Assembly: GCA_028683355.1 (NCBI GenBank) | Contig: JAQUIZ010000001.1 | Span: forward strand, 15,618-79,617 | Reading direction: 5' to 3' | DNA from: Fermentimonas sp. | GTDB lineage: Bacteria; Bacteroidota; Bacteroidia; Bacteroidales; Dysgonomonadaceae | DNA: 64,000 bases | Shown here: piece by piece, positions 1 to 64,000 of the stretch | Layout of the letters: each line of letters opens with the position of its first letter | Position numbering within the stretch: position 1 is the first letter of the stretch | Position numbers and translations under genes: made by a program | The notes under the pieces: generated by a model | The model's database searches: none | Told to the model about the DNA's origin: nothing | The model's input: the letters and a program-made list of their open reading frames with translations, nothing else

Positions 1-1
1 A

Positions 2-259
2 GAGCTGCAACTGATACCATTTACGCAACTACACAAGTATGTCGGCAGCTACTATGCAAAAATCAAGAAAGTATTACTGGCAGAAGGTGTTATTGTACGG
101 CAGAACGGTATGTGGCATCTACGTGAAGACCTGCAAAAGGATGGCATTGCCGTCTATACCACAGGCAGATTGGGCTGTTACTATGTCTATCACTTGAAAT
201 GGACTCCGAAAGGCGTAGCATTTATCAAGGACATTATTAATCATAAAACCAACCACTGA
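2..259 (+). CDS. 3' end of an upstream CDS of the transfer operon (85 codons, function unknown)
   Basis: Frame 2 is open from the window edge to TGA at 257-259. That stop overlaps the ATG of the next gene by 1 nt (TGATG), which suggests translational coupling. Confidence 0.45.
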   Translation, partial: ELQLIPFTQLHKYVGSYYAKIKKVLLAEGVIVRQNGMWHLREDLQKDGIAVYTTGRLGCYYVYHLKWTPKGVAFIKDIINHKTNH

Positions 260-1392
260 TGGCAAGCGGAGATATACTTTCAGACTTCGGCATCAATCTG
301 CTTGAAGAAGAGATAGATGACGTGATTTTTCAGACCAACGAATTTCTGACGGATGCCACGTTTACAGGTTCACAGGGGCCGTTTTGGTGGATACTGCAGA
401 TGTGTATGGCACTCGCAGCCCTGTTCGCCATTATTATGGCGGCAGGCATGGCGTATAAGATGATGGTCAAGAACGAGCCGTTGGATATTATGAAGTTGTT
501 CAAGCCGTTGGCGATTTCCATCATTCTCTGTTGGTGGTACCCACCGGCAGACACAGGCATGGTAAACAGTGGCAGCAACTGGTGTGTGTTGGACTTTCTG
601 TCCTATATCCCGAACTGCATCGGTTCTTATACGCACGACCTGTATCAGGCAGAAGCCACACATATTGAGGATAAATTCCAGGAGGTGCAACAACTCATTT
701 TTGCGAGAGACACGATGTACACCAGTCTGCAAGCACAGGCAGACGTGGCACACAGCGGCACTTCCGATCCCAACCTGATAGAAGCCACTATGGAACAGAC
801 AGGTGTGGACGAAGTGACCAATATGGAGAAAGATGCAGCCAAACTATGGTTCACCTCTCTCACATCGGGAATCGTGGTAGGAATAGATAAAATCGTGATG
901 CTCATAGCCTTAATTGTATTTAGAATAGGTTGGTGGGCCACGATTTACTGCCAGCAAATCTTGCTCGGAATGCTGACGATATTCGGTCCGATACAGTGGG
1001 CGTTCTCGCTATTGCCCAAGTGGGAAGGAGCCTGGGCAAAGTGGCTAACAAGGTATCTGACAGTGCATTTTTATGGTGCGATGCTCTACTTCGTCGGGTT
1101 TTATGTGCTATTGCTTTTCGACATCGTGCTTTGCATACAGGTAGAGAACCTGACAGCCATCACAGTCAGCGAACAGACTATGGCTGCCTATCTGCAAAAC
1201 AGTTTCTTCTCTGCCGGCTATCTGATGGCGGCAAGCATTGTTGCCCTGAAATGCCTGAACCTCGTACCCGACTTGGCGGCATGGATGATTCCTGAAGGGG
1301 ACACCGCTTTCTCCACCCGAAACTTCGGCGAGGGTGTGGCACAGCAGGCCAAGATGACAGCGACAGGTGCAATCGGCACATTGGCAAGATAA
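259..1392 (+). CDS. traJ: TraJ-like polytopic membrane protein of Bacteroidetes-type T4SS
   Basis: 377 aa with many hydrophobic segments. It sits upstream of TraK/L/M/N/O-like genes in the CTnDOT-type order. Confidence 0.6.
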   Translation: MASGDILSDFGINLLEEEIDDVIFQTNEFLTDATFTGSQGPFWWILQMCMALAALFAIIMAAGMAYKMMVKNEPLDIMKLFKPLAISIILCWWYPPADTGMVNSGSNWCVLDFLSYIPNCIGSYTHDLYQAEATHIEDKFQEVQQLIFARDTMYTSLQAQADVAHSGTSDPNLIEATMEQTGVDEVTNMEKDAAKLWFTSLTSGIVVGIDKIVMLIALIVFRIGWWATIYCQQILLGMLTIFGPIQWAFSLLPKWEGAWAKWLTRYLTVHFYGAMLYFVGFYVLLLFDIVLCIQVENLTAITVSEQTMAAYLQNSFFSAGYLMAASIVALKCLNLVPDLAAWMIPEGDTAFSTRNFGEGVAQQAKMTATGAIGTLAR

Positions 1393-1420
1393 GATTAACA
1401 AACAATTAAACAGAATAGAA

Positions 1421-1816
1421 ATGGAATTACAAAAGAAAATTGAAAAATGGTTAGAGAACGAGAAGTTTGTAACCTTCGCCAACAAGCGTATACAAGAAGA
1501 GATTTTACACGTACCAGAAAACCACTATCTCGACCCTAAGCACGAGGAATTGGAGGAGGGTTTTGATTATTACGACTGTTATGCAGCACCATTGGCGACA
1601 TACCTGACCTATCGTTTGCAACTGGCCAAATGCAGCAGGAATGTCAAGAAACGCAAACGAGGCATTTGGTGGGTGTATGTACAAGTCTATATACTGGGAT
1701 TCTACACCAAAGTCTTCGCTTGTGAGTTTGAAAATCTGGTCAGGATGGTTAATGAAGAGGTTATGCTCATACTCCACAGTGAATATACCCAAAGTTTAAG
1801 AACACAAAGACAGTAA
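1421..1816 (+). CDS. hypothetical protein inserted between traJ-like and traK-like genes
   Basis: The ORF-track entry 1367-1816 starts at GTG inside traJ. The first ATG at 1421 gives 131 aa. No recognisable motif. Confidence 0.4.
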   Translation: MELQKKIEKWLENEKFVTFANKRIQEEILHVPENHYLDPKHEELEEGFDYYDCYAAPLATYLTYRLQLAKCSRNVKKRKRGIWWVYVQVYILGFYTKVFACEFENLVRMVNEEVMLILHSEYTQSLRTQRQ

Positions 1817-1819
1817 GGT

Positions 1820-2434
1820 ATGGTTATCAAGAATCTGGAAAATAAAATCAAACTGGTCGGCATCATCTGTTCGCTCTTCCTTGCCGGCTGCATCATCATC
1901 AGCGTGGGCAGTATATGGACAGCAAGGACGATGGTGGCAGATGCACAACAGAAAGTATATGTATTGGACGGCAACGTGCCCATACTGGTCAACCGCACCA
2001 CCATGGAAGAAACCCTTGATGTGGAAGCCAAGAGCCATGTGGAAATGTTCCACCACTTCTTCTTTACGCTTCCGCCGGATGACAAATACATCCATTACAC
2101 GATGAACAAGGCGATGTATTTAGTGGATGAGACCGGATTGGCACAGTACAACACGCTCAAGGAGAAAGGATTTTACTCCAACATCTTAGGAACGAGTGCC
2201 GTCTTTTCAATCTATTGCGACAGCATTGCCTTTGACAAGGGAAAAATGGAGTTCACCTACTATGGCCGGCAGCGTATCGAGCGCAGGAGCAATATCCTGA
2301 TGCGTGAATTAGTGACGGCAGGACAGCTCAAACGAGTGCCCCGAACAGAGAACAATCCGCATGGGCTGTTGATCGTGAACTGGCGCACCCTTCTCAATAA
2401 AGACATCGAACAGAAAACGAAAACAACTTATTAA
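1820..2434 (+). CDS. traK: TraK-like conjugative transfer protein
   Basis: 204 aa with one N-terminal TM segment (ICSLFLAGCIIISVG). Size and position match TraK of Bacteroides conjugative transposons. Confidence 0.6.
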   Translation: MVIKNLENKIKLVGIICSLFLAGCIIISVGSIWTARTMVADAQQKVYVLDGNVPILVNRTTMEETLDVEAKSHVEMFHHFFFTLPPDDKYIHYTMNKAMYLVDETGLAQYNTLKEKGFYSNILGTSAVFSIYCDSIAFDKGKMEFTYYGRQRIERRSNILMRELVTAGQLKRVPRTENNPHGLLIVNWRTLLNKDIEQKTKTTY

Positions 2435-2445
2435 AACATACAGTT

Positions 2446-2808
2446 ATGAACATCAAAGGATTCCGCAGGATGCTGGTCGGCGAGAAAATGCCCGACAAGA
2501 ACGATCCTCAATATAAAGAGCGGTATGAGCGCGATGTGAATGCAGGACGCAAGTTCGCCAAGGCGACACGCATAGACAAGATGGCGGCAAAGATACAGGA
2601 GTTTGCCAACAGGAACAAGATCCTGTTCTTGGTCATGGTATTCGGCTTTGTCATCGGCACCTTCACATTCAACATCTACCGTTTGGCAAAAGCCTACCAC
2701 CACGGACAGGAAACGAGAAGTGCCACGGAAATACAGGACAGCCTGCTCAGAAAACGGCACAAGGATTTGGTAACACCCATAGTTGAACCCCGACAATCAG
2801 AACAGTGA
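2446..2808 (+). CDS. small single-TM protein in the TraL position
   Basis: 120 aa with a central TM (ILFLVMVFGFVIGTFTF). Its stop overlaps the traM-like start. Confidence 0.5.
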   Translation: MNIKGFRRMLVGEKMPDKNDPQYKERYERDVNAGRKFAKATRIDKMAAKIQEFANRNKILFLVMVFGFVIGTFTFNIYRLAKAYHHGQETRSATEIQDSLLRKRHKDLVTPIVEPRQSEQ

Positions 2809-3950
2809 TGAAGAATATATTTGAGAAAATCAATTTCAAGCAGCCGAAGTATATGCTTCCTGCCATTCTGTACATACCGTTGCTGGCCGCCTCGTATTTC
2901 ATTTTCGACCTGTTCAATACGGGAAAAGCGGAGATACCCGACAAAAGCCTCCAGACAACGGAGTTCCTGAACCCCGACCTGCCCGATGCCACGATTAAGG
3001 GCGGAGACGGAATCGGAAGCAAATATGAGAATATGGCAAAATCGTGGGGCAAGATAGCCGATTACACGGCGGTTGACAATATAGAACGAGAAGAACCCGA
3101 TGATGACAAAGAAAAATACGAATCGCAGTACAGCCAGGACGAAGTCGCCCTCTTGGGCGAACTGGAACAGCAGAAAGCGTTGGCCGCAGAAGCAGCCGAA
3201 GCCGGAACGAGAGAACAGGAAGCCCTCAAAGAGTTGGAACGTGCCCTTGCCGAAGCAAGGCTGAAAGCGCAGGAGCAGGTTGCCCCGATTATGGAAGACA
3301 GCCTTGAAGAGCAAGCCGACACTCCTGTTGCCGTCAGCGGAACCATCGAGGAAGACAGCCGTGCCGTAAGTGTGCCATCCGATGCCGAGAAGCCGGGTGA
3401 AATGGTCAAGAAGGTCAAGGTACCTTCCGATTATTTCAACACCATTGCCCACAACGAACACGAGCCGAACCTTATCAAGGCAATCATTGACGAAAATGTC
3501 AAAGCCGTGGAAGGCAGCCGTGTAAGGCTTCGTCTGTTGGATGATGTGGAGATAAACGAGACGGTGGTCAAGAGCGGTTCCTACCTCTATGCCATCATGA
3601 GCGGTTTTTCCTCGCAAAGGGTAAAAGGGACTATCAGCAGTGTGCTTGTGAACGATGAAATCATCAAGGTCAGCCTTTCCCTTTACGACACCGACGGACT
3701 GGAGGGGTTGTATGTGCCGTCCAGTTCCTTCCGTGAGACCGCCAAGGATGTAGCCAGCGGAGCGTTCAACAGCAATATGAGCATGAACACCGGTGGTAAC
3801 GGGAACAGTCTGACCCAATGGGGTATGCAGGCTATTCAGGATGCCTACCAGAAGACTAGCAACGCCATCAGCAAGAACATCAAGAAGAACAAGGTCAATC
3901 TGAAATACGGCACGTTTGTCTATATCATCAACAGCCAGGAGAAAAAATAA
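2808..3950 (+). CDS. traM: TraM-like conjugative transfer protein
   Basis: About 380 aa with an N-terminal TM and an acidic/coiled-coil linker, then a beta-rich C-terminus. The ATG at 2808 overlaps the upstream TGA (TGATG). Positioned before the TraN-like gene. Confidence 0.6.
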   Translation: MKNIFEKINFKQPKYMLPAILYIPLLAASYFIFDLFNTGKAEIPDKSLQTTEFLNPDLPDATIKGGDGIGSKYENMAKSWGKIADYTAVDNIEREEPDDDKEKYESQYSQDEVALLGELEQQKALAAEAAEAGTREQEALKELERALAEARLKAQEQVAPIMEDSLEEQADTPVAVSGTIEEDSRAVSVPSDAEKPGEMVKKVKVPSDYFNTIAHNEHEPNLIKAIIDENVKAVEGSRVRLRLLDDVEINETVVKSGSYLYAIMSGFSSQRVKGTISSVLVNDEIIKVSLSLYDTDGLEGLYVPSSSFRETAKDVASGAFNSNMSMNTGGNGNSLTQWGMQAIQDAYQKTSNAISKNIKKNKVNLKYGTFVYIINSQEKK

Positions 3951-3985
3951 TACAGAGTAAATAATCCATTCAAAGATTCAGAGAT

Positions 3986-4831
3986 ATGAAAATCATCAAA
4001 ACTATCTGTACCGGAATTGCGGCAGTGTTCTCGATTCTGCCGACTTTCGCCCAGCAGACCTACGAGGAATTGGAGCAGCTGACCGTCAACGAGCAGGTGA
4101 CTACCGTCATCACCGCCTCCGAACCCATCCGTTTCGTGGATATTTCCACGGACAAGGTGGTTGGAGACCAGCCTATAAACAACACCATTCGTCTGAAGCC
4201 CAAAGAGACCGGGCATGAAGACGGAGAAGTGCTTGCCATCGTCACCATTGTCACGGAACGCTACCGCATCCAGTATGCGTTGCTTTATACCACAAGAATG
4301 CAGGAAGCCGTAACGGACAAGGAGATAGAGTTCCGGGAACGGAATGCCTACAACAATCCGGCAGTCAGCATGTCGGTGTCGGACATGAGCCGTTACGCCA
4401 GACGGATATGGAACTCTCCTGCAAAATACCGGAATGTGAGCAACAGGGAACACCGCATGAATATGAGACTGAACAACATCTATGCGGTCGGAGATTACTT
4501 TTTTATTGACTTCTCCATTGAGAACAAGACAAACATCCGTTTTGACATTGACGAGCTCCGGGTAAAACTCGCTGACAAGAAAGTTTCCAAAGCGACAAAT
4601 GCCCAAATCATAGAATTGACTCCGGCATTGGTTCTTGAACAGGCGAAATCATTCCGTCATGGCTACCGCAATGTCATAGTGTTGAAGAAGATGACCTTCC
4701 CCAACGACAAGGTGCTTACCATTGAAATGACAGAGAAACAGATAAGCGGCAGGAACATACGTCTGAATATAGACTACGAGGATGTGCTTTCAGCCGATTC
4801 GTTTAATGCCGTATTGTTAGAGGAGGAATGA
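3986..4831 (+). CDS. traN: TraN-like conjugative transfer protein
   Basis: 281 aa with a signal peptide (AAVFSILPTFAQQ). Size and order fit TraN; its stop overlaps the next start. Confidence 0.6.
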   Translation: MKIIKTICTGIAAVFSILPTFAQQTYEELEQLTVNEQVTTVITASEPIRFVDISTDKVVGDQPINNTIRLKPKETGHEDGEVLAIVTIVTERYRIQYALLYTTRMQEAVTDKEIEFRERNAYNNPAVSMSVSDMSRYARRIWNSPAKYRNVSNREHRMNMRLNNIYAVGDYFFIDFSIENKTNIRFDIDELRVKLADKKVSKATNAQIIELTPALVLEQAKSFRHGYRNVIVLKKMTFPNDKVLTIEMTEKQISGRNIRLNIDYEDVLSADSFNAVLLEEE

Positions 4832-5340
4832 GCATGAGAAGAATTGTATTGGCATTGGTGGCAATCATTGCATTTGTCATCACCGGCAAGGCACAGAGTA
4901 ACAGCGACCGGCTTTCTTTAGGTGTAGGTTGCCTGTACCAAAATGGATTGGATCTTACCCTCTCCTACGAGCACGAGGGCAAATATCACCATGCTTGGGA
5001 GTTTTTCGCTAACGGTTACATCAAGTGGGCTGAATGCGCCTCCTGCAAGCATATCTGTCCCGAATCATTCTGGAAGAATTACCGAAGCTATGGGTTCGGT
5101 GTCGCCTACAAGCCTTGTGTGGTACGTGGGCGCAATCATTACGGCAATGTTCGTATCGGTGCGTCGGCAGGAAGTGATACCCGTCGTTTCTTGGGAGGCA
5201 TCCACCTCGGATATGAACACAATTATGTATTGCGTGGTGGCTGGCAGTTGTTCTGCCAGGTCAAGACCGATTTGATGATAAAAGGCGAAGACCTGTTCCG
5301 TACAGGTATTGTCTTAGGTGTAAAATTACCATTAAACTAA
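4828..5340 (+). CDS. traO: TraO-like conjugal transfer protein
   Basis: 170 aa with a signal peptide (AFVITGKAQS) and a beta-barrel-like Gly/aromatic pattern. It has a 4-nt overlap with the traN-like gene. Confidence 0.55.
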   Translation: MSMRRIVLALVAIIAFVITGKAQSNSDRLSLGVGCLYQNGLDLTLSYEHEGKYHHAWEFFANGYIKWAECASCKHICPESFWKNYRSYGFGVAYKPCVVRGRNHYGNVRIGASAGSDTRRFLGGIHLGYEHNYVLRGGWQLFCQVKTDLMIKGEDLFRTGIVLGVKLPLN

Positions 5341-5347
5341 GGGAAAG

Positions 5348-6019
5348 ATGAAAAAGAAGATATACAACAAGATAGGCAGACTGGTCGGGATGTTGGCCAT
5401 CACCGCTTTATTCGTGGCTTGTGACGAACACCGGGATTTTCCGGACACGGCAATGAAGCCCTGTCATATCCTATGCACGGACGGAAAAGTATTGTCGGTA
5501 TCGGACTTCAGGGAGTCCGAAAAACAGCCCATTGCCGTGGTGTTCCATATCAATCACGATGAAAACACCGAGGGTAACGGCTATGCCGTCTATCTGTGGG
5601 ATTTGGAGCCATTGGCTTTTGCCGACAGCATAGGCGTTAAGCAAAACACCTCCACTGACATCGCCGCACTGGACGGATTTGAAAACACTTTCGCCCTATT
5701 GGATGCGAGAGAAACATCCTCGCCACTGGCAGAGAAAGTTTTTGATATGTGGAGATACGGCCAATCCGCTTATGTTCCATCGGTGGCACAGATGCGCTTG
5801 CTTTATCATGCCAAGGAGCAAATCAATCCCGTTATCAAGATGTGCGGTGGCGACACGCTGTCCGTTGAAGCCGATGATTGCTGGTACTGGACAAGTACGG
5901 AGGTCAATGAACAACAGACCGCCAAAGCATGGCTCTATTCTATGGGCAGCGGAACGATTCACGATACGCCCAAAATACAGGCTCATAAATCAAGGGCAAT
6001 CATCACATTGAGAGATTGA
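5348..6019 (+). CDS. lipoprotein, possibly with a DUF1566-like C-terminal domain
   Basis: Lipobox LFVAC at the N-terminus. The C-terminal pattern YVPSVAQMRLL...CWYWTSTE...AWLYSMGSG resembles DUF1566/Lcl-type domains, judged from memory only. Confidence 0.5.
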   Translation: MKKKIYNKIGRLVGMLAITALFVACDEHRDFPDTAMKPCHILCTDGKVLSVSDFRESEKQPIAVVFHINHDENTEGNGYAVYLWDLEPLAFADSIGVKQNTSTDIAALDGFENTFALLDARETSSPLAEKVFDMWRYGQSAYVPSVAQMRLLYHAKEQINPVIKMCGGDTLSVEADDCWYWTSTEVNEQQTAKAWLYSMGSGTIHDTPKIQAHKSRAIITLRD

Positions 6020-6055
6020 AAACCAGATTATTAAAGGAATTAGCGAATAATAGCT

Positions 6056-8236
6056 ATGGAAGAAAGTAAAGAATTACAAGGCTTTTACAAGATATTCCGC
6101 TCGGTCATCTATGTCTCCATCCTGATGGAGTTCTTCGAGTATGCCATCGACCCTGCCATGCTTGACCATTGGGGAGGTATCCTCTGCGACATACACGGAC
6201 GCATCAAACGGTGGGTGATATACAATGACGGAAATCTTGCGTACAGCAAACTTGCCACGTTCCTGCTTATCTGCATCACCTGTATAGGCACGAGGAACAA
6301 GAAGAAACTGGAGTTCAATGGCCGCAAGCAAGTCCTCTATCCTATCATAGCAGGTATAGGGCTGGTTGTGCTTTCCGTATGGCTGTACGGTTATCCGATG
6401 GAAACAAGGCTTTATTCCTTGCGCCTGAACATCTGGCTCTATATGATAGCCTCCGTGGTCGGCGTAGTACTGGTTCACATTGCCCTTGACAATATCTCCA
6501 AATTCCTCAAAGAAGGTTTGCTCAAAGACCGCTTCAACTTTGAGAATGAAAGTTTTGAGCAATGCCGGGAGTTACAGGAAAACAAATACTCGGTCAATAT
6601 CCCCATGCGATATTATTACAAAGGCAAGTTCCGTAAAGGTTGGGTGAACATCAACAACCCTTTCCGAGGCACTTGGGTGGTCGGCACACCGGGCAGTGGT
6701 AAGACTTTTTCCATCATCGAGCCGTTTATCCGGCAGCACTCTGCAAAGGGCTTTGCCTTAGTAGTTTACGATTATAAGTTTCCGACATTGGCTACCAAAT
6801 TGTACTACCATTATAAGAAGAACCAGAAGCTCGGAAAACTGCCCAAGGGGTGCAAATTCAACATCATCAACTTCGTGGATGTGGAATACAGCCGCCGGGT
6901 AAATCCTATTCAGTTGAAATACATCAACAACCTTGCTGCCGCATCTGAAACCGCAGAAACCCTACTTGAGTCTTTACAAAAAGGCAAGAAAGAAGGAGGC
7001 GGCGGAAGTGACCAGTTCTTTCAGACATCCGCTGTCAACTTCCTGGCAGCCTGTATCTATTTCTTCTGCAACTGGGGCAAAGAACCCTTCGACAAGGACG
7101 GTAATATGCTCATGGCAGAGAAGGTACAGGACAAACAGACCAAGCGGATGATACCCACCGGACGTGTATTCAATTCCGCTGGCGAGGAAGTGGAACCGGC
7201 TTATTGGCTCGGAAAATATTCCGATATGCCTCATATTCTTTCTTTCCTTAACGAGAGCTATCAGACCATCTTTGAGGTGTTGGAGACCGACAACGAGGTG
7301 GCACCGTTGCTTGGTCCGTTCCAGACCGCCTTGAAGAACAAGGCAATGGAACAGTTGGAAGGTATGATTGGTACGCTGCGTGTCTATACCTCACGCCTTG
7401 CCACCAAGGAGAGCTATTGGATATTCCACAAGGACGGTGACGACTTCGACTTGAAAGTCTCTGACCCCAAGAATCCCTCATACCTGCTTATTGCCAATGA
7501 CCCCGAAATGGAGAGCATCATCGGGGCACTAAACGCCCTTATTCTCAATCGTCTGGTTACTCGAGTGAACACGGGTCAGGGCAAGAATATCCCGGTAAGC
7601 ATCATCGTGGATGAGTTGCCGACCCTGTATTTCCACAAGATAGACCGGTTGATTGGTACGGCACGAAGCAACAAGGTATCGGTAGCGTTGGGATTCCAGG
7701 AGTTGCCACAACTCGAAGCGGATTATGGCAAGGTGGGTATGCAGAAGATCATAACTACCGTAGGCAATGTGGTCAGCGGTTCGGCACGGGCGAAAGAGAC
7801 ATTGGAATGGCTGTCTTCCGACATCTTCGGCAAGGTGGTACAGCTCAAAAAGGGCGTAACCATCGACCGGGACAAGACCTCCATCAACCTGAATGAGAAC
7901 ATGGACAGCCTTGTTCCTGCATCCAAAATCTCCGATATGCCGACCGGCTGGATATGCGGACAGACTGCACGTGACTTTGTAAAGACTAAGACCGGCAAAG
8001 GCGGCTCTATGAACATTCAGGAAAGCGAGGAGTTCAAGACCTCCAAGTTCTACTGCAAGACGGACTTTGACATGAAAGAGATAAAAAAGGAAGAAGCAGG
8101 ATATGTTCCTCTCCCTAAGTTCTACACTTTCAAATCAAGGGATGAACGGGAGCGCATACTCTATAAAAACTTTGTACAGGTTGGCGAAGATGTCAAGGAG
8201 ATGATTAAGGAGATACAGAAGTATAAAGTGAAGTGA
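6056..8236 (+). CDS. type IV coupling protein (VirD4/TraD/TraG family ATPase)
   Basis: 726 aa with N-terminal TM segments. Walker A is VVGTPGSGKTFSIIEP and Walker B-like is PVSIIVDELPTLYF. Confidence 0.85.
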   Translation: MEESKELQGFYKIFRSVIYVSILMEFFEYAIDPAMLDHWGGILCDIHGRIKRWVIYNDGNLAYSKLATFLLICITCIGTRNKKKLEFNGRKQVLYPIIAGIGLVVLSVWLYGYPMETRLYSLRLNIWLYMIASVVGVVLVHIALDNISKFLKEGLLKDRFNFENESFEQCRELQENKYSVNIPMRYYYKGKFRKGWVNINNPFRGTWVVGTPGSGKTFSIIEPFIRQHSAKGFALVVYDYKFPTLATKLYYHYKKNQKLGKLPKGCKFNIINFVDVEYSRRVNPIQLKYINNLAAASETAETLLESLQKGKKEGGGGSDQFFQTSAVNFLAACIYFFCNWGKEPFDKDGNMLMAEKVQDKQTKRMIPTGRVFNSAGEEVEPAYWLGKYSDMPHILSFLNESYQTIFEVLETDNEVAPLLGPFQTALKNKAMEQLEGMIGTLRVYTSRLATKESYWIFHKDGDDFDLKVSDPKNPSYLLIANDPEMESIIGALNALILNRLVTRVNTGQGKNIPVSIIVDELPTLYFHKIDRLIGTARSNKVSVALGFQELPQLEADYGKVGMQKIITTVGNVVSGSARAKETLEWLSSDIFGKVVQLKKGVTIDRDKTSINLNENMDSLVPASKISDMPTGWICGQTARDFVKTKTGKGGSMNIQESEEFKTSKFYCKTDFDMKEIKKEEAGYVPLPKFYTFKSRDERERILYKNFVQVGEDVKEMIKEIQKYKVK

Positions 8237-8269
8237 GGTAGTCGTAATATATTGTTATTTACACTGATA

Positions 8270-8303
8270 GTGAGGACTGAGACCAACCAATCCTCACTTT
8301 TTT
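8270..8303 (+). terminator. hairpin plus T-run terminator after the coupling-protein gene
   Basis: GTGAGGA (8270-8276) pairs with TCCTCAC (8291-8297) and is followed by TTTTTT (8298-8303). Confidence 0.55.
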
Positions 8304-8331
8304 ATTAGAATAGATTACTCTTATATGTTGT

Positions 8332-10107
8332 TTAATATTTGCGATATTTTTGAATAAATGAATCAGCTTTATCTTTTATTTCTTTGTAATTTTCATAGCG
8401 ACCACCAAACATACCCTGCTTTATTGGCGCCCATTCATTTTGGAGGGAATCTGCACTTTCCCAAAACAAAGTATAAGGTTCTTCTCCCATTCCCCTATGT
8501 TTGTATTCCACTTCACTCCGAGTAAATTGCCCTAATGGAATTGAAAACTCATTTAGGATATAACATTTATTGTAGCCATAAACTAAAGACCTCATTCGTT
8601 CCCAAATATAAAAAGTATTCTCATACTCTGAATCCACAATAAAGCAATCTTTAAATATTGGTTTCAAGGAATTAAAAACAAAAAAACTAATTGGATAATA
8701 ATAGTTCGCTCCAATCAACTCATTCCATGTTTCATAATTCCAGTGGGTACTACCCAACATAGATAACAATTTCCATCTATACGAAACAGACATAAAGTTT
8801 GGAGTCGGCACTGATAATTTCAAGATACTATCAAGCTCCTTATAGCGATTGTATTTTACACAAGCAATACCTATAGCATTAAATAATAACATAGGAGCAA
8901 TTGAGTGTAAATATTGTGTCCCTTCACTTGTTATTTCTCCATTTTTAAAAGTTCTTGTACATAGCTTTACTAATAATTCACCAAAAGGCTTTATATGATA
9001 CCATTTCCCCCATCTTATTGCTAATAATGCTATTTCCATTAGGGGCATAATTGCAGTTTTATGAATATCCAAATATCTTAAAAACGCATCACGTGTTAGT
9101 CCGAAATCATATTTCGCATAGTTATTGATTGTGTTATAAGCATCATTACCCAAGCGTTCAACTAAATCAATATAGTCTATGTCATACTGATTTGATGACA
9201 GATATTTCTTACATTTTGCAATCATCATTTCATGCCCTAGTTTTCTGCTGACATGATTTTTATCTAATGCAGCAACTTGTTCGTACAACTCAGTAAACAT
9301 TTCATCTGCGCCTTCTATAGGGAGTAATTCACCATGTCTTGATATTGATAAAGTATTCAATGTTTCACTCGTCTTTCCTACAAATGCGTAGAATGAATTA
9401 TATCTTGAAACAGAGGGTTCTGTCATAATTTTGACAAGACCCTTGTCCCAATCACCGGACCAACCACATGTTATAAGTCCATAGTCCTCAAAAATCCTTT
9501 CAAGATATTTGTGCATTATTGGAGGATACTCATCCAATTCTTCTGAAGTATTCCTAAATTGGCAATCTATATAATCTCCATTGATTTTGATGATTGTTGG
9601 TATTTGGCAATGAACAAGAGGAGTCGCTTGTGAAATCGCAGCTTCATGCGAGATTACTTGCGGTGCTACACCTTCTGCTTCAAACGCCTGTTCTAATAGT
9701 CTGTCAAAGTTTGTCGTCAAAATAACACGAATGTAACCCTCTTTAGCTAATTTTGCTATTGCTATATGCGCCTTAGTAGGTCGTTTCCAGTCTAATTCTT
9801 TTTCATCTTCAGTGGGCTCAAAAAAAGGTTTCATCAGCTGAACTCGCTCAGTTGGTGTATTTACCAATTCTTCCAATAAAAAGGAGTAAGATGCCTCCTT
9901 CCCATATTTATCTTTAAACCATTGATGAGCATCAGTTTTTATCACTTCTCTGCTTGAAACAGCCAATTGTTCTATCAACCTCGTTTCTACATCCCAACCT
10001 GTTGGGATATGTGCCGAACGCGAGATTCCTGAACCAAGCAGAAGTGCATAGGCTCCTTTGTTGGAATACATAGAAAAAGACAGTGTTGTAAGTCGTTCTA
10101 TACTCAT
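8332..10107 (-). CDS. SIR2-like domain protein with an unassigned ~300-aa helical C-terminal region
   Basis: N-terminal SIR2_2-type motifs: YALLLGSGISRSAHIPTGWDV, VILTTNFDRLLEQAFE, IIKINGDYID, LITCGWSGDWDKG. No domain recognised in the C-terminal half. Confidence 0.85.
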   Translation of the reverse strand: MSIERLTTLSFSMYSNKGAYALLLGSGISRSAHIPTGWDVETRLIEQLAVSSREVIKTDAHQWFKDKYGKEASYSFLLEELVNTPTERVQLMKPFFEPTEDEKELDWKRPTKAHIAIAKLAKEGYIRVILTTNFDRLLEQAFEAEGVAPQVISHEAAISQATPLVHCQIPTIIKINGDYIDCQFRNTSEELDEYPPIMHKYLERIFEDYGLITCGWSGDWDKGLVKIMTEPSVSRYNSFYAFVGKTSETLNTLSISRHGELLPIEGADEMFTELYEQVAALDKNHVSRKLGHEMMIAKCKKYLSSNQYDIDYIDLVERLGNDAYNTINNYAKYDFGLTRDAFLRYLDIHKTAIMPLMEIALLAIRWGKWYHIKPFGELLVKLCTRTFKNGEITSEGTQYLHSIAPMLLFNAIGIACVKYNRYKELDSILKLSVPTPNFMSVSYRWKLLSMLGSTHWNYETWNELIGANYYYPISFFVFNSLKPIFKDCFIVDSEYENTFYIWERMRSLVYGYNKCYILNEFSIPLGQFTRSEVEYKHRGMGEEPYTLFWESADSLQNEWAPIKQGMFGGRYENYKEIKDKADSFIQKYRKY

Positions 10108-10133
10108 AATATCAAATCGTTCAAGTTGTTGTA

Positions 10134-10141
10134 CAAAGGTA
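10134..10141 (-). promoter_or_regulatory. candidate Bacteroides -7 promoter box for the SIR2 gene
   Basis: The plus strand reads CAAAGGTA, so the minus strand reads TACCTTTG (TAnnTTTG consensus). It lies 27 nt upstream of the start codon at 10107. Confidence 0.4.
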
Positions 10142-10216
10142 ACTCTTTTTATTGAGTCGTGACATTCAGATGATAATAAATATTGAGGTAATTCGCAATT
10201 TTTATGGCAAATAGTC

Positions 10217-10265
10217 TTACTTGTATAGTGGTTGATTGAAATAAATTCATTACTTTTGCAAGTAA
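10217..10265 (+). promoter_or_regulatory. candidate promoter and operator of the HTH-mod operon
   Basis: TACTTTTG (10251-10258) fits TAnnTTTG, 29 nt upstream of the ATG at 10287. It is embedded in the inverted repeat TTACTT-ttgc-AAGTAA (10250-10265). A further TTACTTG half-site lies at 10217-10223. Confidence 0.35.
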
Positions 10266-10286
10266 AGATGAATAATATAATCCAAT

Positions 10287-10529
10287 ATGGAAGATACTAA
10301 AGATATAAATCGAATCAAGGTGGTTCTTGTGGAGAAGAAACGGACCAACAAATGGTTGGCTGAACAATTAGGGAAAGACCCTGCCACGGTATCAAAATGG
10401 TGTACCAACACTTCACAACCAGGACTGGAAACATTATTGCAGATTGCCAATGTGCTTGAAGTTGATGTCAAGGAGTTGCTGAACTCCTCTTTGGACGAAA
10501 ACATTCAAATTGTCAGACTTGTCAAATAA
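10287..10529 (+). CDS. XRE-family helix-turn-helix protein, likely R-M controller (C protein)
   Basis: 80 aa with the HTH KWLAEQLGKDPATVSKWCTNTSQP. It lies 27 nt upstream of mod on the same strand. Confidence 0.75.
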   Translation: MEDTKDINRIKVVLVEKKRTNKWLAEQLGKDPATVSKWCTNTSQPGLETLLQIANVLEVDVKELLNSSLDENIQIVRLVK

Positions 10530-10556
10530 CAATACCAACCTTTTATCTCACAGATA

Positions 10557-12512
10557 ATGAATAAGAAAGAATTATATAATAAGATATTGCAGCTTGACGG
10601 TTTGACTAACGAAGAGAAGTCTGAGCTGTTGGGATTGCTGCGTAAGCAAAAGAAATATGGATTGGTATGGGAGGACAAGCCGGAGGATGTGGAAGAACGT
10701 CTGCGCAATGAGTTGCCCGTATTGGTTGAAGACACTTCAAAAGCCATTATCAGTACAGAAGCCGATGCACCTAACCATATTCTCATAGAGGGCGACAACC
10801 TTGAAGTTCTTACCACCCTCGTTTATACGCATGAAGGAAAGATTGATGTGATTTATATCGATCCGCCATATAATACAGGAAAAAATGATTTCGTCTACAA
10901 TGACTCTTTTGTGGATTCTGAAGATGCTTTTCGCCATTCCAAGTGGTTATCATTCATGCACAAGAGACTACGCATAGCTAAGCGATTATTATCTGAGGAT
11001 GGAATAATATTCATTCAAGTTGACGACAACGAATACGCTAATTTGAAATTGCTTTGTGATGAAATTTTAGGAGAGAAAAATGCTTTGGGTCCAATAATAC
11101 AGAACAAATTGAACGCAAAAAACGACACATTGAACATTCAAAAGAATCATGAGTATATTCTTTGCTATCGTAATAGAATTAAAACGGACAAGAGAACATC
11201 CAAAGAGATTCCTATATTACAAAATATTTCCTACGTTAAGAAAGAAGCATATAAAGAACAAGATAAGTTTTATTACCTGAATGACACAATAACTACGCGA
11301 GGTGAAGGAGGTACATTACGAAAACGTCCTAACTTAGGCTATTCTTTTTACGTAAATCCTAACACATTAGATTTTAAAACTGTCCGCGATTATGATTCTA
11401 CAAATATCCCATCATATACTGATGAGACACAAGTTTACAAAGATAATCAAGATATAATTGCAGAAGGCTATTCTGTTATTATAAGGCCTCCTCGTGTAAG
11501 GAATGAGCTTGGAGTGTGGACTTGGGATATGAAAAAGGCAAATGCTGAAAAAGAGAACCTTGTAGTTATAAATAATAGAAATGGATACTCTATTAAAAAA
11601 AGAACATTTGTTGACGAGGCAGATGTGGTTTTACGAGATTCTAAGTATTGGTATGAAAAAACATCAATTGGAAATTCTCGAAGTATTATAGAATTTTCTA
11701 CAAATGATGGTTCTAATACTTTCAATAATGTATTCAGCCATACGGTAAAATTCAATAACCCAAAAAATTTAGAACTAATAATTTATCTGATAAATTTATT
11801 TTATAGAAAGAATATAACTACTCTCGACTTTTTCGCAGGTTCTGGTACAACCCTCCACGCCACCATGCAACTGAATGCAGAAGATGGCGGACGCCGCAAG
11901 TGCATCCTCGTCACCAACAACGAGAATAACATCTGCGAAGAAGTAACCTACGAACGCAACAAACGTGTAATAAACGGCTACACCAATCCGAAAGGGGAAG
12001 AAGTTCCGGGACTGACAGGTAACACATTGCGCTACTATCGCACAAGTTTTGTGGGCAGAAGCCGAAGCATGAAAAATATGCGTCAGCTGATGAATCTCTC
12101 TACCGATATGCTCTGCATTAAGGAAGACCTCTATACAGAGCAACCGAAGTTTGGAGAGCAACAGACCTATAAAAATGTATTCCGCTACTTCGACAATGGA
12201 AAAAAGCGCATGATGATGATCTACCGCGAAGAAGCTGTGCAACAGCTGGTAGATTTAATCCAAAAGACTGACTACGAGGGTAAGATGCTCGTGTATGTAT
12301 TCTCACCGAGCGAAGACCCATGGGAAGGCGAATTTGAAGAAGTTCAAGACAAGGTGCAACTTTGTGCTTTGCCACAAGCTATTTATAATGCCTACCGTCG
12401 CATACTACCTAAGAAAAAAGACGAGCTTATTATCTCTGACGATACAAAAACAACCGTTCAGGAGGATATGCCGAATGGAATGTTGAACTTTGATGAAGAG
12501 GAGGATTTGTAA
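10557..12512 (+). CDS. mod: type III R-M DNA methyltransferase (Mod, beta-class N6A/N4C MTase)
   Basis: Motif IV VIYIDPPYNTGKNDF precedes motif I LDFFAGSGTTLHA (beta permutation). There is a long variable central region, and a helicase-nuclease Res lies downstream. Confidence 0.85.
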   Translation: MNKKELYNKILQLDGLTNEEKSELLGLLRKQKKYGLVWEDKPEDVEERLRNELPVLVEDTSKAIISTEADAPNHILIEGDNLEVLTTLVYTHEGKIDVIYIDPPYNTGKNDFVYNDSFVDSEDAFRHSKWLSFMHKRLRIAKRLLSEDGIIFIQVDDNEYANLKLLCDEILGEKNALGPIIQNKLNAKNDTLNIQKNHEYILCYRNRIKTDKRTSKEIPILQNISYVKKEAYKEQDKFYYLNDTITTRGEGGTLRKRPNLGYSFYVNPNTLDFKTVRDYDSTNIPSYTDETQVYKDNQDIIAEGYSVIIRPPRVRNELGVWTWDMKKANAEKENLVVINNRNGYSIKKRTFVDEADVVLRDSKYWYEKTSIGNSRSIIEFSTNDGSNTFNNVFSHTVKFNNPKNLELIIYLINLFYRKNITTLDFFAGSGTTLHATMQLNAEDGGRRKCILVTNNENNICEEVTYERNKRVINGYTNPKGEEVPGLTGNTLRYYRTSFVGRSRSMKNMRQLMNLSTDMLCIKEDLYTEQPKFGEQQTYKNVFRYFDNGKKRMMMIYREEAVQQLVDLIQKTDYEGKMLVYVFSPSEDPWEGEFEEVQDKVQLCALPQAIYNAYRRILPKKKDELIISDDTKTTVQEDMPNGMLNFDEEEDL

Positions 12513-13594
12513 TGAGCGAGCAGGAGAAGCACAAAAAGAAAAAAGAACAGGTGACGGTACGCAGCAGTGCAGCCGAATACCTGAACTATGTGGCATCTGT
12601 CGGTAATGACGAGCAACAGATAGAGATACGTTATGAAGACGAAAATATCTGGCTCACACAGAAACTGATGGCGATGCTATACGGTGTGGAAGTACACACC
12701 ATCAACTATCACATCAAGAAAATATTCTCGGACAGCGAGTTGCAGGAAACGGCAGTTATTCGAAAATTTCGAATAACTGCTCCTGACGGCAAACAATACA
12801 CCACGAACCACTATTCATTGGAAATGATTATTGCCGTCGGATTCAAGGTGAATTCCGAGAAAGCTGTGCAGTTCAGGAAATGGGTAAATGGTATTGCTAA
12901 GGAATACACCATCAAAGGCTGGGTGATGGACTCGGAAAGACTGAAACGTGGAACCTTTCTGACAGACAAGTATTTCGATGAGCAATTAGAGCGCATCCGC
13001 GAGATACGCATGAGCGAGCGTCTGTTCTATCAGAAAATAACAGACCTTTATGCCACAGCCGTTGACTACGATAAGACAGCATTGGCCACCCGTCGATTCT
13101 ATGCAACGGTACAGAACAAAATGCACTTTGCCGTTCATGGTCATACAGCAGCCGAACTCATTGTGGAACGGGCAAATGCATCCAAAGAACACATGGGACT
13201 GACTACATGGGCTGATGCCCCCGATGGCAAAATCAAGAAAAGCGATGTGGTGATAGCAAAGAACTATCTTTCAGATACCGAAATGGGACAATTGGAACGC
13301 ATGGTTACGGCTTATCTTGATTTTGCAGAAACAATGACCATGCGCCATATCCCATTGACTATGGCAGATTGGGAACAACGTCTGAACAACTTTATCAATC
13401 TCTTTGAATACGGTCTGTTGAAAGATGCAGGACGTGTAAGTGCCGAAATAGCACGATTACATGCAGAGACGGAATTCGAGAAATACAGAATCATACAAGA
13501 CAAACTGTTTTTGTCTGACTACGACCGCTTTCTATTGGAAATGAAAGAGATTGAGAACAAAAACCATGGAAACAAAAAAGAGGAGAAGCAATGA
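12512..13594 (+). CDS. rhuM: RhuM-family protein embedded in the R-M operon
   Basis: IEIRYEDENIWLTQKLMAMLYGVEVHTINYHIKKIFSD and AVGFKVNSEKAVQFRKWVNGI match my memory of RhuM-family sequences. Its start overlaps the mod stop (TAATG) and its stop overlaps the res start (ATGA). Confidence 0.75.
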   Translation: MSEQEKHKKKKEQVTVRSSAAEYLNYVASVGNDEQQIEIRYEDENIWLTQKLMAMLYGVEVHTINYHIKKIFSDSELQETAVIRKFRITAPDGKQYTTNHYSLEMIIAVGFKVNSEKAVQFRKWVNGIAKEYTIKGWVMDSERLKRGTFLTDKYFDEQLERIREIRMSERLFYQKITDLYATAVDYDKTALATRRFYATVQNKMHFAVHGHTAAELIVERANASKEHMGLTTWADAPDGKIKKSDVVIAKNYLSDTEMGQLERMVTAYLDFAETMTMRHIPLTMADWEQRLNNFINLFEYGLLKDAGRVSAEIARLHAETEFEKYRIIQDKLFLSDYDRFLLEMKEIENKNHGNKKEEKQ

Positions 13595-15954
13595 AGAATT
13601 TAGAATATCAACAAAGAGCGGTAAACGAATTGATTGACAAGACTATCCGTCTACTGAATGCGGGCGGACAGCGCAATAAATTGGTGTTTGAAGCCACGAC
13701 CGGTGCCGGTAAAACCGTAATGGCGTGTCAGATGCTTGCCGGTCTGATGGACGAACTGCATGATCGGGGCGACAGCCGTTATCAAGAAGTGGCATTCATT
13801 TGGTTCGCTCCTCGCAAATTGCACATACAGAGTTACGAAAAGTTGAAAGACACCTTTGAAGAGACTCGCACACTTCGTCCCGTAATGTTTGATGAACTTG
13901 ATCAGAACGAAGGCATCCGCCCGGGTGAAATACTTTTCGTAAACTGGGAAAGCGTTAATAAAGAAAGTAACGTGATGGTGCGCGAGGGTGATTGTTCGTT
14001 GTCACTTTATGAAATTACAGACAAGACGAAAGAAGAATTCGGTTTGCCTATCATAGCCATCATCGACGAAGAACATATGTTCTGGTCAAAGACTGCGGAT
14101 AAGTCGGCTGCCGTACTTGACAAAATCAATCCTATGGTAGAAATCCGCATCTCCGCCACACCTAAAACCGCCAACCCAAAGGAAAAAGTAACGGTGTATC
14201 GTCAGGATGTGATAGCCGCCGAAATGATTAAGAAAGAGGTGGTACTCAACCCGGAGATAGAACTGAATTTCAGCGATGAGCTGGAACTTAATGCCAACCT
14301 TATCAAAGCGGCTTCGGATAAACGTAACCAAATAGCAGAAGCATATAAGTCAGTAGGTTCAGACATCAACCCTTTGCTACTCATTCAGCTGCCTAACGAT
14401 ACAAAAGAAAATATGACGACGGAAGATGCTGCCATAGCCGATCAGGTAAAGAAGTATCTTGAAGTGATGTGTGGTATTACCACCGACAACCACCGTCTGG
14501 CGATATGGCTTGCAAATGAGAAAGAGAATCTGACCGATTTAGAAAAGCCTGACAACCTGACTGAGGTACTGCTTTTCAAAGAAGCCATAGCCTTGGGTTG
14601 GGACTGTCCTCGCGCCGCCGTGCTACTTATATTCCGCAAACTGCAAAGCGACCAGTTTACTATTCAGACTGTTGGTCGTATTATGCGTATGCCGGAACAG
14701 AAGCATTATCCCAAAGAGATGCTCAATGTTGGCTATGTGTTTACCGATATAGCTAAAGACAAGATACAAATCGTTACAGCCGATGCCGACTATATCCTGA
14801 ACAACACTGTTACAGCCTACCGCCGTGAGAATTTGAAAAATGTATGGTTGCCTGCCTGCTATGCGGAACGTCCCAATATAGAACGTAACTATTTAGGGCC
14901 TGACTTTCGCAAAGTGCTCTATGATGAAGCCCGACATTTCTGGGACTTTGCAGAAGGCAATTTACTGTTCTCGTTAGAGGAATTAGCCAAGCTGGATAAT
15001 ACTAATGACGAAAGCGGTCCATTACCTGAGACTGATGACCTAAAAATCAATGAAAATAGGAAAAAGGTAACCAACTCTTTACGCCTTGATGTCAAGAACA
15101 TCAACATTGAGATACCGCAAGACGTACATTTCCAGAACGAGGAACAGATATTAGAAGTTGATACCGTAAAATACGCAAGAAAAGCTACTGAGATTGACCG
15201 CGTGTTTATGGCATACATCGCCACAAAAGGGCATCAATTCGAGAGTAAAGGTCGCGCTGACAAAATTGCAAGTTATCTGCTTGAAATATTGGCCGACTTC
15301 TTCGGTATCTTCGACACAGACGCCAAAAAGGTGGTGCTATATCACTTAAACAAGCCTAAGTTTGACCGCATTATAGACATGGCACTGGAGAAATATGCCC
15401 GTATGCGCGATAGAGCCAAGAAAGCATCTGCAGCCAAGAGAGTATTCAAAAAATACGATTGGGAGGTGCCTGAAGAACGTACTTACGACAATGACACCAA
15501 TCATATAGAGGAAAGCCGGAATCACGCACTCCTGCCATTTGTGCAACTCAACCAGGCATCGAGTCCGGAAAAGAACTTCATAGCCTATCTGGAGCAAAAC
15601 GGACAGTATATAGATTGGTGGTACAAGAATGGAGACAACGGCAAACAGCATTATGCCATAGAATACAGCACCGGCAACGAAAACGGCAAGTCGCTGTTTT
15701 ATGTGGATTTTATCATCCGTATGAAAAACGGTCATATCTATCTCTTCGATACCAAAAGTGCAGGCAGCGACGCATTTGCACACAACAAGCACAACGCATT
15801 GCTGCAATACATCAAAGAAAACACTTCGGACGAAACTCCATTATCGGGAGGTGTCATCCTGCAGCAAGGCGAGAACTGGTTATATTCCCCACTCCCTATC
15901 GAGAATACCACCGATACATTGAACTGGAACTGTTTTTACCCACAAAACGCATAA
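13591..15954 (+). CDS. res: type III restriction enzyme Res subunit (SF2 helicase plus C-terminal PD-(D/E)XK)
   Basis: Walker A EATTGAGKTVMA, DEAH-like IIDEEHMFW and motif VI TVGRIMRMP. The C-terminal nuclease-like motif is FYVDFIIRMKNGHIYLFDTKS. Confidence 0.8.
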   Translation: MKNLEYQQRAVNELIDKTIRLLNAGGQRNKLVFEATTGAGKTVMACQMLAGLMDELHDRGDSRYQEVAFIWFAPRKLHIQSYEKLKDTFEETRTLRPVMFDELDQNEGIRPGEILFVNWESVNKESNVMVREGDCSLSLYEITDKTKEEFGLPIIAIIDEEHMFWSKTADKSAAVLDKINPMVEIRISATPKTANPKEKVTVYRQDVIAAEMIKKEVVLNPEIELNFSDELELNANLIKAASDKRNQIAEAYKSVGSDINPLLLIQLPNDTKENMTTEDAAIADQVKKYLEVMCGITTDNHRLAIWLANEKENLTDLEKPDNLTEVLLFKEAIALGWDCPRAAVLLIFRKLQSDQFTIQTVGRIMRMPEQKHYPKEMLNVGYVFTDIAKDKIQIVTADADYILNNTVTAYRRENLKNVWLPACYAERPNIERNYLGPDFRKVLYDEARHFWDFAEGNLLFSLEELAKLDNTNDESGPLPETDDLKINENRKKVTNSLRLDVKNINIEIPQDVHFQNEEQILEVDTVKYARKATEIDRVFMAYIATKGHQFESKGRADKIASYLLEILADFFGIFDTDAKKVVLYHLNKPKFDRIIDMALEKYARMRDRAKKASAAKRVFKKYDWEVPEERTYDNDTNHIEESRNHALLPFVQLNQASSPEKNFIAYLEQNGQYIDWWYKNGDNGKQHYAIEYSTGNENGKSLFYVDFIIRMKNGHIYLFDTKSAGSDAFAHNKHNALLQYIKENTSDETPLSGGVILQQGENWLYSPLPIENTTDTLNWNCFYPQNA

Positions 15955-15959
15955 GTACT

Positions 15960-16178
15960 ATGGCAAAAGGAATAGACCCCAAATTTGTACATTACGGCAT
16001 CCGCAAGGATGATCTTGCAATGATAGAAGCTATTTGCGCTACCGAAGACATAGATTTTGATTGGCTGAGTGAGGACATCTTGAAAGCCTACCATGCAAAA
16101 AAAGTGGATGTAATCGAAATGAATGATGGCGATACGGAAGAGATAATCCGCAACGCCATACAGAAAATACGTCAATAA
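15960..16178 (+). CDS. 72-aa acidic protein of unknown function
   Basis: ATG at 15960, 5 nt after the res stop. The longer ORF-track entry (15615-16178) overlaps res out of frame. The gene is tightly packed before the DndD-like gene. Confidence 0.55.
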   Translation: MAKGIDPKFVHYGIRKDDLAMIEAICATEDIDFDWLSEDILKAYHAKKVDVIEMNDGDTEEIIRNAIQKIRQ

Positions 16179-16191
16179 ATGAATTTACGCC

Positions 16192-18192
16192 ATGCTCATA
16201 CAAAGAATAAAGATTAGCAATTTCAAGACTTACCTGTCGCTCGACCTCGATTTAACGGTAGATGACGACCGCCCTATTATACTCATCGGTGGTTCAAACG
16301 GTGGAGGTAAAACCACCCTGTTCGAAGCTATAAGCGGTGCATTGTATGGATTGAAAATAGAGAACAAGGAACACTTTATGGAATTGCTCAATCAAGGGGC
16401 AGTCAATCGGGTGAAGCCAGAAATCAGTCTGCAAATCACCTTTGTTGGCAAAGTGCTTGGTCAGCAACAGAAGTATATCCTAAAACGCATATACCAGCTT
16501 AATCCACAAGGTCGTCCGCTTGAAAGTGTATCGCTGAACATGAACGGCAATATGTATGTGTATGGCACAATGACTGCACCCAAAGAAAGGGTGCGGGCTG
16601 AACAGGAAATCAGCAAGATAATCAAGGCCAACCTGCCGCAGGAATTGAGCCAGTATTTTCTGTTTGATGCGATGCAGTCGAGCGAGTTACTGAAAAAGAA
16701 TGTTTTTCAGCAGACCATACGCGACAACTTTGAGAATGTGCTTGGCTTCAAAAAGTATCTGCAACTGAAACGTGCAGCAGAGAAATTACAACAAGAGTGG
16801 GCAGAACAACGATTGGAAGCAGAAAAAGAAGCCAAAGAATACAACTCGTTATGCAATCAGAAAGAGCAGTTGGTAATTGATTTGAACACTTGCCTTGCAG
16901 AGCAAGACAGGTTGTATAAATATCTGTCATCGGTGGAAGATGAATACCAGCGAGCTAAAGATGGTGCGCAACAGGCTGCCAACCTAAGCAAACGTATACA
17001 GGACGTTGACGGTAAAATACGAGCCATAGCTGAGGAAGCTGCCATTTATGCAGAAAACTTGAAGATATTTATAAACAACATAGAAATCAATGTATTCCTT
17101 CCCAAATTGGCCTCCAACCTTTCTCAGGAAATCAACAATATATTACGAGTAAAGGAACAACTCCAAAAACAGAGCACTGGTGCCTATCCGATTGAGACAC
17201 TTCGTGATGTAACGTCAAAAATTATAGACTATTTGAAAGAGCTGTCGCTATGCAGTCAAGCAGTGGATGAAGAAAACGTGGTCTCGCATATTGTAGCCAT
17301 GCAGAACACAACCAATGCCAAAGATCCATACGACTACTTGAACACTGCCGAGGTGGATGCACTTCGGGAACTGCCGAAAAAAGGCAATGGCAACCAATTC
17401 GTTTCCATTGACCGCAAAAGGCAGGATATGGAAATACAGCTTGCCAACCTGGATAATCTCAGGACCGAGAAGCGCACACTTGAACAGACACAGGCTGGAG
17501 GAAACGGTTTACTTATAGTCAACTATGAAGATGCCAAACGTTCTGTGGAGAAGTTGAAAACGCAAGAAGACAGTCTCAAAAACGAGATTCAGCGTTTGGA
17601 AAAACGTATTCATCAATTCGATGTACAGATACAGCAGGAACCGGATGTGAAATTTGATACACTAGTCAAGTTGCGTCCGTTCTTCGATAAAGTGGCAGAC
17701 AATCTGCTGAAAAAGAAAAAGACTCAGATAGAAACAGAGATGCAGTCGCAACTCAATCGCCTGCTGGTATCATATAAAGGACATGTAGGCCGTGTGGAAT
17801 TGTCAGACAGCATGGAGAATTTCAATATCAAACTCTATCACAGTGCAGGCAATGAAATATCGTTGAACCAGCTGAATGCTGCTTCAAAGCAGATATTCAT
17901 ACAGGTATTGTTGAAAGTGCTACGCAATCTTGGCGACTATAACCCACCGGTTATGATTGATACCGTGATGGGTGTACTTGACAATGAAAGCCGTGATGCT
18001 TTAATGGAAGAATACTTTCCACAATTGGCAGAACAGACCATTCTGCTCTGTACTACATCGGAAATACGCACGGATAGCGACTATATAAAACTGGAGCCAT
18101 TCATCTCGAAAACATATACTCTGCATCGTAATGTAGAGGAACAGAATACAACTATAGATGAAGGCTATTTTGGAATACCCCTTAATCAGTAA
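16192..18192 (+). CDS. DndD-like / Rad50-SMC-like ABC ATPase
   Basis: Walker A LIGGSNGGGKTTLFEAI and a long charged, coiled-coil-like middle. The C-terminus PPVMIDTVMGVLDNESRDALMEEYFPQLAEQTILLCTTSEI resembles the DndD Walker B/D-loop end. Confidence 0.8.
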   Translation: MLIQRIKISNFKTYLSLDLDLTVDDDRPIILIGGSNGGGKTTLFEAISGALYGLKIENKEHFMELLNQGAVNRVKPEISLQITFVGKVLGQQQKYILKRIYQLNPQGRPLESVSLNMNGNMYVYGTMTAPKERVRAEQEISKIIKANLPQELSQYFLFDAMQSSELLKKNVFQQTIRDNFENVLGFKKYLQLKRAAEKLQQEWAEQRLEAEKEAKEYNSLCNQKEQLVIDLNTCLAEQDRLYKYLSSVEDEYQRAKDGAQQAANLSKRIQDVDGKIRAIAEEAAIYAENLKIFINNIEINVFLPKLASNLSQEINNILRVKEQLQKQSTGAYPIETLRDVTSKIIDYLKELSLCSQAVDEENVVSHIVAMQNTTNAKDPYDYLNTAEVDALRELPKKGNGNQFVSIDRKRQDMEIQLANLDNLRTEKRTLEQTQAGGNGLLIVNYEDAKRSVEKLKTQEDSLKNEIQRLEKRIHQFDVQIQQEPDVKFDTLVKLRPFFDKVADNLLKKKKTQIETEMQSQLNRLLVSYKGHVGRVELSDSMENFNIKLYHSAGNEISLNQLNAASKQIFIQVLLKVLRNLGDYNPPVMIDTVMGVLDNESRDALMEEYFPQLAEQTILLCTTSEIRTDSDYIKLEPFISKTYTLHRNVEEQNTTIDEGYFGIPLNQ

Positions 18193-18198
18193 ATAGTT

Positions 18199-19785
18199 AT
18201 GAGTATAATAAACTTTTCAAATACCCGTCAGATGGAGGGGATTCTTGACGAAATAAGTCAAGTAAAGGAACTTATCGAGAGTAAGATAAATTTGTCGCGC
18301 ACCGCCGACAGAGAAAAACGTGCAAGTCTGACTGCAAACAAGGTAATGCGCATTTGCTTTATAGTCGGTTTGAGTCTGACAACAGAACGCAAGGAAGAAG
18401 AATACAAGGATATACAGCTATCTGCCACATCGGCACGTATCGTTCCGAGCTTCTTCACGATGCACGATTTATCTACCTTATATTCTGCATTACTGAAATT
18501 GCGCTATGCCAATCTGAATATAGATTGGTCACAAAATGCCGTGCTTTCACGCATTATTGCAGCCGAAATGCTGCGTGGCAGAGACTACCTGTTGATAGAC
18601 AATAATTTGGATTCCATATTATACGCCGTAAACAACAAGGTTGCAATGGTAAAAGATATTCCTGCCCTGAACTTGATAATAGGCAACTATGGCGATGTGG
18701 AAATGGAGGCTACTCTTGATATCAACAGCCGTGACATTACCAATTCGCAAATCATCATTGCAGGTGCTACGGGTTCAGGAAAGACGAATCTGCTTGCAGT
18801 GCTGATGCAACAGTTCAGAGCATTATCGTCTGAATCGCAATATCCGGTAAACTTCCTGCTTTTCGATTACAAAGGAGAGTTCAGCGACATTCAGAACAAT
18901 CACTGGCTTTCACATTTCGATGTGGATCGCAGCTGTATCTTAGACCCGATTGAGCATCCCCTACCGTTCACGCCGTTCAAGGATTTTACAGACCGCCCAA
19001 TCAACGAAATAAATCTTTATTCATCCGAAATGGCTTCGGCTCTATGCTCAATTGACCGAGTATCAGCCAGTGCAAATATGAATAACCGATTGAGTGAAGC
19101 CATTGTAGAAGCATATAAGAAAACAGAAGGCGCGCCCATTACATTCAACATGATGTTGGAAGAATATCAAGCCAAGATGACAGATGCCGGAAAGGACGAC
19201 AGCATTTCGTCTGTATTGAAACAGTTGGTGCGTGCTAACATCTTCGAGGAGGAAGACAAAGCCAGCCTTATCGATGACTGCTACATCATAAAAATGGACG
19301 GCTACCCCAAAGACGGCCCGATAGCAAAGGCTATTGTCTATTTCATTATCTCAAAGCTTAATAATATATACGAACAACTCGAAAAACAAGCGACTAACGA
19401 GGATGTAGTGCAAATCCGCCATTTCTCGATCATTGACGAAGCGCACTATATGCTGGATTTTGACAATCGCCCATTACGGAATCTGATTGCCGTAGGCAGA
19501 AACAAGGGATTAAGCATTATCCTTGCCACCCAAAATATGAGCAGTTTCAAGAGCAAAGGCTTTGATTTTTATGCTAATGCCCAATATCCGCTCATCATGA
19601 AGCAGCAAACTATTGACGACAAGGTTATCAAAGACCTATATGGGGTAAGCGGACAAGAACTGCAAGAGGTGCGTACTGCCATAGCCGGACTCCAGAAAGG
19701 CGAACTGATTATCAAAGACCAAATGGCCTTTGCTTTGGGTATGGGTAAGAAATATAAGAAAATCAATGTGACACATTTGATATAA
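18199..19785 (+). CDS. HerA/FtsK-like P-loop ATPase with an unassigned N-terminal domain
   Basis: Walker A IIIAGATGSGKTNLLAVL, Walker B FSIIDEAHYMLD and LSIILATQNMSSF. The first ~170 aa have no recognisable motif. Confidence 0.75.
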   Translation: MSIINFSNTRQMEGILDEISQVKELIESKINLSRTADREKRASLTANKVMRICFIVGLSLTTERKEEEYKDIQLSATSARIVPSFFTMHDLSTLYSALLKLRYANLNIDWSQNAVLSRIIAAEMLRGRDYLLIDNNLDSILYAVNNKVAMVKDIPALNLIIGNYGDVEMEATLDINSRDITNSQIIIAGATGSGKTNLLAVLMQQFRALSSESQYPVNFLLFDYKGEFSDIQNNHWLSHFDVDRSCILDPIEHPLPFTPFKDFTDRPINEINLYSSEMASALCSIDRVSASANMNNRLSEAIVEAYKKTEGAPITFNMMLEEYQAKMTDAGKDDSISSVLKQLVRANIFEEEDKASLIDDCYIIKMDGYPKDGPIAKAIVYFIISKLNNIYEQLEKQATNEDVVQIRHFSIIDEAHYMLDFDNRPLRNLIAVGRNKGLSIILATQNMSSFKSKGFDFYANAQYPLIMKQQTIDDKVIKDLYGVSGQELQEVRTAIAGLQKGELIIKDQMAFALGMGKKYKKINVTHLI

Positions 19786-19800
19786 AAAACATTCTAGCAA

Positions 19801-21390
19801 ATGATAGAACGCGTTGTTATCAAAAATTTCAAAGGAATAAAGGATGCAGACATTTCCTTTAACGATAAAATCAATATCATTGTAGGAAATAATGGAGTAG
19901 GCAAATCCACTCTTATAGAAGCAATCGCAATAGCTTTAGGGTATGGTATCAATCAACTTGAAATCACCCAGTATCTTTTTCACGCAACAACGTGGAAAGA
20001 TTTTGACGAGAGGAAGACCTTACCTGAGATTGTTATTGAGTTGTACTTCAATGAATCATTCTCTGCAGAATACTCAGGAAAGAACAATAGTTTATCGCTG
20101 TTAGCACCTGGAATCAGATTAAGAATTGCTTGTGATAATTCTTATTTAACATTATTTCAAGAGCAAAAAGAACAATACAAGCATATACCATGTGAGTTTT
20201 ATATCATTGACAGACATTGGTTTTCTGGAGAAACTGTCAAACAATTGCTAATTCCTTTCACTCCTTGGATAATAGACTCATCATCTAACACCTTTAACAA
20301 TAAAGCCAATCAGTTAGCTACACGCCTAATTTCGCATAAACTATCTGATACAGAACGTGTACAAGTCAAAGGATGTTTGAGAGCACTTAGAGAACATTTC
20401 GAAAGCGACAACAAAGTCAATGAAATCAACACTTCGCTAAATGATAAAATAAAGGACGTGTCTCCAGACTTTAAATTGACTGTGGATTTAACTACCAAAA
20501 CAGCATGGAATACAATTTTATGTCCTGTTTTAAAAGATATTCCTTTTTCCCAAATCGGTTTAGGAGATCAGTGTATTGTCAATACCCTCTTATCACTTGA
20601 TTCATCAAACAAGATAGAACGAAAAGAAAAATTATTGATTGTTGAAGAGCCAGAATCTCACTTATCTCATACAAAAATGTATGAACTACTGAACTGTTTA
20701 GACGATTTTAAAGGACAAATATTTATAACCACACATAGCAGTTATGTTGCGAATAAGTTATCTCTTAGTAATTTGCTAGTATTAGGGAATGAGAATGGAA
20801 AGATTTGCAATCAAAAAATTTTCGATTTAGATGACTATAATTTCTTCGCCAGAGTTCCAAACTATCCAACTTTACGGATTGCTCTGTGTAAAAAAGCAAT
20901 ACTAGTTGAAGGTCCTACTGATGAAATGGTATTATTATATCATTTCATGAAAGAATATCAATGTCATCCATTTGCCATGAACATTGAACTTATTTCTGTT
21001 GGAGGAGTAGTATTTAAACATTTCGCTCAATTAGGAGCTACACTTAATAAAAAAATCGCCATAATCACTGACAATGACTCATCTCCACTTGAAGAGCTAA
21101 AAAAGAAAAGAGCTATTAACCAAGAACTAAATGTTAGGCTATTTTCTGAGGAAAACACTCTAATACATACATTAGAGCCTGCTTTTGTTCGTGCAAATCT
21201 CAGTAATATTGATAAATTATCATTGTTGGTTAGAGGAAAAGTTGAATCAGAAGAAACAGAAGAAAAGTTATCGGACTATATGGTAAAACATAAAACTGAG
21301 TGGGCTCAAAAATTATTAGAAGCCAAATCTTATGATTATGATGTTCCGCAATATATAAAAGACGCAGTAAATTGGTTAGTTAATGGTTAG
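19801..21390 (+). CDS. gajA: OLD-family ABC ATPase-TOPRIM nuclease (GajA-like)
   Basis: Walker A VGNNGVGKSTLIEAI and Walker B LLIVEEPESHLSH. The TOPRIM Glu is in AILVEGPTDEMVL and the DxD motif is in IAIITDNDSS. Confidence 0.8.
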   Translation: MIERVVIKNFKGIKDADISFNDKINIIVGNNGVGKSTLIEAIAIALGYGINQLEITQYLFHATTWKDFDERKTLPEIVIELYFNESFSAEYSGKNNSLSLLAPGIRLRIACDNSYLTLFQEQKEQYKHIPCEFYIIDRHWFSGETVKQLLIPFTPWIIDSSSNTFNNKANQLATRLISHKLSDTERVQVKGCLRALREHFESDNKVNEINTSLNDKIKDVSPDFKLTVDLTTKTAWNTILCPVLKDIPFSQIGLGDQCIVNTLLSLDSSNKIERKEKLLIVEEPESHLSHTKMYELLNCLDDFKGQIFITTHSSYVANKLSLSNLLVLGNENGKICNQKIFDLDDYNFFARVPNYPTLRIALCKKAILVEGPTDEMVLLYHFMKEYQCHPFAMNIELISVGGVVFKHFAQLGATLNKKIAIITDNDSSPLEELKKKRAINQELNVRLFSEENTLIHTLEPAFVRANLSNIDKLSLLVRGKVESEETEEKLSDYMVKHKTEWAQKLLEAKSYDYDVPQYIKDAVNWLVNG

Positions 21391-22555
21391 AAACAATATT
21401 TGTTACATAGCATCCGCTGGTGCTGGTAAAACGACCAAATTGGTTAAAGATGCAGCAATTAATGCGACCAATGATTCTTGCAAAAAAATTGCAATTATCA
21501 CATACACACAGAATAATCAAGCCCATATTAGAAGTAAATTAGAACAATATGAATTTGGTTATAAAATTGTTGTAATGGGTTGGTTTGAGTTTCTATTAAA
21601 GCATTGGATAACACCATTTAAGACGATGATTTTTCCACACCTAATTGATTCTCATATAGGCATAGCTCCTGTTGAAGGCAAATCTGGAATTAAAAAACTC
21701 TCAGATGGAAGAACTTTTGTTGCTTATCAAAAGGAAGATTACAGTAAAAAATATCTAACCACTGAAGGATCTAAAGTATATACTGATAAAATATCGGAAT
21801 TAGCCTATGAATTATATACAAGAAACGAAACAGATGTGATCGAAAGGTTAAATTCCATATTTGATTTTTTATATTTTGATGAATGTCAGGATTTTGTAGG
21901 ATACGATTATGAAATCCTGAAAATATTACTTGTAAAGTCTAAGATTTGTTGTGTCCTAGCCGGAGATCCTCGTCAACATACATATTCGACACATGCAACT
22001 TCAAAGTATAAAAAATTTTCTGGAGATATTGCAACTTTCATTCAAGAAAACATCAATAGAAAAAGAAAACAATATGTAATCATAGATAAAACAAGTCTTG
22101 TCAAATCTCACAGATGTCCGCCATCTATATGCAATTTTGCAAATGTAATAATGTCTCAATTTCCCAAAATGGAATCTGCTAATATGCGATATTACCAAAC
22201 TGAACATTGCAAACTGGTTAGGCAAAAAGACGCTGAAAATTATATAAACAGATTCAATCCCATTGCACTTATCTGGAACCATAGCGCAAAAGATAAAGTA
22301 CACTCAAATATTAGCAGAATATACAACATGGGGGAAGTTAAAGGTCTTGACTTTCTGAATATCATCGTTTATCCAACAAAAACTATGGAAAAGTGGATAA
22401 AAGATACAAATACAGAATTATCAAGAGAGGCACGAGCCAAATTATATGTAGCTGTTACACGAGCGGAAATATCAACAGGAATAGTTGTTCCTGACGATTT
22501 TCATATTCCATTAAATTCTAAGATTCAATTTTGGGACAACAATTCAGGCATATAG
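21383..22555 (+). CDS. gajB: short UvrD-like SF1 helicase (GajB-like)
   Basis: Motifs ASAGAGKTTKLV, LYFDECQDFVGYD, LAGDPRQHTY and LYVAVTRAEIS. It overlaps the gajA-like gene by 8 nt. Confidence 0.75.
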   Translation: MVRNNICYIASAGAGKTTKLVKDAAINATNDSCKKIAIITYTQNNQAHIRSKLEQYEFGYKIVVMGWFEFLLKHWITPFKTMIFPHLIDSHIGIAPVEGKSGIKKLSDGRTFVAYQKEDYSKKYLTTEGSKVYTDKISELAYELYTRNETDVIERLNSIFDFLYFDECQDFVGYDYEILKILLVKSKICCVLAGDPRQHTYSTHATSKYKKFSGDIATFIQENINRKRKQYVIIDKTSLVKSHRCPPSICNFANVIMSQFPKMESANMRYYQTEHCKLVRQKDAENYINRFNPIALIWNHSAKDKVHSNISRIYNMGEVKGLDFLNIIVYPTKTMEKWIKDTNTELSREARAKLYVAVTRAEISTGIVVPDDFHIPLNSKIQFWDNNSGI

Positions 22556-22655
22556 GACAATAACACTATGCCTGATCGTTTATGCTAAGTATTTTAAAGA
22601 ATAATTCTTTTGAATACATGAAATAGATAAATATTAACAAATTAGACAAATAAGT

Positions 22656-23183
22656 ATGAGTATGCCAGATGATAGAAGACCAAGAATTATCGACGTAACA
22701 CGCAAGCCGACAAAATGTCCAGATTGCGGTGAAAGAGTCGTTGATATAATTTATGGTACTGGAGATATGACTGAAATTGAGTTTGCACTTCAATACAGAA
22801 AAGAAGCCATTATGGGTGGAGACAATATACCTCGTCGTCCTCCAATATGGTGTTGCTCGTGTGGATGCAAACGATTTAGAAAAGTGAATCCTGATGGAAC
22901 GGATGCTCCAGTAAAAGTAAAAATGCTGAAAAACATCCGTAAAGCACCTGCCTCTAAAATAAATTGGAGTTCAAAGATGATTGAAACAGCCTTAGATAAC
23001 AAGGATATCTATACTATACATCACTATCATGCAAAGATAATTACTGAACTTGGTGAATGTGAAACTCTTTCTCTAACTGCCGTAAGTACTGAAGATGCAA
23101 AAGAACTGGCAAAAGAATTAGTATCAAGTGGTTTACTTGGACTTGACGGTCGTACTTGTATGAATATAGAATTTATAGAATAG
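22656..23183 (+). CDS. zinc-ribbon protein, function unknown
   Basis: 175 aa. CPDCGERV ... WCCSCGCKRF forms a Cys4-type ribbon, with an unassigned C-terminal half. It lies 7 nt upstream of the next gene. Confidence 0.55.
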   Translation: MSMPDDRRPRIIDVTRKPTKCPDCGERVVDIIYGTGDMTEIEFALQYRKEAIMGGDNIPRRPPIWCCSCGCKRFRKVNPDGTDAPVKVKMLKNIRKAPASKINWSSKMIETALDNKDIYTIHHYHAKIITELGECETLSLTAVSTEDAKELAKELVSSGLLGLDGRTCMNIEFIE

Positions 23184-23190
23184 TTCGCAA

Positions 23191-24210
23191 ATGGAAAAGA
23201 CAATCGATGGAGTAGTATACTATCTTCCGAGTAATTTAACATCGGAACAAGAAGCCATTTATGTTCACATCATAGACTGGAAGCGAAAATACATCACTAC
23301 GCAAAGAGGTTTATACAGGGGACATGAATACGATGCTATATTCCCAGATGAGAACCCTATCCCAGAAATGCTGTACAAACCGATAATACCATTGCTGAAT
23401 GAAATGCAACAAGGTAAATTTGCTTATAAACCACATAAGTTTGCCTATCACGCCGTAAGTTCACAGACTGCTTGTATCAATCTTTTCATGCCTTTACTCC
23501 TTTCTGAAGATGCAGACAGCATATTACCTATGATTCCAGGATGTCCTGCGGACTTCAGTAAGATAGCAAGAGACAAGTTGTTCAGTGGATTCTGTTTTGA
23601 ATATTGGGGACAAGACATTAAACAAGGCACAGGTGTATTGAATGACCATTCCAGCCAGGCCGGAACGGATGCGGATGTCGCAATTGCGTATTATAACAAG
23701 GAAGACAAATTATGTCTATGGCTTATAGAACATAAACTGAGCGAGAAAGAGTTTACAATGTGCGGTGCATACAAAAGCAAAGCAAATAGAAACAAGCATA
23801 ATTGTTCTCAATGTGATTTCATGAGTATAGCCAAAGAGCCTCAGAAATGCCATTATCACAAGATAGGATATGAATACTGGAATATTCTAAAGAAAAATAT
23901 GGAAAGATTCCAAGGTTTAATTGAGATTGAAGGCTGTCCATTCAAAAACGGACTTAACCAGCTATGGCGTAATCAGATGCTTGCATTTGCGTTGCAGGAA
24001 ACAGGAGAGTATCATACAGTAACTTTCTCGGTATGCCATCATGCAAGAAACACCATGTTAGACAAGTCAATCAATCGATACAAAGCATTAACCTGTGGAG
24101 ATAGAATATTCAGTTCTTTCACCAACTATGATGTTTTGAATGCTGTAACTACGCACGATTATGATTTGCCAAAATGGATACAATGGTATAAAGAGGTCTA
24201 TTGCTTTTAA
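23191..24210 (+). CDS. PD-(D/E)XK nuclease-like protein with a Cys/His-rich insert
   Basis: HAVSSQTACINLFMPLL is followed by GTDADVAIAYYNKEDKLCLWLIEHKLSEKEF (a D ... E-x-K core). After that comes C-x13-C-x2-C ... C-H-x-H. Confidence 0.6.
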   Translation: MEKTIDGVVYYLPSNLTSEQEAIYVHIIDWKRKYITTQRGLYRGHEYDAIFPDENPIPEMLYKPIIPLLNEMQQGKFAYKPHKFAYHAVSSQTACINLFMPLLLSEDADSILPMIPGCPADFSKIARDKLFSGFCFEYWGQDIKQGTGVLNDHSSQAGTDADVAIAYYNKEDKLCLWLIEHKLSEKEFTMCGAYKSKANRNKHNCSQCDFMSIAKEPQKCHYHKIGYEYWNILKKNMERFQGLIEIEGCPFKNGLNQLWRNQMLAFALQETGEYHTVTFSVCHHARNTMLDKSINRYKALTCGDRIFSSFTNYDVLNAVTTHDYDLPKWIQWYKEVYCF

Positions 24211-24225
24211 ACAATATAGTTTGCG

Positions 24226-24900
24226 TTACAATACAGTCAAAGCAGCCACACAACTTTGTTGGGTATCTTCTATCAGTTTTAAAAAGAGCATTGGGTCTAT
24301 GCTATTTCCATTGAACTTACAGGTAATATGCAGGTGTTCCCCGGTGCTACGCCCCGTATTGCCTGTAATCCCGACAACATCACCCGGCAGAACTGCCTGC
24401 CCCTGTGACACGAAAATTTGAGACAGGTGGCAATAGCTGACGATGAAGCTGCCGTGTTGTAACGTGACATATTTTCCTGATACTTTGTCCTCTCCTACCT
24501 TCAGCACTCTCCCCTGCATCATGGCAAACACCTTGGCACTCCGGGCATGGAGGTCAATGCCGTTGTGAAACTTCCTCTTCCCTGTAAAAGGGTCTTTCCG
24601 ATAGCCGTATGGCGAATTGATTTTGACAGATGAGAGCGGATAGCATACGCTAAGATAGTGTGCTACCTGCTCTTTCTTTTTGGTATCCGTACTTGACAAA
24701 GCAACCTTGTCGGGTACGGACTTTTCGTTTTCAGAGGTGATGCTTTCGGGTGTCGCCTCTGTTTCGTTTGTCGTCCGGGATGGATTTTCCACAACGACTT
24801 TATAGCTATTGCCCGGACAGGAAACCGTGTTGAACTGCGCTTTTGCATGGTTTCCGGACAATAGCAAAAGAAGGGATATAAGGATTCGTGTTTTACTCAT
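24226..24900 (-). CDS. secreted M23 (LytM-type) metallopeptidase
   Basis: Signal peptide MSKTRILISLLLLLSGNHAKAQ from the ATG at 24900. Motifs HNGIDLHA (HxxxD) and GNTGRSTGEHLHI (HxH). Confidence 0.8.
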   Translation of the reverse strand: MSKTRILISLLLLLSGNHAKAQFNTVSCPGNSYKVVVENPSRTTNETEATPESITSENEKSVPDKVALSSTDTKKKEQVAHYLSVCYPLSSVKINSPYGYRKDPFTGKRKFHNGIDLHARSAKVFAMMQGRVLKVGEDKVSGKYVTLQHGSFIVSYCHLSQIFVSQGQAVLPGDVVGITGNTGRSTGEHLHITCKFNGNSIDPMLFLKLIEDTQQSCVAALTVL

Positions 24901-25120
24901 AGATGCAAATGTAGGAACAGTTTTCCGTCCACGCCAAAAGATGCCCTGATTTACACTCAAAATATAACATTAAACAAGTTCAGAGTATGATTATTATACC
25001 ACAATCATACTTAAAACATAAATAAACACAAATAATCAGACTATTTGCAGCAATAAAAATTGAAGTATGAATAATAGTACATACCTTTACCAAAGTATAA
25101 TTAAAATATCATATCAAAAT

Positions 25121-25879
25121 ATGAAACAAGTACGATTTGAATTTGAGGAACTGCCATACGACACCCTGTCGCAGTTCGGACTTACCCAAGAAATGATTGA
25201 AGACCTGCCCATGCAGACCTTGGAGGCAATCAGTCACGGCAGACACTCTCCCGTACTGCCCATCAAGGTAAATGACGAGAACGGAAACACCGTTACCGAG
25301 CGAAGCCGTTTCGCTTTCGTGCGCAAGGAAAACGGAGAAGCCGATGTGATATTCTTCCCGGTATTGAAGAAATCGCCTTTGGAGAAATACAACGAGGAGC
25401 AGAAAAAGCAGCTCCAATCCGGCAAGACCATCCTTGCAGACTCCGTAACGGCGGACGGACGCAAGACCAAGGTATTCGTGCAGATCGACACCGAGACCAA
25501 CCAGGTCATGTCCGTTCCCACACAGGTCATCGCCCGCAACCTTCAGGTATTGGCAGAGGAACTGAAACTCAGCAATGCCGAAATCAAGGTGATGCAGCAA
25601 GGGGAACCTTTGACCTTTGTGATGGAAGACGAACCGGTTACGGTCGGCATTGACCTGAACGAGAAGAACGGCATCCGCTTCTGCCAGGGCGACAGCCAGA
25701 AATGGAGCGAGCACACCAAAAGAGAATGGGACAAATACACATTCGGCTGTTACGGCTGTTGGGTCATGGACGATGACGGAAATCTTGACTATGTACCCGA
25801 AGAACAGTACACAGAAGAACTCTGGAACGAACAGAAAAAGAGTGCCCAGCGCAATATGGGTGCAGGACTTCACAAATAA
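25121..25879 (+). CDS. DUF4099-like protein of Bacteroides conjugative elements
   Basis: FEFEELPYDTLSQFGLTQEMIEDLPMQTLEAISHGRHSPVLPIKV resembles the DUF4099 N-terminal pattern, judged from memory. The ATG at 25121 is preferred over the 25067 start. Confidence 0.5.
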   Translation: MKQVRFEFEELPYDTLSQFGLTQEMIEDLPMQTLEAISHGRHSPVLPIKVNDENGNTVTERSRFAFVRKENGEADVIFFPVLKKSPLEKYNEEQKKQLQSGKTILADSVTADGRKTKVFVQIDTETNQVMSVPTQVIARNLQVLAEELKLSNAEIKVMQQGEPLTFVMEDEPVTVGIDLNEKNGIRFCQGDSQKWSEHTKREWDKYTFGCYGCWVMDDDGNLDYVPEEQYTEELWNEQKKSAQRNMGAGLHK

Positions 25880-25891
25880 TCTTCAATCCTT

Positions 25892-26122
25892 ATGATTATG
25901 GCACAAAACGCATTTTATCCCGAAGACGTTCTCATCGAGAAGATGGAGAGCGGAGAATACAGCTGGCTGGATTATGTCAACCACTTTTCTGCCGAATGGC
26001 AGGATGAACTGGCGGAATACTGCACGGAACACGCATTGGAAATCAACGATGCCTCTGCCGAGCAGTTCGTCCATTACAAAAGCGAACAATTAGAAGCCGC
26101 CATGGAGAGCGGTGAAGCATAG
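25892..26122 (+). CDS. small acidic hypothetical protein
   Basis: 76-aa ORF tightly packed between neighbours on the same strand. No motif recognised. Confidence 0.4.
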   Translation: MIMAQNAFYPEDVLIEKMESGEYSWLDYVNHFSAEWQDELAEYCTEHALEINDASAEQFVHYKSEQLEAAMESGEA

Positions 26123-26127
26123 AAATT

Positions 26128-27747
26128 ATGGCCATACGAACCCATACAAATCCAAGGATAGCGGACTTACAACCTGAAATGCGTGACCTGTTGATGCGCA
26201 ACGGTATGCAAGCCCACATCGTGCCTGCCGGAGAAGGCTACCAGTTGGTAGTACAAGGGCACGACTCTCCGCTCTTGCGATACCCCATCAGCAAGCAGCA
26301 GTTTTCAGCTCTTACCGACTGGGGTACGAACCATGCCAACAAAAAGGCATACAACACCTTTACGGAGATAGTAAAGAATGACTTTGAGCTGCCACGCAAC
26401 TTTGTCCATGCTCGTAATGCCAACGGCAGGGTGGCTATGGGACTGCACGGTTACCGTATCGGCATCAGGGAATACGGCAGGGTCGGCAGATATGGGATGC
26501 CGCCTCCATTCTTGGGATGGACACCCCGACAGCAGGAAGGCTACCACCTCCGCAGAGTGGGCGGCCGGCTTTTCTATGCAGGAACGCCCATGGTGGCAGA
26601 ACGTCCCGACGGACGCATGAAACCCGGAGAACTCCAGTCGGGCGGTTACGGATTCTATTACAAAGGCCATCCACAACAGCAGCCGGCACAACCCGTCCGC
26701 CAAGACGTGTTGCAGGAGCTGCAAGCCGTCATCACCCCGATGGTAGGCAAGCCCAGAAGCGAAGAACCTGCAAAGCCCTACAAGGAGCTGATTACCTCCC
26801 CTGTCTATTTCTCTAATGAGAAGTGGCAGGAATGCCTCTCTTCCCACGGCATACTCGTAGACAAAGAAGAAAAGACCCTGACCATACAATCGGAACAAGT
26901 CCATGCCGATATGGTCTATGACATCACAGATGCGGAATTATCCGCACTGACCTCCAATTCCATCGAAGAGTACCCGATAGAGCGACGATTGGAGCTGTTG
27001 AACACGGTTATTCAGGAAGACTTCGCCGATAAGATCACGATGGATTCCCTGAATCATACCGAGCGCATCGGTATCACCTTGCATCCCGAAGTAGAGCAAG
27101 ATTTGGCAGCACGCCAACAGCAGGAACAGGACTTGCTCCTGCCATTGGAATCCGATAACAGCCTTGCGCCGCACTCTGCAGAACAGACCGTATTGCAAGA
27201 AGATGAATCCATTATCAGAGAACCACAGGAAGGAGCTTTGATTGACGGACGAGACTTGCCGTATCTCCATGAAAGCAAGGGATGGTACCGGGAAGGAGAA
27301 CACGGACGGGAGGTGGAAGTGGAAGCGATTGCCGTACAGCCGGCAGAAGCGGAAGGCGAATACAGGATGACCGCCATTATCAATGGAGAAGCCATCACCC
27401 ACGAAATCAGCCAAAAGCAGTACGACAAGTTCCTGGCAGTGGATGACTACCACCGCATGAAGCTCTTCTCGAAAGTGTTCAACGAGGTCGATATGAAGAC
27501 ACGCCCGGAGATACGGAGCAACTTGGGTGCAAAGATATTCGCAGCCCTTGCCGCAGGAACAGTCGTGGCTTCCGACCTTGCCCACAGCATTCACCACCAC
27601 TCTTGCCCGGAATTATACGGCGAGCATTTCTGTCATGCGCCCCGTCCCTATTTCAAACCCGGAGTGGATTCACCGAGGGATGTAGCCGCGCGGAACTTCG
27701 AGGCACAGATGAACCAAGAAATAGCGGAGATACGCAGAGGATTTTAA
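26128..27747 (+). CDS. hypothetical conjugative-element protein (539 aa)
   Basis: Long ORF with backbone composition, co-oriented and tightly packed. It has a Gly/Arg/Tyr-rich segment and a C-terminal hydrophobic segment (IFAALAAGTVVASDLA). Confidence 0.55.
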   Translation: MAIRTHTNPRIADLQPEMRDLLMRNGMQAHIVPAGEGYQLVVQGHDSPLLRYPISKQQFSALTDWGTNHANKKAYNTFTEIVKNDFELPRNFVHARNANGRVAMGLHGYRIGIREYGRVGRYGMPPPFLGWTPRQQEGYHLRRVGGRLFYAGTPMVAERPDGRMKPGELQSGGYGFYYKGHPQQQPAQPVRQDVLQELQAVITPMVGKPRSEEPAKPYKELITSPVYFSNEKWQECLSSHGILVDKEEKTLTIQSEQVHADMVYDITDAELSALTSNSIEEYPIERRLELLNTVIQEDFADKITMDSLNHTERIGITLHPEVEQDLAARQQQEQDLLLPLESDNSLAPHSAEQTVLQEDESIIREPQEGALIDGRDLPYLHESKGWYREGEHGREVEVEAIAVQPAEAEGEYRMTAIINGEAITHEISQKQYDKFLAVDDYHRMKLFSKVFNEVDMKTRPEIRSNLGAKIFAALAAGTVVASDLAHSIHHHSCPELYGEHFCHAPRPYFKPGVDSPRDVAARNFEAQMNQEIAEIRRGF

Positions 27748-27764
27748 CTAAAAAGGACACACAG

Positions 27765-28937
27765 ATGGCAAACGGAGAACTGACATACGATGACTTCCTG
27801 CAACGGTTGGACATACAGGACGTACTGGTGGATGCAGGCTATCACCTGAACAAGCGTGACGGCCTGCGTTATCCGTCCTATATCCGCACGGACAGCAATG
27901 GCACACGCATCCGTGGAGACAAGTTTATCGTGACCGGAGGTGGCAAATGTTGCTTCCAGCCCCCACAGCAAAAGCTCTACAACATCATCTCCTTTATCAA
28001 GTCGTTCCCCGAAAAGTTTGCAGAACACAGAAACGGCGTGTCTCCCGACAGGTTAGTCAACCTTGTCTGTAACCGACTGTTGAACCACCCTATCGAAGAC
28101 AGGCCAATCCGTATCATCCAGCCCAAGCAGCACAGCCGTCCGTTCAGTCTCCATGATTACGACATACACCGTTTTGACGTAAACGACCGGGAGACCCACA
28201 AGCGTTTCTATCCCTACTTCAAGAGCCGTGGCATTGACATCTTCACGCAACGTGCTTTTGCCGACCATTTTTTCTTAGCCACCAAACACAGGACAGACGG
28301 TCTGTCATACGCCAACCTCGCTTTCCCGTTGGTATTGCCCAAAGAGTCTGACAAGGTTGTCGGTTTGGAAGAGCGTGGACGCCCCAAGATGGACGGCAGC
28401 GGCAGCTATAAAGGAAAGGCCGAAGGGAGCAACAGCAGCGAAGGCTTGTGGATAGCCAATTTCAGCGGAGAACCTTTACATCAAGCCGGAGGTGTCGCCT
28501 GGTTTGAAAGTGGCTACGATGCAATGGCATTCCACCAACTGCACCGTGACACCTTCCGGGACAATCCCGAACTTTCCAAGAAAAGCGTGTTTGTCTCCAC
28601 CGGCGGCACGCCCACCGATATGCAGATCAGGGGAATGCTCTCCGCCACCCCGAATGTGAACCACTACCTGTGTTTCGATAACGACAGTGCCGGGCGCGAG
28701 TTTGTAAATAAATTCAGGAGCATAGTGAAATCCATGCACGTCAATCCGGAACAGATCAGAGAAATCCCCTTGATGCCCTGTTACAAGGACTGGAACGATG
28801 CCCTGCTTGGCAAGACGAGCGAGGAATACCTTGACAGCATCAAAGATGCGGTTATTCCTTTGAGTGCGCCACTCGCTACAAAAGGAAGTACAGCCGACGA
28901 AGAAGAAATAAACGAACAATCCACCATCCACAGATAA
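27765..28937 (+). CDS. Toprim-domain protein (primase-like, TraP-type role plausible)
   Basis: The Toprim Glu is in VAWFESGYDAMAFHQL and the DxD motif is in HYLCFDNDSAGREF. The ATG at 27765 avoids overlap with the upstream gene. Confidence 0.7.
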   Translation: MANGELTYDDFLQRLDIQDVLVDAGYHLNKRDGLRYPSYIRTDSNGTRIRGDKFIVTGGGKCCFQPPQQKLYNIISFIKSFPEKFAEHRNGVSPDRLVNLVCNRLLNHPIEDRPIRIIQPKQHSRPFSLHDYDIHRFDVNDRETHKRFYPYFKSRGIDIFTQRAFADHFFLATKHRTDGLSYANLAFPLVLPKESDKVVGLEERGRPKMDGSGSYKGKAEGSNSSEGLWIANFSGEPLHQAGGVAWFESGYDAMAFHQLHRDTFRDNPELSKKSVFVSTGGTPTDMQIRGMLSATPNVNHYLCFDNDSAGREFVNKFRSIVKSMHVNPEQIREIPLMPCYKDWNDALLGKTSEEYLDSIKDAVIPLSAPLATKGSTADEEEINEQSTIHR

Positions 28938-28942
28938 GAACC

Positions 28943-29431
28943 ATGCAGAACAGACAGCTATACAGAGACATTTCGCTTCGTCCGAAAACCACGCAGTTCT
29001 TCATTGATGAGCTGCCTTTGTTGTTTGTGGCTATAACAGGCTTGGTCTATGGCGGTATGGATGACGCGCCCCTTGGCTCTATCGCCACCCTCTTTGCCAT
29101 GCTTCTTTCCCTCTACTTGGCCTACCGGCTCATCTATCTGAAACGGATACGCTACCATATCGGGAGCGAACAACTGACGGCAGCGCATGGCGTGTTCCAA
29201 CGCAGCACAGGTTATATCGAACTGTACCGTGTAGTAGATTTTCACGAACACCAGACCCTGTTACAACAGATTTTCGGACTGAAAACGGTAACGGTACTCT
29301 CTATGGACAGGACCACACCCAAGCTGGCTCTGATTGGCTTGCCCAAACAGACAGCCATCGTGGAACTTATCAGGGAACGTGTTGAGTTTAACAAAAAAAG
29401 AAAAGGCATTTATGAAATCACCAATCATTAA
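28943..29431 (+). CDS. membrane protein with a bacterial PH (YdbS/YdbT-like) domain
   Basis: Two N-terminal hydrophobic segments, then HIGSEQLTAAHGVFQRSTGYIELYRVVD ... LKTVTVLS, typical of bPH_2-type domains as I remember them. Confidence 0.5.
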   Translation: MQNRQLYRDISLRPKTTQFFIDELPLLFVAITGLVYGGMDDAPLGSIATLFAMLLSLYLAYRLIYLKRIRYHIGSEQLTAAHGVFQRSTGYIELYRVVDFHEHQTLLQQIFGLKTVTVLSMDRTTPKLALIGLPKQTAIVELIRERVEFNKKRKGIYEITNH

Positions 29432-30101
29432 AATAGCGATGCTCCTATTCGGCATCATCTTGTCTGTCACGGTGAAGGCGCAGATTGTCACGACCAACCC
29501 GTTGGAATATGTGGCATTAGCAGAAGGCAACGAACTGATTCTCGCCAAGGTCAGAGACCAGATGGACGGACAGAAGAAAACCGCCCTTTTGCAGAACACC
29601 ATTGCCGCAGAGTTCGAGCAGATGCGCCAGTGGGAAAAGAAATACAACAGCTACCTTAAAACGGCAAGCGGATTCGCCTCTTCCATCAAAGCCTGCACCC
29701 ATCTGTACAATGACGGTGTGAGGATTTTCATCACACTGGGCAAGTTGAAAAATGCCGTAAGTGACAATCCGCAAGGCATTGTGGCTTCCATTAGCATGAA
29801 CAATCTCTACATAGAGACAGCGACCGAACTTGTAACCGTATTCTCCCTGCTCCGTGATGCCGTGGCCAAGGGCGGCAAGGAGAATATGCTCACTGGAGCG
29901 GAACGGAGCCAGACCTTATGGGCATTGAACGACCAGATCTCCTCATTTCAGAAAAAGCTCAATCTGCTCTACCTGAGCATCCGCACCTACACGATGACCG
30001 ATGTATGGAACAATGCCACCGCAGGGATGCTGGATCGGAACAACGGAGAAATCGCACAGATAGCGATGCGAAGATGGCGCAGGGCGGCTACAATCAGATA
30101 A
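29412..30101 (+). CDS. secreted protein, paralogue 1 of a tandem pair
   Basis: Signal peptide MKSPIIKIAMLLFGIILSVTVKAQ from the ATG at 29412. The C-terminal EIAQIAMRRWRR is mirrored in the next gene. Confidence 0.55.
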   Translation: MKSPIIKIAMLLFGIILSVTVKAQIVTTNPLEYVALAEGNELILAKVRDQMDGQKKTALLQNTIAAEFEQMRQWEKKYNSYLKTASGFASSIKACTHLYNDGVRIFITLGKLKNAVSDNPQGIVASISMNNLYIETATELVTVFSLLRDAVAKGGKENMLTGAERSQTLWALNDQISSFQKKLNLLYLSIRTYTMTDVWNNATAGMLDRNNGEIAQIAMRRWRRAATIR

Positions 30102-30117
30102 AAACAGAGAGAATGCA

Positions 30118-30798
30118 ATGAGACGGACAATCTTCATAACAATCCTCCTGATGTGTATGGGCATAAAAGTCCACGCACAGTTAGACCCTACCCTTACCGG
30201 AATGGTTCTGATATACACCGAAAAGGCAAAGAAAACCTTGAAGAACCAGGAAAAAGTCATGCTACTCCAAACCACCGGCCACATCTGGACAAAGGAAGAG
30301 GTGAAAGCCGTCACCGACTTGCAAAGGGAGTTCAACGACTATCTGGATTCGTTCCGTTCGGTTGTCAGCTATGCCGCCCAGATATACGGCTTCTACCACG
30401 AGATAACGCATTTGACAGAGAATATGGGCGAGTTCACCGGGCAACTCAAAAACTCTCCGACAAACGCCTTGGCGGTTGCGTTGTCCACAAACCGGAATAA
30501 AATATACAGAGAATTGACATACAATTCCATAGAGATAATCAACGATATACGGACGGTTTGCCTGTCGGACAACAAGATGACGGAGAAAGAACGGATGGAA
30601 ATCGTGTTCGGCATCCGCCCCAAGCTGCAACTGATGAACAAGAAACTGCAACGGCTGTCGATTGCGGTCAAGTACACCTCCATGGGCGATATATGGGCAG
30701 AAATCAGCGAAGAGGCACGCCCGAAAGCCAATAAGATGGAAATCGCCCGATCTGCCATAAGACGGTGGAAACGGAGCGGCAAAGCCGGAGCTTATTAG
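30118..30798 (+). CDS. secreted protein, paralogue 2 of a tandem pair
   Basis: Signal peptide MRRTIFITILLMCMGIKVHAQ. It has the same length class as the previous gene and the C-terminal EIARSAIRRWKR. Confidence 0.55.
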   Translation: MRRTIFITILLMCMGIKVHAQLDPTLTGMVLIYTEKAKKTLKNQEKVMLLQTTGHIWTKEEVKAVTDLQREFNDYLDSFRSVVSYAAQIYGFYHEITHLTENMGEFTGQLKNSPTNALAVALSTNRNKIYRELTYNSIEIINDIRTVCLSDNKMTEKERMEIVFGIRPKLQLMNKKLQRLSIAVKYTSMGDIWAEISEEARPKANKMEIARSAIRRWKRSGKAGAY

Positions 30799-30821
30799 AA
30801 TAACGAATAAAACATAAGAAT

Positions 30822-31493
30822 ATGGGATTTTGGAGTTCATTATTAAAAACCGGCGGTAAAGCCATATCATACGGTGGCAAGGCAACTGTCGCTACCGGGA
30901 AAAGTGTAGGCAACGCTGTGCTGCACCCCTCACAAACACTGCGTGGAGCAGGAAGTGCGTTGAAGACAGCCACTGTCGGAGGTGCTGTCGGTTATGTCGG
31001 TTGGGAGAAACTGACCACGGACAAGAGCGTGGTGCGTATCGTGAGCGATGCTGTCATAGGCGAGGAAGCCACCAATGCCATCAGCGGTACAGCCAAGTCA
31101 GCCGGGGACAAAGTAAGCCAGCTTACCGACAAGGCAGAGCAGACCATGGCCAATGTAAACCAGGCGACAAGCAACATCTCATCCACTCTCAACGGAGCAT
31201 CCACCTTCTTGGGTAATGTTTCCAATGGGAACGGCGGCAATATGTTGGGCAACTTCTTCAGCAACCTTGCAAACGGCAAGGTATCGGGAATGAGCATTGC
31301 CGGACTGATTGCCGGAGCGTTTTTGGTATTCGGCCGTTTCGGATGGCTCGGCAAGATTGCCGGTGCCTTCCTGATGATGATGACCATCGGCAATCACGCC
31401 AACCTGCTGCAAGAAACCACAGTCGCCAACGCACCCCGACAGACACCCTCACAACAGGAAGAACAGACCCATAACGGAGGAATGAGAAGATAA
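30822..31493 (+). CDS. Gly/Ala-rich membrane protein
   Basis: 223 aa. The N-terminal half is Gly/Ala/Thr-rich and low-complexity. C-terminal TM segments are IAGLIAGAFLVFG and IAGAFLMMMTIG. Confidence 0.5.
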   Translation: MGFWSSLLKTGGKAISYGGKATVATGKSVGNAVLHPSQTLRGAGSALKTATVGGAVGYVGWEKLTTDKSVVRIVSDAVIGEEATNAISGTAKSAGDKVSQLTDKAEQTMANVNQATSNISSTLNGASTFLGNVSNGNGGNMLGNFFSNLANGKVSGMSIAGLIAGAFLVFGRFGWLGKIAGAFLMMMTIGNHANLLQETTVANAPRQTPSQQEEQTHNGGMRR

Positions 31494-31521
31494 CATCCAC
31501 GAAAACAATATTGCAACAACA

Positions 31522-32352
31522 ATGAAATATACGGAAGAAATGATTTTACATTCCCAAAGCGGCTACTGTATGCCCTTCGAGGAAGACAAAAATAAAGAAG
31601 TAACCTTGTCAAAGGAGTACGGTGAACAGAAAGATGCCATAACCGGAGAAACTTCCTTTAATCACGGCATAGACTTTAATGCCGGTCACCGCCCTTTGGC
31701 GGCAGTGGCCAGCGGTGTCGTATCGAGCATCGGTACGGACAAGAAATGTGGCGTGTATATTGTCATACGCTACGGTAAATACGAAGTGACCTATGCGCAT
31801 CTTGCCAATATATTCATCCGTTTCGGGCAAAAGGTAAAGGCCGGTCAGACGGTAGCCATCAGTGGAAGCGACCTTCACATGAAGGTTGCGTTTGACGGAG
31901 AAGAACTGAATCCGATAGAGTTCCTGACCATGCTCTACGGCAATATCCAGGCATTTCGCAAAGCCGGGCACGAAGCCACCCACGAATTTATCCAATTTGA
32001 CGGTGAGATGAAGACAAGATACGACCGTGACAAGGAAGAAATCGAGGAACTGATGATCCGTTTCCTGCCGGTCTATATGGAAGACCTGTTCCGTGGAGCG
32101 TACACCGTACCCGAATACACCGAGCAATCGCTGCGGAACGTGTTTGCAGTGGGTGCCACCAAAAATTATTTCTTTGAGACGATGCCGAGCATGGCAAATC
32201 CTCTTGGTATCGGCAGCCGTGCCCTGCCGTTGGCAAGCAAGGTACAGAATCTCCTGATAGCGGATTTCCTGAATTACCTTGCCCTCAGGCACAATGTCTA
32301 TCTCTCCACCATGGGCGAGGAAGTAAAAAAAAACTTCAATCCGAGGCCATAG
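31522..32352 (+). CDS. M23 peptidase-like protein with an altered HxH motif
   Basis: FNHGIDFNAG (HxxxD) and YAHLANI are present. The position of G-x-T-G-x-S-T-G-x-HLH reads ISGSDLHMKVAF. Confidence 0.65.
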   Translation: MKYTEEMILHSQSGYCMPFEEDKNKEVTLSKEYGEQKDAITGETSFNHGIDFNAGHRPLAAVASGVVSSIGTDKKCGVYIVIRYGKYEVTYAHLANIFIRFGQKVKAGQTVAISGSDLHMKVAFDGEELNPIEFLTMLYGNIQAFRKAGHEATHEFIQFDGEMKTRYDRDKEEIEELMIRFLPVYMEDLFRGAYTVPEYTEQSLRNVFAVGATKNYFFETMPSMANPLGIGSRALPLASKVQNLLIADFLNYLALRHNVYLSTMGEEVKKNFNPRP

Positions 32353-32375
32353 CGAGCAGTGGAATCATTGACCCT

Positions 32376-32657
32376 TTGGAAGAATTGGAGATCGATGTGC
32401 AGAGTTTTGACATTCCGAGAGTCGTGTCCGTCTATCCCGACCGTGCCGGAGTCCGATGGTGGACAAAGGCCTGGTTCAACAATCGGGAGGAAGGCGAACT
32501 TTCAGTAGAGATAGACCGGAACAATGCCATCCGTTTCATTCAGGACAGGATAGAAAAGGATGAATGGTTAGAGGAGTTCTTTCCCAAACAGATGGAGATA
32601 TACCATAACGCCATAGAGCAGACCAAAGAACAGCTTTTGAACCAATTGAATTATTAG
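32376..32657 (+). CDS. hypothetical small protein (TTG start in ORF track)
   Basis: 93-aa ORF co-oriented with its neighbours. There is no ATG near the 5' end, so the start is uncertain. Confidence 0.35.
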   Translation: MEELEIDVQSFDIPRVVSVYPDRAGVRWWTKAWFNNREEGELSVEIDRNNAIRFIQDRIEKDEWLEEFFPKQMEIYHNAIEQTKEQLLNQLNY

Positions 32658-32660
32658 AAT

Positions 32661-34511
32661 ATGGGCGAAATCAGACATACAGAGCGTTTTGCAGAGATAG
32701 AAAGGATATTCGGTGACTACTTCAATTGCCACCTTGCCCCTGTCATGCGTGACACGCAAAGCTATCTCAACCGCAAGCAGGTGGAGGAAATGGCGGAATA
32801 CTCTACCAGTGCAGCCGGTATTCTCAGTTCGATGGCAGCCGCCAATAATCCGATGATCGATCCGTACCAGACACTGAAAATAACAGGAGAATGGAACTCC
32901 AAGACTACGGAAGACTATTTGGCGATGGTCAAGGACAAAATTTCCGGCAACAAGGATATGCAGACCGACCTAGCGATGATGGCCGGCGAATGGCGTTCCG
33001 CTGTAATCGGAGAAATCGGCAGGGATCGTTATGACACATTATCCGGACAATTAGGATGCGACCTTGCCTACGCCTACACGGATTACCGTATGGAACAACT
33101 GATGATAGACAGGTTGGTCAAGGAACGTATGCCCAAGTCATCGGCAGACTACATCATCCGCAAAGCCGCACAGAATACGCTGTTAGGCTTGTCAGCGACA
33201 CTGGGCCAATCACCGCTTGCCGCCGAGATCGAGCAACGTGGCGAAGCGGCCTACAAGCCTTCCAAATTAGAAAAAGGGACAAGCCGTGTCATCGGTGCAG
33301 GGATTGACGCCCTCTCTTTAGGTGGTGTGGGCAGTTGGACGAGCTTCGCAAAGTTTGTCGGAGTGGATCTGGCTTTTTCCGCATTGGCACCTTCCCAAGA
33401 CAATAAAGGAAACGGGCAATCGGTGGAGGATTGTATCAGTAAAGGCGTGTTTGGAAGCGAAGCCAACGTCTTTGCGGATTTCCGCAAACAAGCCAAAAAC
33501 ATACAGAAGGACAAGAATCCGTACATCATCGCTACCAACGAGCGACTGGCCAAGAAGATTCCCATCGAAACTTTTGATTTTACGAAATGGATGAGTGAGC
33601 ATACGATAACAAGCAAGCCCATGTGGAGTTTGGCTGACGAAAAGAAAAACGAGGAACGGTATAAGAATGTGCCTTTGGTGATCATGCCGGAATACCGGGA
33701 AGCCTATCTAAATAGTTTAGAACAGAAGCAAAATAAGGGAAGTGAAGAATCTGCATCTACCGAAATAGCAAAACAGGAAGTTCAAAACACTACCGAGCAA
33801 GCTGTTACTCAACAAATAGAGGAAAGTGAAATGTCGGGACAATCGTATTCGGAAGTGGTTACACAAGAAGAAAAAGGACAACAAGGACAACAAACGGTAC
33901 AATCCGACACCCGCACCAACGAAAACGGCTGGAACGGACTGTTCTCCTCCTTGGGATTGAACGGCATGGGTGATATAGGCAGAAACTTAGGCTATGTGTT
34001 CTCCATGCTGCCCGACATCCTGGTAGGAATGTTTACAGGCAGGACGAAATCTTTGGATATAGGAGACAACATCGTACCTATGGCAAGCGTCTTAGCCGGC
34101 TTGTTTGTCAAGAACCCCGTCCTAAAAATGCTGATGATTGGATTGGGCGGTGCCAACCTGTTGAACAAGGCAGGACATGAAGCCATTGACTGGAAACGGA
34201 ATGAGGGTAACAGCAAGCCTGTATCGGAAAACAGACCTGTACTATACCGAAGCTATCCGGATGAACCGCTCAATCCGCGCATCTCCAATCCGATATTGAA
34301 AGGCAACAACCTGATAGCGACAATAGACCGTGTACCCTGTACCATCCAGCTACCCGAAAAGGTAACAGCCGCCTACCAAGCAGGAGCCTTGCCTCTCAAC
34401 ACCCTTGCAAACGCCATTCTCGCCAAGAGCAACCAGACCAGGGAGATGATGGAGCGCAACTTTGAGAATGGAGAACGGGAGACCATTATAAGAACCAGAG
34501 GAATACAATAA
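32661..34511 (+). CDS. large hypothetical conjugative-element protein (616 aa)
   Basis: Long ORF with a Gln/Glu-rich linker and C-terminal hydrophobic segments (VFSMLPDILVGMFTG, LAGLFVKNPVLKMLMIGLGG). Confidence 0.55.
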   Translation: MGEIRHTERFAEIERIFGDYFNCHLAPVMRDTQSYLNRKQVEEMAEYSTSAAGILSSMAAANNPMIDPYQTLKITGEWNSKTTEDYLAMVKDKISGNKDMQTDLAMMAGEWRSAVIGEIGRDRYDTLSGQLGCDLAYAYTDYRMEQLMIDRLVKERMPKSSADYIIRKAAQNTLLGLSATLGQSPLAAEIEQRGEAAYKPSKLEKGTSRVIGAGIDALSLGGVGSWTSFAKFVGVDLAFSALAPSQDNKGNGQSVEDCISKGVFGSEANVFADFRKQAKNIQKDKNPYIIATNERLAKKIPIETFDFTKWMSEHTITSKPMWSLADEKKNEERYKNVPLVIMPEYREAYLNSLEQKQNKGSEESASTEIAKQEVQNTTEQAVTQQIEESEMSGQSYSEVVTQEEKGQQGQQTVQSDTRTNENGWNGLFSSLGLNGMGDIGRNLGYVFSMLPDILVGMFTGRTKSLDIGDNIVPMASVLAGLFVKNPVLKMLMIGLGGANLLNKAGHEAIDWKRNEGNSKPVSENRPVLYRSYPDEPLNPRISNPILKGNNLIATIDRVPCTIQLPEKVTAAYQAGALPLNTLANAILAKSNQTREMMERNFENGERETIIRTRGIQ

Positions 34512-34524
34512 AAGACAAACATAT

Positions 34525-36462
34525 ATGAAAGAGAAATCACAGTTTGAGAAAAACGCTGCGGACAAGCAGGTCGAATTGCTTTCCGAAGCATTGAACGGTG
34601 CAGTCAGTGTCGGTGGCCATTGGCTCAACGCCACGGGCAAGGGATATCCGAAGTTTTATCCGAAAGGAGTTGCGGTCAGTCCGTTCAACGCCCTGTTCAT
34701 GGCATTGCATTCGGACAAGACCGGAAGCAAGACCAACCTCTTCACCTTATACAGCGAAGCCAAGGCACGGGGAGAGTCTGTCCGGGAACACGAGAAAGGT
34801 GTGCCCTTCCTGTTCTACAACTGGAACAAGTATGTAAACCGGAACAATCCCAACGACATCATTTCAAGAAACGACTACCAACAACTGCCTCCTGAAGAGA
34901 GGAACCGGTATAAGGGCATACACAACAGAGAGATTCGCACACTGTTCACCATAGACCAGACCCTGCTGCCCCTTGTTGACAAGAATGTATATGAGACCCT
35001 TGTGCAGAAACACGGCAACAGCGTGGAGCAGGGATTCGGCGAAAAGGAGCTGCGTGAATTGCGCCCCCGCTTCAATGCCTTTGTGCAAGCCATTTCCAAA
35101 AACATGGTGCCCGTCCGCACGGACGGAAGCGGCGTGGCACATTACGACAGTCAAAAGGATGCGGTTTACATTCCCCGTCAAAAGAATTTTGAACATTATA
35201 CCGACTATGCACAAGAGACCTTGCGGCAGATCATAGCGGCTACCGGACACCAGCAACGCCTTGCCCGTGAAGGCATGGTGATGAAAAACGGAGTGCCACC
35301 CACCGAGGATGCCGTCAAGCAGGAACATCTTATCTACGAAATCGCTTCGGGTATCAAGATGCTGGTAATGGGACTGCCTGCACGCCTGTCGGATGAGAAT
35401 ATCGAGATGGTGGACTACTGGAGCCGGGAACTCAAAGAGAATCCCTGTCTAATTGATGCCATAGAGAGCGATGTGAACAATGCCTTGAAGGTCATACGCA
35501 AGGCGGAACGAGGCGAGAAAATCGAATATGCCACCTATCGTAACCACCGGCAGACCGAGCAGATGCAGGAGCAGATGCCCAAGCATTTCTTCGTGGCTGA
35601 CGAGATCAAGAAACACCCCGACAAGGATAACAAGACCATCGTGTTGGTCATAGACCGACAGGGAAAGAGTGCCGATGTCATCTTGCCTGCCGGCGCATCC
35701 TTGGAGGTGAACAACGAGATAAAGGGCATGAACAAACAGCGCATACAGTCTGCCCTGCAGAAAAGCGGCATTGAGCATGTCCGCTTCTACAATCCAGACG
35801 GAGCATTGGGGTATCGTCCCGACGACCGCTATTTTGCCGAGAAGCAGATTGAGGTGGCAAGATTGAAGAGCTGGACTTTGGAAACGCTCTCCACCATCGA
35901 CGCCCATCCTGCGGTAAAGCAAGCCTATGATCTTGGCTTTGAGCAAATCCAGATGGTGCAGGACGACAAAAACCGTTGGGCATTGTATCTAAAACCCGAA
36001 GGCAAGTCCGGTTACAGCATCTATCCCGACAAGGATGACCTGAACCGTTTCTTCACCACCCTCAAGCAGTCGTTGGATAACATCGACAAGGTACGTGGCG
36101 AACTGGCGAAGAAATACTATGCCTTGGCGGAGAGCAAACCCGAAATGAAGGTGGATCTGTTCCACACATCGGACGAGCGCATCGACCTGAACCGCATCCA
36201 GCGTGTGGCCGTGTTCAAGACCAAGAACGGTGCGATACTCTGCGCTCCCACCATAGACAATCAGAAGCCACAGCCCCGAAGTGTCACGCCACAACAATGG
36301 CAACGGATGTGGCTTGCCGAAGACCGGAACAGCTTCAAGCAGCATTTGGCTGCAACACTCTTTGCGGATCTGCTGAACAAGAGCCAATCACAGGAGCAGA
36401 CCTCTTCCGAGAAACAGGAAGAAGAGGTGGAGGCAAAAGTCGGCCGGAAAGAGGAAATCTAA
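34525..36462 (+). CDS. ArdC-N-like (DUF1738-type) ssDNA-binding domain protein lacking the zincin HExxH
   Basis: The N-terminal KGYPKFYPKGVAVSPFNALFMALHSDKTGSKTNLFTLYSEAKARGESV fits the ArdC N-domain pattern. The expected HExxH position reads ETLRQIIAATGHQQRLAREG. Confidence 0.65.
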   Translation: MKEKSQFEKNAADKQVELLSEALNGAVSVGGHWLNATGKGYPKFYPKGVAVSPFNALFMALHSDKTGSKTNLFTLYSEAKARGESVREHEKGVPFLFYNWNKYVNRNNPNDIISRNDYQQLPPEERNRYKGIHNREIRTLFTIDQTLLPLVDKNVYETLVQKHGNSVEQGFGEKELRELRPRFNAFVQAISKNMVPVRTDGSGVAHYDSQKDAVYIPRQKNFEHYTDYAQETLRQIIAATGHQQRLAREGMVMKNGVPPTEDAVKQEHLIYEIASGIKMLVMGLPARLSDENIEMVDYWSRELKENPCLIDAIESDVNNALKVIRKAERGEKIEYATYRNHRQTEQMQEQMPKHFFVADEIKKHPDKDNKTIVLVIDRQGKSADVILPAGASLEVNNEIKGMNKQRIQSALQKSGIEHVRFYNPDGALGYRPDDRYFAEKQIEVARLKSWTLETLSTIDAHPAVKQAYDLGFEQIQMVQDDKNRWALYLKPEGKSGYSIYPDKDDLNRFFTTLKQSLDNIDKVRGELAKKYYALAESKPEMKVDLFHTSDERIDLNRIQRVAVFKTKNGAILCAPTIDNQKPQPRSVTPQQWQRMWLAEDRNSFKQHLAATLFADLLNKSQSQEQTSSEKQEEEVEAKVGRKEEI

Positions 36463-36523
36463 AGAGGAAGTCGAGGAACAGGAAGAGGTATCACGAGGTA
36501 TGCACCGATAAACGAAACGGAAT

Positions 36524-38068
36524 ATGAGCAAGAACCAACAATACGCGGAACAATACGCCGATTTTGCGATGGAACAGATGCGCAAGTACGGCATTCCTGC
36601 CTCTGTGACCTTGGCGCAAGGCATATTGGAGAGCAGCAACGGACAAAGCCGTCTGGCTCTGAACGAGAACAACCATTTCGGCATCAAAGCCACTTCAAGA
36701 TGGATTGCAGAGGGTGGCAAGTACGGATTATACACCGATGACAAGCCCAACGAAAAGTTTTGCAGTTATGACAGTGTGGGTGATTCTTACGAACACCACT
36801 CCAAGTTTCTGGTAGAGAACAAGCGGTATGACAAATGTTTCGCCTTGGCTCCCGATGACTATAAGGGCTGGACGGAAGGGCTTGCCAAGGCAGGATATGC
36901 CAGCGGCAGCAATTATGCCAAAAGCCTGCAAAAAATCATCGAGGTCAACGGATTACAGAAGTACGACCGGATGGTGATGGCGGAAATGAAAACGCAGGGA
37001 TTAGAGATCGGACAAGAAATGAATGCCGATGCAAACAAGGAAGCGTATTCATTCCCTGTGGAGCGTGCGGAATTTATGTTTGTCACCTCTCCATTCGGTA
37101 TGCGCACCGACCCGATGGATGCCGGCAAGCAACAGATGCACAAGGGTATCGACATCCGCTGCAAGGGATATGCGGTACTGGCGACTGAGAACAACGGCAA
37201 GGTGGTGGCCGTCAACCACAACGCAAATACCGCCGGAGGGAAGTCCATCACCATCGAATACCCAAGGAGCGACGGGAGCAAGGTGCAGAACACCTATATG
37301 CACCTGTCTTCTGTCGATGTCAAGGTGGGCGATACCGTCCAAGCCGGGCAGAAAGTCGGTGTTTCTGGGAATACCGGGACACGGAGTACCGGCGAGCACC
37401 TGCATTTCGGGGTGACATTAGTTTCAGCGGATGGGCAGAAGCGGGATATGGACCCGGCTGTTTATCTGGCTGAGATTGCCGAAAAAGGCAATATCAAGTT
37501 ACAAGCTCTGCATAACGGGAATGACCTGCTGGCAAAATACAAGACGGAGGCAGTGGCCACTCCACAAGAAAGCAAGGCTCAAAGCCCTGAAGACTGGATG
37601 AAAAAGCTGCTCTCTTCGGAGGACAGCGGTGTCGGCTTATCGGGAACCAACGACCCGATTATGGATATGGTGGTCAAAGCCTTTTCTTCTCTGATGATGC
37701 TGGCAGTAGTCATTGACAGTAAGGATGAAGAGGAACAGATAAGTGCCGTTTCCAAAATGGCCGATGAACGGAAAGTGGATTTGACCCCACTTTTGCCACA
37801 CATGAAAACCTGCGCTCTCGTGGTTGGAGAGAATAACAAAGCCGTATTGCAGGCAGACAACGGCTCCATCCAATTCTCACGGGAGTTGAGTGCTAATGAG
37901 CTGAGCCGCCTGTCTGCCACGCTGAACAGTCCGGGACTCTCGGAAGAAAGCAAGCGTATGCGTGTGGCCGGGATGGTCAATGCCCTGGTGCTGTCGCAAC
38001 AGGCTTCGCAGAACTTCGAGCAGGGAATGTCGGAACAACAGAGCCGGGAGGAACAAATCAAGAGATAA
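36524..38068 (+). CDS. bifunctional peptidoglycan hydrolase (GH73 glucosaminidase plus M23 peptidase)
   Basis: VTLAQGILESSNGQSRLALNENNHFGIKA is GH73-like. It is followed by MHKGIDIRCKG and GNTGTRSTGEHLHFGV (M23). Confidence 0.85.
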   Translation: MSKNQQYAEQYADFAMEQMRKYGIPASVTLAQGILESSNGQSRLALNENNHFGIKATSRWIAEGGKYGLYTDDKPNEKFCSYDSVGDSYEHHSKFLVENKRYDKCFALAPDDYKGWTEGLAKAGYASGSNYAKSLQKIIEVNGLQKYDRMVMAEMKTQGLEIGQEMNADANKEAYSFPVERAEFMFVTSPFGMRTDPMDAGKQQMHKGIDIRCKGYAVLATENNGKVVAVNHNANTAGGKSITIEYPRSDGSKVQNTYMHLSSVDVKVGDTVQAGQKVGVSGNTGTRSTGEHLHFGVTLVSADGQKRDMDPAVYLAEIAEKGNIKLQALHNGNDLLAKYKTEAVATPQESKAQSPEDWMKKLLSSEDSGVGLSGTNDPIMDMVVKAFSSLMMLAVVIDSKDEEEQISAVSKMADERKVDLTPLLPHMKTCALVVGENNKAVLQADNGSIQFSRELSANELSRLSATLNSPGLSEESKRMRVAGMVNALVLSQQASQNFEQGMSEQQSREEQIKR

Positions 38069-38241
38069 TGAAACGCGTGATGATGGAAATAGGATTGTTG
38101 TTTGTCGGGTTGTCCATGGCAGCACTGCACACCCTCGTATGCTACAAGCTGTTCGGCTTGGTGGCGACACTCGTGATCATTGGGGTGCAGGTCCTCATCG
38201 CCATCGGGATAGCCTGGATTAAAATCCGTGCGCCCGACTAA
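38068..38241 (+). CDS. 57-aa two-TM membrane peptide (below the ORF-track size cutoff)
   Basis: The ATG overlaps the upstream TAA (TAATG). The protein MKRVMMEIGLLFVGLSMAALHTLVCYKLFGLVATLVIIGVQVLIAIGIAWIKIRAPD is almost entirely hydrophobic. Confidence 0.4.
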   Translation: MKRVMMEIGLLFVGLSMAALHTLVCYKLFGLVATLVIIGVQVLIAIGIAWIKIRAPD

Positions 38242-38321
38242 GACGGTTGCACAGGCAAGTGGTTCACATTTAACAGGATATTCCGGTCAAATGGTCTTGG
38301 TAAAATAAAACTACAAGCAAT

Positions 38322-38930
38322 ATGATAAAGTGTAATGTAACAGTGTGCGGTACAATCAGCCGTGTGACTACCGTCCGCACCAACAGCGATAATAAAGTGT
38401 TCACGGCTTTTGCCGTAAATTGTGTGGTTCCTGCCAAAAGCGGCATCAACAAGACCGTGGAAATCTCCGTCGCCAAAGATGGAGAGGATAACGAACTGAA
38501 GAATTGTGCCTTGGGACAACGGGTAAATGTGTCGGGCACGCTGACTTTCAAGAAACGTGGGGACAACCTCTATTTCAATCTGTCAGCTTCGGAGGTCACT
38601 CTTTCGGCTTCCAATGAAGATTCCATCAAGGGGGAAATGCACTTCCGTGGAAAGACGGGAAAAAACATTGAAGAGAAGACCGACAAGAAAGGCAAGGACT
38701 TTTTACAGTTCTCAGGCTTTTCCGCAGAGAAAGTCAATGACGGCTTCGAATACCTGTGGGTACGGTTCTTTGGATTTGACTGCAAACGTGAAGAGTGGCT
38801 GCAACCCCAGACAGGCATCGAGGTCAAAGGCGACATGGAGCTGTCCGTCTATAACGACAAGCTGAACCTTTCCTGCAAGATTGCCGAGATGTCGGTGTAT
38901 GTCAAGCCTCCGTATAACCCCAATAACTGA
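38322..38930 (+). CDS. hypothetical beta-rich protein, possibly a tandem OB-fold
   Basis: 202 aa made of two ~95-aa halves with similar beta-strand-like patterns. It lies directly upstream of the ArdC-like gene. The fold assignment is speculative. Confidence 0.45.
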   Translation: MIKCNVTVCGTISRVTTVRTNSDNKVFTAFAVNCVVPAKSGINKTVEISVAKDGEDNELKNCALGQRVNVSGTLTFKKRGDNLYFNLSASEVTLSASNEDSIKGEMHFRGKTGKNIEEKTDKKGKDFLQFSGFSAEKVNDGFEYLWVRFFGFDCKREEWLQPQTGIEVKGDMELSVYNDKLNLSCKIAEMSVYVKPPYNPNN

Positions 38931-38935
38931 CAGGT

Positions 38936-40648
38936 ATGGCCGGTTACAAGAAATATAACAACGATGGCCCTTCCGCAGAAGACAAGGCTCTTGACCTTTT
39001 TGCGGAAATGATGATCGAGCGCATCGAGACCATCAGCAAGGACTGGTCGAAGCCGTGGATTACCGTGGGAAGTTTGGGGTGGCCGAAGAACCTGTCAGGG
39101 CGTGAGTACAATGGGATGAACGCGCTGATGTTGCTTCTCCACTGCGAGAAGAACGGATATAAGATTCCTCGTTTCTGCACCTTTGACTGTGTGCAGCGGT
39201 TGAACAAGCCGACTGAAAAACAGGCTAAAGAGGGTGTGGAACTGCCGAGGGTTGCCGTCAACCGTGGTGAAAAATCGTTCCCGGTCATGCTTACCACATT
39301 TACCTGCATCCATAAGGAGACCAAGGAGAAAATCAAGTATGACGATTACAAAAGGCTCTCCGACGAAGAGAAGAAGATGTACAACGTATATCCGAAGATG
39401 CAGGTCTTTCGGGTCTTTAACGTGTCCCAGACCAATCTTCAGGAAGCCCGTCCGGAACTTTGGAACAAGCTGGCGAATGGGGATGCCGTAAAATTGGACG
39501 AGAGCGAGAAGATGTCTTTTGAACCGATGGATGTGATGATCCGTGATAACCGGTGGATTTGTCCCATCAAGCCGATGCACCAGGACAAAGCCTACTTCTC
39601 CATTACCAAAAACGAGATTGTGGTTCCTGAAAAGGCACAGTTCAAGGACGGGGAATCGTACTACGGCACGCTTTGGCATGAAATGACCCACAGCACAGGT
39701 ATCGAGGGGCAGCTTGACCGCATCAAGCCCACCGCTTTCGGTTCGGACGAATATGCCCGTGAGGAATTAGTGGCTGAATTAGGCAGCGCATTGGTGGCAC
39801 AGCGTTATGGTATGAGCAAGGCTCTGAAAGAAGAGAGCTGCGCCTATCTAAAATCGTGGCTGGAGCAACTGAAAGAGTCTCCGCAATTTATCAAGACCAC
39901 GCTCTTGGATGTGAAAAAGGCGACTTCGTTGGTTACGCAAAACGTGGATAAGATTGCGGAAGAATTGGAAAAGGGGAAAAAGGAAGAGCAGAACAACAAG
40001 CAAGAAGTGAAAGTTGAACAACCTGCATCCGGCGAAAAGATTTTCTATTCTTCCGTTGCCTATCTGCAATCAACCGATGACACTTCCCGGCTGGACGAAT
40101 TTCGGGACAAGGGTGATTATGAAGGATTGCTCCAAGCTGCCAAAGAGTATTATGACGGGAACGGTATCAATGAGCAATATACCTTTGCCTCTCCTCTCCA
40201 GAACAAGGGTGATGACCTGTTGATTGAAGACAAGGATTTTGCCGTGGTCTATAACAACAGCGTGGGTGGCACATACGAGGTGATGCTGAAATATTCGGAA
40301 CAGGAAATCCGTGACCATATTACCAGATACGGAACCCGTCTGCCAAGCGATGACATCAAAGAGGTAGCAAAGGATATGGTGGCAGAACAGTTCCATGCTA
40401 TAACGAAACAGCGAATACCTGTCTTTGAAATGCCGAGCGGAGACATTCTCTATGCCGGATATAACAGGGAGACCGACACGCTTGATATCGGTACGGTGGT
40501 CAATGCCGGTCTTGTTCCCAACCATCAGTTCCCCTACGACCACGACAATTCTCTCGAATCCAACCTGCAATCCGTCCATTCGGAATTAAGTCAGATGGAA
40601 CAGTATCAGGAGGAAGAGGTGGAATATAGCGGTGGTATGCACCGATGA
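38936..40648 (+). CDS. ardC: ArdC-like antirestriction protein (ssDNA-binding N-domain plus zincin metalloprotease domain)
   Basis: KPWITVGSLGWPKNLSGREYNGMNALMLLL is the ArdC N-domain. An intact HExxH occurs in YYGTLWHEMTHSTG. There is a long C-terminal extension. Confidence 0.8.
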   Translation: MAGYKKYNNDGPSAEDKALDLFAEMMIERIETISKDWSKPWITVGSLGWPKNLSGREYNGMNALMLLLHCEKNGYKIPRFCTFDCVQRLNKPTEKQAKEGVELPRVAVNRGEKSFPVMLTTFTCIHKETKEKIKYDDYKRLSDEEKKMYNVYPKMQVFRVFNVSQTNLQEARPELWNKLANGDAVKLDESEKMSFEPMDVMIRDNRWICPIKPMHQDKAYFSITKNEIVVPEKAQFKDGESYYGTLWHEMTHSTGIEGQLDRIKPTAFGSDEYAREELVAELGSALVAQRYGMSKALKEESCAYLKSWLEQLKESPQFIKTTLLDVKKATSLVTQNVDKIAEELEKGKKEEQNNKQEVKVEQPASGEKIFYSSVAYLQSTDDTSRLDEFRDKGDYEGLLQAAKEYYDGNGINEQYTFASPLQNKGDDLLIEDKDFAVVYNNSVGGTYEVMLKYSEQEIRDHITRYGTRLPSDDIKEVAKDMVAEQFHAITKQRIPVFEMPSGDILYAGYNRETDTLDIGTVVNAGLVPNHQFPYDHDNSLESNLQSVHSELSQMEQYQEEEVEYSGGMHR

Positions 40649-40672
40649 CTATAATGGGACGTTTGCGTATTT

Positions 40673-40714
40673 CAATCCAACCGTAGGGAGTTTGTTCTCC
40701 TTGCGGTTGGATTG
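40673..40714. terminator. strong inverted repeat between convergent genes (bidirectional terminator candidate)
   Basis: CAATCCAACCG (40673-40683) pairs perfectly with CGGTTGGATTG (40704-40714). An inner GGAG/CTCC pairing adds to the stem. Confidence 0.6.
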
Positions 40715-40728
40715 TTGTAGCTATACAG

Positions 40729-41355
40729 TCAGTCAATATCATAGCCTATCACATAATCGTCATTGATAAGCAGATAGTAGTAGCCGTTGCCACAATTCCG
40801 ATATTCCTTGCTGAAGCCTGCCGCCATATCGCCATTGTCTCGTGGCTCACACCAAAGCGTTCCGTCATAACCGCAAAAATCAAAGCGGCAAGTGGAAAAT
40901 TTCTCTTTGTTTTTCAGTGCCTCACGGAAGAGACGCATTGCTGTCGTTCCACAGTATTTTTCAATGGTGGCAAGTCCGATACATTTGCCGTCGATGCGTG
41001 TGCCTGTTGTAATGTGGTTCTCGTAAAGGTTTTTATCCAAATCCGCATTGGCGATTTCACGAAGCCAGGAATTTGTATGTGTGGCAAGTCGAGCAAGTTT
41101 CTGATATTTCAGAATAAGTTTCCTGTCCGTATTCTCGTCCTGTTCTTGCGAGGGATAGTATATTTGCTCGATGCTTGCCCAATCTGTAAACACATAGCCT
41201 TTTGTCCGCTTGCCGAGAGCGATAATGCCAATAACACCTCTGTCTCGGTTGATGAACAAGCGTCTGCGTTTTCCTGCAATCCGCACGTATAAAGACGGAG
41301 GATTGGTTTCGTTGCGAAGATAGCTCTCCGCCGGATGAATAGTTGTCATTTCCAT
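40729..41355 (-). CDS. hypothetical protein (208 aa)
   Basis: Last gene of a tightly packed minus-strand operon. No motif recognised. Confidence 0.5.
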   Translation of the reverse strand: MEMTTIHPAESYLRNETNPPSLYVRIAGKRRRLFINRDRGVIGIIALGKRTKGYVFTDWASIEQIYYPSQEQDENTDRKLILKYQKLARLATHTNSWLREIANADLDKNLYENHITTGTRIDGKCIGLATIEKYCGTTAMRLFREALKNKEKFSTCRFDFCGYDGTLWCEPRDNGDMAAGFSKEYRNCGNGYYYLLINDDYVIGYDID

Positions 41356-41363
41356 ATCTGTAT

Positions 41364-41603
41364 CTATTTTTCAATGTTTATTTTACCTATCCTTACCAAT
41401 GTACCATTGCGGTAAAGCATGATTTCTCCGGGCTTGAACCCCATTTCTCCGAAGGCTATGTATTTGATATAATCCCGGTACTTCTCGCCTGAAAAGTTTT
41501 TACCGCACAAGTTGTTGAAAAACATGGGTATTGAAAACCCATCCTCTCCTGACAACACTGTTTTGCCGTTTTGCCTGATTTCGTCTAACATACCAATTTC
41601 CAA
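41364..41603 (-). CDS. hypothetical small protein (79 aa)
   Basis: Co-oriented with its neighbours; overlaps the upstream ORF by 19 nt. Confidence 0.45.
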   Translation of the reverse strand: MEIGMLDEIRQNGKTVLSGEDGFSIPMFFNNLCGKNFSGEKYRDYIKYIAFGEMGFKPGEIMLYRNGTLVRIGKINIEK

Positions 41604-41836
41604 TTTTCATCATCAATCGTAAGTTTGTTCATTTCCCAATCATACTCCACTTCCGGTGCATTGGTATAGGGAAAATTGATGGTGTAGCCGATTTGTCCGT
41701 AGGAACAATGAAGCGGTGTTACACATATTTCCCTGCCAAAATAAAGGCTCGGTGTGCAGTATTTCCGCCAATTAAAGCGGTCTGCAAGGATATTCCTGCA
41801 AAGTCTTCTGTAATATGATTTGTCCGATAAAGTCAT
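41585..41836 (-). CDS. hypothetical small protein (83 aa)
   Basis: Co-oriented and tightly packed. Confidence 0.45.
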   Translation of the reverse strand: MTLSDKSYYRRLCRNILADRFNWRKYCTPSLYFGREICVTPLHCSYGQIGYTINFPYTNAPEVEYDWEMNKLTIDDENWKLVC

Positions 41837-41847
41837 AATTATGTGTA

Positions 41848-42210
41848 TTAAAGAAATTCCATTTCAAATGCTTGTAGCAATTCATATATTTGTTCTTCGG
41901 CATCTTCCATATCCGCTACAATATCCTTGATGTGATAAGGTGCGCCATTCTTGCCGTGTCCGTCATCGCCTATCCACAAATAGGCTTCATAATCGGGGTC
42001 AAAACCCTCGTAATACTCTTTTACACTGGCTATGAGGGAATCAATATCCTCGCCCTGCATATCGGCATTGAAGAGAAAATCCTGTCCGTACTTGGTATAG
42101 CGTTGAAACTCAAACAATACTCTTGTCTCGTTTTTGTCTTCAACGTTCACGCTCCAGCCTTTTTCTTGGGCAATGTCGGTTATTCTCTGTATCTGTTCTT
42201 CGGTAGTCAT
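41848..42210 (-). CDS. strongly acidic 120-aa protein (candidate DNA mimic or anti-defence)
   Basis: By my count about 29 Asp+Glu against about 9 Lys+Arg. It lies in the ArdC/PcfJK neighbourhood. Confidence 0.55.
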   Translation of the reverse strand: MTTEEQIQRITDIAQEKGWSVNVEDKNETRVLFEFQRYTKYGQDFLFNADMQGEDIDSLIASVKEYYEGFDPDYEAYLWIGDDGHGKNGAPYHIKDIVADMEDAEEQIYELLQAFEMEFL

Positions 42211-42261
42211 CTTGTGAGGGTTTTGAAGTGGGGAAACTTTTTACATTTCCCCACACGTGGC

Positions 42262-42594
42262 TTAATCCGTTACTTGAAAATAATACTCCTGCTTCTCGTC
42301 CGACCATTCGGAGGTCATTTCGTCCGCTTCTCTCCATAGCTTGTCATAGAGAATGGCTCTTTGGTTGTCTCTCTCGTGCCACTGCCATATCTTGTGATTG
42401 AGTACAAGGCAGAGTTCCGTCCAATACTTGTAGTTGTCTTTCCATTCGGACTTGGCTCGGCTGTATGTGTCGGCTATGGCTTTGTCTCCGAATTTATCGG
42501 CAATGGAGAAGTCCTGCCAAAAGGTGGTTATCGGCTCGTAACCGTTCAACTCTGTTATGTTCCATCTTGGGATGGCGATTTGAAGTGCTTTCAT
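42262..42594 (-). CDS. hypothetical Trp-rich small protein (110 aa)
   Basis: Co-oriented ORF. No motif recognised. Confidence 0.5.
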   Translation of the reverse strand: MKALQIAIPRWNITELNGYEPITTFWQDFSIADKFGDKAIADTYSRAKSEWKDNYKYWTELCLVLNHKIWQWHERDNQRAILYDKLWREADEMTSEWSDEKQEYYFQVTD

Positions 42595-42599
42595 AATCG

Positions 42600-42911
42600 T
42601 TATTGTTTATGGTTTTCGTAATACTCTTCGGGCAAATAATAGAGGTCGTTCTCTGACAAATGGTCTATGGCTTCCGCTGCCAGACGGCACGCCCATTCGT
42701 TACGCTGGTCATATCTTCCCTTGTGCCAGTTCTCCGCCAACTGCTCCATAAAGTAGAACATCAGCTTGGCTTTTTCGTTTACCAAATAGCGGTGGTCATC
42801 CGCCAATGCCTTGCCCACCTTTCGGGGTGAAGCCATTTTTCCGTTTACATAGTTTGAGAACTCGTCCGCAAAGCGTTTGTCGTTCTCCGATAATTGATTG
42901 TTGTACTCCAT
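42600..42911 (-). CDS. hypothetical small protein (103 aa)
   Basis: The ATG at 42911 (MEYNNQLSEND...) is preferred. The ORF-track extension to 43304 runs through the conserved non-coding element. Confidence 0.5.
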   Translation of the reverse strand: MEYNNQLSENDKRFADEFSNYVNGKMASPRKVGKALADDHRYLVNEKAKLMFYFMEQLAENWHKGRYDQRNEWACRLAAEAIDHLSENDLYYLPEEYYENHKQ

Positions 42912-43313
42912 TTCTAATGAATTTTGATGTTGAACATTTTTTCTTTTCCCTCTGGTCGGTTCTTTCCCGTCTGAACCGCCTTGGAATTTTATGGATGCGG
43001 TAAACGGCTGTCGGCACAGCTTCATGCGACGGCTTTCCCGGCCAATTACTCTTTCACGGAAAGGAAGAATTTGCAGGGAATGCACTTCAAGCCGGAGAAT
43101 CAAGCACGACAGCAGACCTTTGCATCTGATAAAACCAAGAGCGGTGTGGACGGAAGATGAGCCACGGCAGTTATACCTATAAAAGGAAGATGGCTTGGGC
43201 AAAATATAAAGGTTGAGATACAAAAGGAAGCTGCCAACGCAGTTTAGGCAACTCATAAAAACGGGTATCGTGCTTTTGTGAAACCACGTAAGCACGACAC
43301 TCATTGATAAGAG
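42912..43313 (-). repeat. copy C (divergent) of a conserved ~300-400-nt non-coding leader element
   Basis: It shares the exact 16-mer TTTTTTCTTTTCCCTC (42937-42952) and GTTGAAC with copy B. It shares ACAGCAG(T)ACCTTTGCA and CGGAGAATC blocks with copies A and B. Confidence 0.5.
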
Positions 43314-43760
43314 CTAAAAAGATGAAGGCAGTAAATCACTCATCCTCTGTTCCGGCAAACCGCAAAAGCCCCGAATGATAGTATCTCCGTTTACGCCATC
43401 AAGTTTGCTGAACATCTGCAAGGAGTCAAATCCTCTGTCGAATTGCTCCTTGCTGACAGCAGGGGCAAAATGAATAACTCCACGTGGATAGCTTTTTGAT
43501 ACACCTATCCACCCACGCAAATAATCATCGAAATGTCCGTCCGCTTTCGACACATAGAACTCTTGCGAATGAGAACTGCAAATGTTCTTTCCGTACATCT
43601 CGTCTCCTAAAATCAGGATTCCGATTTTAGGATTGTACATAAAACGTCTGTTGGCTATTTGAAGAATATCTATGATTTTCTGTTTGATATTGATAACCAT
43701 CAGGGGTTTCCCAATCTCTCTTTTTGCACGTTTGCCTGTGCCGTAACCTTTCTTTTCCAT
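43314..43760 (-). CDS. hypothetical protein (148 aa)
   Basis: Second gene of the middle minus-strand operon. No motif recognised. Confidence 0.5.
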   Translation of the reverse strand: MEKKGYGTGKRAKREIGKPLMVINIKQKIIDILQIANRRFMYNPKIGILILGDEMYGKNICSSHSQEFYVSKADGHFDDYLRGWIGVSKSYPRGVIHFAPAVSKEQFDRGFDSLQMFSKLDGVNGDTIIRGFCGLPEQRMSDLLPSSF

Positions 43761-43784
43761 ACTCCAGTCTTTTATGCTCTCCGA

Positions 43785-44366
43785 TTATGCCGATATTTGA
43801 TATTCGTGAATAGAGCAGTATGCGTCTTCATTTTTTTCTTTCCATTGCATGACAATCGCATTGACATCCTGACGGGATTTAACTTGTACTTCGCAAATAT
43901 CCTCCAGCCAGTCATATACGCTTTCCAAGTCTTGAAAATACTCGGAATAGTATTCTTCCTCCGAAGTGCATACATCAACATAGTATCTGTCGGGAAAGTA
44001 TTTGCCCTTATCATCATTCGTCCAATACTCACACATACCAGGTTCTTCCGACTGATAGAAATATCGCAGCGTGGGATATTTCTCACATACCATATCAAAC
44101 ATTTCATTGCAGGGAGACCACGCTGTTTCTGTATTGAACGTAAGCACCTCACCGTTGAATTTGAGGTTATCCCACGTTCCACGGCAATATATCTTTTCCC
44201 AACTTTCTCCGAGGGCTTCTACAAGACACCCTAACCACGTAGTTCCAAAACCATTTTGAACGGACGGCTTTTGTCGTTTTTCTAAATCTTTCATTAACTC
44301 ATAGAGTTTTTTCAATTCTGTTGCGTTGCCCTCTATCGCATACGCAGTGCTGCACCAATTCGGCAT
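43785..44366 (-). CDS. acidic Cys/Trp-rich protein, possibly DUF1281/YubB-like
   Basis: The N-terminus MPNWCSTAYAIEGNATELKKL resembles the M-x-N-W-C start of a family I recall from plasmid leading regions. The assignment is tentative. Confidence 0.5.
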   Translation of the reverse strand: MPNWCSTAYAIEGNATELKKLYELMKDLEKRQKPSVQNGFGTTWLGCLVEALGESWEKIYCRGTWDNLKFNGEVLTFNTETAWSPCNEMFDMVCEKYPTLRYFYQSEEPGMCEYWTNDDKGKYFPDRYYVDVCTSEEEYYSEYFQDLESVYDWLEDICEVQVKSRQDVNAIVMQWKEKNEDAYCSIHEYQISA

Positions 44367-44700
44367 AATCGTAAATTTTTATTGTTAGACTTGTTTTTGT
44401 TTCCCTCTGCTTGGAAGCCTTCCGACTTCGCCACCAGGATATGTTTTATGTGCGTTAAAGACTGCGTTACAAGGGAGATAAGACAAGTAAACAAACAAGG
44501 AGTTAATGAAATACCCAATTTCTGCCTGCCGGAAATTGAGGAAAGTTGTCGTTAAGTCCGGTGATTTGTTAGCCGAAGCGATACTTGGTGTTCTCCCACA
44601 GCAGTACCTTTGCACCATAAAACAATCCGCGCGGCGTGGTGGTCGGCTCAAAGGAGAATACTCAAAAAACTATAATGGGTTGTTAGTAGGTAAAACAGAT
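44367..44700 (-). repeat. copy A of the conserved non-coding leader element
   Basis: The core at 44477-44559 matches 47431-47513 at 73 of 83 positions by hand alignment. It contains the hairpin CAATTTC (44516-44522) / GAAATTG (44532-44538). Confidence 0.65.
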
Positions 44701-44850
44701 TTGACCTTTGAGTGGTGCTATAAACGGCACAAGTGGTTGTATAAATGGAAGAATTGCGTACATTGCTATATTTTAACAGGTTACATCTACCACTTTGCGG
44801 TAGAATTAAAACAGTACATCGCTACGGCAATCAGCGAGCAGCCGTAGCCG

Positions 44851-44896
44851 GATACATAAAAGCCACCTGCTACATTGTATATCGTAACAAGTGGCT
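44851..44896 (-). terminator. candidate terminator after the pcfJ-like operon
   Basis: 44861-44869 pairs with 44888-44896. This gives 9 bp on the minus-strand RNA including one G-U; the same position is a C-A mismatch on the plus strand. The stem is followed by UUUAUGU. A second hairpin is GCTACGGC/GCCGTAGC at 44821-44848. Confidence 0.4.
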
Positions 44897-44916
44897 GACG
44901 AAAAGAACAAAACAGA

Positions 44917-46182
44917 TTATGCTGTCATACGCTTACGGATTTGCCGTGCGTTTTTCTGTACAAGTTGTATGATGCGGTCGTGGTATTCTGTGTTTTGGTT
45001 GCAAAGCCCTCTTGATTGCAGGACTTTGAAATTTTCAAGCGACAGTTCAACAGTCTCAATGCGTTTGTCATTTATCCGTGCAGAGAAAACCAAAGACTTG
45101 GGTTTGAGGTAGTATTCGCATTGTCCCACACAATGATGTAAAGCATTTCCCTCTTTGTAATAATCATCCACACTCTCCAACACGCTGACTACAATCAGTC
45201 CGTCAGTGAATGACAATCCAAAGAATTTGCCTTTCAACTCTCTGAACTTCTCCTCATTCTCCTGCGCCTTTTTCTGCTCGGCTTCACGTTTCTCTCGCTC
45301 TTGGATAACCCTTACCCTCTCTTGATAGCGGTCGTGCTCGGCTTTCAAATCCAATGGGCAGACATAATGGGCATTGCGAATATCCTTGCCACACCTTTCA
45401 AGCAAGCGGATGTAATCCACCCAAAGGGAAATGTCGGATATGTGATAATTGTTACGCATCACTATCTTATAAGTGTTCCAATACAAATCAAAATACATAG
45501 GGTGTTGCAGAAAATAGTTCAAATCCACCTTTCTCCCTGCCTTGAACATCGTTTCGGCTCTACTGTCCTGCAACAAGGCTTCAATCAGCTTCGTTGGCTC
45601 AATCTCCGACAAAGAACCTCTTAGTCCGTTGCGTCTTAACTTGGTTGTGGCAGAATAATAAGGATAAACCTTGCAATCGGCAATCCGCCTGTAAACATTA
45701 TTGTCGTTCCGCAGTTCTATATGATTGTCAAAGACAAAGCTGTCTATATAGTAGCCGAGTGTACGCCTTAATGCCGTTACTTCTGTCTTGCCATTATCAT
45801 CAATCCAATAACGGACTACCTCCATAGAGTAAAAATCGGCTTTCTTGCCCTTGCGATAATGAGCCGTCAAAAGGAACACCCTCTGCACCTGTAAGCCGTC
45901 TTGGGTTGTCAGTATGGAGTAATAGGATTTGTCTTTATACTTACGCTGTAAGGTGTTGCGTATCTCCAACTTTGTATCGCAGCGAGGGCAACGGCAGGTC
46001 TTTTCTCTGGTCTCGCTCCATTGGTGTCCGCAATCCATACAGGTGGTCATACCGCTTTTGGCACGGAACGCATAATGATTTAAGCAATGGCGAAATGCCC
46101 ATAACTCTTGCTTCTCGGTCAGTGGCAGTAACCGCTCATTGGCGGTTACTACCTTGTGCTGTAATCTCGTCTTGGCTCTCAT
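44917..46182 (-). CDS. pcfJ: PcfJ-like protein
   Basis: 421 aa with N-terminal Cys pairs (CMDCGHQW ... CRCPRCD) and C-terminal GNALHHCVGQCEYY typical of PcfJ-like proteins. The PcfK-like gene lies immediately upstream. Confidence 0.75.
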   Translation of the reverse strand: MRAKTRLQHKVVTANERLLPLTEKQELWAFRHCLNHYAFRAKSGMTTCMDCGHQWSETREKTCRCPRCDTKLEIRNTLQRKYKDKSYYSILTTQDGLQVQRVFLLTAHYRKGKKADFYSMEVVRYWIDDNGKTEVTALRRTLGYYIDSFVFDNHIELRNDNNVYRRIADCKVYPYYSATTKLRRNGLRGSLSEIEPTKLIEALLQDSRAETMFKAGRKVDLNYFLQHPMYFDLYWNTYKIVMRNNYHISDISLWVDYIRLLERCGKDIRNAHYVCPLDLKAEHDRYQERVRVIQEREKREAEQKKAQENEEKFRELKGKFFGLSFTDGLIVVSVLESVDDYYKEGNALHHCVGQCEYYLKPKSLVFSARINDKRIETVELSLENFKVLQSRGLCNQNTEYHDRIIQLVQKNARQIRKRMTA

Positions 46183-46619
46183 AGTCCTAAATCAAATAGT
46201 GATGGTTGGGTAACTTCCTGTTTCGTTGCTTTCTGGGTTGGCTTGGGTCTGCTGTTACGTTGTTGTATCTTCCGCAGTTCCTCGTCTTGATAGGCTTTGA
46301 GTGCCTTTTCCCTCGCTTCGGCTTGCTCTTCGGGAGTAAGTTCTACCCTATGATTGACTATCACACCGCAATTGACGGCTTTACCCACCTCTATATTGTC
46401 TTCATCATAATAGTGGGTACAGAGAGAATAAACCTCATTGTCGGTCATTCCACAACCGCCCTCTTTGCATATAGCCATTGCTTGGTTGAGTACAAATGTG
46501 ATGCAATCGTCCAAATTCTTGTTCTCTTTGGCATACGACACGGCAAAGAGTTCATCCGTCTTGGCTCTATCGTCCAAATATGCCTTTATGGTCTGCTTGA
46601 ATTGTTCTGTTCCTTTCAT
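46179..46619 (-). CDS. pcfK: PcfK-like protein
   Basis: The N-terminus MKGTEQFKQTIKAYLDDRAKTDELFAVSYAKENKNLDDCITFVLNQ matches my memory of Bacteroides PcfK-like proteins. It has a 4-nt overlap with the pcfJ-like gene. Confidence 0.7.
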   Translation of the reverse strand: MKGTEQFKQTIKAYLDDRAKTDELFAVSYAKENKNLDDCITFVLNQAMAICKEGGCGMTDNEVYSLCTHYYDEDNIEVGKAVNCGVIVNHRVELTPEEQAEAREKALKAYQDEELRKIQQRNSRPKPTQKATKQEVTQPSLFDLGL

Positions 46620-46627
46620 ATCGTCTG

Positions 46628-46840
46628 TTATTTTGCTTGATAATAAATACTTGGCTCACTTGAAACATTGTAGATGTATGCTCCGCACCTTACCAACAAT
46701 GCCTGTTTACCATAATACAATCGCTTCATTTCTTTGACACTGCCTGTGTTATGGAAGTTGGGAAATCGGCTGATATTACAGCGTTCTCCCTGCTCTTTGG
46801 TCATTCTTCGTGTTCTCATAGCATTAGAAATGATAGTCAA
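46628..46840 (-). CDS. hypothetical small basic protein
   Basis: 70-aa ORF that overlaps the upstream gene by 17 nt. Coding status uncertain. Confidence 0.35.
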   Translation of the reverse strand: MTIISNAMRTRRMTKEQGERCNISRFPNFHNTGSVKEMKRLYYGKQALLVRCGAYIYNVSSEPSIYYQAK

Positions 46841-47309
46841 TCACTCCACTGATATACAGCAATGTTCCAGGCACTAATTGGCTTACCACTCGCAGAAACT
46901 CGTAAGATTCTTCGGCAGCTCCGTTGATACACTGCTCGTCCATATAAAATTGATAGCCGGTGTCAAGCGGATTTTTGAGGTACTTTTCAAGTTGGTACAC
47001 CTCGCCAATCCAAAGAGTGCAGTTCTCTGTGGTAACGGCTTTCGCCTTTTCTTGCAAGGTTGCCACAAATTCCTCTTTCCATTTGTCCGCACCGCCATTG
47101 TAACGGATTGTATCATCTGAAACAAGCTCAAACATACCTTTGGGCAGAATGTTATTTATCAGATTGTCGATGTGGAATTTACGCTCTTCCTCGTCAATCT
47201 CCGAACAATAGTCATAATAGTGTCCGTCTCCTTGTTCAAGGGTGCAGTCGTTCAGAATGTTGTCTTTTAGAGGTCTCTCTTCTGTGATTTGAAAAATCTT
47301 GCTGTGCAT
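46824..47309 (-). CDS. acidic hypothetical protein (161 aa), first gene after leader copy B
   Basis: Rich in Asp/Glu. First ORF of the pcfK/pcfJ operon. Confidence 0.5.
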   Translation of the reverse strand: MHSKIFQITEERPLKDNILNDCTLEQGDGHYYDYCSEIDEEERKFHIDNLINNILPKGMFELVSDDTIRYNGGADKWKEEFVATLQEKAKAVTTENCTLWIGEVYQLEKYLKNPLDTGYQFYMDEQCINGAAEESYEFLRVVSQLVPGTLLYISGVIDYHF

Positions 47310-47665
47310 AATCTGTCTGTTTTAATCGTTGAACTTTTATTTTTTCTTTTCCCTCATTTTTGAAGCCTTTATCGGCTTTCTTGTCGGGATCTGAATTTTA
47401 CGTGCATTCAGAGACTGTGGACTACAGAGGGATAAGACAAGTAAATGCCAGAGGAGTTGATGAAATACCCAATTTCAGCCTGCCGGAAATTGCGGAAAGT
47501 TGTCGTCAAGTCCACAAGGCATTAGTGGAGCCAATCGGAGAATCGGTACTTGGCGTTCCCTCGCCGCAGTACCTTTGCAAAGGAAAATGGAGCCGACAAG
47601 AATAGCCGGAGAAGCTCACAGTATTGTGATAATAGAAACAGGTATAATGGTCTGGTAGTAGGAAT
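47310..47665 (-). repeat. copy B of the conserved non-coding leader element
   Basis: Contains the 16-mer TTTTTTCTTTTCCCTC (47340-47355) and the core 47431-47513. It has the hairpin CAATTTC (47470-47476) / GAAATTG (47486-47492) and a second hairpin at 47545-47573. Confidence 0.65.
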
Positions 47666-47682
47666 TATAAAACAGGATAAAA

Positions 47683-47808
47683 TATAACAAAACGGCAAAC
47701 TCGATGTATATTTGCCAAAATCGTTATAACATTCGCAGCGTTATCTTACTAACAGTATAACAAAAATGGCAAACCACATTGTTATATGCCAAATTTGTTA
47801 TAACTTTG
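47683..47808 (+). promoter_or_regulatory. two tandem imperfect palindromes plus a -7 box upstream of abiEi (candidate autoregulatory operator and promoter)
   Basis: Unit 1 (47683-47730) is TATAAC-n5-GGCAAA ... TTTGCC-n6-GTTATAAC. Unit 2 (47756-47804) is TATAAC-n6-GGCAAA ... TGCC-n6-GTTATAAC. TAACTTTG (47801-47808) fits TAnnTTTG, 22 nt before the ATG. Confidence 0.55.
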
Positions 47809-47830
47809 CAGTATAATTCAAAAAGCAATA

Positions 47831-48559
47831 ATGACTGCTGTAAATCAAATAATAGATATTGCTAAGAAACAGGATGGCATATTCACAAGAAAAGACTTGT
47901 TGAATGTGGTACGATTTGGTATGAAAAACATATCAGAAGGGTCTCTTGCTGTGCTTTTGAATAGGATGATTGCAGAAAACAAAATCATTAGGGTTTCATA
48001 CGGGAAATATAAATTAAATGAAGATTTGAAGCATGAATTTTTGTATGAACCAAACGAATTTATGCTTTCACTCAACAAGCATATAAAAGAAAAATTTCCT
48101 TTCATCGACTATTGTATATGGCAACCGTCTGTATTTGCATCAATGATGCTACATGTACCTGCGGTAAGAACCACATTAGTAGATGTTGAAAGGGAAGCGA
48201 TGGAATCTGTTTTTATGTCATTACAAAACGTCGAATCAGAAATCCCTATTTTCTTGAATCCGTCCCAAGAAGATGTGGACAGATACATTACAAATAGAGA
48301 CTTAATTATTGTCCGCCCTCTTGTTAAAGAGGCTCCATTAGATGTTATAAATGGTTGTCCCGTTCCCACATTGGAGAAAATGCTTGTTGATGCCATATCT
48401 GACAAAGAACTACAACATCTTCAAGGCAATGAATTATATACTATATATTCAAACGCATTCTCTGACTATGCAATCAAAAAAACAAGGTTATTGAGATATG
48501 CGGCACGTCGCAACCGAAAACAAAAAGTTGAACAAATTATCAATACAATCAATATATGA
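47831..48559 (+). CDS. abiEi: AbiEi-like antitoxin / transcriptional regulator
   Basis: 242 aa with a winged-helix-like N-terminus. It has a 4-nt overlap with the downstream AbiEii-like nucleotidyltransferase gene. Confidence 0.7.
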   Translation: MTAVNQIIDIAKKQDGIFTRKDLLNVVRFGMKNISEGSLAVLLNRMIAENKIIRVSYGKYKLNEDLKHEFLYEPNEFMLSLNKHIKEKFPFIDYCIWQPSVFASMMLHVPAVRTTLVDVEREAMESVFMSLQNVESEIPIFLNPSQEDVDRYITNRDLIIVRPLVKEAPLDVINGCPVPTLEKMLVDAISDKELQHLQGNELYTIYSNAFSDYAIKKTRLLRYAARRNRKQKVEQIINTINI

Positions 48560-49620
48560 TACATCCCGATAGCAGGACTTTGTCTTGGATAGAACAAGTC
48601 GCCAAAGACAATAAGATAAAAGATATAACCCTCGTTGAGAAAACAATCCGTGCATTCTCATTGTTGGAAGCATTGGCTCGATCGGGTTGCCCATTTTTGT
48701 TCAAGGGAGGTTCGTCCTTAATGCTTCATCTTGATACAGGCAAACGACTTTCTATCGATATTGATATAATATGTCCTCCTGGAACAAGAATTGAAGATTA
48801 TCTTGAAAAGTATTCCGAAGAATATGGCTTTGGAGAGGTCAAATTGGTAGAGCGTATCTCTCGTACCGATATTCCGAAACAACACGCCAAATTCTTTTAC
48901 CAAGTGGCATATCCGGCAGGAGGACGTCAGGATAAGATTTTGTTGGATGTATTATTCGAGGAAATTCATTATGCAAATGTAGTGGAACTTCCTATTCAAA
49001 GCCGGTTGTTAAAAACAGAGGGAGACCCCATAATTGTAAAGTTACCAAGTAAAGAGGATTTGCTTGGCGATAAATTAACTGCATTTGCTCCTCACACGAC
49101 CGGGATTCCTTTTTTCAAAGGAGAAAAGAATTGCTCAATGGAAATATGCAAACAACTATTTGACATTGCATCTCTTTTCGATATTGTCAATGACTTGTCC
49201 ATTACAACAGAGACATTCAATAAGTTTGCGATGGTTGAACTTCAATACAGAGGTGAGAGTCCTGATGCAATTCAAAAAGTTTTGGATGATATTTATGATA
49301 CGGCTAAATGTATCGTAATGCGTGGACAAGATAATCAAGAAGAGTTTGACATGATTCAAGATGGAATAAAAAAAGTGCGTGGCTTTATTCATAGTGAAGT
49401 CTATACTTTGGAAAGTGCTATCACAAATGCTTCAAAAGCCGCCTATCTCGCTAAACTTATCGGCAAAGGAATACACGAGGTAAAACATTATAATCCGTCC
49501 GAAGCGAATTTATTAATCAACACAACGATACAACCTCCATTATCAACTAAGTTGAACAAATTTAAGAAGACAAATGCAGAAGCGTTCTTCTATTGGAGTG
49601 AAATACAAAAGTTAGGATAA
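48556..49620 (+). CDS. abiEii: AbiEii/AbiGii-family nucleotidyltransferase toxin
   Basis: FLFKGGSSLMLHL and GKRLSIDIDIICP match the GG-[ST]-x-L and R-x-S-x-D-x-D motifs of AbiEii-type NTases. Confidence 0.8.
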   Translation: MIHPDSRTLSWIEQVAKDNKIKDITLVEKTIRAFSLLEALARSGCPFLFKGGSSLMLHLDTGKRLSIDIDIICPPGTRIEDYLEKYSEEYGFGEVKLVERISRTDIPKQHAKFFYQVAYPAGGRQDKILLDVLFEEIHYANVVELPIQSRLLKTEGDPIIVKLPSKEDLLGDKLTAFAPHTTGIPFFKGEKNCSMEICKQLFDIASLFDIVNDLSITTETFNKFAMVELQYRGESPDAIQKVLDDIYDTAKCIVMRGQDNQEEFDMIQDGIKKVRGFIHSEVYTLESAITNASKAAYLAKLIGKGIHEVKHYNPSEANLLINTTIQPPLSTKLNKFKKTNAEAFFYWSEIQKLG

Positions 49621-49636
49621 TGCACTTTATAATGCA

Positions 49637-49667
49637 GGAGAGCCGATCCATCACGGACAGGCTCTCC
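49637..49667. terminator. hairpin between convergent abiEii and ompA-family genes
   Basis: GGAGAGCC (49637-49644) pairs with GGCTCTCC (49660-49667). There is no clear T-run. Confidence 0.45.
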
Positions 49668-49704
49668 CAATTCAAATCATGAAGCAAAAAGTATCTTTTG
49701 TGTT

Positions 49705-51201
49705 CTATTTCATATAAAGCAATACTTTGGTATGTCGATTGGCTTCGGTAGGATTGTAATCTGAGATTCCTCCCTTGCCGACCTTGGTAATCACATCAAC
49801 TGCCAGTCCTCGCTTAACCAATTCTGTGGTAATATAATCGGCTCTCGATATGCTTAACCTGTCGTTTACATCGGCAGTCCCTGTGGCTGCATCAGCCGCA
49901 CCTACAACAGTAACCGACAATCCGTATTTCTTTGCGACACGTGCCAGTTCATCAAGATTGACCGACTGTGACTTGTCTGTCAACTTCGCTGTGCCGAGTT
50001 CAAAGAAGAAATAAACGGGAGAACCGATGCACTCGTTGCCGGAGTTTATAAAGGACAGATAATCCGAGTGGTTATAAGTGGCAATGCTGTCTCCGCCCAT
50101 ATTTGTCAATTCCTGAGCTTTGGCAAGATTGTCCGATTGGACTTCATTTGAATTTCCACTATCATCTACATTCACATTGGCAATTCCGGAACAAACCGCA
50201 AGGCTGTCATTGGACAAAGGCGACTTGCCATCCCAACGCCTGTTCTTCAACCTTGCCCTGAGCGAGTTCAGTCCGCTGTAATCATTTTTAGGATAACCAC
50301 TGCTTAAATTTTCACGGTCTTCAAACAGCCGGCTGTACTTTTCAAGCAATCCTTCAATCTCCAAAATTTTCTTCAGTTCATTCAAGGTACGCATATCCCT
50401 ATCGTGTTGACCAATGTACCTGCGGTTGCTTTCCGACAACTCCGAAGCATATTCCACTAACCACTCGTTTTGCCGAATATAAGGAGTCGCATCAGCGGAT
50501 CGTTTCCACCCGACCTTTCCAATCGTGAAAGACAGTCCGACGGAAATGGAGAGCATATTGTCCCCGAAGCGGTTGGCTTCCCCATATCCGTCAAAGTTTT
50601 GGAAAGTGGAAACATTGCCAATCTCCAGCAATGCCGCCAGCCGTTTGCAGATGCGGTATTGCCCTTGTATGCCATAAGAAATGGCAAATGGTTTCTGACC
50701 GTTCTGAGGATTATACATCATTCCAAGACCAACGTATGGAACAATGCCCCAACGTGGATTTTCTTTCTTTGCATACAGTCCGCCAAGGACATTATACATC
50801 AGGTCGGCGTGGAAATGATGATAGTCATTGACAGTAAGGTTGCAGTCCTTGAACCGCCAACCTCCATACCCGATTCTTGCCCCGATCTGTGGAGTGAACC
50901 ATTTGCCGACTGATGCGGATAACGATGGTTGTACCCTGTCAAACAAATCAGCACAGCCAATCGGTCTGCCGATGAAAGCACTTGCACCACCTTGCAGACT
51001 GACAAACCAGTTGCCGTTCCATGGTGAAGTTACCAGCACTCCCTTGTGGTAAGTCGGCTCTGCGGTTTGAAACATCAGTTCCTTCTCCATATAGGATTCA
51101 TAGTGTACACTATCCTGTGGGACAGGTTGTACATTCGCCTTCGCTTGCAGTGTGCAGCACATTCCTGCCATTGCCATTACAAATACTATTTTATTTCTCA
51201 T
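49705..51201 (-). CDS. OmpA-family outer-membrane protein
   Basis: Signal peptide MRNKIVFVMAMAGMCCTLQAKA and a beta-barrel-like N-terminal half. The C-terminal OmpA-like domain is LSVTVVGAADAATGTADVNDRLSISRADYITTELVKRG. Confidence 0.8.
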   Translation of the reverse strand: MRNKIVFVMAMAGMCCTLQAKANVQPVPQDSVHYESYMEKELMFQTAEPTYHKGVLVTSPWNGNWFVSLQGGASAFIGRPIGCADLFDRVQPSLSASVGKWFTPQIGARIGYGGWRFKDCNLTVNDYHHFHADLMYNVLGGLYAKKENPRWGIVPYVGLGMMYNPQNGQKPFAISYGIQGQYRICKRLAALLEIGNVSTFQNFDGYGEANRFGDNMLSISVGLSFTIGKVGWKRSADATPYIRQNEWLVEYASELSESNRRYIGQHDRDMRTLNELKKILEIEGLLEKYSRLFEDRENLSSGYPKNDYSGLNSLRARLKNRRWDGKSPLSNDSLAVCSGIANVNVDDSGNSNEVQSDNLAKAQELTNMGGDSIATYNHSDYLSFINSGNECIGSPVYFFFELGTAKLTDKSQSVNLDELARVAKKYGLSVTVVGAADAATGTADVNDRLSISRADYITTELVKRGLAVDVITKVGKGGISDYNPTEANRHTKVLLYMK

Positions 51202-51256
51202 ACGTTTTCTGTTATTATAGATTTCACATCCGATGCAGGAAACTACCTCCTGCCGA

Positions 51257-52708
51257 TTATCGTTTCTGTTTTTTGCCGGAAGCCGGACGCATCATCTTGC
51301 TTGCCATCATCATACACCGTCTTGCCCAGGCCCGGTTGTCCTCGTCATCGTCCCGTCCCCATTTAAGGTCACTGGAGCTTCCACCACCGCCATGCGTTTC
51401 GGCAAAAGTAGTGGCATCATTGACCATTCCGAGAAACAGAAGCGTGGCGCAGTGCATCACTTCCGATCCTTGTTCCGTCAGGCTTTGCAGTAATGAACCG
51501 TCAAATCGGGACTGTTCGGAAAGTCCCATTTCTCCCAATCGTACCGAGTGCTCCCTGACCAATGTTTCCAACATTACATCTTTGAGCAGCACATCCACGT
51601 TGGAATGGATTTCACGGCTGTACTTATAGGCTTCGCCTTTCAACTCCTCCGTGCGCTCGCCAATGGCATCCATGTCCCTTTTAAGGGCTTCAAGTTGTTG
51701 GTCAGCCGTCCGTAGCTTATCCTGCTTGTCTTCCAGTTTCGTTTGGATAGAAGCCAGTTCCTTTTCCAACCGATCCCTCTCTGCTATAATGGCAGCCGTA
51801 TCTCCCTGATGGGATTGAAGTGTGCGCTCCAATGCCGACAACTGGTATTCCTTTTCCGCTTTCGCCTTTCTGAGGTTGTCCACCATTGAGGTCAAACCTT
51901 TCACCCTGCGTTCTGCCAGACTGATTTCCACTTTTAGGTCGGACAGTGCTTTTTTGTGTTGGACAACCTGTTCTTCGATATTGGTACATTCTTCCGAAAG
52001 GTGTCGGCGGTACTCTTCGGTGGTGCGGTGTTTTGCGCCGGTCTCGGATATACTGCTACCACGTGACATTCCCCAACGCTTGTTCACTTCTGAGAAGTCG
52101 CTATGTAACTGCTTCATCCGTGCGCTGAACTCGTACTTGTCCTTTCCTGCAAAAATCTGCTTGTATGCAAACTTGCCGTCACGGATTGGCAACAAGGTAC
52201 AATGCGCATGGGGATTCAGTTCATCCATGTGTACGATAAAAGCTGCAATGTTCTCCTCTCCATATTTGCCACAAACGAATGAATAGACGTCCTTGGCCCA
52301 TTCTTCAATATCCTTGCACCTCTCGACATGGGAATTGTCCGCTCCCTTATCAAAATTTACAATCTGACTGCCGAAAGCTATTTCGTGCATACGTTCACGT
52401 GAACCTCCGAAAATAAAATTGACCACCGTGCGGAAACGTGGCTCTGCCAAACCTGCATTTGGGTCTTTGATTCCTCTCGCCAACAAATTATCGGACATTC
52501 TTTCCGGGATGCTCCGTGTCTTGTCTATCGGGCAGACCTTGCCTGCCCTTATCTCAAAATTCAAATGTTCTCTTGTCGGATCATAGTTCCCGACCGACAT
52601 GGCACGCTCCCAGCCTTTTTCCGTCCACCTGCGTTGGTGTTCGTTGCTTTGTGCTGTGGTTATGCCTTTTGATGGTCGGAAATCCATCACCTGCTTTGCA
52701 TTTGCCAT
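51257..52708 (-). CDS. MOBV-type (Mob/Pre family) relaxase
   Basis: The HxDExxPHxH signature VHMDELNPHAHCTLLP lies in the N-terminal domain. There is a long coiled-coil-like C-terminal half. Confidence 0.8.
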   Translation of the reverse strand: MANAKQVMDFRPSKGITTAQSNEHQRRWTEKGWERAMSVGNYDPTREHLNFEIRAGKVCPIDKTRSIPERMSDNLLARGIKDPNAGLAEPRFRTVVNFIFGGSRERMHEIAFGSQIVNFDKGADNSHVERCKDIEEWAKDVYSFVCGKYGEENIAAFIVHMDELNPHAHCTLLPIRDGKFAYKQIFAGKDKYEFSARMKQLHSDFSEVNKRWGMSRGSSISETGAKHRTTEEYRRHLSEECTNIEEQVVQHKKALSDLKVEISLAERRVKGLTSMVDNLRKAKAEKEYQLSALERTLQSHQGDTAAIIAERDRLEKELASIQTKLEDKQDKLRTADQQLEALKRDMDAIGERTEELKGEAYKYSREIHSNVDVLLKDVMLETLVREHSVRLGEMGLSEQSRFDGSLLQSLTEQGSEVMHCATLLFLGMVNDATTFAETHGGGGSSSDLKWGRDDDEDNRAWARRCMMMASKMMRPASGKKQKR

Positions 52709-52939
52709 ATTCTCTTTTCTGTTTTTCGGACATCCTGTTTGCCCCAGCTTGCTGCTTGTCCGGGCACCTCTCCCGATAGCTTTATGCTATTGGGGTATTA
52801 GGCTACCCATACTTCCCTCTGTTTGGTCAACGTGCAAGCACTGCTGCACGCTTAAAATGGCAAGCCTACAAGTGTAGGGCATCACGGTTCATCCGTGGTT
52901 ATACAATAAGTTTTTGACTTACAACACCGGTTGTGGAGT
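52709..52939. other. candidate oriT region upstream of the relaxase gene
   Basis: 231-nt non-coding gap with several short hairpins (CCTACA-ag-TGTAGG, CACGG-ttcat-CCGTG, GTGCA...TGCAC). Mob/Pre-type oriTs usually lie next to the relaxase gene. The nick site is not identified. Confidence 0.3.
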
Positions 52940-53791
52940 CTATAAAAGGGTGAAATCACGCTCTTGGTACTTTGCCCACAACTCCTTGAACGGCTGTCGG
53001 AGCGTGGCAAGCATATCTGTTTCGCTCGAACTACTGGCCGTGCCGTCGTTTCCAGCGTCCAGAATCATCTTGGCAGTTATCTTAGATGCCTCCAAAAGTG
53101 AAGTCCAATCACCTTCCAGTTCCTTGTGAAAGAACTCCAGGAAATCGGTCGGGTCATCGAAGCGCGAATTTCGTATGGCACGTTTCAGTCCGGCTACGGC
53201 TACACGCTCGACAATCTCTTGGACAAACTCCGTTTCTGCACCTGCCTTTATTGCCGGCTTGTCGCCCGAATGATCTTTGCCGGATTCATCGGCAAGCCGT
53301 TTCCGTCCGGCTTCATGATACTGTCCACAAACCTCTCCCATATCTTCGTCAGACAGATTGCCATTTATCCATTCGGACAAAGCCTTGTCCAAATCATCGG
53401 CAAGTCGGGGTTCTACCTGACCAGTATAAAAGGCAGGGCTTTCGCCATCAGAGAGCGACGCAAAAGTGACTGTAATGACCACACTCTTTGCGAACTTTGT
53501 CCGACGAATATATCCCATCTCCTCCAGTTTGTCAAGGAACGCCCTGACAGTAGCCCTATGCCAGTGCCATTCTACGGCGAGATCGGAAATAGTCACATGA
53601 CACTGGTCAGCCTGCAACACATACTCGTGGTTTTTCAAAAAGGGAGCGATAAAACCTGCCGTTGCTTTCTCCAACAGGTCACAATAGGCACCGGTCTTTG
53701 TCTTCCGTTCACCGACTTTCTCTTTGAGGTAGTCGAAAAAATTCATATCTGCCAATACCTGATTGGTGGCTCTATTCTTGTATTTCATCAT
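52940..53791 (-). CDS. hypothetical protein with a probable winged-helix segment
   Basis: 283 aa. ISDLAVEWHWHRATVRAFLDKLEEMGYIRR looks like a wHTH recognition unit. Located upstream of the relaxase gene. Confidence 0.45.
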   Translation of the reverse strand: MMKYKNRATNQVLADMNFFDYLKEKVGERKTKTGAYCDLLEKATAGFIAPFLKNHEYVLQADQCHVTISDLAVEWHWHRATVRAFLDKLEEMGYIRRTKFAKSVVITVTFASLSDGESPAFYTGQVEPRLADDLDKALSEWINGNLSDEDMGEVCGQYHEAGRKRLADESGKDHSGDKPAIKAGAETEFVQEIVERVAVAGLKRAIRNSRFDDPTDFLEFFHKELEGDWTSLLEASKITAKMILDAGNDGTASSSSETDMLATLRQPFKELWAKYQERDFTLL

Positions 53792-53874
53792 TTCATTTGA
53801 TTTTTGTTTGACTATATGTGGATTCGATTAACCTGCCACTATCCACTTATTCATGGCAGTTTCGCGTGATGATG

Positions 53875-54369
53875 TCAGTAGTAATGTTCGGACATTGTTT
53901 TTGGATTTTCTTTCAAATGCTTGCGAGTGTCTTCATCCTGCCATTCGACTAACACACGGCAAGAGGGATAGAACATGGCGGCCAAAAGAAGAAAGGCAAG
54001 CATGAACGCCGTGGTGTGCAGATGTGGTACAGCGCAGCTGGCCAATGTGATCAAGGCTGCCATAACGAACCTTTTCTTATCCTCGTGGAGTCTGTGCATC
54101 CACCTGTCGGCACGTCTGAACGAGAACAGAACGGCACAAGGTATGGTGGATATCAGAACTCCCCACTCTCCGAAGTGTCCGCCTGCATAGACATAGTGAT
54201 ATAGCAGGAGGAAGATAAGCATACACTGCACATAGAGTTTCCTCGCACTCTCGCTATCCGCCATTCTGAGGTAAAACTTTGCCATAAAAAACCGGTTGCT
54301 CCTGTACAATGACATGGACAGTATAATGAGCAATGCCGGAAATAACATTTCGATGATAATCCAAATCAT
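53875..54369 (-). CDS. polytopic membrane protein (164 aa)
   Basis: Four to five hydrophobic segments. Last gene of a four-gene minus-strand cluster. Confidence 0.5.
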   Translation of the reverse strand: MIWIIIEMLFPALLIILSMSLYRSNRFFMAKFYLRMADSESARKLYVQCMLIFLLLYHYVYAGGHFGEWGVLISTIPCAVLFSFRRADRWMHRLHEDKKRFVMAALITLASCAVPHLHTTAFMLAFLLLAAMFYPSCRVLVEWQDEDTRKHLKENPKTMSEHYY

Positions 54370-54389
54370 AATCGTAATCCCTTGTGTAA

Positions 54390-54770
54390 TCAGTATTGTT
54401 TGAATAATGGCAGTTCGGTCAGTTCCAGTTTGACCAACCCATAGGTGGCAATCTCTATAATGGCTTCCACATCCTTTACTTCGAGATATGACGCCCCCTT
54501 TTTAAGCCGGGATTTTAGTTCGTGATTCTTTTGGCGATACCTTGCCAATGCCTTGTCCAGTTCGTATTCGGATATGCTCCATTTCGTGCCACGCTCATAG
54601 CCATTGTGCTTATAAGTTGAACGGAGCCGGAGCATACGGCACACGCAGGAAACCGGCCTGCCCCGTCTGAACACGACACTTTGCCTGTATCCATATCCGT
54701 CATCCACGACTATCCAACTCCTGTACATATTGATAATGTATAGCATTTGCAGGTATATCGTCCGTCTCAT
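54390..54770 (-). CDS. hypothetical basic protein (126 aa)
   Basis: 4-nt ATGA overlap with the upstream gene. No motif recognised. Confidence 0.45.
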   Translation of the reverse strand: MRRTIYLQMLYIINMYRSWIVVDDGYGYRQSVVFRRGRPVSCVCRMLRLRSTYKHNGYERGTKWSISEYELDKALARYRQKNHELKSRLKKGASYLEVKDVEAIIEIATYGLVKLELTELPLFKQY

Positions 54771-55213
54771 ATAAATTCGGCAAGCAACTCCTCCTTGGTC
54801 TTGCGGTACTTGAAATGGCCGGTCTTTTCGTGAAGTTTCAAGTCAAGACAGATGTCAGAACACATGAACTCCAGGGATTCATAGATGGTCACATCAATGC
54901 GGTCAACCTTGCCGGTATCAGAAACTCTCACGTTCATCTTGAACATCTGTCCGAAAGCTGGATTGGAATAGGCACAAGTGCTGCTGCCAAATGTCGTTGC
55001 ACTTGAAGGAATATGATGATAAAGGGTTATCAGCTCCATGTCGTCCTCAAAGATATCCATCACTTCTTCCAAATCGTATGGGTCGGCAAGCAGAAACGAA
55101 AGGAGAACGTAATCGTCATAGAACTGCGGCTGTTCCATTGTGGTTACATCCAGCAATTGCGGAAGCTGGAGCGGCACAAAGGAGAGAAAGTCATCGTAAA
55201 AAAGTTGTAGCAT
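54767..55213 (-). CDS. hypothetical acidic protein (148 aa)
   Basis: The ATG at 55213 (MLQLFYDDF...) is preferred because the longer ORF overlaps the upstream gene by 52 nt. Confidence 0.45.
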   Translation of the reverse strand: MLQLFYDDFLSFVPLQLPQLLDVTTMEQPQFYDDYVLLSFLLADPYDLEEVMDIFEDDMELITLYHHIPSSATTFGSSTCAYSNPAFGQMFKMNVRVSDTGKVDRIDVTIYESLEFMCSDICLDLKLHEKTGHFKYRKTKEELLAEFI

Positions 55214-55242
55214 AACTGTTGTATTTATTTGTTTCTGGTTCG

Positions 55243-56337
55243 TCAAATGGATGTGAGCATTATCTTGATCAGTACTTCGGGCAATACCTGCCATTGGTCA
55301 TTTTCCGTCCCAATAATCTTGTTTAGATTGGCTATCATCAACGGTGTATTGTTTGCAACCTCATAAAGTTTTATCCTTTCAGTTTCGGACATGACAGTCA
55401 TACTGAAACCGTCCAATGAAATATATGGTTGTAACAACATCCATACATAGGCCCTTGCCTGTTCTTCACTCTTGACTCTGTTTTGGTCTATGTCATCACA
55501 ACAAACCAAAGCATTGAGGACGATTCGCCGGTTAGTACGCTTGGCTGTATATACCAAAGCATCTCGGTAAGAGAGCCTGCCGTTCTCCGCTGACTGGAAT
55601 ATCGACAGACAGCATTTTTCAGTTTCATTTGTAATGACAGACAGATCTGCATCGGCAAGCTCCGGAAGATGGCTCAGGAAAGAACGGAACATCCGGTCTT
55701 CCTCTTGTATAAAGGCTAACATCTTGTCTTTGGAGTCTATTCCGGATTTCAGAGTATTGACAAGAAAGGATTGGTAGATTGACACAGTTTGTTTTGCGTT
55801 TCCGTGACACGGTGCTACTGAATCCAACGACCTGAAAAAAGGTTCTGCATCTGTTACCGCTTGTGCCAGTTCTGTGTCTTTTCGATATTGGGAAGTCTTT
55901 TCTTTGATTAGCAACACATCAGCGAAGCTCCGTGGTTGGGACAATGCCAATCGGGTAAATTCAATCCGCAAAGAATCATGTAGCATCCGAACTGTGTTTT
56001 CAGGATTTTGGTGTGGTCGGCTTGTCGTGCCTTTAGCAATACAGGCATAGACTGAATCCCTGAGTATCTGCCATTCCTTGACAGACTCAATCAGTCTCTC
56101 AGTTGAGATAGTTCCCATATTCCGTACTTCGGACAGGTATGACTTGTAGGCATTGGCTGCCTCTTCGTCAGTCTGAAATATATAGTTGTCAGTCTTATTT
56201 CCGCATGATGCCAGTGCGACAGTGGCAAAGCATACGGCAAGGAGTTTGGCACATTGTCCACGTATTTTGGAGTATGATTTACACTCCACACCTTTTTTTA
56301 TCAGATCTGTTTTCTCGTTAAATAAACCTTTAAACAT
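55243..56337 (-). CDS. putative lipoprotein (364 aa)
   Basis: Lipobox-like ATVALASCGNK after a hydrophobic segment. The remainder is helical-looking and unassigned. Confidence 0.5.
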   Translation of the reverse strand: MFKGLFNEKTDLIKKGVECKSYSKIRGQCAKLLAVCFATVALASCGNKTDNYIFQTDEEAANAYKSYLSEVRNMGTISTERLIESVKEWQILRDSVYACIAKGTTSRPHQNPENTVRMLHDSLRIEFTRLALSQPRSFADVLLIKEKTSQYRKDTELAQAVTDAEPFFRSLDSVAPCHGNAKQTVSIYQSFLVNTLKSGIDSKDKMLAFIQEEDRMFRSFLSHLPELADADLSVITNETEKCCLSIFQSAENGRLSYRDALVYTAKRTNRRIVLNALVCCDDIDQNRVKSEEQARAYVWMLLQPYISLDGFSMTVMSETERIKLYEVANNTPLMIANLNKIIGTENDQWQVLPEVLIKIMLTSI

Positions 56338-56538
56338 GATTCCCTCGTTGAATTATGGCTACAAAGGTAAGTATAAAAGTTTACACAATAATACTCTAAA
56401 ATAAAACTTTAATCTATTTTCTTTTTCATACTTGCGAGTATAATCCGAGAAACAAACAAGAGCATAACAAGTGAAAATATAAAGTATAATAATTGAAAAA
56501 TATTTTATTGAGTATGATTTTAACCGAATTAAACTTTG

Positions 56539-56546
56539 TATCTTTG
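56539..56546 (+). promoter_or_regulatory. candidate -7 promoter box for the recombinase-like gene
   Basis: TATCTTTG fits TAnnTTTG, about 32 nt upstream of the ATG at 56578. Confidence 0.3.
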
Positions 56547-56577
56547 CACTTGGTATCATTTAGCATTGAACAACACT

Positions 56578-57204
56578 ATGGCAAAAGTAGGTTACATATT
56601 CAAGGCAGCCGGCTATGACGGCTTCGACACTGATGTGGAGTGGATGAAGCAATACGGTTGTGTACAAGTGATTGAGGAGGAAAACGGACACGAGAAACTG
56701 CGTCCCCAATGGAAACAGCTCATGGCAAGTCTAGAGCGGGGGGACGAAATCGTACTCGCTAAATTCAGCAACGCCCTGCGTGGTTCTCGTGAACTGGCAG
56801 CATTCATCGAATTCTGCCGTGTAAAGGTGGTGCGGATTATCTCCATTCACGACAAAGTTGACAGTCGTGGCGACCTGTTCCCTGAAACCAAGGCTGCGGA
56901 TGTGTTGGAGATATTCGGTTCGCTTCCGGAAGAGTGTGCCGCATTAAGAAAGGCTTCAGCGCATATCATCCAATTAAAGCAGAACATAAACCAGCCGTCC
57001 AAAGAGAAAAACATCAGCAAAGCAGAAAGGGAGAAAACCATCGTGGCGATGTACAACAACGGGCATTCAATAGATGACATCTGGAAAGTAAGCGGATTCA
57101 ACAGCCGAAGCTCGGTGTTCCGCATTCTCAATAAATACGGCGTATCACTCAATCGTGGCAAGTTCAGCGGGCCGCTTGGGAAAAGGAAGCCAAAAGAAGA
57201 GTAA
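56578..57204 (+). CDS. serine-recombinase (resolvase/invertase) homologue lacking the catalytic Ser motif
   Basis: Resolvase-like N-domain layout (GDEIVLAKFSNALRGSRELAAFIEF ... IISIHDKVDS) and C-terminal HTH GHSIDDIWKVSGFNSRSSVFRILNKYG. The N-terminus reads KVGYIFKAAGYDG where G-Y-x-R-V-S-T is expected. Confidence 0.6.
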   Translation: MAKVGYIFKAAGYDGFDTDVEWMKQYGCVQVIEEENGHEKLRPQWKQLMASLERGDEIVLAKFSNALRGSRELAAFIEFCRVKVVRIISIHDKVDSRGDLFPETKAADVLEIFGSLPEECAALRKASAHIIQLKQNINQPSKEKNISKAEREKTIVAMYNNGHSIDDIWKVSGFNSRSSVFRILNKYGVSLNRGKFSGPLGKRKPKEE

Positions 57205-57208
57205 CGAT

Positions 57209-57511
57209 ATGGTAAAAAGCCGTATTGAAGAGGAGAAGAAGGTAGTAGAACAAATGATTCATTTATACTGCCGAAAAAAGGAAGGCAATGCAAGCCTATG
57301 TCCGGCTTGCCATGAGTTGTTGACATACGCAAGGGACAGACTTGACCATTGCAAATTCGGAAACGACAAGCCAACTTGTAAAAAGTGTCCTGTACATTGT
57401 TATCGCCCGGATATGAAAAAGCGGATAAAAATGGTTATGCGATGGTCCGGTCCGAGAATGCTTTTTTATCATCCTGTCTCAGCCGTCAAACATCTGTTGA
57501 GAGAATTGTAA
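57209..57511 (+). CDS. YgbA-like 'nitrous oxide-stimulated promoter' family Cys-rich protein
   Basis: CPACHELLTYARDRLDHCKFGNDKPTCKKCPVHCYRP ... MRWSGPRMLFYHP matches that family's pattern as I remember it. Confidence 0.65.
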   Translation: MVKSRIEEEKKVVEQMIHLYCRKKEGNASLCPACHELLTYARDRLDHCKFGNDKPTCKKCPVHCYRPDMKKRIKMVMRWSGPRMLFYHPVSAVKHLLREL

Positions 57512-57530
57512 TCACAACAACTTTTATCCG

Positions 57531-57656
57531 ATGAACAAACGAGAAAACATACAAGAAACCGAACGACTGGCTATCCGCAAACTCACCCATGACGACTTTG
57601 AGACTTTGATAGCAATAATGGGCAAGCCGGAAGTGATGTACGCTTGGGAAACGTAA
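57531..57656 (+). pseudogene. 5' fragment of a GNAT (RimJ/RimL-type) acetyltransferase gene, truncated after 41 codons
   Basis: MNKRENIQETERLAIRKLTHDDFETLIAIMGKPEVMYAWET-stop matches the usual GNAT N-terminus (TERLxLRxLxxDD ... PEVMxY) but ends where the domain should continue. Confidence 0.55.
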
Positions 57657-57731
57657 ATCAAAAGAGGAATAATCTTAATCATTACCACTGTGCATAAACT
57701 TACAGGATGGTTTCAGAATATATCAACAATT

Positions 57732-59522
57732 ATGAACTACTTGAAAATTACCGATAGCTTAAAAAAGGAAGTTGAGCCCAAGCTAAAGAATTACTTTCCT
57801 GGAAGATGCTACAAGACGGAAACAAATCATTATCACGACAATCGTTTCATCCAATTGGAGACTATTCTCCACGATATCGATATACATTACGAATACTATC
57901 AAGGATACGTTGAATTGCACCTTGAAGGGAAATTTAGCGGTTATGAATATAATACTATTTGGAGAGAGTTAGTTGAAGAATCTTATCAGCATCAAGAACT
58001 AAGTTGGCATAGATGGGGTAATCGTAATCAAGGCCGGTGTAGAATCAATATTTCTATTCAGTCTACAGACGATATCATCAAATGCTTTGAGAAAATATCT
58101 AAAATATTCGACCCTGTGCTATCTCCTTTATCAGCAGAGCATGAAGACACAGAAGTTATAATGCAGCAAATAGAAAAACTGGAGATTCTTCCACCTGCCG
58201 ATAGCATGCAAGTAGAAAAACTAACATACGGCATTCTGAAAATAAGGGAATTGCCTTTCAACAACTTCGTAATCCCAGAGTATCAGCGTCCATACAAATG
58301 GGGTGTAAAGAATGTCAATCAGTTAATAAACGACCTTTTGCATTTCAGAGATAGCGAAGAATACAGACTTGGAACTATTGTGCTTCATGAGAACAACATA
58401 GTGGATGGTCAACAGCGTATAGTCACCCTATCTTTACTCCTGTACAAACTGTTCGGCAAAAAAGAGATAAGGGCTGCGAATCCTTATCAGGAAGTACAAG
58501 ATAGAATAAAAACATTTTGGAAACGGACTGAATTTAAAAACGAGCATTCGATTGGCCATGTGAGAGAGAATCTGACAGCTATTGAAGATAGATTGGATGA
58601 TTTGGACGAGGATTTCTTGGATTTCCTTCTGAACAAATGTCAGTTCGTTGTAGTTCGTCTGCCAGAAATTTCCGAAGCATTCCAATTCTTCGATTCTCAA
58701 AACGCAAGAGGAAAAGATTTGGAACCGCATGATTTATTGAAAGCGTTTCATCTTAGGGAAGTCAAAAAACTTTCTGAAAAGGACGGCGATAACATCACAA
58801 AATGGCAGGAACTTGACACTCAAAGACTGGTTGATTTGTTCCTGACTTTGTATAGAGTCAAAAGATGGGCTAAAAACAACAGCGGAAAAGAGTTCACCAA
58901 AGACAATATTGACGCTTTTAAGGGCATATCTCTGGAAGATAAACGGTATCCTTTTTATATGCAGCAAATTATATGTCACTTCTTCTCATCGTTTTATGCT
59001 AATGAGCCGTCCAGATTGATAGATCGGTCAAAGATGGAGTTCCCTTTCCAGATAGATCAGATTTGCATCAACGGAAGCCGTTTTTTTGACATGATTCGCT
59101 ATTACGATGCTTTATATCATAAAATCATAGACGAGAACGAATATAAAAAATATGACTCGATAGAAGATGAAAAGTCAGCATATAAAATCGTCCGAACTTT
59201 GAATGCCTACTCTAACAGAACTCGTACTGGAGATACTTATGTCCGCCAGTTATTTAATTGCCTCTTGATTTATTACGTTGATAGATTTGGCTTCGCAGAA
59301 ATAAACAAAGTGGTAAAAAAGATTTTCAGATATGCATATCAAATTCGTTTGGTACACTATAGTGTTCAACTTCCAACAATAGATAATAGTGCCATTAACG
59401 GTGTTATGTTCAAAGCTATTCGTGATGCCCAGTCTCCTTATGACATCATTAATCTCATGATTCCACAAATTGGGCCGTTGGCATCAAATGCTGATTCTCA
59501 GATTAAACAACTATATGACTGA
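57732..59522 (+). CDS. DUF262 (ParB/GmrS-like NTPase) domain protein without a recognisable nuclease domain
   Basis: FVIPEYQRPYKWGVKNVNQLINDLL and VDGQQRIVTLSLLL. An unassigned N-terminal region of roughly 180 aa precedes DUF262. No His-Me/HNH motif at the C-terminus. The ATG at 57732 is preferred to the GTG at 57690. Confidence 0.8.
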   Translation: MNYLKITDSLKKEVEPKLKNYFPGRCYKTETNHYHDNRFIQLETILHDIDIHYEYYQGYVELHLEGKFSGYEYNTIWRELVEESYQHQELSWHRWGNRNQGRCRINISIQSTDDIIKCFEKISKIFDPVLSPLSAEHEDTEVIMQQIEKLEILPPADSMQVEKLTYGILKIRELPFNNFVIPEYQRPYKWGVKNVNQLINDLLHFRDSEEYRLGTIVLHENNIVDGQQRIVTLSLLLYKLFGKKEIRAANPYQEVQDRIKTFWKRTEFKNEHSIGHVRENLTAIEDRLDDLDEDFLDFLLNKCQFVVVRLPEISEAFQFFDSQNARGKDLEPHDLLKAFHLREVKKLSEKDGDNITKWQELDTQRLVDLFLTLYRVKRWAKNNSGKEFTKDNIDAFKGISLEDKRYPFYMQQIICHFFSSFYANEPSRLIDRSKMEFPFQIDQICINGSRFFDMIRYYDALYHKIIDENEYKKYDSIEDEKSAYKIVRTLNAYSNRTRTGDTYVRQLFNCLLIYYVDRFGFAEINKVVKKIFRYAYQIRLVHYSVQLPTIDNSAINGVMFKAIRDAQSPYDIINLMIPQIGPLASNADSQIKQLYD

Positions 59523-59527
59523 TTATT

Positions 59528-61495
59528 ATGAATGATATACAAGAACTTACAATAAAAGAATTACTCTGCGGCAGTGAATATCGAATTCCTATTTATCAAA
59601 GAAATTATGCTTGGGGCTTAGGCGAAACAACCCAACTTATTCAGGATATAGCGGACTATGCGAAAGATTCACCCGCAAACAACTATTACATAGGAAATCT
59701 TATTGTGTTCCCAAGGCATTACAACAACAGCCTGTATTTCGAGACAATTGATGGACAACAGAGAACAACAACTATAACTATTCTCTTATGTGCGCTAAAA
59801 CACAACTATGCAAAATATGACCTATCTTGGTATTCCAAAGTAAATATCTCTTTTGACCATAGAGAGAAATCAAACCTCACGTTGTCCGCGCTGTACAATA
59901 ATCCTGAATCTGTCAACTATGACGTTGTCAATGCAAATATAATGGCTGTATATAACAAAGCGTGGAGTATAGTTGATAAGATTTGTCAGGATAAAGAGAT
60001 TTCCGTTTCTACTTTTATTGATTATCTACTTAATAAGGTAATCATTCTTCGGATAAGTGTTCCCAAAGACACAAACCTTAATCACTATTTCGAGATAATG
60101 AACTCCAGAGGGGAGCAACTTGAGCAGCATGAAATCGTGAAAGCACAACTTATGTCTCCAATCAAGGACAATCAGTCTACTATGGCTGCTTTTAATCTGA
60201 TTTGGGAAGCCTGCTCTAATATGGATAGATATGTTCAGCTAAATTTCTCAAAAGCCACAAGAGAACAAATATTTGATAACAATGGCACTGAAAATATTAA
60301 AATTTCATTCAATGATTTAGCTGCATTATACAATAAAAATTCCGTTCTTGGTAACGAAGAAAAAAATCATTCTTTAGAGCGGTTATTCTTAGATGCTGCT
60401 AACAACACACCTTATAGTAAGCCATGGGAAGAAGGTCCCGACAAAGATCAATCAGAAACTTACCATTCATTGATTACTTTTTCCAACTTTCTTCTTCACG
60501 TCTTAAAAATAATCCGTCCGGCCAATAAAGAAGTAGTGCTGGATGACAAAAGGTTGACAAAGATTTTCAAAAGCGTGATTAAAAGCGAAAAAGACGCTGC
60601 TGGTTTCAGCATCGAGTTTATTATGAAACTCCTCGATTTACGTCTTCTCTTTGATAAATACATCATTAAACGAAAACAAGATAAATGGAGTCTGAAGAAA
60701 TTATTACCTCAAAAAGCAGATAAAGATAAATATTATTACAAAGACACATTCTCACAAACAGAATACGAAGATGATGGATCTGGACAAAACCGTAATATAA
60801 TTATGCTCCTATCAATGTTTCATGTGTCAGCACCGACTCAGATATATAAGCATTGGATGAATGCCAGCTTATACTATGTCTATAATCATAGGAATACAAA
60901 TGCTACTGAATATGCGGAATATTTATGGAATTTATCAAAAGCATATATGTTAGATAGATACTTAGCAATCCCCGAAAATAAGGTTCCATTTGAGACTATT
61001 ATATTCGAGAATAATGGAAAGAGTGTAAATCACGATAAAGATATCCTATGGTCAAATATCAATATAGACGAGTACCCACAAAAAGGAGAACATGTGGAGA
61101 ATTTTGTATTTAACTTTTACGATTATCTGTTATTGAAAGAGACAAAGGATACAGATTTTGAGTTTTCGTACAGAACTTCTGTAGAACATTTCTACCCACA
61201 ACATCCAACGGATAAAGATCCAATGGATTTTAACCATCTACATAGTTTTGGGAATCTGTGTCTTGTCAGTAGGGGTATGAATTCAAAATTTACTAATAAT
61301 CTCCCGGGAGCAAAATATGAAAACTTTGGTGATGCCAAAGCTATGAAGACCTATAGTCTCAAATTAAAATCCATGATGAATACCATTAAGAAAGGAGAAA
61401 GGTGGGACGAGACGAAAATTGCTCAAAAAGAACAAGAAGCAAAAGAATTGATCAGTAAGGCTCTATTGTCAGAAAAGCCATTAGAATGCTTTTAG
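59528..61495 (+). CDS. DUF262-DUF1524 protein (GmrSD-like type IV restriction enzyme family)
   Basis: YRIPIYQRNYAWGLGETTQLIQDI and IDGQQRTTTITILL form the DUF262 part. The C-terminal His-Me finger-like motif is TSVEHFYPQHP ... FGNLCLVSRGMNSKFTNN. Confidence 0.85.
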   Translation: MNDIQELTIKELLCGSEYRIPIYQRNYAWGLGETTQLIQDIADYAKDSPANNYYIGNLIVFPRHYNNSLYFETIDGQQRTTTITILLCALKHNYAKYDLSWYSKVNISFDHREKSNLTLSALYNNPESVNYDVVNANIMAVYNKAWSIVDKICQDKEISVSTFIDYLLNKVIILRISVPKDTNLNHYFEIMNSRGEQLEQHEIVKAQLMSPIKDNQSTMAAFNLIWEACSNMDRYVQLNFSKATREQIFDNNGTENIKISFNDLAALYNKNSVLGNEEKNHSLERLFLDAANNTPYSKPWEEGPDKDQSETYHSLITFSNFLLHVLKIIRPANKEVVLDDKRLTKIFKSVIKSEKDAAGFSIEFIMKLLDLRLLFDKYIIKRKQDKWSLKKLLPQKADKDKYYYKDTFSQTEYEDDGSGQNRNIIMLLSMFHVSAPTQIYKHWMNASLYYVYNHRNTNATEYAEYLWNLSKAYMLDRYLAIPENKVPFETIIFENNGKSVNHDKDILWSNINIDEYPQKGEHVENFVFNFYDYLLLKETKDTDFEFSYRTSVEHFYPQHPTDKDPMDFNHLHSFGNLCLVSRGMNSKFTNNLPGAKYENFGDAKAMKTYSLKLKSMMNTIKKGERWDETKIAQKEQEAKELISKALLSEKPLECF

Positions 61496-61547
61496 GGTTC
61501 AACGAGAGTTCTGTAGCATACAACTATTGAGTATTGTAAGTAGGTAA

Positions 61548-61946
61548 ATGAATAAGAAAGAATACATACAAGCCAACAAAGATTGGCTGGAGACAAAAGC
61601 AAAGGAAGAGGGAGTGAAAGCACTTTCGGGAGGCATATATTACAAGGTCATCACTGAAGGGGAAAAAGATGGCAAACACCCCACGCCACGAAGTATCGTT
61701 ACTGCCCACTACACAGGATGGACTATTAACGGCAAAAAATTCGATAGCAGCCGAGGTGATACACCTATTGCGTTCCGCCTGAACGAACTAATAGAGGGCT
61801 GGATTATAGCCATGCAACAGATGTGTATAGGGGATAAATGGGAGATATACATTCCTGCCGAAATGGGATATGGTAAGTTCTCACAACCCGGCATTCCCGG
61901 GGGCTCAACGCTCATTTTTGAGATAGAGTTGCTTGGGATTGCATAA
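61548..61946 (+). CDS. FKBP-type peptidyl-prolyl cis-trans isomerase
   Basis: VTAHYTGWTINGKKFDSS ... LIEGWIIAMQQMCIGDKWEIYIP ... GGSTLIFEIELLGI is a classic FKBP core. Confidence 0.85.
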   Translation: MNKKEYIQANKDWLETKAKEEGVKALSGGIYYKVITEGEKDGKHPTPRSIVTAHYTGWTINGKKFDSSRGDTPIAFRLNELIEGWIIAMQQMCIGDKWEIYIPAEMGYGKFSQPGIPGGSTLIFEIELLGIA

Positions 61947-61986
61947 ATTTAGTGAAGTACAACGGATACGCATAATGTTTCCTATA

Positions 61987-62023
61987 AAAGATACTGCACA
62001 TTTGGATATTTGCAGTATCTTTT
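61987..62023 (+). terminator. hairpin terminator after the FKBP gene
   Basis: AAAAGATACTGCA (61987-61999) pairs with TGCAGTATCTTTT (62011-62023). Confidence 0.6.
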
Positions 62024-62380
62024 GTATATAACATCATACCTATTATCAACCATTATCACCATCAGGCATTCTATTGATATTTAACACAATACGATTGTTC
62101 ATTTCATAATTTTTTCGTACCTTTATAGGTAGTAAGAATAAAAATATAACAGAAGTATGGGAGAAACTATAATTACATTATTGGTATTCTGGGTGTTCTT
62201 CAAAATAGTGATGGCACTTCTCGTAGGATGGAGTAAAAGCGACTATCGAAGAGATAGATAGGGCAGATGAGTATCAAGAGGCGGTTGCTGTCTGACTGCC
62301 ATATATGCACTGCGACGGTCGTGGGTTAAAGTTTTAATTCTCCCTCATATTGAAATTATACACCAAATCACAAAACGAAT

Positions 62381-62914
62381 ATGATTATTCTCATCATGGG
62401 GGCAACCCATACAGGCAAGACAAGACTGGCTCAACAGTTCCTTGAAAAATATAAGTTTCCCTATCTCTCCATTGACCATTTGAAAATGGGGCTGATAAGA
62501 AGTGGAAACACATCATTAACTCCGGAAGACGACAATGAGCTTCAGAAAATCCTTTGGCCAATCGTCCGGGAAATCATCAAAACCGCCATTGAGAACAATC
62601 AGAATCTGATAGTGGAAGGCGGGTATATTCCTTTTGACTGGTCAAACGATTTCTCGTCCCAATATCTGAGTGAGATTAGCTATCTGTGCCTGGTTATGTC
62701 AAAAGAGTATATCGACCTCCATTACACGGACATACAGAAGTACGAGAGTGTCATAGAAAAGCGTTTGCCGGACACCATGCCCACCAAAGAAGAACTGGAA
62801 CGTGAGAACAAAAAATATTTGGAGCAATGTCGCAAGCATGGATTAGACTACACTTTAATAGATAAAACCTATCCTGAAAATATAACGGGAAAAATCATCA
62901 AGGGCGGGCTATAA
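62381..62914 (+). CDS. P-loop kinase-like protein (2-phosphoglycerate-kinase / AAA_33-like)
   Basis: N-terminal Walker A IMGATHTGKTRLA. It has small single-domain size (177 aa), and LIVEGGYIP follows the lid region. Confidence 0.55.
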   Translation: MIILIMGATHTGKTRLAQQFLEKYKFPYLSIDHLKMGLIRSGNTSLTPEDDNELQKILWPIVREIIKTAIENNQNLIVEGGYIPFDWSNDFSSQYLSEISYLCLVMSKEYIDLHYTDIQKYESVIEKRLPDTMPTKEELERENKKYLEQCRKHGLDYTLIDKTYPENITGKIIKGGL

Positions 62915-63212
62915 ACGAGTTTCTTCTATAAGTCCGACAAGAAACAAAATGTTTTGCCTACTGGGAGAAAACGAAGTCTTGGAGCGGTTGGCAAATCTTT
63001 TTGTATCGGGCGATTTCGGCAGAGTGTCTTGCGAAAGAGGAGTAACGTGAAACATTGCGCAGTCGAGCAAGTCTCTCGAAGAAAAGTAGAAGAAGACGTT
63101 TACGGGATGGGTGAAAACTTATAATGGGCAACTAATAGATGTATAACAGGTAAACATACGAGCAAAAAGAAAAGCGACCGAAGCCGCTTTGTTTGTCGGA
63201 ACGAGGCAGGAG

Positions 63213-63593
63213 TTATTTCTTGCCTTTTTTCGTTTTCTTTTCCGGTTCCGCAGGAATTTCCTCCTTGTCGGGTGTCTGGTAAAACTTGTTAGCGACCATG
63301 ACGATGCGGTTGTGTTTCACGCCGTCCTTGTCAATCCATTCTTCGGGTTTGAAGTAGCCCTCCACTGTGAGCAGGGTGCCCTTGGTGATTTGGGCAAGCG
63401 AATCGGTGTTGGCGTTGTTGCGCCAGGCTTCCACATTGATGAAAGCGGACACACGTTTCGTTTCCTCGCCGCTCTTCTCCTGACGGCTTACTGCCAATGA
63501 GAAGCGTGCTACGCTTGCGTTTGCGAACTGACGGATTTCTGCGTCCTTACCTACGAATCCTGATACTGCGAAATTGTTCTCAATCTGTTTCAT
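63213..63593 (-). CDS. ssb: single-stranded DNA-binding protein (OB fold)
   Basis: The start is the ATG at 63593. MKQIENNFAVSGFVGKDAEIRQF ... FINVEAWRNNA ... TLLTVEGYFKPEEW has an SSB-like OB-fold pattern, with a Lys-rich tail. Confidence 0.75.
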   Translation of the reverse strand: MKQIENNFAVSGFVGKDAEIRQFANASVARFSLAVSRQEKSGEETKRVSAFINVEAWRNNANTDSLAQITKGTLLTVEGYFKPEEWIDKDGVKHNRIVMVANKFYQTPDKEEIPAEPEKKTKKGKK

Positions 63594-64000
63594 GTTACAA
63601 TGCTTTAAGTTGTTAATTAAATTATTTTTACGCTGCCAATATAAGTGAGTGCAGTTACAGGGGTGCGACAAGGTTAGCAATCAAATACTCTTTATTTTTG
63701 TCAGCGTAAGCCGTCAAAACTTACGGTCAGATAAAGGAAGATTTGTGAAGCTACACCATTGACCAAGGCTTTTAGCCGTACCCGGCTGCATACTAACTTT
63801 GCAACGGAAAAATGTGTGATAACACGACCAAAAGCGGTTGTGAAACGGGTTGATGAAAAAAAAATGAGCAAGGCTTCGTGAGTGGACAGCATCCGTCCGT
63901 AAATGTAAGTTTGAATAAACGCTCCGGCTGTAAGTCCAAAAGAAGAAGTATGATCGGAGAGGAACGAGTATTGTCGCCAAAAGTGGATGCCGGACAATGC

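What the first reader, a model, noticed from the sequence alone, without database searches (positions are those of the whole stretch)
8332..10107. Stand-alone SIR2-domain protein whose expected catalytic His position reads Asn, with an unassigned C-terminal half
- The N-terminal ~290 aa carry the SIR2_2-type landmarks GSGIS, TTNFDRLLE and CGWSGDWD.
- Where the consensus I remember has K-L-H-G-S, this protein reads I-I-K-I-N-G-D-Y. That His is required in ThsA/DSR-type NADases.
- The C-terminal ~300 aa are helical-looking and are not a SLOG, TIR, HerA-partner or pAgo-associated architecture that I recognise.
- At 591 aa it is far shorter than DSR1/DSR2. No TIR (ThsB) or adjacent HerA gene accompanies it.
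- It has its own TAnnTTTG-type box (10134-10141) and diverges from the R-M controller gene.
- It could be an unclassified single-gene SIR2 defence protein, or a non-canonical or inactive SIR2 used as a sensor.
Basis: partly seen in the sequence, partly recalled or inferred. Interest (0 to 1): 0.65.

Follow-up and report, generated by a model that had tools for sequence, protein, structure and literature searches.

The report
SIR2 defence candidate with Asn-for-His site
This gene encodes a member of a very large but untested family of candidate anti-phage SIR2 (NAD-cleaving) proteins in which the normally essential catalytic histidine is naturally either histidine or asparagine, so it is probably an active variant and not a dead enzyme.

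Summary
ORF 8332-10107(-) encodes an intact 591-aa protein with an N-terminal SIR2 domain. Its Asn176 (KINGDY) lies in the column of the catalytic His of GsSir2-APAZ (H186) and KomC (H146).

It is not unclassified. It matches PADLOC candidate family PDC-S65 end to end (E 8e-184). That family has at least 1252 clusters at 50% identity and spans many bacterial phyla and Archaea. I found no paper on it in the library searched.

Across 256 family members this column is His in 143 and Asn in 113, and never anything else. The states are interleaved on the tree (about 25 switches; the closest H/N pair is 75% identical). The rest of the NAD pocket is invariant. Asn is therefore a selected alternative, not decay.

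The C-terminal 330 aa fold confidently into an all-alpha domain with no match in PDB, BFVD or Pfam. It is not APAZ, SLOG or DSR2-like.

The gene is cargo of a Bacteroidales conjugative element. In the six further copy and relative sets examined it sits divergently beside an HTH-Type III Mod-RhuM-Res cassette. Elsewhere the family is embedded in or abuts Type I R-M operons in 13 of 80 species. A sister clade has a 259-aa membrane partner that is absent here.

Most likely it is a self-contained, trigger-activated NAD+-depleting abortive-infection effector. This is untested.

The parts
8332..10107 (-). Complete ORF (591 aa plus stop) of the PDC-S65-family SIR2 protein
   Evidence: ORF listing. 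Full-length PADLOC PDC-S65 hit, E 8e-184. 100% coverage alignment to homologues without frameshifts. The first 12 residues are conserved, so the ATG at 10107 is the start, not the M13 chosen by one gene caller (P0001, 579 aa).
9322..10107 (-). N-terminal SIR2 (NAD-binding Rossmann plus small lobe) domain, residues 1 to about 262
   Evidence: Pfam SIR2_2. AF2 model with pLDDT 90.5. Foldseek hits over about 300 columns to the SIR2 domains of SPARSA 8y80_E (E 3.6e-9), DSR2, KomC and ThsA. All family-invariant residues lie here.
10021..10035 (-). GSGIS glycine-rich NAD-phosphate loop (residues 25-29)
   Evidence: G25, G27 and S29 are invariant in 92 diverse family members. The loop aligns to GAGTS of GsSir2.
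9703..9717 (-). TTNFD motif (residues 131-135). N133 is the Asn of the SIR2 Asn-His dyad
   Evidence: Translation. N133 aligns with GsSir2 N142, and N142A abolishes NADase there (PMC10781750). N133 and D135 are invariant.
9580..9582 (-). Codon AAT for Asn176, in the column of the catalytic His
   Evidence: It aligns to GsSir2 H186 and KomC H146. The family column is H in 143 and N in 113 of 256. AAT is one transversion from CAT (His).
9445..9468 (-). CGWSGDWD motif (residues 214-221)
   Evidence: G215 and W216 are invariant; C214, S217, W220 and D221 are at least 90% conserved. It aligns to SGYSGRDE of GsSir2.
8335..9321 (-). Family-specific all-alpha C-terminal domain (residues 263-591), proposed sensor/regulatory domain
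   Evidence: AF2 on its own gives pLDDT 86.4 and pTM 0.85. There is no significant fold match in PDB (best E 0.26, TM 0.29 or less) or BFVD (best E 0.44). There is no Pfam or PDB sequence hit. It is conserved in length and architecture across the family but is about half as conserved as the SIR2 domain.
10134..10141 (-). Bacteroidetes-type -7 promoter box TACCTTTG (TAnnTTTG), 26 nt upstream of the ATG
   Evidence: Read from the sequence. Conserved as TAACTTTG in relatives L006 and L010. The 100 nt upstream of the ATG are identical in independent copies of the element. No transcript data were available.
10287..10529 (+). Divergent 80-aa HTH_3 (controller-like) gene with its own TACTTTTG box at 10251-10258; first gene of the linked Type III R-M cassette
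   Evidence: Pfam HTH_3, E 7e-10. The same divergent arrangement is seen in L006-L013 and L098-L101.
10557..15954 (+). Linked Type III R-M cassette: Mod (10557-12512), RhuM/PDC-S05 (12512-13594), Res (13591-15954). It is a physical neighbour, not shown to be a functional partner
   Evidence: Pfam and PADLOC hits. It is co-inherited with the SIR2 gene on different mobile elements at 74-76% SIR2 identity.

Best explanation
The gene encodes a member of the PDC-S65 family. The protein has two domains: an N-terminal SIR2 NAD+-binding and NAD+-cleaving domain, closest to the SIR2 of short-Argonaute SPARSA systems, fused to a family-specific all-alpha C-terminal domain.

It is cargo of a Bacteroidales conjugative element. 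It is transcribed from its own Bacteroidetes-type promoter, back to back with a Type III R-M/RhuM cassette, at the edge of a defence island.

Most likely mechanism (inferred, not shown): the protein is a self-contained abortive-infection effector. The C-terminal domain keeps the SIR2 domain silent until it recognises an invader-derived cue. The SIR2 domain then consumes NAD+ and halts the infected or invaded cell, as DSR2, ThsA, SPARSA and KomC do.

Asn176 in the catalytic-His column is a natural, selected alternative to His in this family, not a sign of inactivation. Asn can probably take over the hydrogen-bonding and positioning role proposed for that His in GsSir2.
For: Shown:
- Full-length PDC-S65 match. 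His-type and Asn-type relatives match the same model end to end.
- The SIR2 fold has its best structural and sequence neighbours among defence NADases: SPARSA, DSR2, KomC and ThsA.
- The family is very large (1252 clusters at E 1e-30 or better). It is scattered over Bacteroidota, Proteobacteria, Chloroflexota, Acidobacteriota, Cyanobacteria, Actinomycetota, Firmicutes and Archaea, and over plasmids. This is typical of horizontally moving defence genes.
- The local context is a defence island on an ICE: TraM, DUF4138 and coupling-protein genes, then Type III R-M, RhuM, a DndD/HerA-like pair and Gabija.
- Other family members sit within or beside Type I R-M operons (13 of 80), beside SMODS+SLATT, or beside a Schlafen-type helicase.
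- The His/Asn column holds only H (143) or N (113) in 256 sequences. An NJ tree needs at least 25 changes. There are H/N pairs at 75% and 63% identity. No second-site column switches cleanly with it.
- G25, G27, S29, H114, T131, N133, F134, D135, K174, G177, D178, Y179, N186, G210, G215 and W216 are invariant in both types.
- Within the Asn-type Bacteroidales clade, about 38% of SIR2-domain columns are invariant against about 20% in the C-terminal domain.

From the literature:
- N142 and H186 of GsSir2 are the dyad, and either alanine mutant loses NADase activity.
- The authors propose that H186 acts through a hydrogen bond that moves the HGD loop and admits water, not as a direct base (PMC10781750).
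Against: - No member of PDC-S65 has been tested for defence or NADase activity. I found no paper on it.
- In every characterised defence SIR2, mutating this His abolishes function: GsSir2 H186A, KomC H146A (PMC13454610). H171A forms of DSR2 appear among the PDB entries, and I recall that mutant to be inactive.
- A KomC H146N mutant was deposited as a complex with NAD fragments (PDB 9xvc). That may mean Asn at this position impairs turnover in that family.
- The sensor role of the C-terminal domain rests only on analogy and on its faster evolution.
- The steady linkage to R-M genes could mean the protein is not autonomous.
Confidence: 0.55

Rival explanations
1. Asn-type members such as this one are catalytically dead pseudo-enzymes. 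They still bind NAD+ or a related nucleotide and act as sensors or scaffolds. The toxic or protective output comes from the C-terminal domain or from a neighbour: the R-M enzymes here, the 259-aa membrane protein in the sister clade.
For: - His-to-Ala mutants at this position are inactive in GsSir2 and KomC.
- An engineered KomC H146N was used to obtain a complex with NAD fragments (PDB 9xvc).
- An Asn-type sister clade has a tightly coupled membrane-protein gene that could be the effector.
- Arg225, Arg230 and Arg234, conserved in most His-type proteins, are often lost in Asn-type ones.
Against: - The column is never anything but H or N in 256 sequences. A dead site should drift to other residues.
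- Switching between H and N is frequent and happens between close relatives with no change of architecture.
- All other pocket residues stay invariant in Asn-type proteins.
- Most Asn-type loci, this one included, have no conserved partner that could supply an output.
- A third of Asn-type proteins keep the three arginines.
Confidence: 0.17
2. The protein is a back-up guard of the adjacent restriction-modification system, on the PrrC/EcoprrI model. The R-M complex holds it inactive, and it fires when an invader's anti-restriction protein disables that complex.
For: - The same divergent SIR2 / HTH-Mod-RhuM-Res arrangement, with a conserved shared intergenic region, recurs on three different mobile-element backbones at 74-76% SIR2 identity. 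It is also present in all near-identical copies.
- 13 of 80 species-level loci have the family gene within or abutting a Type I operon (mostly hsdM-hsdS-SIR2-hsdR). Seven of them have hsdS ending within 11 nt of the SIR2 start.
- One betaproteobacterial member is followed by a Mod-like gene and RhuM.
- From established knowledge: PrrC and RloC occupy the same kind of slot in Type I loci.
Against: - About 80% of family loci show no R-M gene within the flanks examined, so the family as a whole cannot depend on R-M.
- R-M operons are general landing sites for defence genes.
- In near-identical ICE copies the R-M cassette has been swapped for a diverged allele, with a breakpoint at about 10200-10226. 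The SIR2 gene and its promoter stay 100% identical, so the two behave as separate recombination modules.
- The associated R-M is Type III here and Type I elsewhere. That argues against a specific protein-protein interface.
Confidence: 0.15
3. It is not a defence gene but a housekeeping-type or element-maintenance sirtuin, for example a protein deacylase or ADP-ribosyltransferase that regulates conjugation or host physiology.
For: - It lies directly next to the conjugative coupling-protein gene.
- There are weak local similarities to CobB-type deacylases around the TTNFD motif.
Against: - NCBIfam deacylase scores are 14-22 bits against cut-offs of 221-395.
- The matches cover only about 35-50 residues.
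- The best structural neighbours are defence NADases.
- The distribution is patchy and tied to islands and mobile elements.
- The local GC is low, 35% against 47-52% for the element backbone, which marks it as acquired cargo.
Confidence: 0.05

Closest known systems
PADLOC phage-defence candidate PDC-S65 (single-gene candidate system, PADLOC-DB v2)
   Same: Full-length profile match (residues 2-589 vs profile 15-590 of 592, E 8e-184). Distant His-type and Asn-type relatives match the same model. Same length and the same two-domain architecture.
   Different: Nothing differs in sequence terms; this is a member. PDC-S65 is only a computational candidate. I found no experimental test, mechanism or publication for it. 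The catalogue entry does not record the His/Asn dimorphism, the R-M linkage or the membrane partner seen in some clades.
SIR2-APAZ of SPARSA (Geobacter sulfurreducens GsSir2/Ago; PDB 8in8, 8jkz, 8y80)
   Same: Closest solved relative of the SIR2 domain (profile E 2.9e-21; Foldseek E 3.6e-9). Nearly the same total length (587 vs 591 aa). The motifs TTNFD, K-x-[H/N]-GD-[FY] and GxSG are the same.
   Different: The C-terminal half is not APAZ: there is no fold or sequence match. Neither flanking gene is a pAgo gene. The dyad is Asn-Asn here and Asn-His in GsSir2.
DSR2 (Bacillus subtilis defence-associated sirtuin 2)
   Same: A single-protein system with an N-terminal SIR2 NADase and a helical C-terminal sensor region. 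This is the functional model I propose here. The SIR2 domains superpose.
   Different: DSR2 is about 1000 aa with MID and alpha-solenoid CTD domains. The C-terminal model here does not retrieve DSR2. In DSR2 the corresponding dyad position is His (H171; H171A entries are listed).
Thoeris ThsA and Kongming KomC
   Same: Defence SIR2 NADases whose SIR2 domains match in fold and, weakly, in sequence. KomC's IIKFHGDF aligns with IIKINGDY.
   Different: ThsA carries a SLOG domain and needs ThsB. KomC is 264 aa and works with KomA and KomB and a dITP signal. None of these parts is adjacent here.
PrrC / RloC anticodon nucleases embedded in Type I R-M loci (recalled from established knowledge)
   Same: The genomic logic is similar: an abortive-infection effector sits within or beside an R-M operon. 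The family does this in 13 of 80 species, and here it sits beside a Type III system.
   Different: The proteins are unrelated (SIR2 vs ABC-ATPase plus nuclease). No physical or regulatory coupling to R-M has been shown. Most family members are not next to R-M genes.

Membership tests
PADLOC PDC-S65 | Full-length match to the PDC-S65 profile HMM (PDLC05061) | tested here: met
   E 8.1e-184, 611 bits, residues 2-589 vs profile 15-590 of 592.
PADLOC PDC-S65 | Single-gene system lying in defence-island context | tested here: met
   No conserved operon partner in this locus. The neighbours are Type III R-M, RhuM, a DndD/HerA-like pair and Gabija.
PADLOC PDC-S65 | Demonstrated anti-phage activity | not testable with these tools
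   It is a candidate family only. No paper mentions it in the library searched.
SIR2 superfamily (Pfam SIR2_2) | Profile match above the gathering score and a Rossmann-type SIR2 fold | tested here: met
   32.4 bits vs cut-off 24.5. Foldseek probability 1.00 to several SIR2 structures.
SIR2 superfamily (Pfam SIR2_2) | Asn-His catalytic dyad | tested here: not met
   The Asn is present (N133). The His column holds Asn176.
SPARSA SIR2-APAZ | C-terminal APAZ domain | tested here: not met
   The C-terminal model has no significant PDB match although SPARSA structures are in the library. PADLOC Aga_SIR2 hits stop at residue 320 or earlier.
SPARSA SIR2-APAZ | Adjacent short pAgo gene | tested here: not met
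   The flanking genes are the T4 coupling-protein gene and the HTH gene of the Type III R-M cassette.
Thoeris ThsA | SIR2 plus SLOG domain, with a TIR-domain ThsB neighbour | tested here: not met
   Only weak N-terminal ThsA hits (E 5.5e-4, residues 109-163). No SLOG in Pfam. None of the neighbouring genes scanned has a TIR-domain hit.
DSR1 / DSR2 | Protein of about 1000-1250 aa with family-specific middle and C-terminal domains; NCBIfam Dsr1 cut-off | tested here: not met
   591 aa. Dsr1 score 14.8 vs cut-off 1400. The C-terminal model does not retrieve DSR2.
SIR2-HerA (Gao_19 / Nezha) | Short SIR2 protein with an adjacent, co-oriented HerA helicase gene | tested here: not met
   PADLOC SIR2 models give only partial hits, E about 1e-4. 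The nearest HerA/DndH-like gene is 8 kb away and is paired with a DndD/PbeC-like gene.
Sirtuin protein deacylases (CobB type) | NCBIfam equivalog score above the cut-off | tested here: not met
   Scores of 14-22 bits vs cut-offs of 221-395, covering about 35-70 residues.

The most novel reading that the evidence does not exclude
The strict His-or-Asn alternation at the dyad position may be an adaptive toggle and not a neutral equivalence. The two states could give different chemistry (for example plain NAD+ hydrolysis versus ADP-ribosyl transfer or cyclisation). They could also differ in activation threshold, or in sensitivity to phage counter-measures such as NAD+-reconstitution pathways or SIR2 inhibitors. 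Repeated switching would then be a trace of an arms race. Together with an orphan sensor fold and recurrent embedding in R-M operons, PDC-S65 would be a mechanistically distinct SIR2 defence class.
Probability: 0.15. Interest if true: 0.75.

Novelty: new variant of a known kind. Interest (0 to 1): 0.5.

Why it matters
SIR2 NADases are one of the main effector types of prokaryotic immunity, and their Asn-His dyad is treated as obligatory. This is a very large family: at least 1252 clusters at 50% identity, found in at least 484 species genomes from Bacteroidota to methanogens. About 40% of its members naturally carry Asn in place of that His while keeping everything else.

If Asn-type proteins are active, the accepted role of the His in defence SIR2 enzymes needs revising. 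It would be a positioning or hydrogen-bonding residue and not a base, as already hinted for GsSir2. 'Missing His' could then no longer be used to call SIR2 homologues inactive in annotation.

The family also offers a new sensor fold. It is a clean natural experiment too, with H/N pairs at 75% identity. A few point mutants and an NAD+ assay would settle the question.

For this locus, it adds one more layer to a multi-system defence island carried by a conjugative element. Near-identical copies of that element occur in landfill, digester, manure, freshwater and wastewater metagenomes.

Tried and rejected
1. H166 (PLVHCQ) as a relocated catalytic His: rejected. It is equally conserved in His-type and Asn-type proteins (140 of 151). 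It aligns to a non-catalytic Thr of GsSir2. A mutual-information scan found no column that switches cleanly with the H/N state.
2. C-terminal half as APAZ, SLOG or a DSR2 CTD: rejected by Foldseek on a separate high-confidence model (best PDB E 0.26) and by profile searches. Only generic helical-repeat noise was returned.
3. A viral relative of the C-terminal domain: none in BFVD.
4. The 259-aa membrane partner of the sister clade, sought in this window: absent (tblastn). It has no PADLOC family. It is unrelated to the 258-aa neighbour of a His-type homologue.
5. The HerA-like gene at 18199-19785 as a SIR2-HerA partner: rejected. It is 8 kb away, scores best as DndH-like, and is paired with a DndD/PbeC-like gene.
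6. Literature on PDC-S65, on natural His-to-Asn SIR2 proteins, or on SIR2 genes inside hsd operons: nothing relevant found.
7. Transcript evidence for the promoter: the one search (kind 'any') returned only DNA metagenome runs holding the sequence. No RNA-only search was made.
8. Apparent loss of the R-M cassette in other samples (contigs diverging at 10226): this turned out to be an allelic replacement of the HTH/Mod region, not an absence.
Full report
**1. The observation**

The minus-strand ORF 8332-10107 is real. It is 591 aa and starts at an ATG.

Pfam finds only SIR2_2, over residues 128-218, at 32.4 bits against a cut-off of 24.5. NCBIfam deacylase and Dsr1 models score far below their cut-offs.

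One gene caller started the protein at M13 (P0001, 579 aa). Residues 3-12 are conserved in homologues, so the 591-aa reading is right.

The gene is intact. It aligns end to end with 26 homologues of 59-82% identity. Independent metagenome contigs more than 99% identical carry no indels.

**2. Which residue sits in the catalytic-His column**

The closest solved protein by sequence is the SIR2-APAZ subunit of Geobacter SPARSA (8in8, 8jkz; phmmer E 9e-6, family-profile E 2.9e-21).

- Its TTNFD aligns with TTNFD of the query.
- Its KIHGDF aligns with KINGDY.
- Counting along the chain, these residues are N142 and H186.
- The paper on that structure shows N142A and H186A each lose NADase activity and calls them the catalytic dyad (PMC10781750).

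KomC of the Kongming system aligns in the same way, IIKFHGDF to tiiKvnGDY. H146A abolishes its defence (PMC13454610).

So Asn176 (codon AAT, 9580-9582) truly occupies the His column. H166 of PLVHCQ aligns to a non-catalytic Thr.

**3. What family it is**

PADLOC-DB contains a profile that matches the whole protein. This is PDC-S65 (PDLC05061): E 8e-184, residues 2-589 against profile positions 15-590 of 592. PDC stands for 'phage defence candidate' (usage in PMC11514479). I found no paper mentioning PDC-S65.

The next best PADLOC hits are pAgo-associated SIR2 models. They cover the N-terminal half only.

The word-indexed search found 2458 proteins among its candidates. The nearest are Bacteroidales proteins, and every source name shown is 'SIR2 family protein', 'NAD-dependent SIR2 family protein deacetylase' or 'hypothetical protein'.

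A profile search of 1.84 billion cluster representatives found:
- 4285 hits at E 0.001 or better;
- 1252 hits at E 1e-30 or better;
- a top 150 that is almost entirely 565-620 aa long and matched end to end.

A scan of one genome per species found at least 484 species carrying a relative. They span Bacteroidota, Proteobacteria, Chloroflexota, Acidobacteriota, Cyanobacteria, Actinomycetota, Clostridia, Planctomycetota and Archaea (Methanothrix, Methanosarcina, Heimdallarchaeota). Plasmids carry the family too, with 53 records.

Four distant representatives, two His-type and two Asn-type, all match PDC-S65 full length.

**4. The His/Asn column across the family**

| Sample | His | Asn | Other |
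|---|---|---|---|
| Query plus 150 diverse representatives | 90 | 61 | 0 |
| 80 species-level genomic loci | 53 | 27 | 0 |
| Pooled alignment of 256 sequences | 143 | 113 | 0 |

- The query belongs to a 26-member all-Asn clade.
- Elsewhere the states are interleaved. On a neighbour-joining tree built without that column, parsimony needs at least 25 changes. Such a tree is noisy at about 30% identity.
- The pattern does not rest on the tree alone. There are H/N pairs at 75% and 63% identity. 41 of 254 sequences have a nearest neighbour of the other state.
- Asn-type proteins occur in Bacteroidota, Ignavibacteria, Cyanobium, Bdellovibrionales, Thermodesulfobacteriota, Caldisericota, Acidobacteria, Latescibacterota and methanogens.
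- His (CAY) and Asn (AAY) differ by one transversion. None of the other one-step neighbours (Gln, Tyr, Asp, Arg, Leu, Pro) was seen.
- In both types the following are invariant: G25, G27, S29, Y74, H114, T131, N133, F134, D135, L137, K174, G177, D178, Y179, N186, G210, G215, W216.
- No other column switches cleanly with the H/N state. The best-correlated positions (R225, R230, R234, mostly Arg in His-type proteins) are retained in about a third of Asn-type proteins.
- Within the Asn-type Bacteroidales clade the SIR2 domain is about twice as conserved as the C-terminal half (roughly 38% against 20% invariant columns).

I read this as purifying selection for 'His or Asn' at a working active site, not as decay.

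**5. The C-terminal half**

AlphaFold2 with a 92-sequence alignment gives a confident model (pLDDT 90.5). It has an alpha/beta SIR2 domain up to about residue 262, followed by about 16 helices and a small hairpin.

Foldseek with the whole model finds only SIR2 domains: SPARSA 8y80_E, DSR2, KomC and ThsA, with about 300 aligned columns. The longer DSR2 alignments have rmsd above 20 Å.

I modelled residues 262-591 separately (pLDDT 86.4, pTM 0.85). That model has:
- no significant match in PDB (best E 0.26, TM 0.29 or less);
- no significant match in BFVD (best E 0.44);
- no hit for its profile in Pfam or among PDB sequences.

It is therefore not APAZ, SLOG or the DSR2 solenoid. It is a family-specific all-alpha domain of unknown function. 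No library of predicted cellular structures was available.

**6. Genomic setting**

The window is a metagenomic Bacteroidales contig.

- Upstream of the finding lie conjugative-transposon genes: TraM, DUF4138, and a TraG/TraD-type coupling protein at 6056-8236.
- The SIR2 gene converges on the coupling-protein gene. A GC-rich hairpin plus T-run at 8270-8304 lies between them (read).
- On the other side, 179 nt away and divergent, begins HTH (10287-10529), Type III Mod (10557-12512), RhuM/PDC-S05 (12512-13594) and Type III Res (13591-15954).
- Then come a DndD/PbeC-like gene and a DndH/HerA-like gene (16192-19785), and Gabija GajA/GajB (19801-22555).
- GC drops from 47-52% in the element backbone to about 35% over the SIR2 gene.

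Both divergent genes have TAnnTTTG boxes: TACCTTTG at 10141-10134 and TACTTTTG at 10251-10258.

**7. Is it really stand-alone?**

In this locus, yes. The pattern among relatives is informative, though.

a. Homologues of 74-76% identity (P0007, P0011) have the same divergent HTH-Mod-RhuM-Res cassette but lie on different backbones, which are mobilisable elements with relaxase and MobC. The intergenic region is 86% conserved, including both promoter boxes.

b. Near-identical copies of this ICE always keep TraG-SIR2-HTH-Mod-RhuM-Res-DndD-like-HerA-like. Their Mod proteins are 599, 602 or 651 aa long. From about position 10200 the HTH/Mod region is a diverged allele, while the SIR2 gene and its first 100 upstream bases stay identical. 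The R-M module has been exchanged by recombination independently of SIR2.

c. A sister clade of 61-63% identity, also Asn-type (Macellibacteroides, Prevotella, Dysgonomonas), has a 259-aa protein gene 3 nt downstream. That protein has N- and C-terminal hydrophobic helices and no Pfam or PADLOC family. It is absent from this window.

d. Among 80 species-level loci, 13 lie within or beside a co-oriented Type I R-M operon, mostly hsdM-hsdS-SIR2-hsdR. This was verified with Pfam Methylase_S, N6_Mtase/HsdM_N and HSDR_N/T1RH-like_C. In seven of them hsdS ends within 11 nt of the SIR2 start, and in an eighth hsdS starts 2 nt after the SIR2 stop.

e. One Limnohabitans member is followed by a Mod-like gene and RhuM.

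f. Others lie beside SMODS+SLATT or a Schlafen-type helicase, or on a plasmid-like contig with ArdC, ParB and UmuDC.

g. There is no association between the H/N state and R-M embedding: 10 H and 3 N against 53 H and 27 N overall.

**8. Mechanism**

Shown:
- a SIR2 fold with a conserved NAD pocket;
- membership of a defence-island-enriched candidate family;
- carriage on mobile elements;
- its own promoter box;
- an orphan C-terminal domain that evolves faster than the SIR2 domain.

Inferred: the protein is a one-component abortive-infection effector on the DSR2 model. The C-terminal domain would sense a phage or plasmid cue and release SIR2 NAD+ consumption.

Why Asn could work: in GsSir2 the authors propose that H186 is not a direct base. 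They suggest it forms a hydrogen bond to a backbone carbonyl that moves the HGD loop and lets water reach C1'. An Asn carboxamide could make such a bond. This is my inference.

Against this: alanine mutants at this His are dead in every characterised defence SIR2, and an engineered KomC H146N was used for a structure with NAD fragments.

I give 0.55 to the autonomous active-effector reading, 0.17 to an inactive sensor or scaffold, 0.15 to a PrrC-like guard of the R-M system, and 0.05 to a non-defence role.

**9. Comparison with known systems and novelty**

By sequence, the protein is a member of PDC-S65.

It works most like DSR2 (single protein, SIR2 plus helical sensor). Its SIR2 domain is closest to SPARSA. 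It fails the defining features of the named systems:
- SPARSA: no APAZ, no pAgo.
- Thoeris: no SLOG, no ThsB.
- DSR1/DSR2: wrong size and domains.
- SIR2-HerA: no adjacent HerA.
- Kongming: none of its partner components is adjacent.
- CobB-type deacylases: scores far below the cut-offs.

The family is already catalogued, so the gene itself is not a discovery. I found no description of:
- the strict His/Asn dimorphism at the dyad;
- the orphan C-terminal fold;
- the recurrent placement in or next to R-M operons, and the clade-specific membrane partner.

I rate it a new variant of a known kind, with interest 0.5. It is worth a small, decisive set of mutants and NAD+ assays.

Noticed in passing
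window 10200-12512; loci L098, L099, L100: Near-identical copies of this ICE carry different alleles of the HTH/Type III Mod region. The Mod proteins are 599, 602 or 651 aa. The recombination breakpoint lies at about 10200-10226 in the SIR2-HTH intergenic region. The SIR2 gene and its proximal promoter stay 100% identical. This looks like R-M specificity swapping by homologous recombination.
   Followed up: partly
window 12512-13594: A RhuM-family gene (PADLOC candidate PDC-S05, E 3e-143) is inserted between mod and res of the Type III R-M operon, with overlapping stop and start codons. The same insertion is conserved in relatives L006 and L010. A Limnohabitans SIR2 locus (L069) also has a Mod-like gene plus RhuM.
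   Followed up: partly
window 16192-19785: A gene pair encodes a 666-aa DndD/PbeC-like SMC-type ATPase and a 528-aa DndH/HerA-like ATPase. In sister copies a 72-aa Sp-DndD ORF precedes them. No other dnd or pbe genes were seen nearby. This may be a separate two- or three-gene defence module.
   Followed up: no
window 19801-22555: A complete Gabija system: GajA (E 2e-128) and GajB (E 1e-91), with overlapping genes, in a very low-GC segment (32-36%).
   Followed up: no
window 23191-24210: A 339-aa protein with REase-ARP and PDDEXK_13 nuclease domains follows a 175-aa ORF with no family. It may be a further defence gene at the end of the island.
   Followed up: no
L001 7779-8558; L005 7773-8552; L017 7776-8555: In a sister clade of Asn-type PDC-S65 proteins (61-63% identical to the query) a 259-aa protein gene lies 3 nt downstream. 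The protein has one N-terminal and two C-terminal hydrophobic helices and no Pfam or PADLOC family. It may be a membrane effector or partner, which would make those loci two-gene systems.
   Followed up: partly
loci L025, L029, L047, L053, L055, L057, L064, L067, L075, L076, L082, L085, L088: PDC-S65 genes lie within or beside co-oriented Type I R-M operons, mostly hsdM-hsdS-SIR2-hsdR. In seven loci hsdS ends within 11 nt of the SIR2 start, and in L053 hsdS starts 2 nt after the SIR2 stop. PrrC and RloC occupy the same kind of slot.
   Followed up: partly
window 8200-10300 in runs X1-X20: Runs holding 47-100% of the sampled words of this stretch come from landfill, bioreactor, freshwater, manure, activated-sludge, biogas, bovine and wastewater metagenomes of at least 12 studies. 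The four runs laid on it matched at more than 99% identity. The element is widespread and recently disseminated.
   Followed up: no
window 8270-8304: A hairpin (GTGAGGA, 14 nt, TCCTCAC) followed by TTTTTT lies between the convergent coupling-protein and SIR2 genes. It is probably the terminator of the coupling-protein gene. The consensus scan missed it because its loop is longer than 8 nt.
   Followed up: no
L102 (Haloferax virus Halfgib1) and L103 (Vibrio phage 10N.286.45.B12_PE001): Viral or prophage-like elements encode 556-613-aa proteins with a related His-type SIR2 N-terminus (KLHGDY, KLHGDF) and different C-terminal halves. One is annotated only as 'tetratricopeptide repeat protein'.
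   Followed up: partly

Follow-up and report, generated by a model that had tools for sequence, protein, structure and literature searches.

Directly behind a type III-like restriction gene, three tightly packed genes raise the question of whether they are a defence system in their own right or part of the restriction module that precedes them. The window, meaning the whole 64,000-nucleotide stretch of Fermentimonas sp. DNA analysed here, contains these genes at positions 15960–19785; they encode a 72-aa small protein (SP), a 666-aa ABC ATPase and a 528-aa protein with a HerA/FtsK-type ATPase domain. The ORF coordinates bear out the compact arrangement described in the original prediction: all three genes lie on the + strand, the first starting 5 nt after the end of res (15954), and the following gaps measure 13 and 6 nt. 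The motifs quoted there are likewise all present, at residues 33 (GGSNGGGKTT) and 587 (VMIDT) of the ABC ATPase and 189 (GATGSGKTN), 411 (IIDEAHYML) and 441 (ILATQNMSSF) of the 528-aa protein. Profile matches, more than 1300 homologues and near-invariant catalytic motifs (about 130–160 copies per motif) mark the trio as real genes, not chance ORFs. Matching stretches number at least 380 in one-genome-per-species representatives, and metagenome contigs add more than 400.

The SP (15960–16178, + strand) has a pI of 4.7, with 16 acidic residues against 10 basic ones, and is proposed to act as the adaptor through which the ABC ATPase docks. It had been described as an acidic protein within an unassigned module; a Pfam search places it in a known family, Sp-DndD (PF20306), at 35.2 bits with a cut-off of 27.2. 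The position of its gene is equivalent to that of PbeB, the small protein of PbeABCD. Comparison of the window SP with PADLOC models gave zero matches at E-values up to 5, the inclusion of PbeB models in the release being unconfirmed; SPs from distant systems do give hits, to the C-terminal ~55 aa of four DndC models and one MTase_II model. Across related loci, the median identity of SP is 63–75%, the same as that of the ABC ATPase and HerA.

The ABC ATPase (16192–18192, + strand) contains a long coiled-coil insert. A full-length PADLOC match to DndD (208 bits) upholds its DndD-type reading at the level of the clade, and PbeC is also matched over the full length (182 bits), but TIGR03185, the equivalog model of true DndD, gives 178.4 bits where 245.85 would be required. 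Given the full-length DndD match, and despite the TIGR03185 score, the protein is classed as a DndD-clade paralogue. Both Walker A and ‘MIDT...LD’ are conserved across copies. The ABC signature motif reads LNAASKQ in 151 of 152 copies, as against LSAGEKE in the distant family; this degeneracy in the Bacteroidales lineage may mean that the ATPase works through an unusual cycle. No CxxC or CxC (Zn-hook) motif occurs in the coiled-coil region as aligned between the window protein and its relatives.

The third gene (18199–19785, + strand) encodes a predicted DndE-like domain fused to a HerA/FtsK ATPase. An N-terminal region of about 170 aa had been left unassigned; the N-terminal 150 aa (18199–18654, + strand) probably adopt a DndE-like double ribbon-helix-helix (RHH) fold. 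The Pfam DndE model is matched by 19 of the 26 aligned relatives (best E-value 8e-20), while the window protein, whose domain is too diverged, falls below threshold. Comparison of this domain with those of the relatives using hhalign gave a probability of 64% and an E-value of 6.6e-5. The AF2 model of the domain, made with alignments that included genuine DndE–HerA sequences, has a pLDDT of 85.7, and the Foldseek search suggested along with the original prediction returned DndE structures as all top 15 PDB matches (4LRV, 7X4E, 5WTU), with target TM-scores of 0.55–0.72 (0.65–0.72 for most 4LRV chains) and a best E-value of 0.026. These are moderate scores, and the DndE-like assignment of the window's own domain is of moderate strength. 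The ATPase domain (18655–19785, + strand) matches Pfam DUF87 and carries Walker A at residue 189, Walker B at 411, an arginine finger (R434) and a sensor (Q445), motifs that are invariant in about 160 copies. Among the DndH models of PADLOC, the top-scoring one spans residues 150–508 of the 528-aa protein (104 bits); the best PDB match of the domain is 7ES4, the C-domain of DptH/DndH (phmmer E-value 1.9e-11; Foldseek E-value 8.5e-22, target TM-score 0.83).

The surroundings of the trio were compared in 95 related loci whose sequence reached far enough upstream, 50 from genomes and 45 from metagenomes. The order Mod–Res–SP–ABC–DndE::HerA is colinear in 94 of them (49/50 and 45/45, respectively), on one strand and with short gaps, at HerA identities of 62–98% and in many unrelated neighbourhoods. 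Three unrelated chromosomal neighbourhoods, without transfer genes, have just Mod–(RhuM)–Res–SP–ABC–HerA in common. The five-gene operon is thus conserved in gut Bacteroidales. For this lineage, the self-contained two-ATPase module that had been considered is not supported; the other suggestion, that the trio is an accessory working with the type III Res upstream of it, agrees with these observations. The proposed coupling to the downstream OLD (Gabija) nuclease is not supported either, Gabija adjoining the trio in just 6/95 loci. The Gabija genes of the window are genuine (PADLOC GajA, 427 bits; GajB, 306 bits). A SIR2 gene lies at 8332–10107 on the strand opposite to the operon; within the DNA retrieved for the loci, SIR2 turned up in 2/95. 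The window belongs to a Bacteroidales conjugative element encoding TraM, TraN, a coupling protein and Mob_Pre. This host element also bears two ArdC-like anti-restriction genes.

The first gene in every colinear block encodes a type III Mod methyltransferase (651 aa; 10557–12512, + strand; Pfam N6_N4_Mtase, 119 bits; PADLOC MTase_III, 305 bits) with DPPY at residue 102 and a variable central target-recognition part. Mod is the least conserved member of the operon, with a median identity of 49–51%, and is often alignable at its ends alone. Two neighbours are optional. An 80-aa XRE-type HTH protein (10287–10529, + strand), assigned as a regulator of the operon, has counterparts upstream in 35/95 loci, with HTH_3/HTH_19 in the L001 homologue; a RhuM-family gene (12512–13594, + strand; Pfam Virulence_RhuM, 349 bits; PADLOC PDC-S05, 475 bits) is cargo outside the core, present in the mod–res interval of just 21/95 loci. 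Res (787 aa; 13591–15954, + strand; Pfam ResIII, 57 bits; PADLOC REase_III, 56 bits, partial) combines an SF2 ATPase with a C-terminal PD-(D/E)xK-like nuclease motif. The motifs ATTGAGKT (residue 35), IDEEH (158), SATP (188), QTVGRIMR (359), FYVDF (703) and LFDTK (718) are conserved in 134 of 134 copies spanning the nuclease region, the conservation extending over SF2 motifs I, II, III and VI and FY(V/P)D(F/Y)...(L/I)FDTK. No sequence match to solved Res structures was detectable. Relatives of Res at 27–36% identity occur as plain Mod–Res pairs. The earlier remark that no effector is visible holds within 15960–19785, where Pfam and PADLOC profile searches found no nuclease or toxic effector domain, but not for the adjacent, co-conserved Res; judging from its conserved PD-(D/E)xK-like motif, an effector is present in the operon, and Res is likely to be that effector.

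The members of the operon differ in how closely they follow one another. Over 115 loci, identity correlations with HerA are 0.97 for the ABC ATPase, 0.89 for SP, 0.81 for Res and 0.40 for Mod. In four loci (L011, L160, L164 and L169), Res has 52–53% identity while HerA has 94%, meaning that Res alleles have been swapped and the trio is nearly unchanged; any interface between Res and the trio would therefore be generic or absent.

Genes of sulfur modification did not turn up in the surroundings scanned. Pfam searches found no dndA, dndB, dndC or ssp genes among the 29 window ORFs scanned, which include 10 of the 14 listed ORFs of at least 280 aa for 27–64 kb. For these genes their reported absence from the window stands as far as the scanned ORFs reach; for DndE it does not, given the N-domain of the 528-aa protein. 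The called genes listed for the three chromosomal neighbourhoods include none of dndA, dndB, dndC and ssp either. Neither dndC nor dndA occurs among the called genes in the listed 10-kb flanks of related loci, and none of the nine distinct distant trio contexts examined contains sulfur-modification genes. The trio is a conserved syntenic unit kept outside dnd/ssp clusters, mostly also without Gabija, and its homologues are not confined to complete clusters of that kind.

The best explanation, which is given an even chance, is that in this Bacteroidales lineage the trio serves as a fixed extension of a type III-like Mod/Res pair and that the five genes together constitute one methylation-based restriction operon, carried here as conjugative-transposon cargo. 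Mod would methylate host DNA at the site chosen by its variable recognition domain. DNA would be bound and scanned by a dimer of the DndD-like coiled-coil protein with the DndE-like double RHH domain, and the HerA/FtsK ring, presumably a hexamer, would pump it at the cost of ATP. SP may dock the ABC ATPase to its partner enzyme, a task that in phosphorothioation systems is presumed to fall to the homologous tail at the C-terminus of DndC. The PD-(D/E)xK-like domain of Res would cut the unmethylated DNA so delivered. With such delivery to Res, the trio would widen or speed type III restriction and would not act independently. In favour of this reading are the colinear block with its tight gaps, the co-evolution seen in the identity correlations, the conserved NTPase and nuclease motifs, the modularity of the trio in other phyla and the likeness of SP-family proteins to the DndC tail. 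Against it are the swapped Res alleles, the degenerate ABC signature, the distant trios not directly behind a methylase and the existence of Res relatives as two-gene systems, which suggests that the trio is dispensable for the basic enzyme. If the trio does alter the range of type III restriction, this would account for a common obstacle that phages and gene transfer meet in the gut microbiome and would show the recruitment of SMC-like and FtsK-like motors to restriction.

The self-sufficiency of the two-gene relatives also suits an unlikely alternative, in which Mod/Res restricts alone and the trio stands guard as a back-up, monitoring Mod/Res or incoming DNA and triggering a second response. 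It would sense anti-restriction proteins or stalled complexes and block invader replication or segregation by pumping or clamping, or cause suicide, with SP as a decoy or negative regulator. In the passages of PMC10853773 on CxC/Pbe systems, Aravind and colleagues propose their small proteins as negative regulators or viral-trigger interactors, and PbeABCD is reported to act without DNA degradation; the two ArdC-like genes provide an arms-race setting, and a loose functional tie would also accommodate Res alleles being exchanged while the trio stays constant. However, SP does not evolve fast here, its median identity equalling that of the ABC ATPase and HerA, the Pfam and PADLOC searches revealed no toxic effector in the trio, and the strict gene order with its tight gaps suggests that the proteins are made together in stoichiometric amounts. 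The separate recombination of Mod and Res alleles might also be expected of an independent defence system placed next to mod–res by defence clustering or joint inheritance, and the different upstream partners in other phyla, with one trio not immediately behind a methylase, point the same way. This is quite improbable in view of the colinearity on one strand in 94/95 loci, over HerA identities of 62–98% and in unrelated neighbourhoods; Gabija (6/95) and SIR2 (2/95), the window's further defence genes, almost never accompany it, no effector domain was found in the trio, and a same-strand upstream partner is found in 8/9 distant contexts.

Two further explanations are less likely still. A DndD-like ABC ATPase, a DndE-like N-domain and SP-family proteins resembling the DndC tail could be what is left, or one separated part, of a phosphorothioation (Dnd) system whose dndA and dndC lie elsewhere in the genome; this is very remote, as neither gene is among the ORFs scanned in the 64-kb window or in the listed 10-kb flanks, the TIGR03185 score is below its cut-off and a methyltransferase fills the modification slot. 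That the ATPases serve DNA processing or transfer of the conjugative transposon, and not defence, has a practically negligible chance: the block is also found in chromosomal neighbourhoods without transfer genes and is always tied to mod–res, even though the window carries TraM, TraN, a coupling protein and Mob_Pre, and HerA/FtsK/VirB4/TrwB-type ATPases and TraY-like double RHH proteins act in conjugation (PMC10853773).

In other phyla, the trio sits behind a type I/IIG-like nuclease–methylase fusion with an S subunit, or behind a multi-HTH protein. A same-strand partner gene or block precedes SP in 8/9 distinct distant contexts, L095 being the exception; in one distant subfamily, neither a methylase nor a recognisable nuclease adjoins the trio, and at one locus the trio is not immediately 3′ of a methylase. 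A tentative generalisation, possible and on balance doubtful, is that SP, the DndD-like ABC ATPase and DndE::HerA form a portable ATP-driven scanning and translocating core to which three or more unrelated front ends can be attached (type III Mod/Res, the nuclease–methylase with its S subunit and the multi-HTH protein), making of them a distinct, phosphorothioation-independent class of multi-motor restriction machine. If this were true, the five-gene operon of the Bacteroidales would represent a new type of restriction-modification that is common in the human gut. The role of DndD–DndE in phosphorothioation is hard to disentangle from the sulfur chemistry; the operon, which occurs in culturable gut Bacteroidales, presents the predicted DndD–DndE core and a HerA motor in a setting of ordinary methylation with a nuclease that can be recognised.

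None of the system-level models of PADLOC v2.0 describes the trio (individual DndD, PbeC, DndH and weak mad8 models match), and to that extent the combination is, as first stated, not a named system; the pairing itself had been noted computationally. Section 22 of Rakesh, Aravind and Krishnan (NAR 2024; PMC10853773) places a DndD-related ABC ATPase with a DndE–HerA/FtsK fusion within phosphorothioation systems in a single sentence, citing Krishnan et al. (NAR 2020) for such neighbourhoods (‘clade-3’ HerA/FtsK). The paper treats DndD–DndE as a DNA-scanning core recruiting modification and restriction partners, and notes that DNA methylases sometimes replace phosphorothioation in CxC-ABC-anchored systems. 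The neighbourhoods as outlined there share with the window the Sp-DndD protein, the DndD-clade ABC ATPase and DndE fused to a DndH-C-like HerA/FtsK domain. They are described as part of phosphorothioation systems, whereas the trio has methylase-based restriction modules or a multi-HTH protein for partners in the contexts studied here; the window differs further in its diverged DndE-like domain and degenerate ABC signature. The record is corrected in that DndE–HerA fusions lack linkage to phosphorothioation genes in every context examined.

Other known systems share single parts with the operon. Compared with DndABCDE, DndE appears here at the level of the predicted fold, as a fused N-domain, the ABC ATPase scores below the DndD equivalog cut-off, and DndC (PAPS-reductase-like) and DndA/IscS were not found among the 29 window ORFs or the listed flanks. 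PbeABCD/CxC-ABC systems have the same gene order of SF2 helicase–nuclease, small protein, coiled-coil ABC ATPase and DndE-type DNA binder. However, PbeA is an HKD nuclease with an SF2 helicase, whereas the window Res is PD-(D/E)xK-like, without a PLD/HKD match (PADLOC PbeA, 14.6 bits); the window ABC ATPase lacks the CxC/Zn-hook motif, the DndE-like domain is fused to a HerA ATPase and the methylase is a type III Mod. In EcoP15I-like type III systems, too, Mod precedes a Res with SF2-ATPase and PD-(D/E)xK parts; the window Mod belongs to that class and Res agrees at the level of motifs, but two genes suffice there, whereas three more are fixed downstream in 94/95 loci of this lineage. DndFGH shares the ATPase domain, for which 7ES4 is the best match in sequence and structure; DndF and DndG matches and the other seven DndH domains are absent, and the protein has 528 aa compared with ~1700. 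A HerA-type ATPase is common to SIR2–HerA and DUF4297–HerA (Foldseek E-values of ~1e-9 to their HerA structures), but the operon contains neither a SIR2 nor a DUF4297 partner, and the protein reaches just 16.7 bits with HerA_antiphage (NCBIfam NF042943; cut-off 800). With GajA and GajB adjoining in just 6/95 loci, Gabija is not supported as the trio's functional partner. The mad1–mad8 set of MADS is not present: mad8 matches the ATPase part of the 528-aa protein alone (75 bits), and no mad models are among the listed PADLOC matches of the window Mod, Res and ABC ATPase. In distant relatives, mad2 and mad5 match weakly, and generic type I methyltransferase and S-subunit models score far higher.

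The three genes that follow res, the gene of the type III-like helicase-nuclease Res, belong to a unit of five genes, not three, in the order Mod-Res-SP-ABC-HerA, where Mod is a type III methyltransferase. Behind the res stop (15954) lie the genes of the small protein SP (15960–16178; 72 aa, pI 4.7), a 666-aa ABC ATPase (16192–18192) and a 528-aa HerA-like protein (18199–19785), all on the forward strand and preceded by gaps of 5, 13 and 6 nt. The ORF coordinates and a residue check agree with the positions, gaps and protein motifs of the original prediction. Strong profile matches for each product, more than 1300 homologues of the 528-aa protein and nearly invariant catalytic motifs (about 130–160 related copies per motif) mark the trio genes as real. 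A scan for sigma-70 promoters and terminators, whose coverage does not extend to Bacteroides promoters, remained at background level.

Close homologues of the 528-aa protein occur in three unrelated chromosomal neighbourhoods, whose only common genes are Mtase-(RhuM)-ResIII-Sp-DndD-AAA_23-HerA. Scanning one genome per species gave 380 matching stretches; nearly all of the top 80 come from Bacteroidales, the closest being that of Bacteroides nordii (98%). Among loci with at least 7.6 kb of upstream sequence, the five genes are colinear on 49 of 50 genome contigs and on all 45 metagenome contigs; although the metagenome search started from the most divergent family members, it returned window-type loci only, none of them from the members of 46–62% identity (P0121–P0127). 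The sole non-colinear locus, L071, is a truncated remnant; in this MAG, positions 9582–11572 hold only an ABC fragment and HerA, and look like a decaying copy. In a Segatella copri genome (L078), about 3.3 kb is inserted between the SP and ABC genes (about 4640–7990). The plasmid collection contains no match. The phage collection contains one, L179 (MT835906.1, ‘Bacteriophage sp.’, unverified, from human faeces), a 15.6-kb unannotated contig with the complete Mod-Res-SP-ABC-HerA set; its phage label is doubtful.

The lack of a visible effector, pointed out in the original prediction, holds within the trio but not next door, where Res is predicted to provide the missing function. Res carries SF2 motifs I, II (DEEH), III and VI, as well as a C-terminal motif of the PD-(D/E)xK kind, FY(V/P)D(F/Y)...(L/I)FDTK, kept in all 134 copies. 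Single-sequence and profile searches alike found no similarity of Res to solved structures, and Pfam assigns no domain to its C-terminal half. A search of mod for phase-variable repeats found none. As predicted, dnd/ssp sulfur genes are missing from the scanned window ORFs, and also from the flanks with listed genes.

SP passes Pfam PF20306 (35.2 bits, cut-off 27.2), described there as ‘Sp-DndD, small protein found in certain Dnd DNA modification systems’; a literature search under either name found nothing. The Sp-DndD proteins of distant systems (L089, 7111–7296; L090, 5866–6051; L091, 7130–7345) match about 55 residues at the C-terminal end of four DndC models and one type II methyltransferase model, all from PADLOC. 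These matches suggest that the tail with which modification enzymes attach to DndD exists, in SP, as a protein of its own; the window's own SP is tied to the DndC tail through shared Pfam membership only.

Over its full length, the ABC ATPase matches the PADLOC models of DndD (208 bits) and PbeC (182 bits). Its score against the NCBI DndD equivalog model (178 bits) lies under the cut-off of 245.85, so the protein is classed as a DndD-clade paralogue, not a true DndD. A Cys-x-Cys hook is absent. The ABC signature, whose residues normally contact ATP across the dimer, is a conserved departure from the canonical one: LNAASKQ (residues 561–567, window 17872–17892) is found in 151 of 152 Bacteroidales copies, and distant relatives carry canonical LSAGEKE.

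The ATPase part of the 528-aa protein is of the HerA/FtsK type, with Walker A and B motifs, arginine finger R434 and glutamine sensor Q445. Among solved structures, it is closest to 7ES4, the C-domain of DndH/DptH (phmmer E 1.9e-11; Foldseek E 8.5e-22, target TM-score 0.83, query model pLDDT 86). Four lines of evidence from sequence comparison and modelling point to the N-terminal 150 residues, previously left unassigned, being a DndE-like double ribbon-helix-helix domain. In a library of 1.8 billion proteins, the next relatives have ~500 aa and align at about 18–25% identity, and 19 of 26 aligned relatives pass Pfam DndE at the N-terminus (best E 8e-20). Profile–profile comparison aligns the window N-domain with theirs (E 6.6e-5, probability 64%), and its AF2 model has the order strand-helix-helix, strand-helix-helix, helix. 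The Foldseek search suggested in the original prediction, run on this model, gave DndE structures as all 15 top PDB-wide matches (target TM-score 0.55–0.72, best E 0.026); genuine DndE-HerA sequences were among those aligned for AF2, and the scores of the N-domain are moderate.

The closest description is a single sentence by Rakesh, Aravind and Krishnan (NAR 2024, PMC10853773), which cites Krishnan et al. 2020 and places the pair of ABC ATPase and DndE-HerA fusion within phosphorothioation systems. Their paper also redefines PbeABCD as a helicase-nuclease with a small protein, a CxC-type ABC ATPase and DndE, and states that methylases can stand in for phosphorothioation in such systems. The window operon shares the logic of PbeABCD, but differs from Pbe in lacking the CxC motif and an HKD nuclease; for the small protein of Pbe, no PADLOC model matched, and PADLOC may hold no PbeB model. 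Unlike Dnd systems, the operon has no DndC or DndA among the scanned ORFs, and its DndD is under the cut-off; the defining features of DndFGH and of SIR2- or DUF4297-HerA systems are likewise absent. The Mod-Res pair has those of type III systems, but is accompanied by three further fixed genes. MADS membership was considered because of a mad8 match and rejected, the defining feature of MADS being absent. The PADLOC v2.0 (2023) matches shown are to single-protein models; none of them defines this five-gene system, and no curated system fits among them. No experimental work on the operon was found within the literature searched. The operon is a variant of the computationally predicted trio kind, abundant in gut Bacteroidales.

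Identity to the window shows co-evolution: over 115 loci, the values of HerA correlate with those of ABC at 0.97, SP at 0.89, Res at 0.81 and Mod at 0.40. Four loci (L011, L160, L164, L169) have a trio 85–94% identical (HerA 94%) next to a Res of 52–53%, and L066 has the reverse discordance. The four loci show that Mod-Res alleles are exchanged against a stable trio, and the discordance indicates recombination at the res/SP junction. Full-length Res relatives of 27–36% identity on IMG/VR contigs (L180–L213, predicted viral or prophage) are encoded in plain Mod-Res pairs that lack SP, ABC and HerA genes in their vicinity. The trio is also reused with other partners. In the contexts examined, SP and a DndD-like ABC ATPase invariably precede the bona fide DndE::HerA fusions of other phyla (NCBI name ‘DndE family protein’). 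Upstream of the trio in five distinct contexts (L089, L090, L091/L092, L093, L094) is a nuclease-domain/N6-methylase fusion with a type I S subunit, with variable cargo in between (DarT-Macro, AAA_15+HNH, RAMA, NOV_C). In three loci of a Flavobacteriia-type subfamily (L176, 5536–11578; L177, 4859–11581; L178, 5533–11581), the trio stands behind a 730–960-aa multi-HTH protein (RNA_pol_A_CTD, Sigma70_r4, HARE-HTH and HA domains), with no methylase or recognisable nuclease adjoining. In one distant locus the trio has no partner gene directly upstream, the nearest type I genes being a few kb off.

An integrated model, in which the trio serves as an extension of the type III enzyme instead of acting by itself, has about an even chance of being correct. 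Gene composition, synteny, co-evolution, the conservation of all active sites and modular reuse are shown by the data; the contacts, translocation and outcome are suppositions of the model. Mod would mark self DNA, a DndD-like dimer would attach to DNA and scan it together with the DndE-like domain, the HerA ring fused to that domain would translocate the DNA, SP would connect the ABC ATPase to its enzyme partner and the Res nuclease would cut unmethylated DNA. The colinearity behind Mod-Res fits the originally proposed accessory to the upstream Res and does not fit a self-contained two-ATPase module; that the trio is an independent system merely travelling with mod-res is rather improbable.

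A guard or back-up role, triggered upon blocked restriction, is unlikely overall, if the likeliest of the alternatives to the integrated model. A split Dnd phosphorothioation system is very improbable; dndC is absent from all distant DndE::HerA contexts examined. Least probable of all is a conjugation function.

The RhuM, HTH, Gabija and SIR2 genes of the window lie mostly outside the five-gene unit. The RhuM-family gene (12512–13594, forward strand; PADLOC candidate PDC-S05) overlaps mod by 1 nt and res by 4 nt; it is optional cargo within the operon, since just 21 of 95 loci have it there. A small HTH gene is upstream in 35/95. A complete Gabija pair (19801–22555, forward strand; GajA 427 bits, GajB 306 bits) follows the HerA stop at a distance of 15 nt, a spacing as if co-transcribed, but adjoins the operon in only six of 95 loci, which speaks against the coupling to the downstream OLD nuclease that had been considered. 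A 591-aa SIR2-like protein (8332–10107, opposite strand; PADLOC candidate PDC-S65, 611 bits) has counterparts in the fetched DNA of 2/95 loci. At 22656–24210 (forward strand), a 175-aa protein without a Pfam match and a 339-aa REase-ARP/PDDEXK_13 nuclease may form another small defence pair.

The window is a conjugative transposon of Bacteroidales type that holds a cluster of defence genes. Its regions 1–8236 and 25067–61495 encode TraM, DUF4138 (TraN-like), a coupling protein, DUF4099, PcfJ and a Mob_Pre relaxase. The element also carries two ArdC-like anti-restriction genes (34525–36462 and 38936–40648), AbiEii (48556–49620) and two GmrSD-like genes (57690–61495). The G+C content is 0.32–0.36 in 8001–12000 (SIR2, HTH and mod 5′ region) and 20001–24000 (Gabija and REase-ARP), 0.41–0.44 over 12–20 kb (mod 3′ end, RhuM, res and trio) and 0.45–0.53 in most transfer-gene regions on either side, a pattern that fits a mosaic defence island.

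Follow-up and report, generated by a model that had tools for sequence, protein, structure and literature searches.

The ZR-NU locus and its genes

Two adjacent genes, here termed ZR and NU, are found at the end of the defence island of a Bacteroidales mobile element, and their close spacing raises the question of whether they form a small two-gene defence system or lie side by side for another reason. We addressed this question using the window, i.e. the whole analysed stretch of 64,000 nucleotides from Fermentimonas sp., and a set of related loci, which are denoted by L-numbers (L001, L113 etc.). The relevant features of the window are as follows.

19801..22555, plus strand: Gabija system, consisting of gajA (19801-21390; PADLOC GajA, E = 2.1e-128) and gajB (21383-22555; PADLOC GajB, E = 9.6e-92)
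22556..22655, plus strand: AT-rich spacer of 100 nt between gajB and ZR, holding the left breakpoint of the block formed by ZR, NU and the backbone
22656..23183, plus strand: ZR, open reading frame of 175 aa; Cys4 zinc ribbon and small alpha/beta C-terminal domain
23191..24210, plus strand: NU, open reading frame of 339 aa; predicted PD-(D/E)XK nuclease according to Pfam, residues and AF2 model
23171..24321, no strand assigned: variable slot 2, NU cassette of about 1.15 kb; absent or replaced in related elements (blastn against L113, L112 and L082)
24226..24960, minus strand: M23 peptidase gene, convergent with NU (Pfam Peptidase_M23, E = 6.5e-24)

Genes for TraM, DUF4138, a coupling protein, a Toprim protein and an ArdC-like protein identify the window as a conjugative transposon of Bacteroidales. 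Hereby, a large defence-cargo region is bounded by the coupling-protein gene and the M23 peptidase gene, and ZR and NU are the last genes of this island. The GC content amounts to 0.34-0.38 across 22-24 kb versus 0.47-0.53 in the backbone beyond, and a gap of 7 nt (TAG-ttcgcaa-ATG) separates the two genes. Since the next gene is the convergent M23 peptidase gene, ZR and NU close the AT-rich island. Open reading frames, spacing, GC content and the convergent neighbour thus all agree with the preliminary description of the locus as an AT-rich gene pair at the island's end, and the defence-island setting which it had assumed is borne out as well. With the M23 peptidase gene itself, the backbone begins again on the right-hand side of the island.

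A classical type II restriction-modification (R-M) system had been dismissed at the outset, as no methyltransferase appeared to be paired with the two genes. Both statements stand. No methyltransferase gene adjoins ZR or NU, and within 10 kb there is none but the type III Mod gene (10557-12512), the sole methyltransferase gene of the island, which is paired with its own Res gene. A cognate methyltransferase gene adjacent to NU is likewise missing from most NU loci elsewhere.

NU is a predicted PD-(D/E)XK nuclease of a catalogued family

While the product of NU had been regarded as an unassigned nuclease, it falls into two Pfam families, PF22558 (REase-ARP; E = 4.9e-18, 66.1 bits) and PF20796 (PDDEXK_13; E = 4.7e-12, 46.3 bits), each with a gathering cut-off of 27. 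Nearly all NU homologues listed carry the same precomputed Pfam domains, and a close homologue is already named "PGN_0703 family putative restriction endonuclease" in one public source. A database search yielded 536 relatives at E <= 1e-3. On the basis of these matches, NU is a member of an already catalogued family for which nuclease activity is predicted.

The restriction-endonuclease-like core with a Cys-rich insert, which had been recognised from the 339-aa sequence, is corroborated by Pfam, by invariant residues and by the AF2 model. The motifs SSQTACINLF (S90-F99), GTDADV (D160, D162) and LWLIEHK (E180, K182) are present, and S90, S91, Q92, D160, D162, E180, H181, K182, C191, C205, C220, C249 and H284 are invariant across 75 homologues. 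The AF2 model (pLDDT 94.6, pTM 0.93) shows an alpha-beta-beta-beta-alpha-beta order, with D160/D162 on beta-2, at the start of strand 161-169, and E180-H-K182 on beta-3, at the end of strand 174-182. The four invariant cysteines are located in one helical insert between beta-3 and the next helix. Of the metal-binding cluster C-x13-C-x2-C...C-H-x-H proposed earlier, the letters are indeed found (C191-x13-C205-x2-C208 and C220-H-x-H223), but C249 belongs to the set as well. Since C208, H221 and H223 are not conserved in the 75 homologues, the conserved candidate metal-ligand set of NU consists of the four cysteines C191, C205, C220 and C249 and not of the mixed Cys/His cluster. These cysteines may serve as ligands of either an Fe-S cluster or a structural Zn.

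Further searches gave no significant match. When the AF2 model was compared to the PDB with Foldseek, nothing was found at E <= 0.001, the top entries being N.BspD6I, MspI and Can2 with E values of about 1 and TM scores <= 0.25; in sequence, the family profile matched none of the PDB chains. NU has no family in NCBIfam, PHROGs or PADLOC. Hereby, PADLOC-DB v2.0.0 returned zero families at E <= 1 for NU as well as for ZR, and its mREase_IV models miss NU. No match was obtained by tblastn of NU against PLSDB plasmids and INPHARED phages, and in the literature we found no biochemically characterised member of REase-ARP, PDDEXK_13 or PGN_0703, only an incidental mention in a transcriptome study.

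NU resembles the Cas4, AddB and Dna2 class in combining a PD-(D/E)XK core with four invariant cysteines. However, the cysteines of Cas4 and AddB bracket the domain, whereas those of NU lie in one insert, and there is no sequence match. With the solitary type IV PD-(D/E)XK enzymes (Mrr, McrC-type) NU shares its stand-alone occurrence in defence islands without a cognate methyltransferase, and, like type IV enzymes, it adjoins GmrSD and McrB-like genes. Type IV enzymes cut modified DNA only, usually by means of a modified-base reader domain. NU differs from them in that no such domain (SRA, EVE, winged helix) was recognised in it, Pfam finding none, and in that it shows neither a sequence match nor a significant fold match to the solved enzymes.

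ZR and NU do not co-occur consistently

The preliminary description had grouped ZR and NU as a two-gene module and considered a new small defence system; whether the genes co-occur in other genomes had been set beforehand as one of the refuting checks. We searched NU-bearing genomes, one per species and limited to the best 80 of 139 matches, with a ZR profile (hmmsearch). Hereby, ZR was found beside NU in 2 of these 80 species genomes (L001, L006) and is missing from the remaining 78. Conversely, NU does not directly follow ZR in 60 of the 75 ZR loci compared. A non-homologous zinc-ribbon partner 5' of NU, which might take the place of ZR in other genomes, was not found either. The lack of consistent co-occurrence, along with breakpoints at both ends of ZR (see below) and the differing phyletic ranges of the two genes, speaks against a module as well as against a new two-gene system. 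A toxin-antitoxin arrangement, which had been offered as another option, finds no support: there is no consistent partner 5' of NU, and 3' of ZR lie non-toxic genes or no gene at all.

A functional pair might still exist in this particular lineage, with a DNA-binding ZR that would serve whatever cargo lies downstream as its regulator or adaptor. The two genes share one strand, no terminator intervenes in the 7 nt between them, and the 15 of 75 loci in which NU comes directly after ZR comprise at least five different upstream contexts. In related transposons the spacing amounts to 4-19 nt, and the identities of ZR and NU to the window copies run parallel (99/99, 90/91, 77/77-80, 68/64). Tight spacing and parallel divergence indicate that the adjacency is old in the transposon lineage, and a lineage-specific functional link may exist. 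However, in L118 and L145/146 one to four other genes sit between ZR and NU, and in L092 the identity to the window copies amounts to 100% for NU but only 91% for ZR, which points to recombination between the two genes. Moreover, ZR is in 16 of 75 loci directly followed by the convergent M23 peptidase gene and elsewhere by genes for an alcohol dehydrogenase (ADH), RhuM, a phosphatase or membrane proteins, and the 78 of 80 NU genomes (best 80 of 139) without ZR contain no analogous partner. We therefore regard a functional ZR-NU pair as quite improbable.

ZR is the anchor between two variable cargo slots

The same 75 loci suggest how the two genes came to be neighbours. Apart from NU (15/75) and the M23 peptidase gene (16/75), the position directly 3' of ZR is occupied by 20 other gene clusters, so that NU can be replaced by the genes named above or by nothing at all. 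Directly 5' of ZR, 20 gene clusters are found as well. In the window this upstream position, slot 1, holds Gabija, which is separate from ZR and NU. The same kind of upstream cargo is combined with different downstream cargo: GajAB-ZR-NU in the window versus GajAB-ZR-ADH in L113, and ARG-ZR-NU in L094 versus ARG-ZR-phosphatase in L112, while the loci with c8-ZR differ in what comes next, which is NU in some and ADH, a 593-aa protein or no gene in others. The two cargo slots flanking ZR thus assort independently and combinatorially.

The boundaries of the slots were located by blastn. Homology of the window stops at 23170 in comparison to L113 and L112 and at 23052 in comparison to L082, and resumes at 24322-24326; slot 2 hereby overlaps ZR by ~13 nt at its end and the M23 peptidase gene by ~96 nt at its 3' end. 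On the other side, the elements L094, L092 and L001 differ from the window in their upstream cargo, and homology to them starts at 22629-22656. Flanking repeats, hairpins or terminators around NU that would mark a recombination site of the cassette were not found beyond chance. ZR is the fixed anchor gene of this transposon family, placed between variable slots. In this respect it is similar to the anchor genes of ICE cargo hot spots, as its position and sequence are constant while the flanking genes turn over, although ZR cannot be placed in any described family.

Taken together, it is probable that ZR and NU are independent of each other and adjacent because of the construction of the mobile element, namely an anchor with a cargo slot, NU being self-contained nuclease cargo and ZR an anchor that probably binds nucleic acid. 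A false candidate for a new two-gene defence system is thereby removed. In its place stands a modular cargo hot spot of a very widespread conjugative transposon of gut Bacteroidales, in which ZR separates two slots that swap defence genes independently and whose cargo comprises Gabija, ARG-type systems, helicase systems and lone nucleases.

Genomic neighbourhoods and possible role of NU

Among the best 80 of 139 matches, NU is distributed over Bacteroidota, Spirochaetota, Chloroflexota, Desulfobacterota, Myxococcota, Ignavibacteria and others. Outside the transposon it occurs alone in defence islands, often amid type I R-M operons (hsdS/hsdR), and the families most common among its 125 immediate neighbours are Methylase_S (8), GmrSD_N (5), AbiEii (5), HSDR_N (4) and AAA_5 (4). 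In Alloprevotella, NU stands alone, flanked by an outer-membrane-protein gene on one side and the gene for ribosomal L25 on the other. As judged from these contexts, NU travels independently from one bacterial defence island to another.

The gene order hsdM-hsdS-NU-(x)-hsdR, seen in 13-17 of the 80 loci (best 80 of 139), is reminiscent of PrrC, an ABC-ATPase-type anticodon nuclease that is embedded in the EcoprrI type I operon. By analogy, NU could be an accessory or back-up nuclease of a type I R-M complex, which would be non-functional or otherwise regulated when alone, and the 1-nt overlap of its start with hsdS in six hsdS-NU loci is in line with such a role. Yet NU shares only the position between hsdS and hsdR with PrrC, since it is of the PD-(D/E)XK and not of the ABC-ATPase type and also occurs without type I genes. 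Most loci, including the window and Alloprevotella, have no type I genes nearby, and at loci without them NU is fully conserved, catalytic residues included. Such an accessory or back-up function appears extremely unlikely.

A further explanation starts from the Pfam name. NU has the profile match, the D...ExK core and the conflict-system (defence-island) context in common with REase-ARP and PDDEXK_13, and we infer that the name REase-ARP goes back to a "rapidly evolving REase" which is described in neighbourhoods of ARG and rhodanese-phosphatase (PMC9503650, section 3.8). Systems centred on ARG, an ADP-ribosylglycohydrolase, are predicted to counter phage ADP-ribosylation (Iyer et al. 2022, PMC9503650). 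NU might accordingly be the effector of a system composed of ARG and a rhodanese-phosphatase, in which case Gabija would have displaced the ARG module of the window and left only the effector behind. The order HTH - DUF1810+ADP_ribosyl_GH - ZR - NU in L001 and L094, where NU is 99-100% identical, and the order HTH - ARG - ZR - dual-specificity phosphatase in L112 and L114 would fit this scenario. However, the island of the window contains no ARG gene, and ZR-NU is likewise found downstream of UvrD-like, LRR/c8 and Gabija cargo. While REase-ARP as a family was probably described from ARG/rhodanese-phosphatase neighbourhoods, the NU subfamily has an adjacent ARG homologue at 1 of 80 loci (best 80 of 139), and its most common neighbour families do not include ARG. 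An effector role in an ARG-centred system is hence very unlikely.

As single-gene cargo, the reading that we prefer, NU would be a Mg2+-dependent PD-(D/E)XK phosphodiesterase. Because its neighbours are type I R-M operons, GmrSD, AbiE and McrB-like genes, NU may function as a restriction-type nuclease which needs no methyltransferase and attacks DNA entering the cell. It would most likely sense a feature of foreign DNA in a type IV-like manner, or stay inactive until triggered. As a broad family which recurs in R-M and Abi neighbourhoods, NU represents a reasonable, not an exceptional, candidate for single-gene defence.

Properties of the ZR protein

For the 175-aa protein, the earlier assignment of a zinc ribbon with an unassigned C-terminal domain remains valid. 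The motifs CPDC (C21, C24) and CCSCGC (C66-C71) are present; C21, C24, C69 and C71 form the invariant Cys4 set, and at least 90% of the sequences retain C67. ZR has no family in Pfam, NCBIfam, PADLOC or PHROG. Its AF2 model (pLDDT 90.6) retrieved nothing from the PDB at E <= 0.001 with Foldseek, its profile produced only chance C2H2-finger matches among all PDB chains, and tblastn against PLSDB plasmids gave no match. Against BFVD, Foldseek returned weak similarities (E = 4e-3 to 0.2) between the C-terminal domain of ~55 aa and small uncharacterised phage proteins. One of these weak matches is DpnD/PcfM-like, too weak to be of use.

Two more specific assignments were considered and rejected. 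The ARPP protein of ARG systems is described as folding into a duplicated meander of four strands into which a barrel is inserted (PMC9503650), and because this fold does not suit the AF2 model, ZR was not assigned to it. An accessory function in helicase operons was suggested by the position of ZR behind helicase genes in several loci, but many of its 20 upstream clusters are non-helicase.

It is the zinc ribbon together with a basic patch (KRFRK...KVKMLKNIRK) that suggests ZR to be, probably, a nucleic-acid-binding backbone protein. In addition, its conserved DNA acts as a homology arm for the exchange of cargo between related elements. A more far-reaching version, in which NU is a single-gene anti-phage or anti-plasmid system with a four-Cys metal cluster setting it apart from known solitary restriction enzymes and ZR actively organises the cargo hot spot, seems rather unlikely; in that case ZR might, for example, control the expression of the inserts that flank it or stimulate the exchange of cassettes.

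The ZR family is narrow and highly conserved, forming essentially one full-length cluster at 50% identity. A database search found 476 relatives at E <= 1e-3, and ZR is present on at least 1000 public contigs, while those homologues for which an organism is named, a part of the total, so far stem from Bacteroidota only. ZR may thus be of interest to groups working on Bacteroides mobile elements.

Genomic setting of the ZR and NU genes

The window is a conjugative transposon of Bacteroidales and encodes TraM, DUF4138, a coupling protein of the TraG/VirD4 type (6056-8236), DUF4099, Toprim and two ArdC-N/MPTase proteins, a protein type linked to anti-restriction. An AT-rich island occupies 8332-24210, with the gene order running from the SIR2-like gene to NU, the 339-aa PD-(D/E)XK protein, as follows; the subsequent genes and two further AT-rich patches complete the list.

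8332-10107, minus strand: SIR2-like protein matching PADLOC candidate system PDC-S65 (E = 8e-184); opens the island on the opposite strand
10557-12512: Mod of a type III R-M system (whole system 10557-15954)
12512-13594: RhuM-family gene (PADLOC PDC-S05), enclosed by mod and res
13591-15954: Res of the type III R-M system
16192-19785: adjoining DndD/PbeC-like SMC-type ATPase (666 aa) and DUF87/DndH-C-like ATPase (528 aa)
19801-22555: complete Gabija, directly upstream of ZR (GajA, 529 aa, PADLOC E = 2e-128; GajB, 390 aa, E = 1e-91)
22656-23183, plus strand: ZR, 175-aa zinc-ribbon protein (ORF listing)
23191-24210, plus strand: NU, 339 aa (ORF listing)
24226-24960, minus strand: M23 peptidase gene, next after NU and convergent
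34525-36462 and 38936-40648: two paralogous ArdC-N + MPTase-PolyVal (zincin) proteins of the transposon backbone
47831-49620: AbiE-type pair in the second AT-rich patch, DUF6577 (242 aa) then AbiEii nucleotidyltransferase (354 aa)
57690-61495: two tandem GmrSD-like genes in the third AT-rich patch, GmrSD_N + DUF7834 (610 aa) then GmrSD_N + GmrSD_C (655 aa)

ZR and NU are both genuine genes, and the ORFs bear out the preliminary description in that two AT-rich genes, 7 nt apart on the same strand, close the island: GC is 0.34-0.38 at ZR and NU compared to about 0.5 in the backbone downstream, and the convergent M23 gene follows. Within Gabija, the gajA stop overlaps the gajB start. In related transposons (L081-L086, L138) the ATPase pair is followed by a PbeA-like DEAD/ResIII helicase of about 1080 aa and a 132-aa ORF, here called c8. 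Gabija fills the place of both in the window, and the Pbe/Dnd-like system may thus be truncated here.

ZR separates two variable cargo slots

Exact-sequence look-ups and a metagenome scan yielded 90 ZR loci, 75 of which contained enough sequence for flank counts. NU lies downstream of ZR in 15 of the 75; in 16 others the convergent gene for the M23 peptidase comes next, and the remainder carry one of 20 other clusters, among them a Zn-dependent alcohol dehydrogenase-like gene (ADH; 8 loci, called from sequence alone without a Pfam scan), a 593-aa protein of no assigned kind (6), RhuM (4), a dual-specificity phosphatase (3), a NucS-like nuclease (2) and membrane proteins. Upstream there are likewise 20 gene clusters, including UvrD-like, HsdR-like and Upf1-like helicases, a DUF1810-ADP-ribosylglycohydrolase (ARG) fusion and GajB. 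The commonest is c8 (22/75), which matches no Pfam or PADLOC family and lies 1-5 nt before ZR behind many different upstream genes (L081-L086, L092, L096, L119-L136 and others; e.g. L096:7601-7996). The c8-ZR pair, not present in the window, is commoner than ZR-NU.

The slots on either side of ZR assort independently: GajAB-ZR is followed by NU in the window and by ADH in L113, ARG-ZR by NU in L094 and by the phosphatase in L112, and c8-ZR by NU, the 593-aa protein, ADH or nothing.

The breakpoints were mapped by blastn of window positions 16000-28000 against related loci. Compared to loci with other upstream cargo (L094, L092, L001), homology of 96-98% begins at 22629-22656, i.e. between 27 nt upstream of the ZR start codon and the start codon itself, and continues unbroken across ZR, NU, M23 and the backbone. 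Where the downstream cargo differs or is missing, homology extends through ZR as far as 23170 (L113, L112) or 23052 (L082) and is regained at 24322-24326. This makes NU a cassette of about 1.15 kb (about 23171-24321), with ZR as a constant segment between two exchangeable regions. The remaining value of ZR, an uncharacterised backbone gene of the transposon, is that it anchors a cargo hot spot with two slots.

In Prevotella nigrescens (L087-L090), the last 7 nt of a gene for an Upf1-like helicase/DUF2726 protein (915 aa) overlap ZR, and that helicase gene is preceded by genes for a helicase+PIN protein (774 aa) and a protein of 2264 aa. Together these genes form a large uncharacterised helicase-nuclease operon.

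NU is a solitary, mobile defence-island gene

A scan of GTDB with one genome per species gave 139 NU relatives. The best 80 of these 139 loci come from Bacteroidota, Cloacimonadota, Spirochaetota, Chloroflexota, Desulfobacterota, Myxococcota, Armatimonadota, Ignavibacteria, Fibrobacter and others. Searching all their ORFs with the ZR-family HMM returned matches only in L001, a near-identical element, and L006 (Bacteroides gallinarum). Close NU orthologues with 78-84% identity (L002-L005, L007-L009) lack ZR, and no substitute zinc-ribbon protein was found in the NU loci examined. The proposal of a two-gene module or new small defence system, which was to stand or fall with co-occurrence in other genomes, is thus refuted, ZR occurring in 2 of 80 NU loci and NU after ZR in 15 of 75; a partnership confined to this lineage is improbable.

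The commonest Pfam families among 125 non-redundant immediate NU neighbours are Methylase_S (8), GmrSD_N (5), AbiEii (5), HSDR_N (4) and AAA_5 (4), followed by SWI2_SNF2/ResIII, NucS_C, RhuM and Fic; NU has R-M, Abi and type IV restriction genes as its preferred neighbours. The order hsdM-hsdS-NU-(other)-hsdR recurs in 13-17 loci, six of them with the NU start codon overlapping hsdS, as an accessory of type I R-M would be placed; given the other neighbourhoods, we consider this role very unlikely. In Alloprevotella, NU stands alone, flanked by an outer-membrane beta-barrel gene on one side and the ribosomal L25 gene on the other.

Two related loci (L094:4159-7324, L112:6380-9032) show the order XRE-HTH, DUF1810+ARG fusion, ZR and then NU or the dual-specificity (Cys-based) phosphatase. 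They resemble the systems centred on ARG that Iyer et al. 2022 (PMC9503650) predicted, but differ in having ZR in the middle of the array. NU could accordingly be the leftover effector of such a system, since it is 99-100% identical in the HTH-ARG-ZR-NU elements; however, ARG is missing from the window's island and from 79 of the 80 NU loci, which makes this origin unlikely. With its mostly ZR-less, varied defence neighbourhoods, NU acts like a lone gene of defence islands that spreads horizontally, travelling as a single gene.

NU family, fold and possible function

NU has 536 relatives at E <= 1e-3. Contrary to its preliminary listing as unassigned, it matches PF22558 "REase-ARP" (E = 4.9e-18) and PF20796 "PDDEXK_13" (E = 4.7e-12), both above the gathering threshold, and UniRef names an 81%-identical homologue "PGN_0703 family putative restriction endonuclease". 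The name "REase-ARP" probably derives from section 3.8 of Iyer et al. 2022 (PMC9503650). NU is a further member of a catalogued family of predicted nucleases. PADLOC-DB v2, NCBIfam and PHROGs contain no model for it, and neither profile-sequence search nor Foldseek found a significant match to a solved relative; the top, non-significant Foldseek matches are restriction or nicking enzymes and Can2.

Positions invariant among 75 homologues include S90-S91-Q92, D160, D162, E180-H181-K182, C191, C205, C220, C249 and H284; the putative catalytic PD-(D/E)XK set is thereby intact and invariant. All motifs quoted earlier are present, but C208, H221 and H223 of the supposed metal-binding cluster are variable, the invariant cysteines being the four listed here. 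In the confident AlphaFold2 model built from the 75-sequence alignment (pLDDT 94.6, pTM 0.93), D160/D162 open strand 161-169 and E180-x-K182 close the next strand (174-182), a predicted placement that corresponds to canonical PD-(D/E)XK geometry. Together with the Pfam matches, this supports the restriction-endonuclease-like fold suggested previously. The four cysteines all lie in a helical insert (about 191-255) after the catalytic strands and may bind Zn or an Fe-S cluster.

NU would act as a Mg2+-dependent DNA endonuclease needing no cognate methyltransferase and, for want of one, might either depend on a modification or feature, in a type IV-like manner, or lie dormant until a trigger acts. 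NU retains its value as a candidate single-gene defence nuclease.

ZR family and its zinc-ribbon module

ZR has 476 relatives at E <= 1e-3, with at least 62% identity among the 120 best-scoring homologues; C21, C24, C69 and C71 are invariant among 61 homologues and C67 nearly so. Pfam, NCBIfam, PADLOC and PHROG hold no ZR family, and its NCBI entry, "MULTISPECIES: hypothetical protein [Bacteroidales]", covers at least 1000 contigs. The confident AF2 model (pLDDT 90.6) has a zinc-ribbon module at the N-terminus and a small beta-beta-alpha-beta domain at the C-terminus, with no significant PDB match and weak BFVD matches only. Strong conservation, a basic stretch (KRFRK...KVKMLKNIRK) and the fixed position suggest that ZR may be a nucleic-acid-binding backbone protein.

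When 1.84 billion cluster representatives were searched exhaustively with an HMM, essentially a single full-length cluster at 50% identity emerged, together with one divergent relative and fragments. In a few distant proteins just the zinc-ribbon module is shared and the C-termini differ; the module looks like an undescribed mobile domain. Its pattern, RKPxKCPxCG...YG...GG...PxWxCxxC, recurs in the distant small proteins P0409, P0427, P0439, P0440 and P0422, which carry unrelated extensions, C-terminal or in one case N-terminal.
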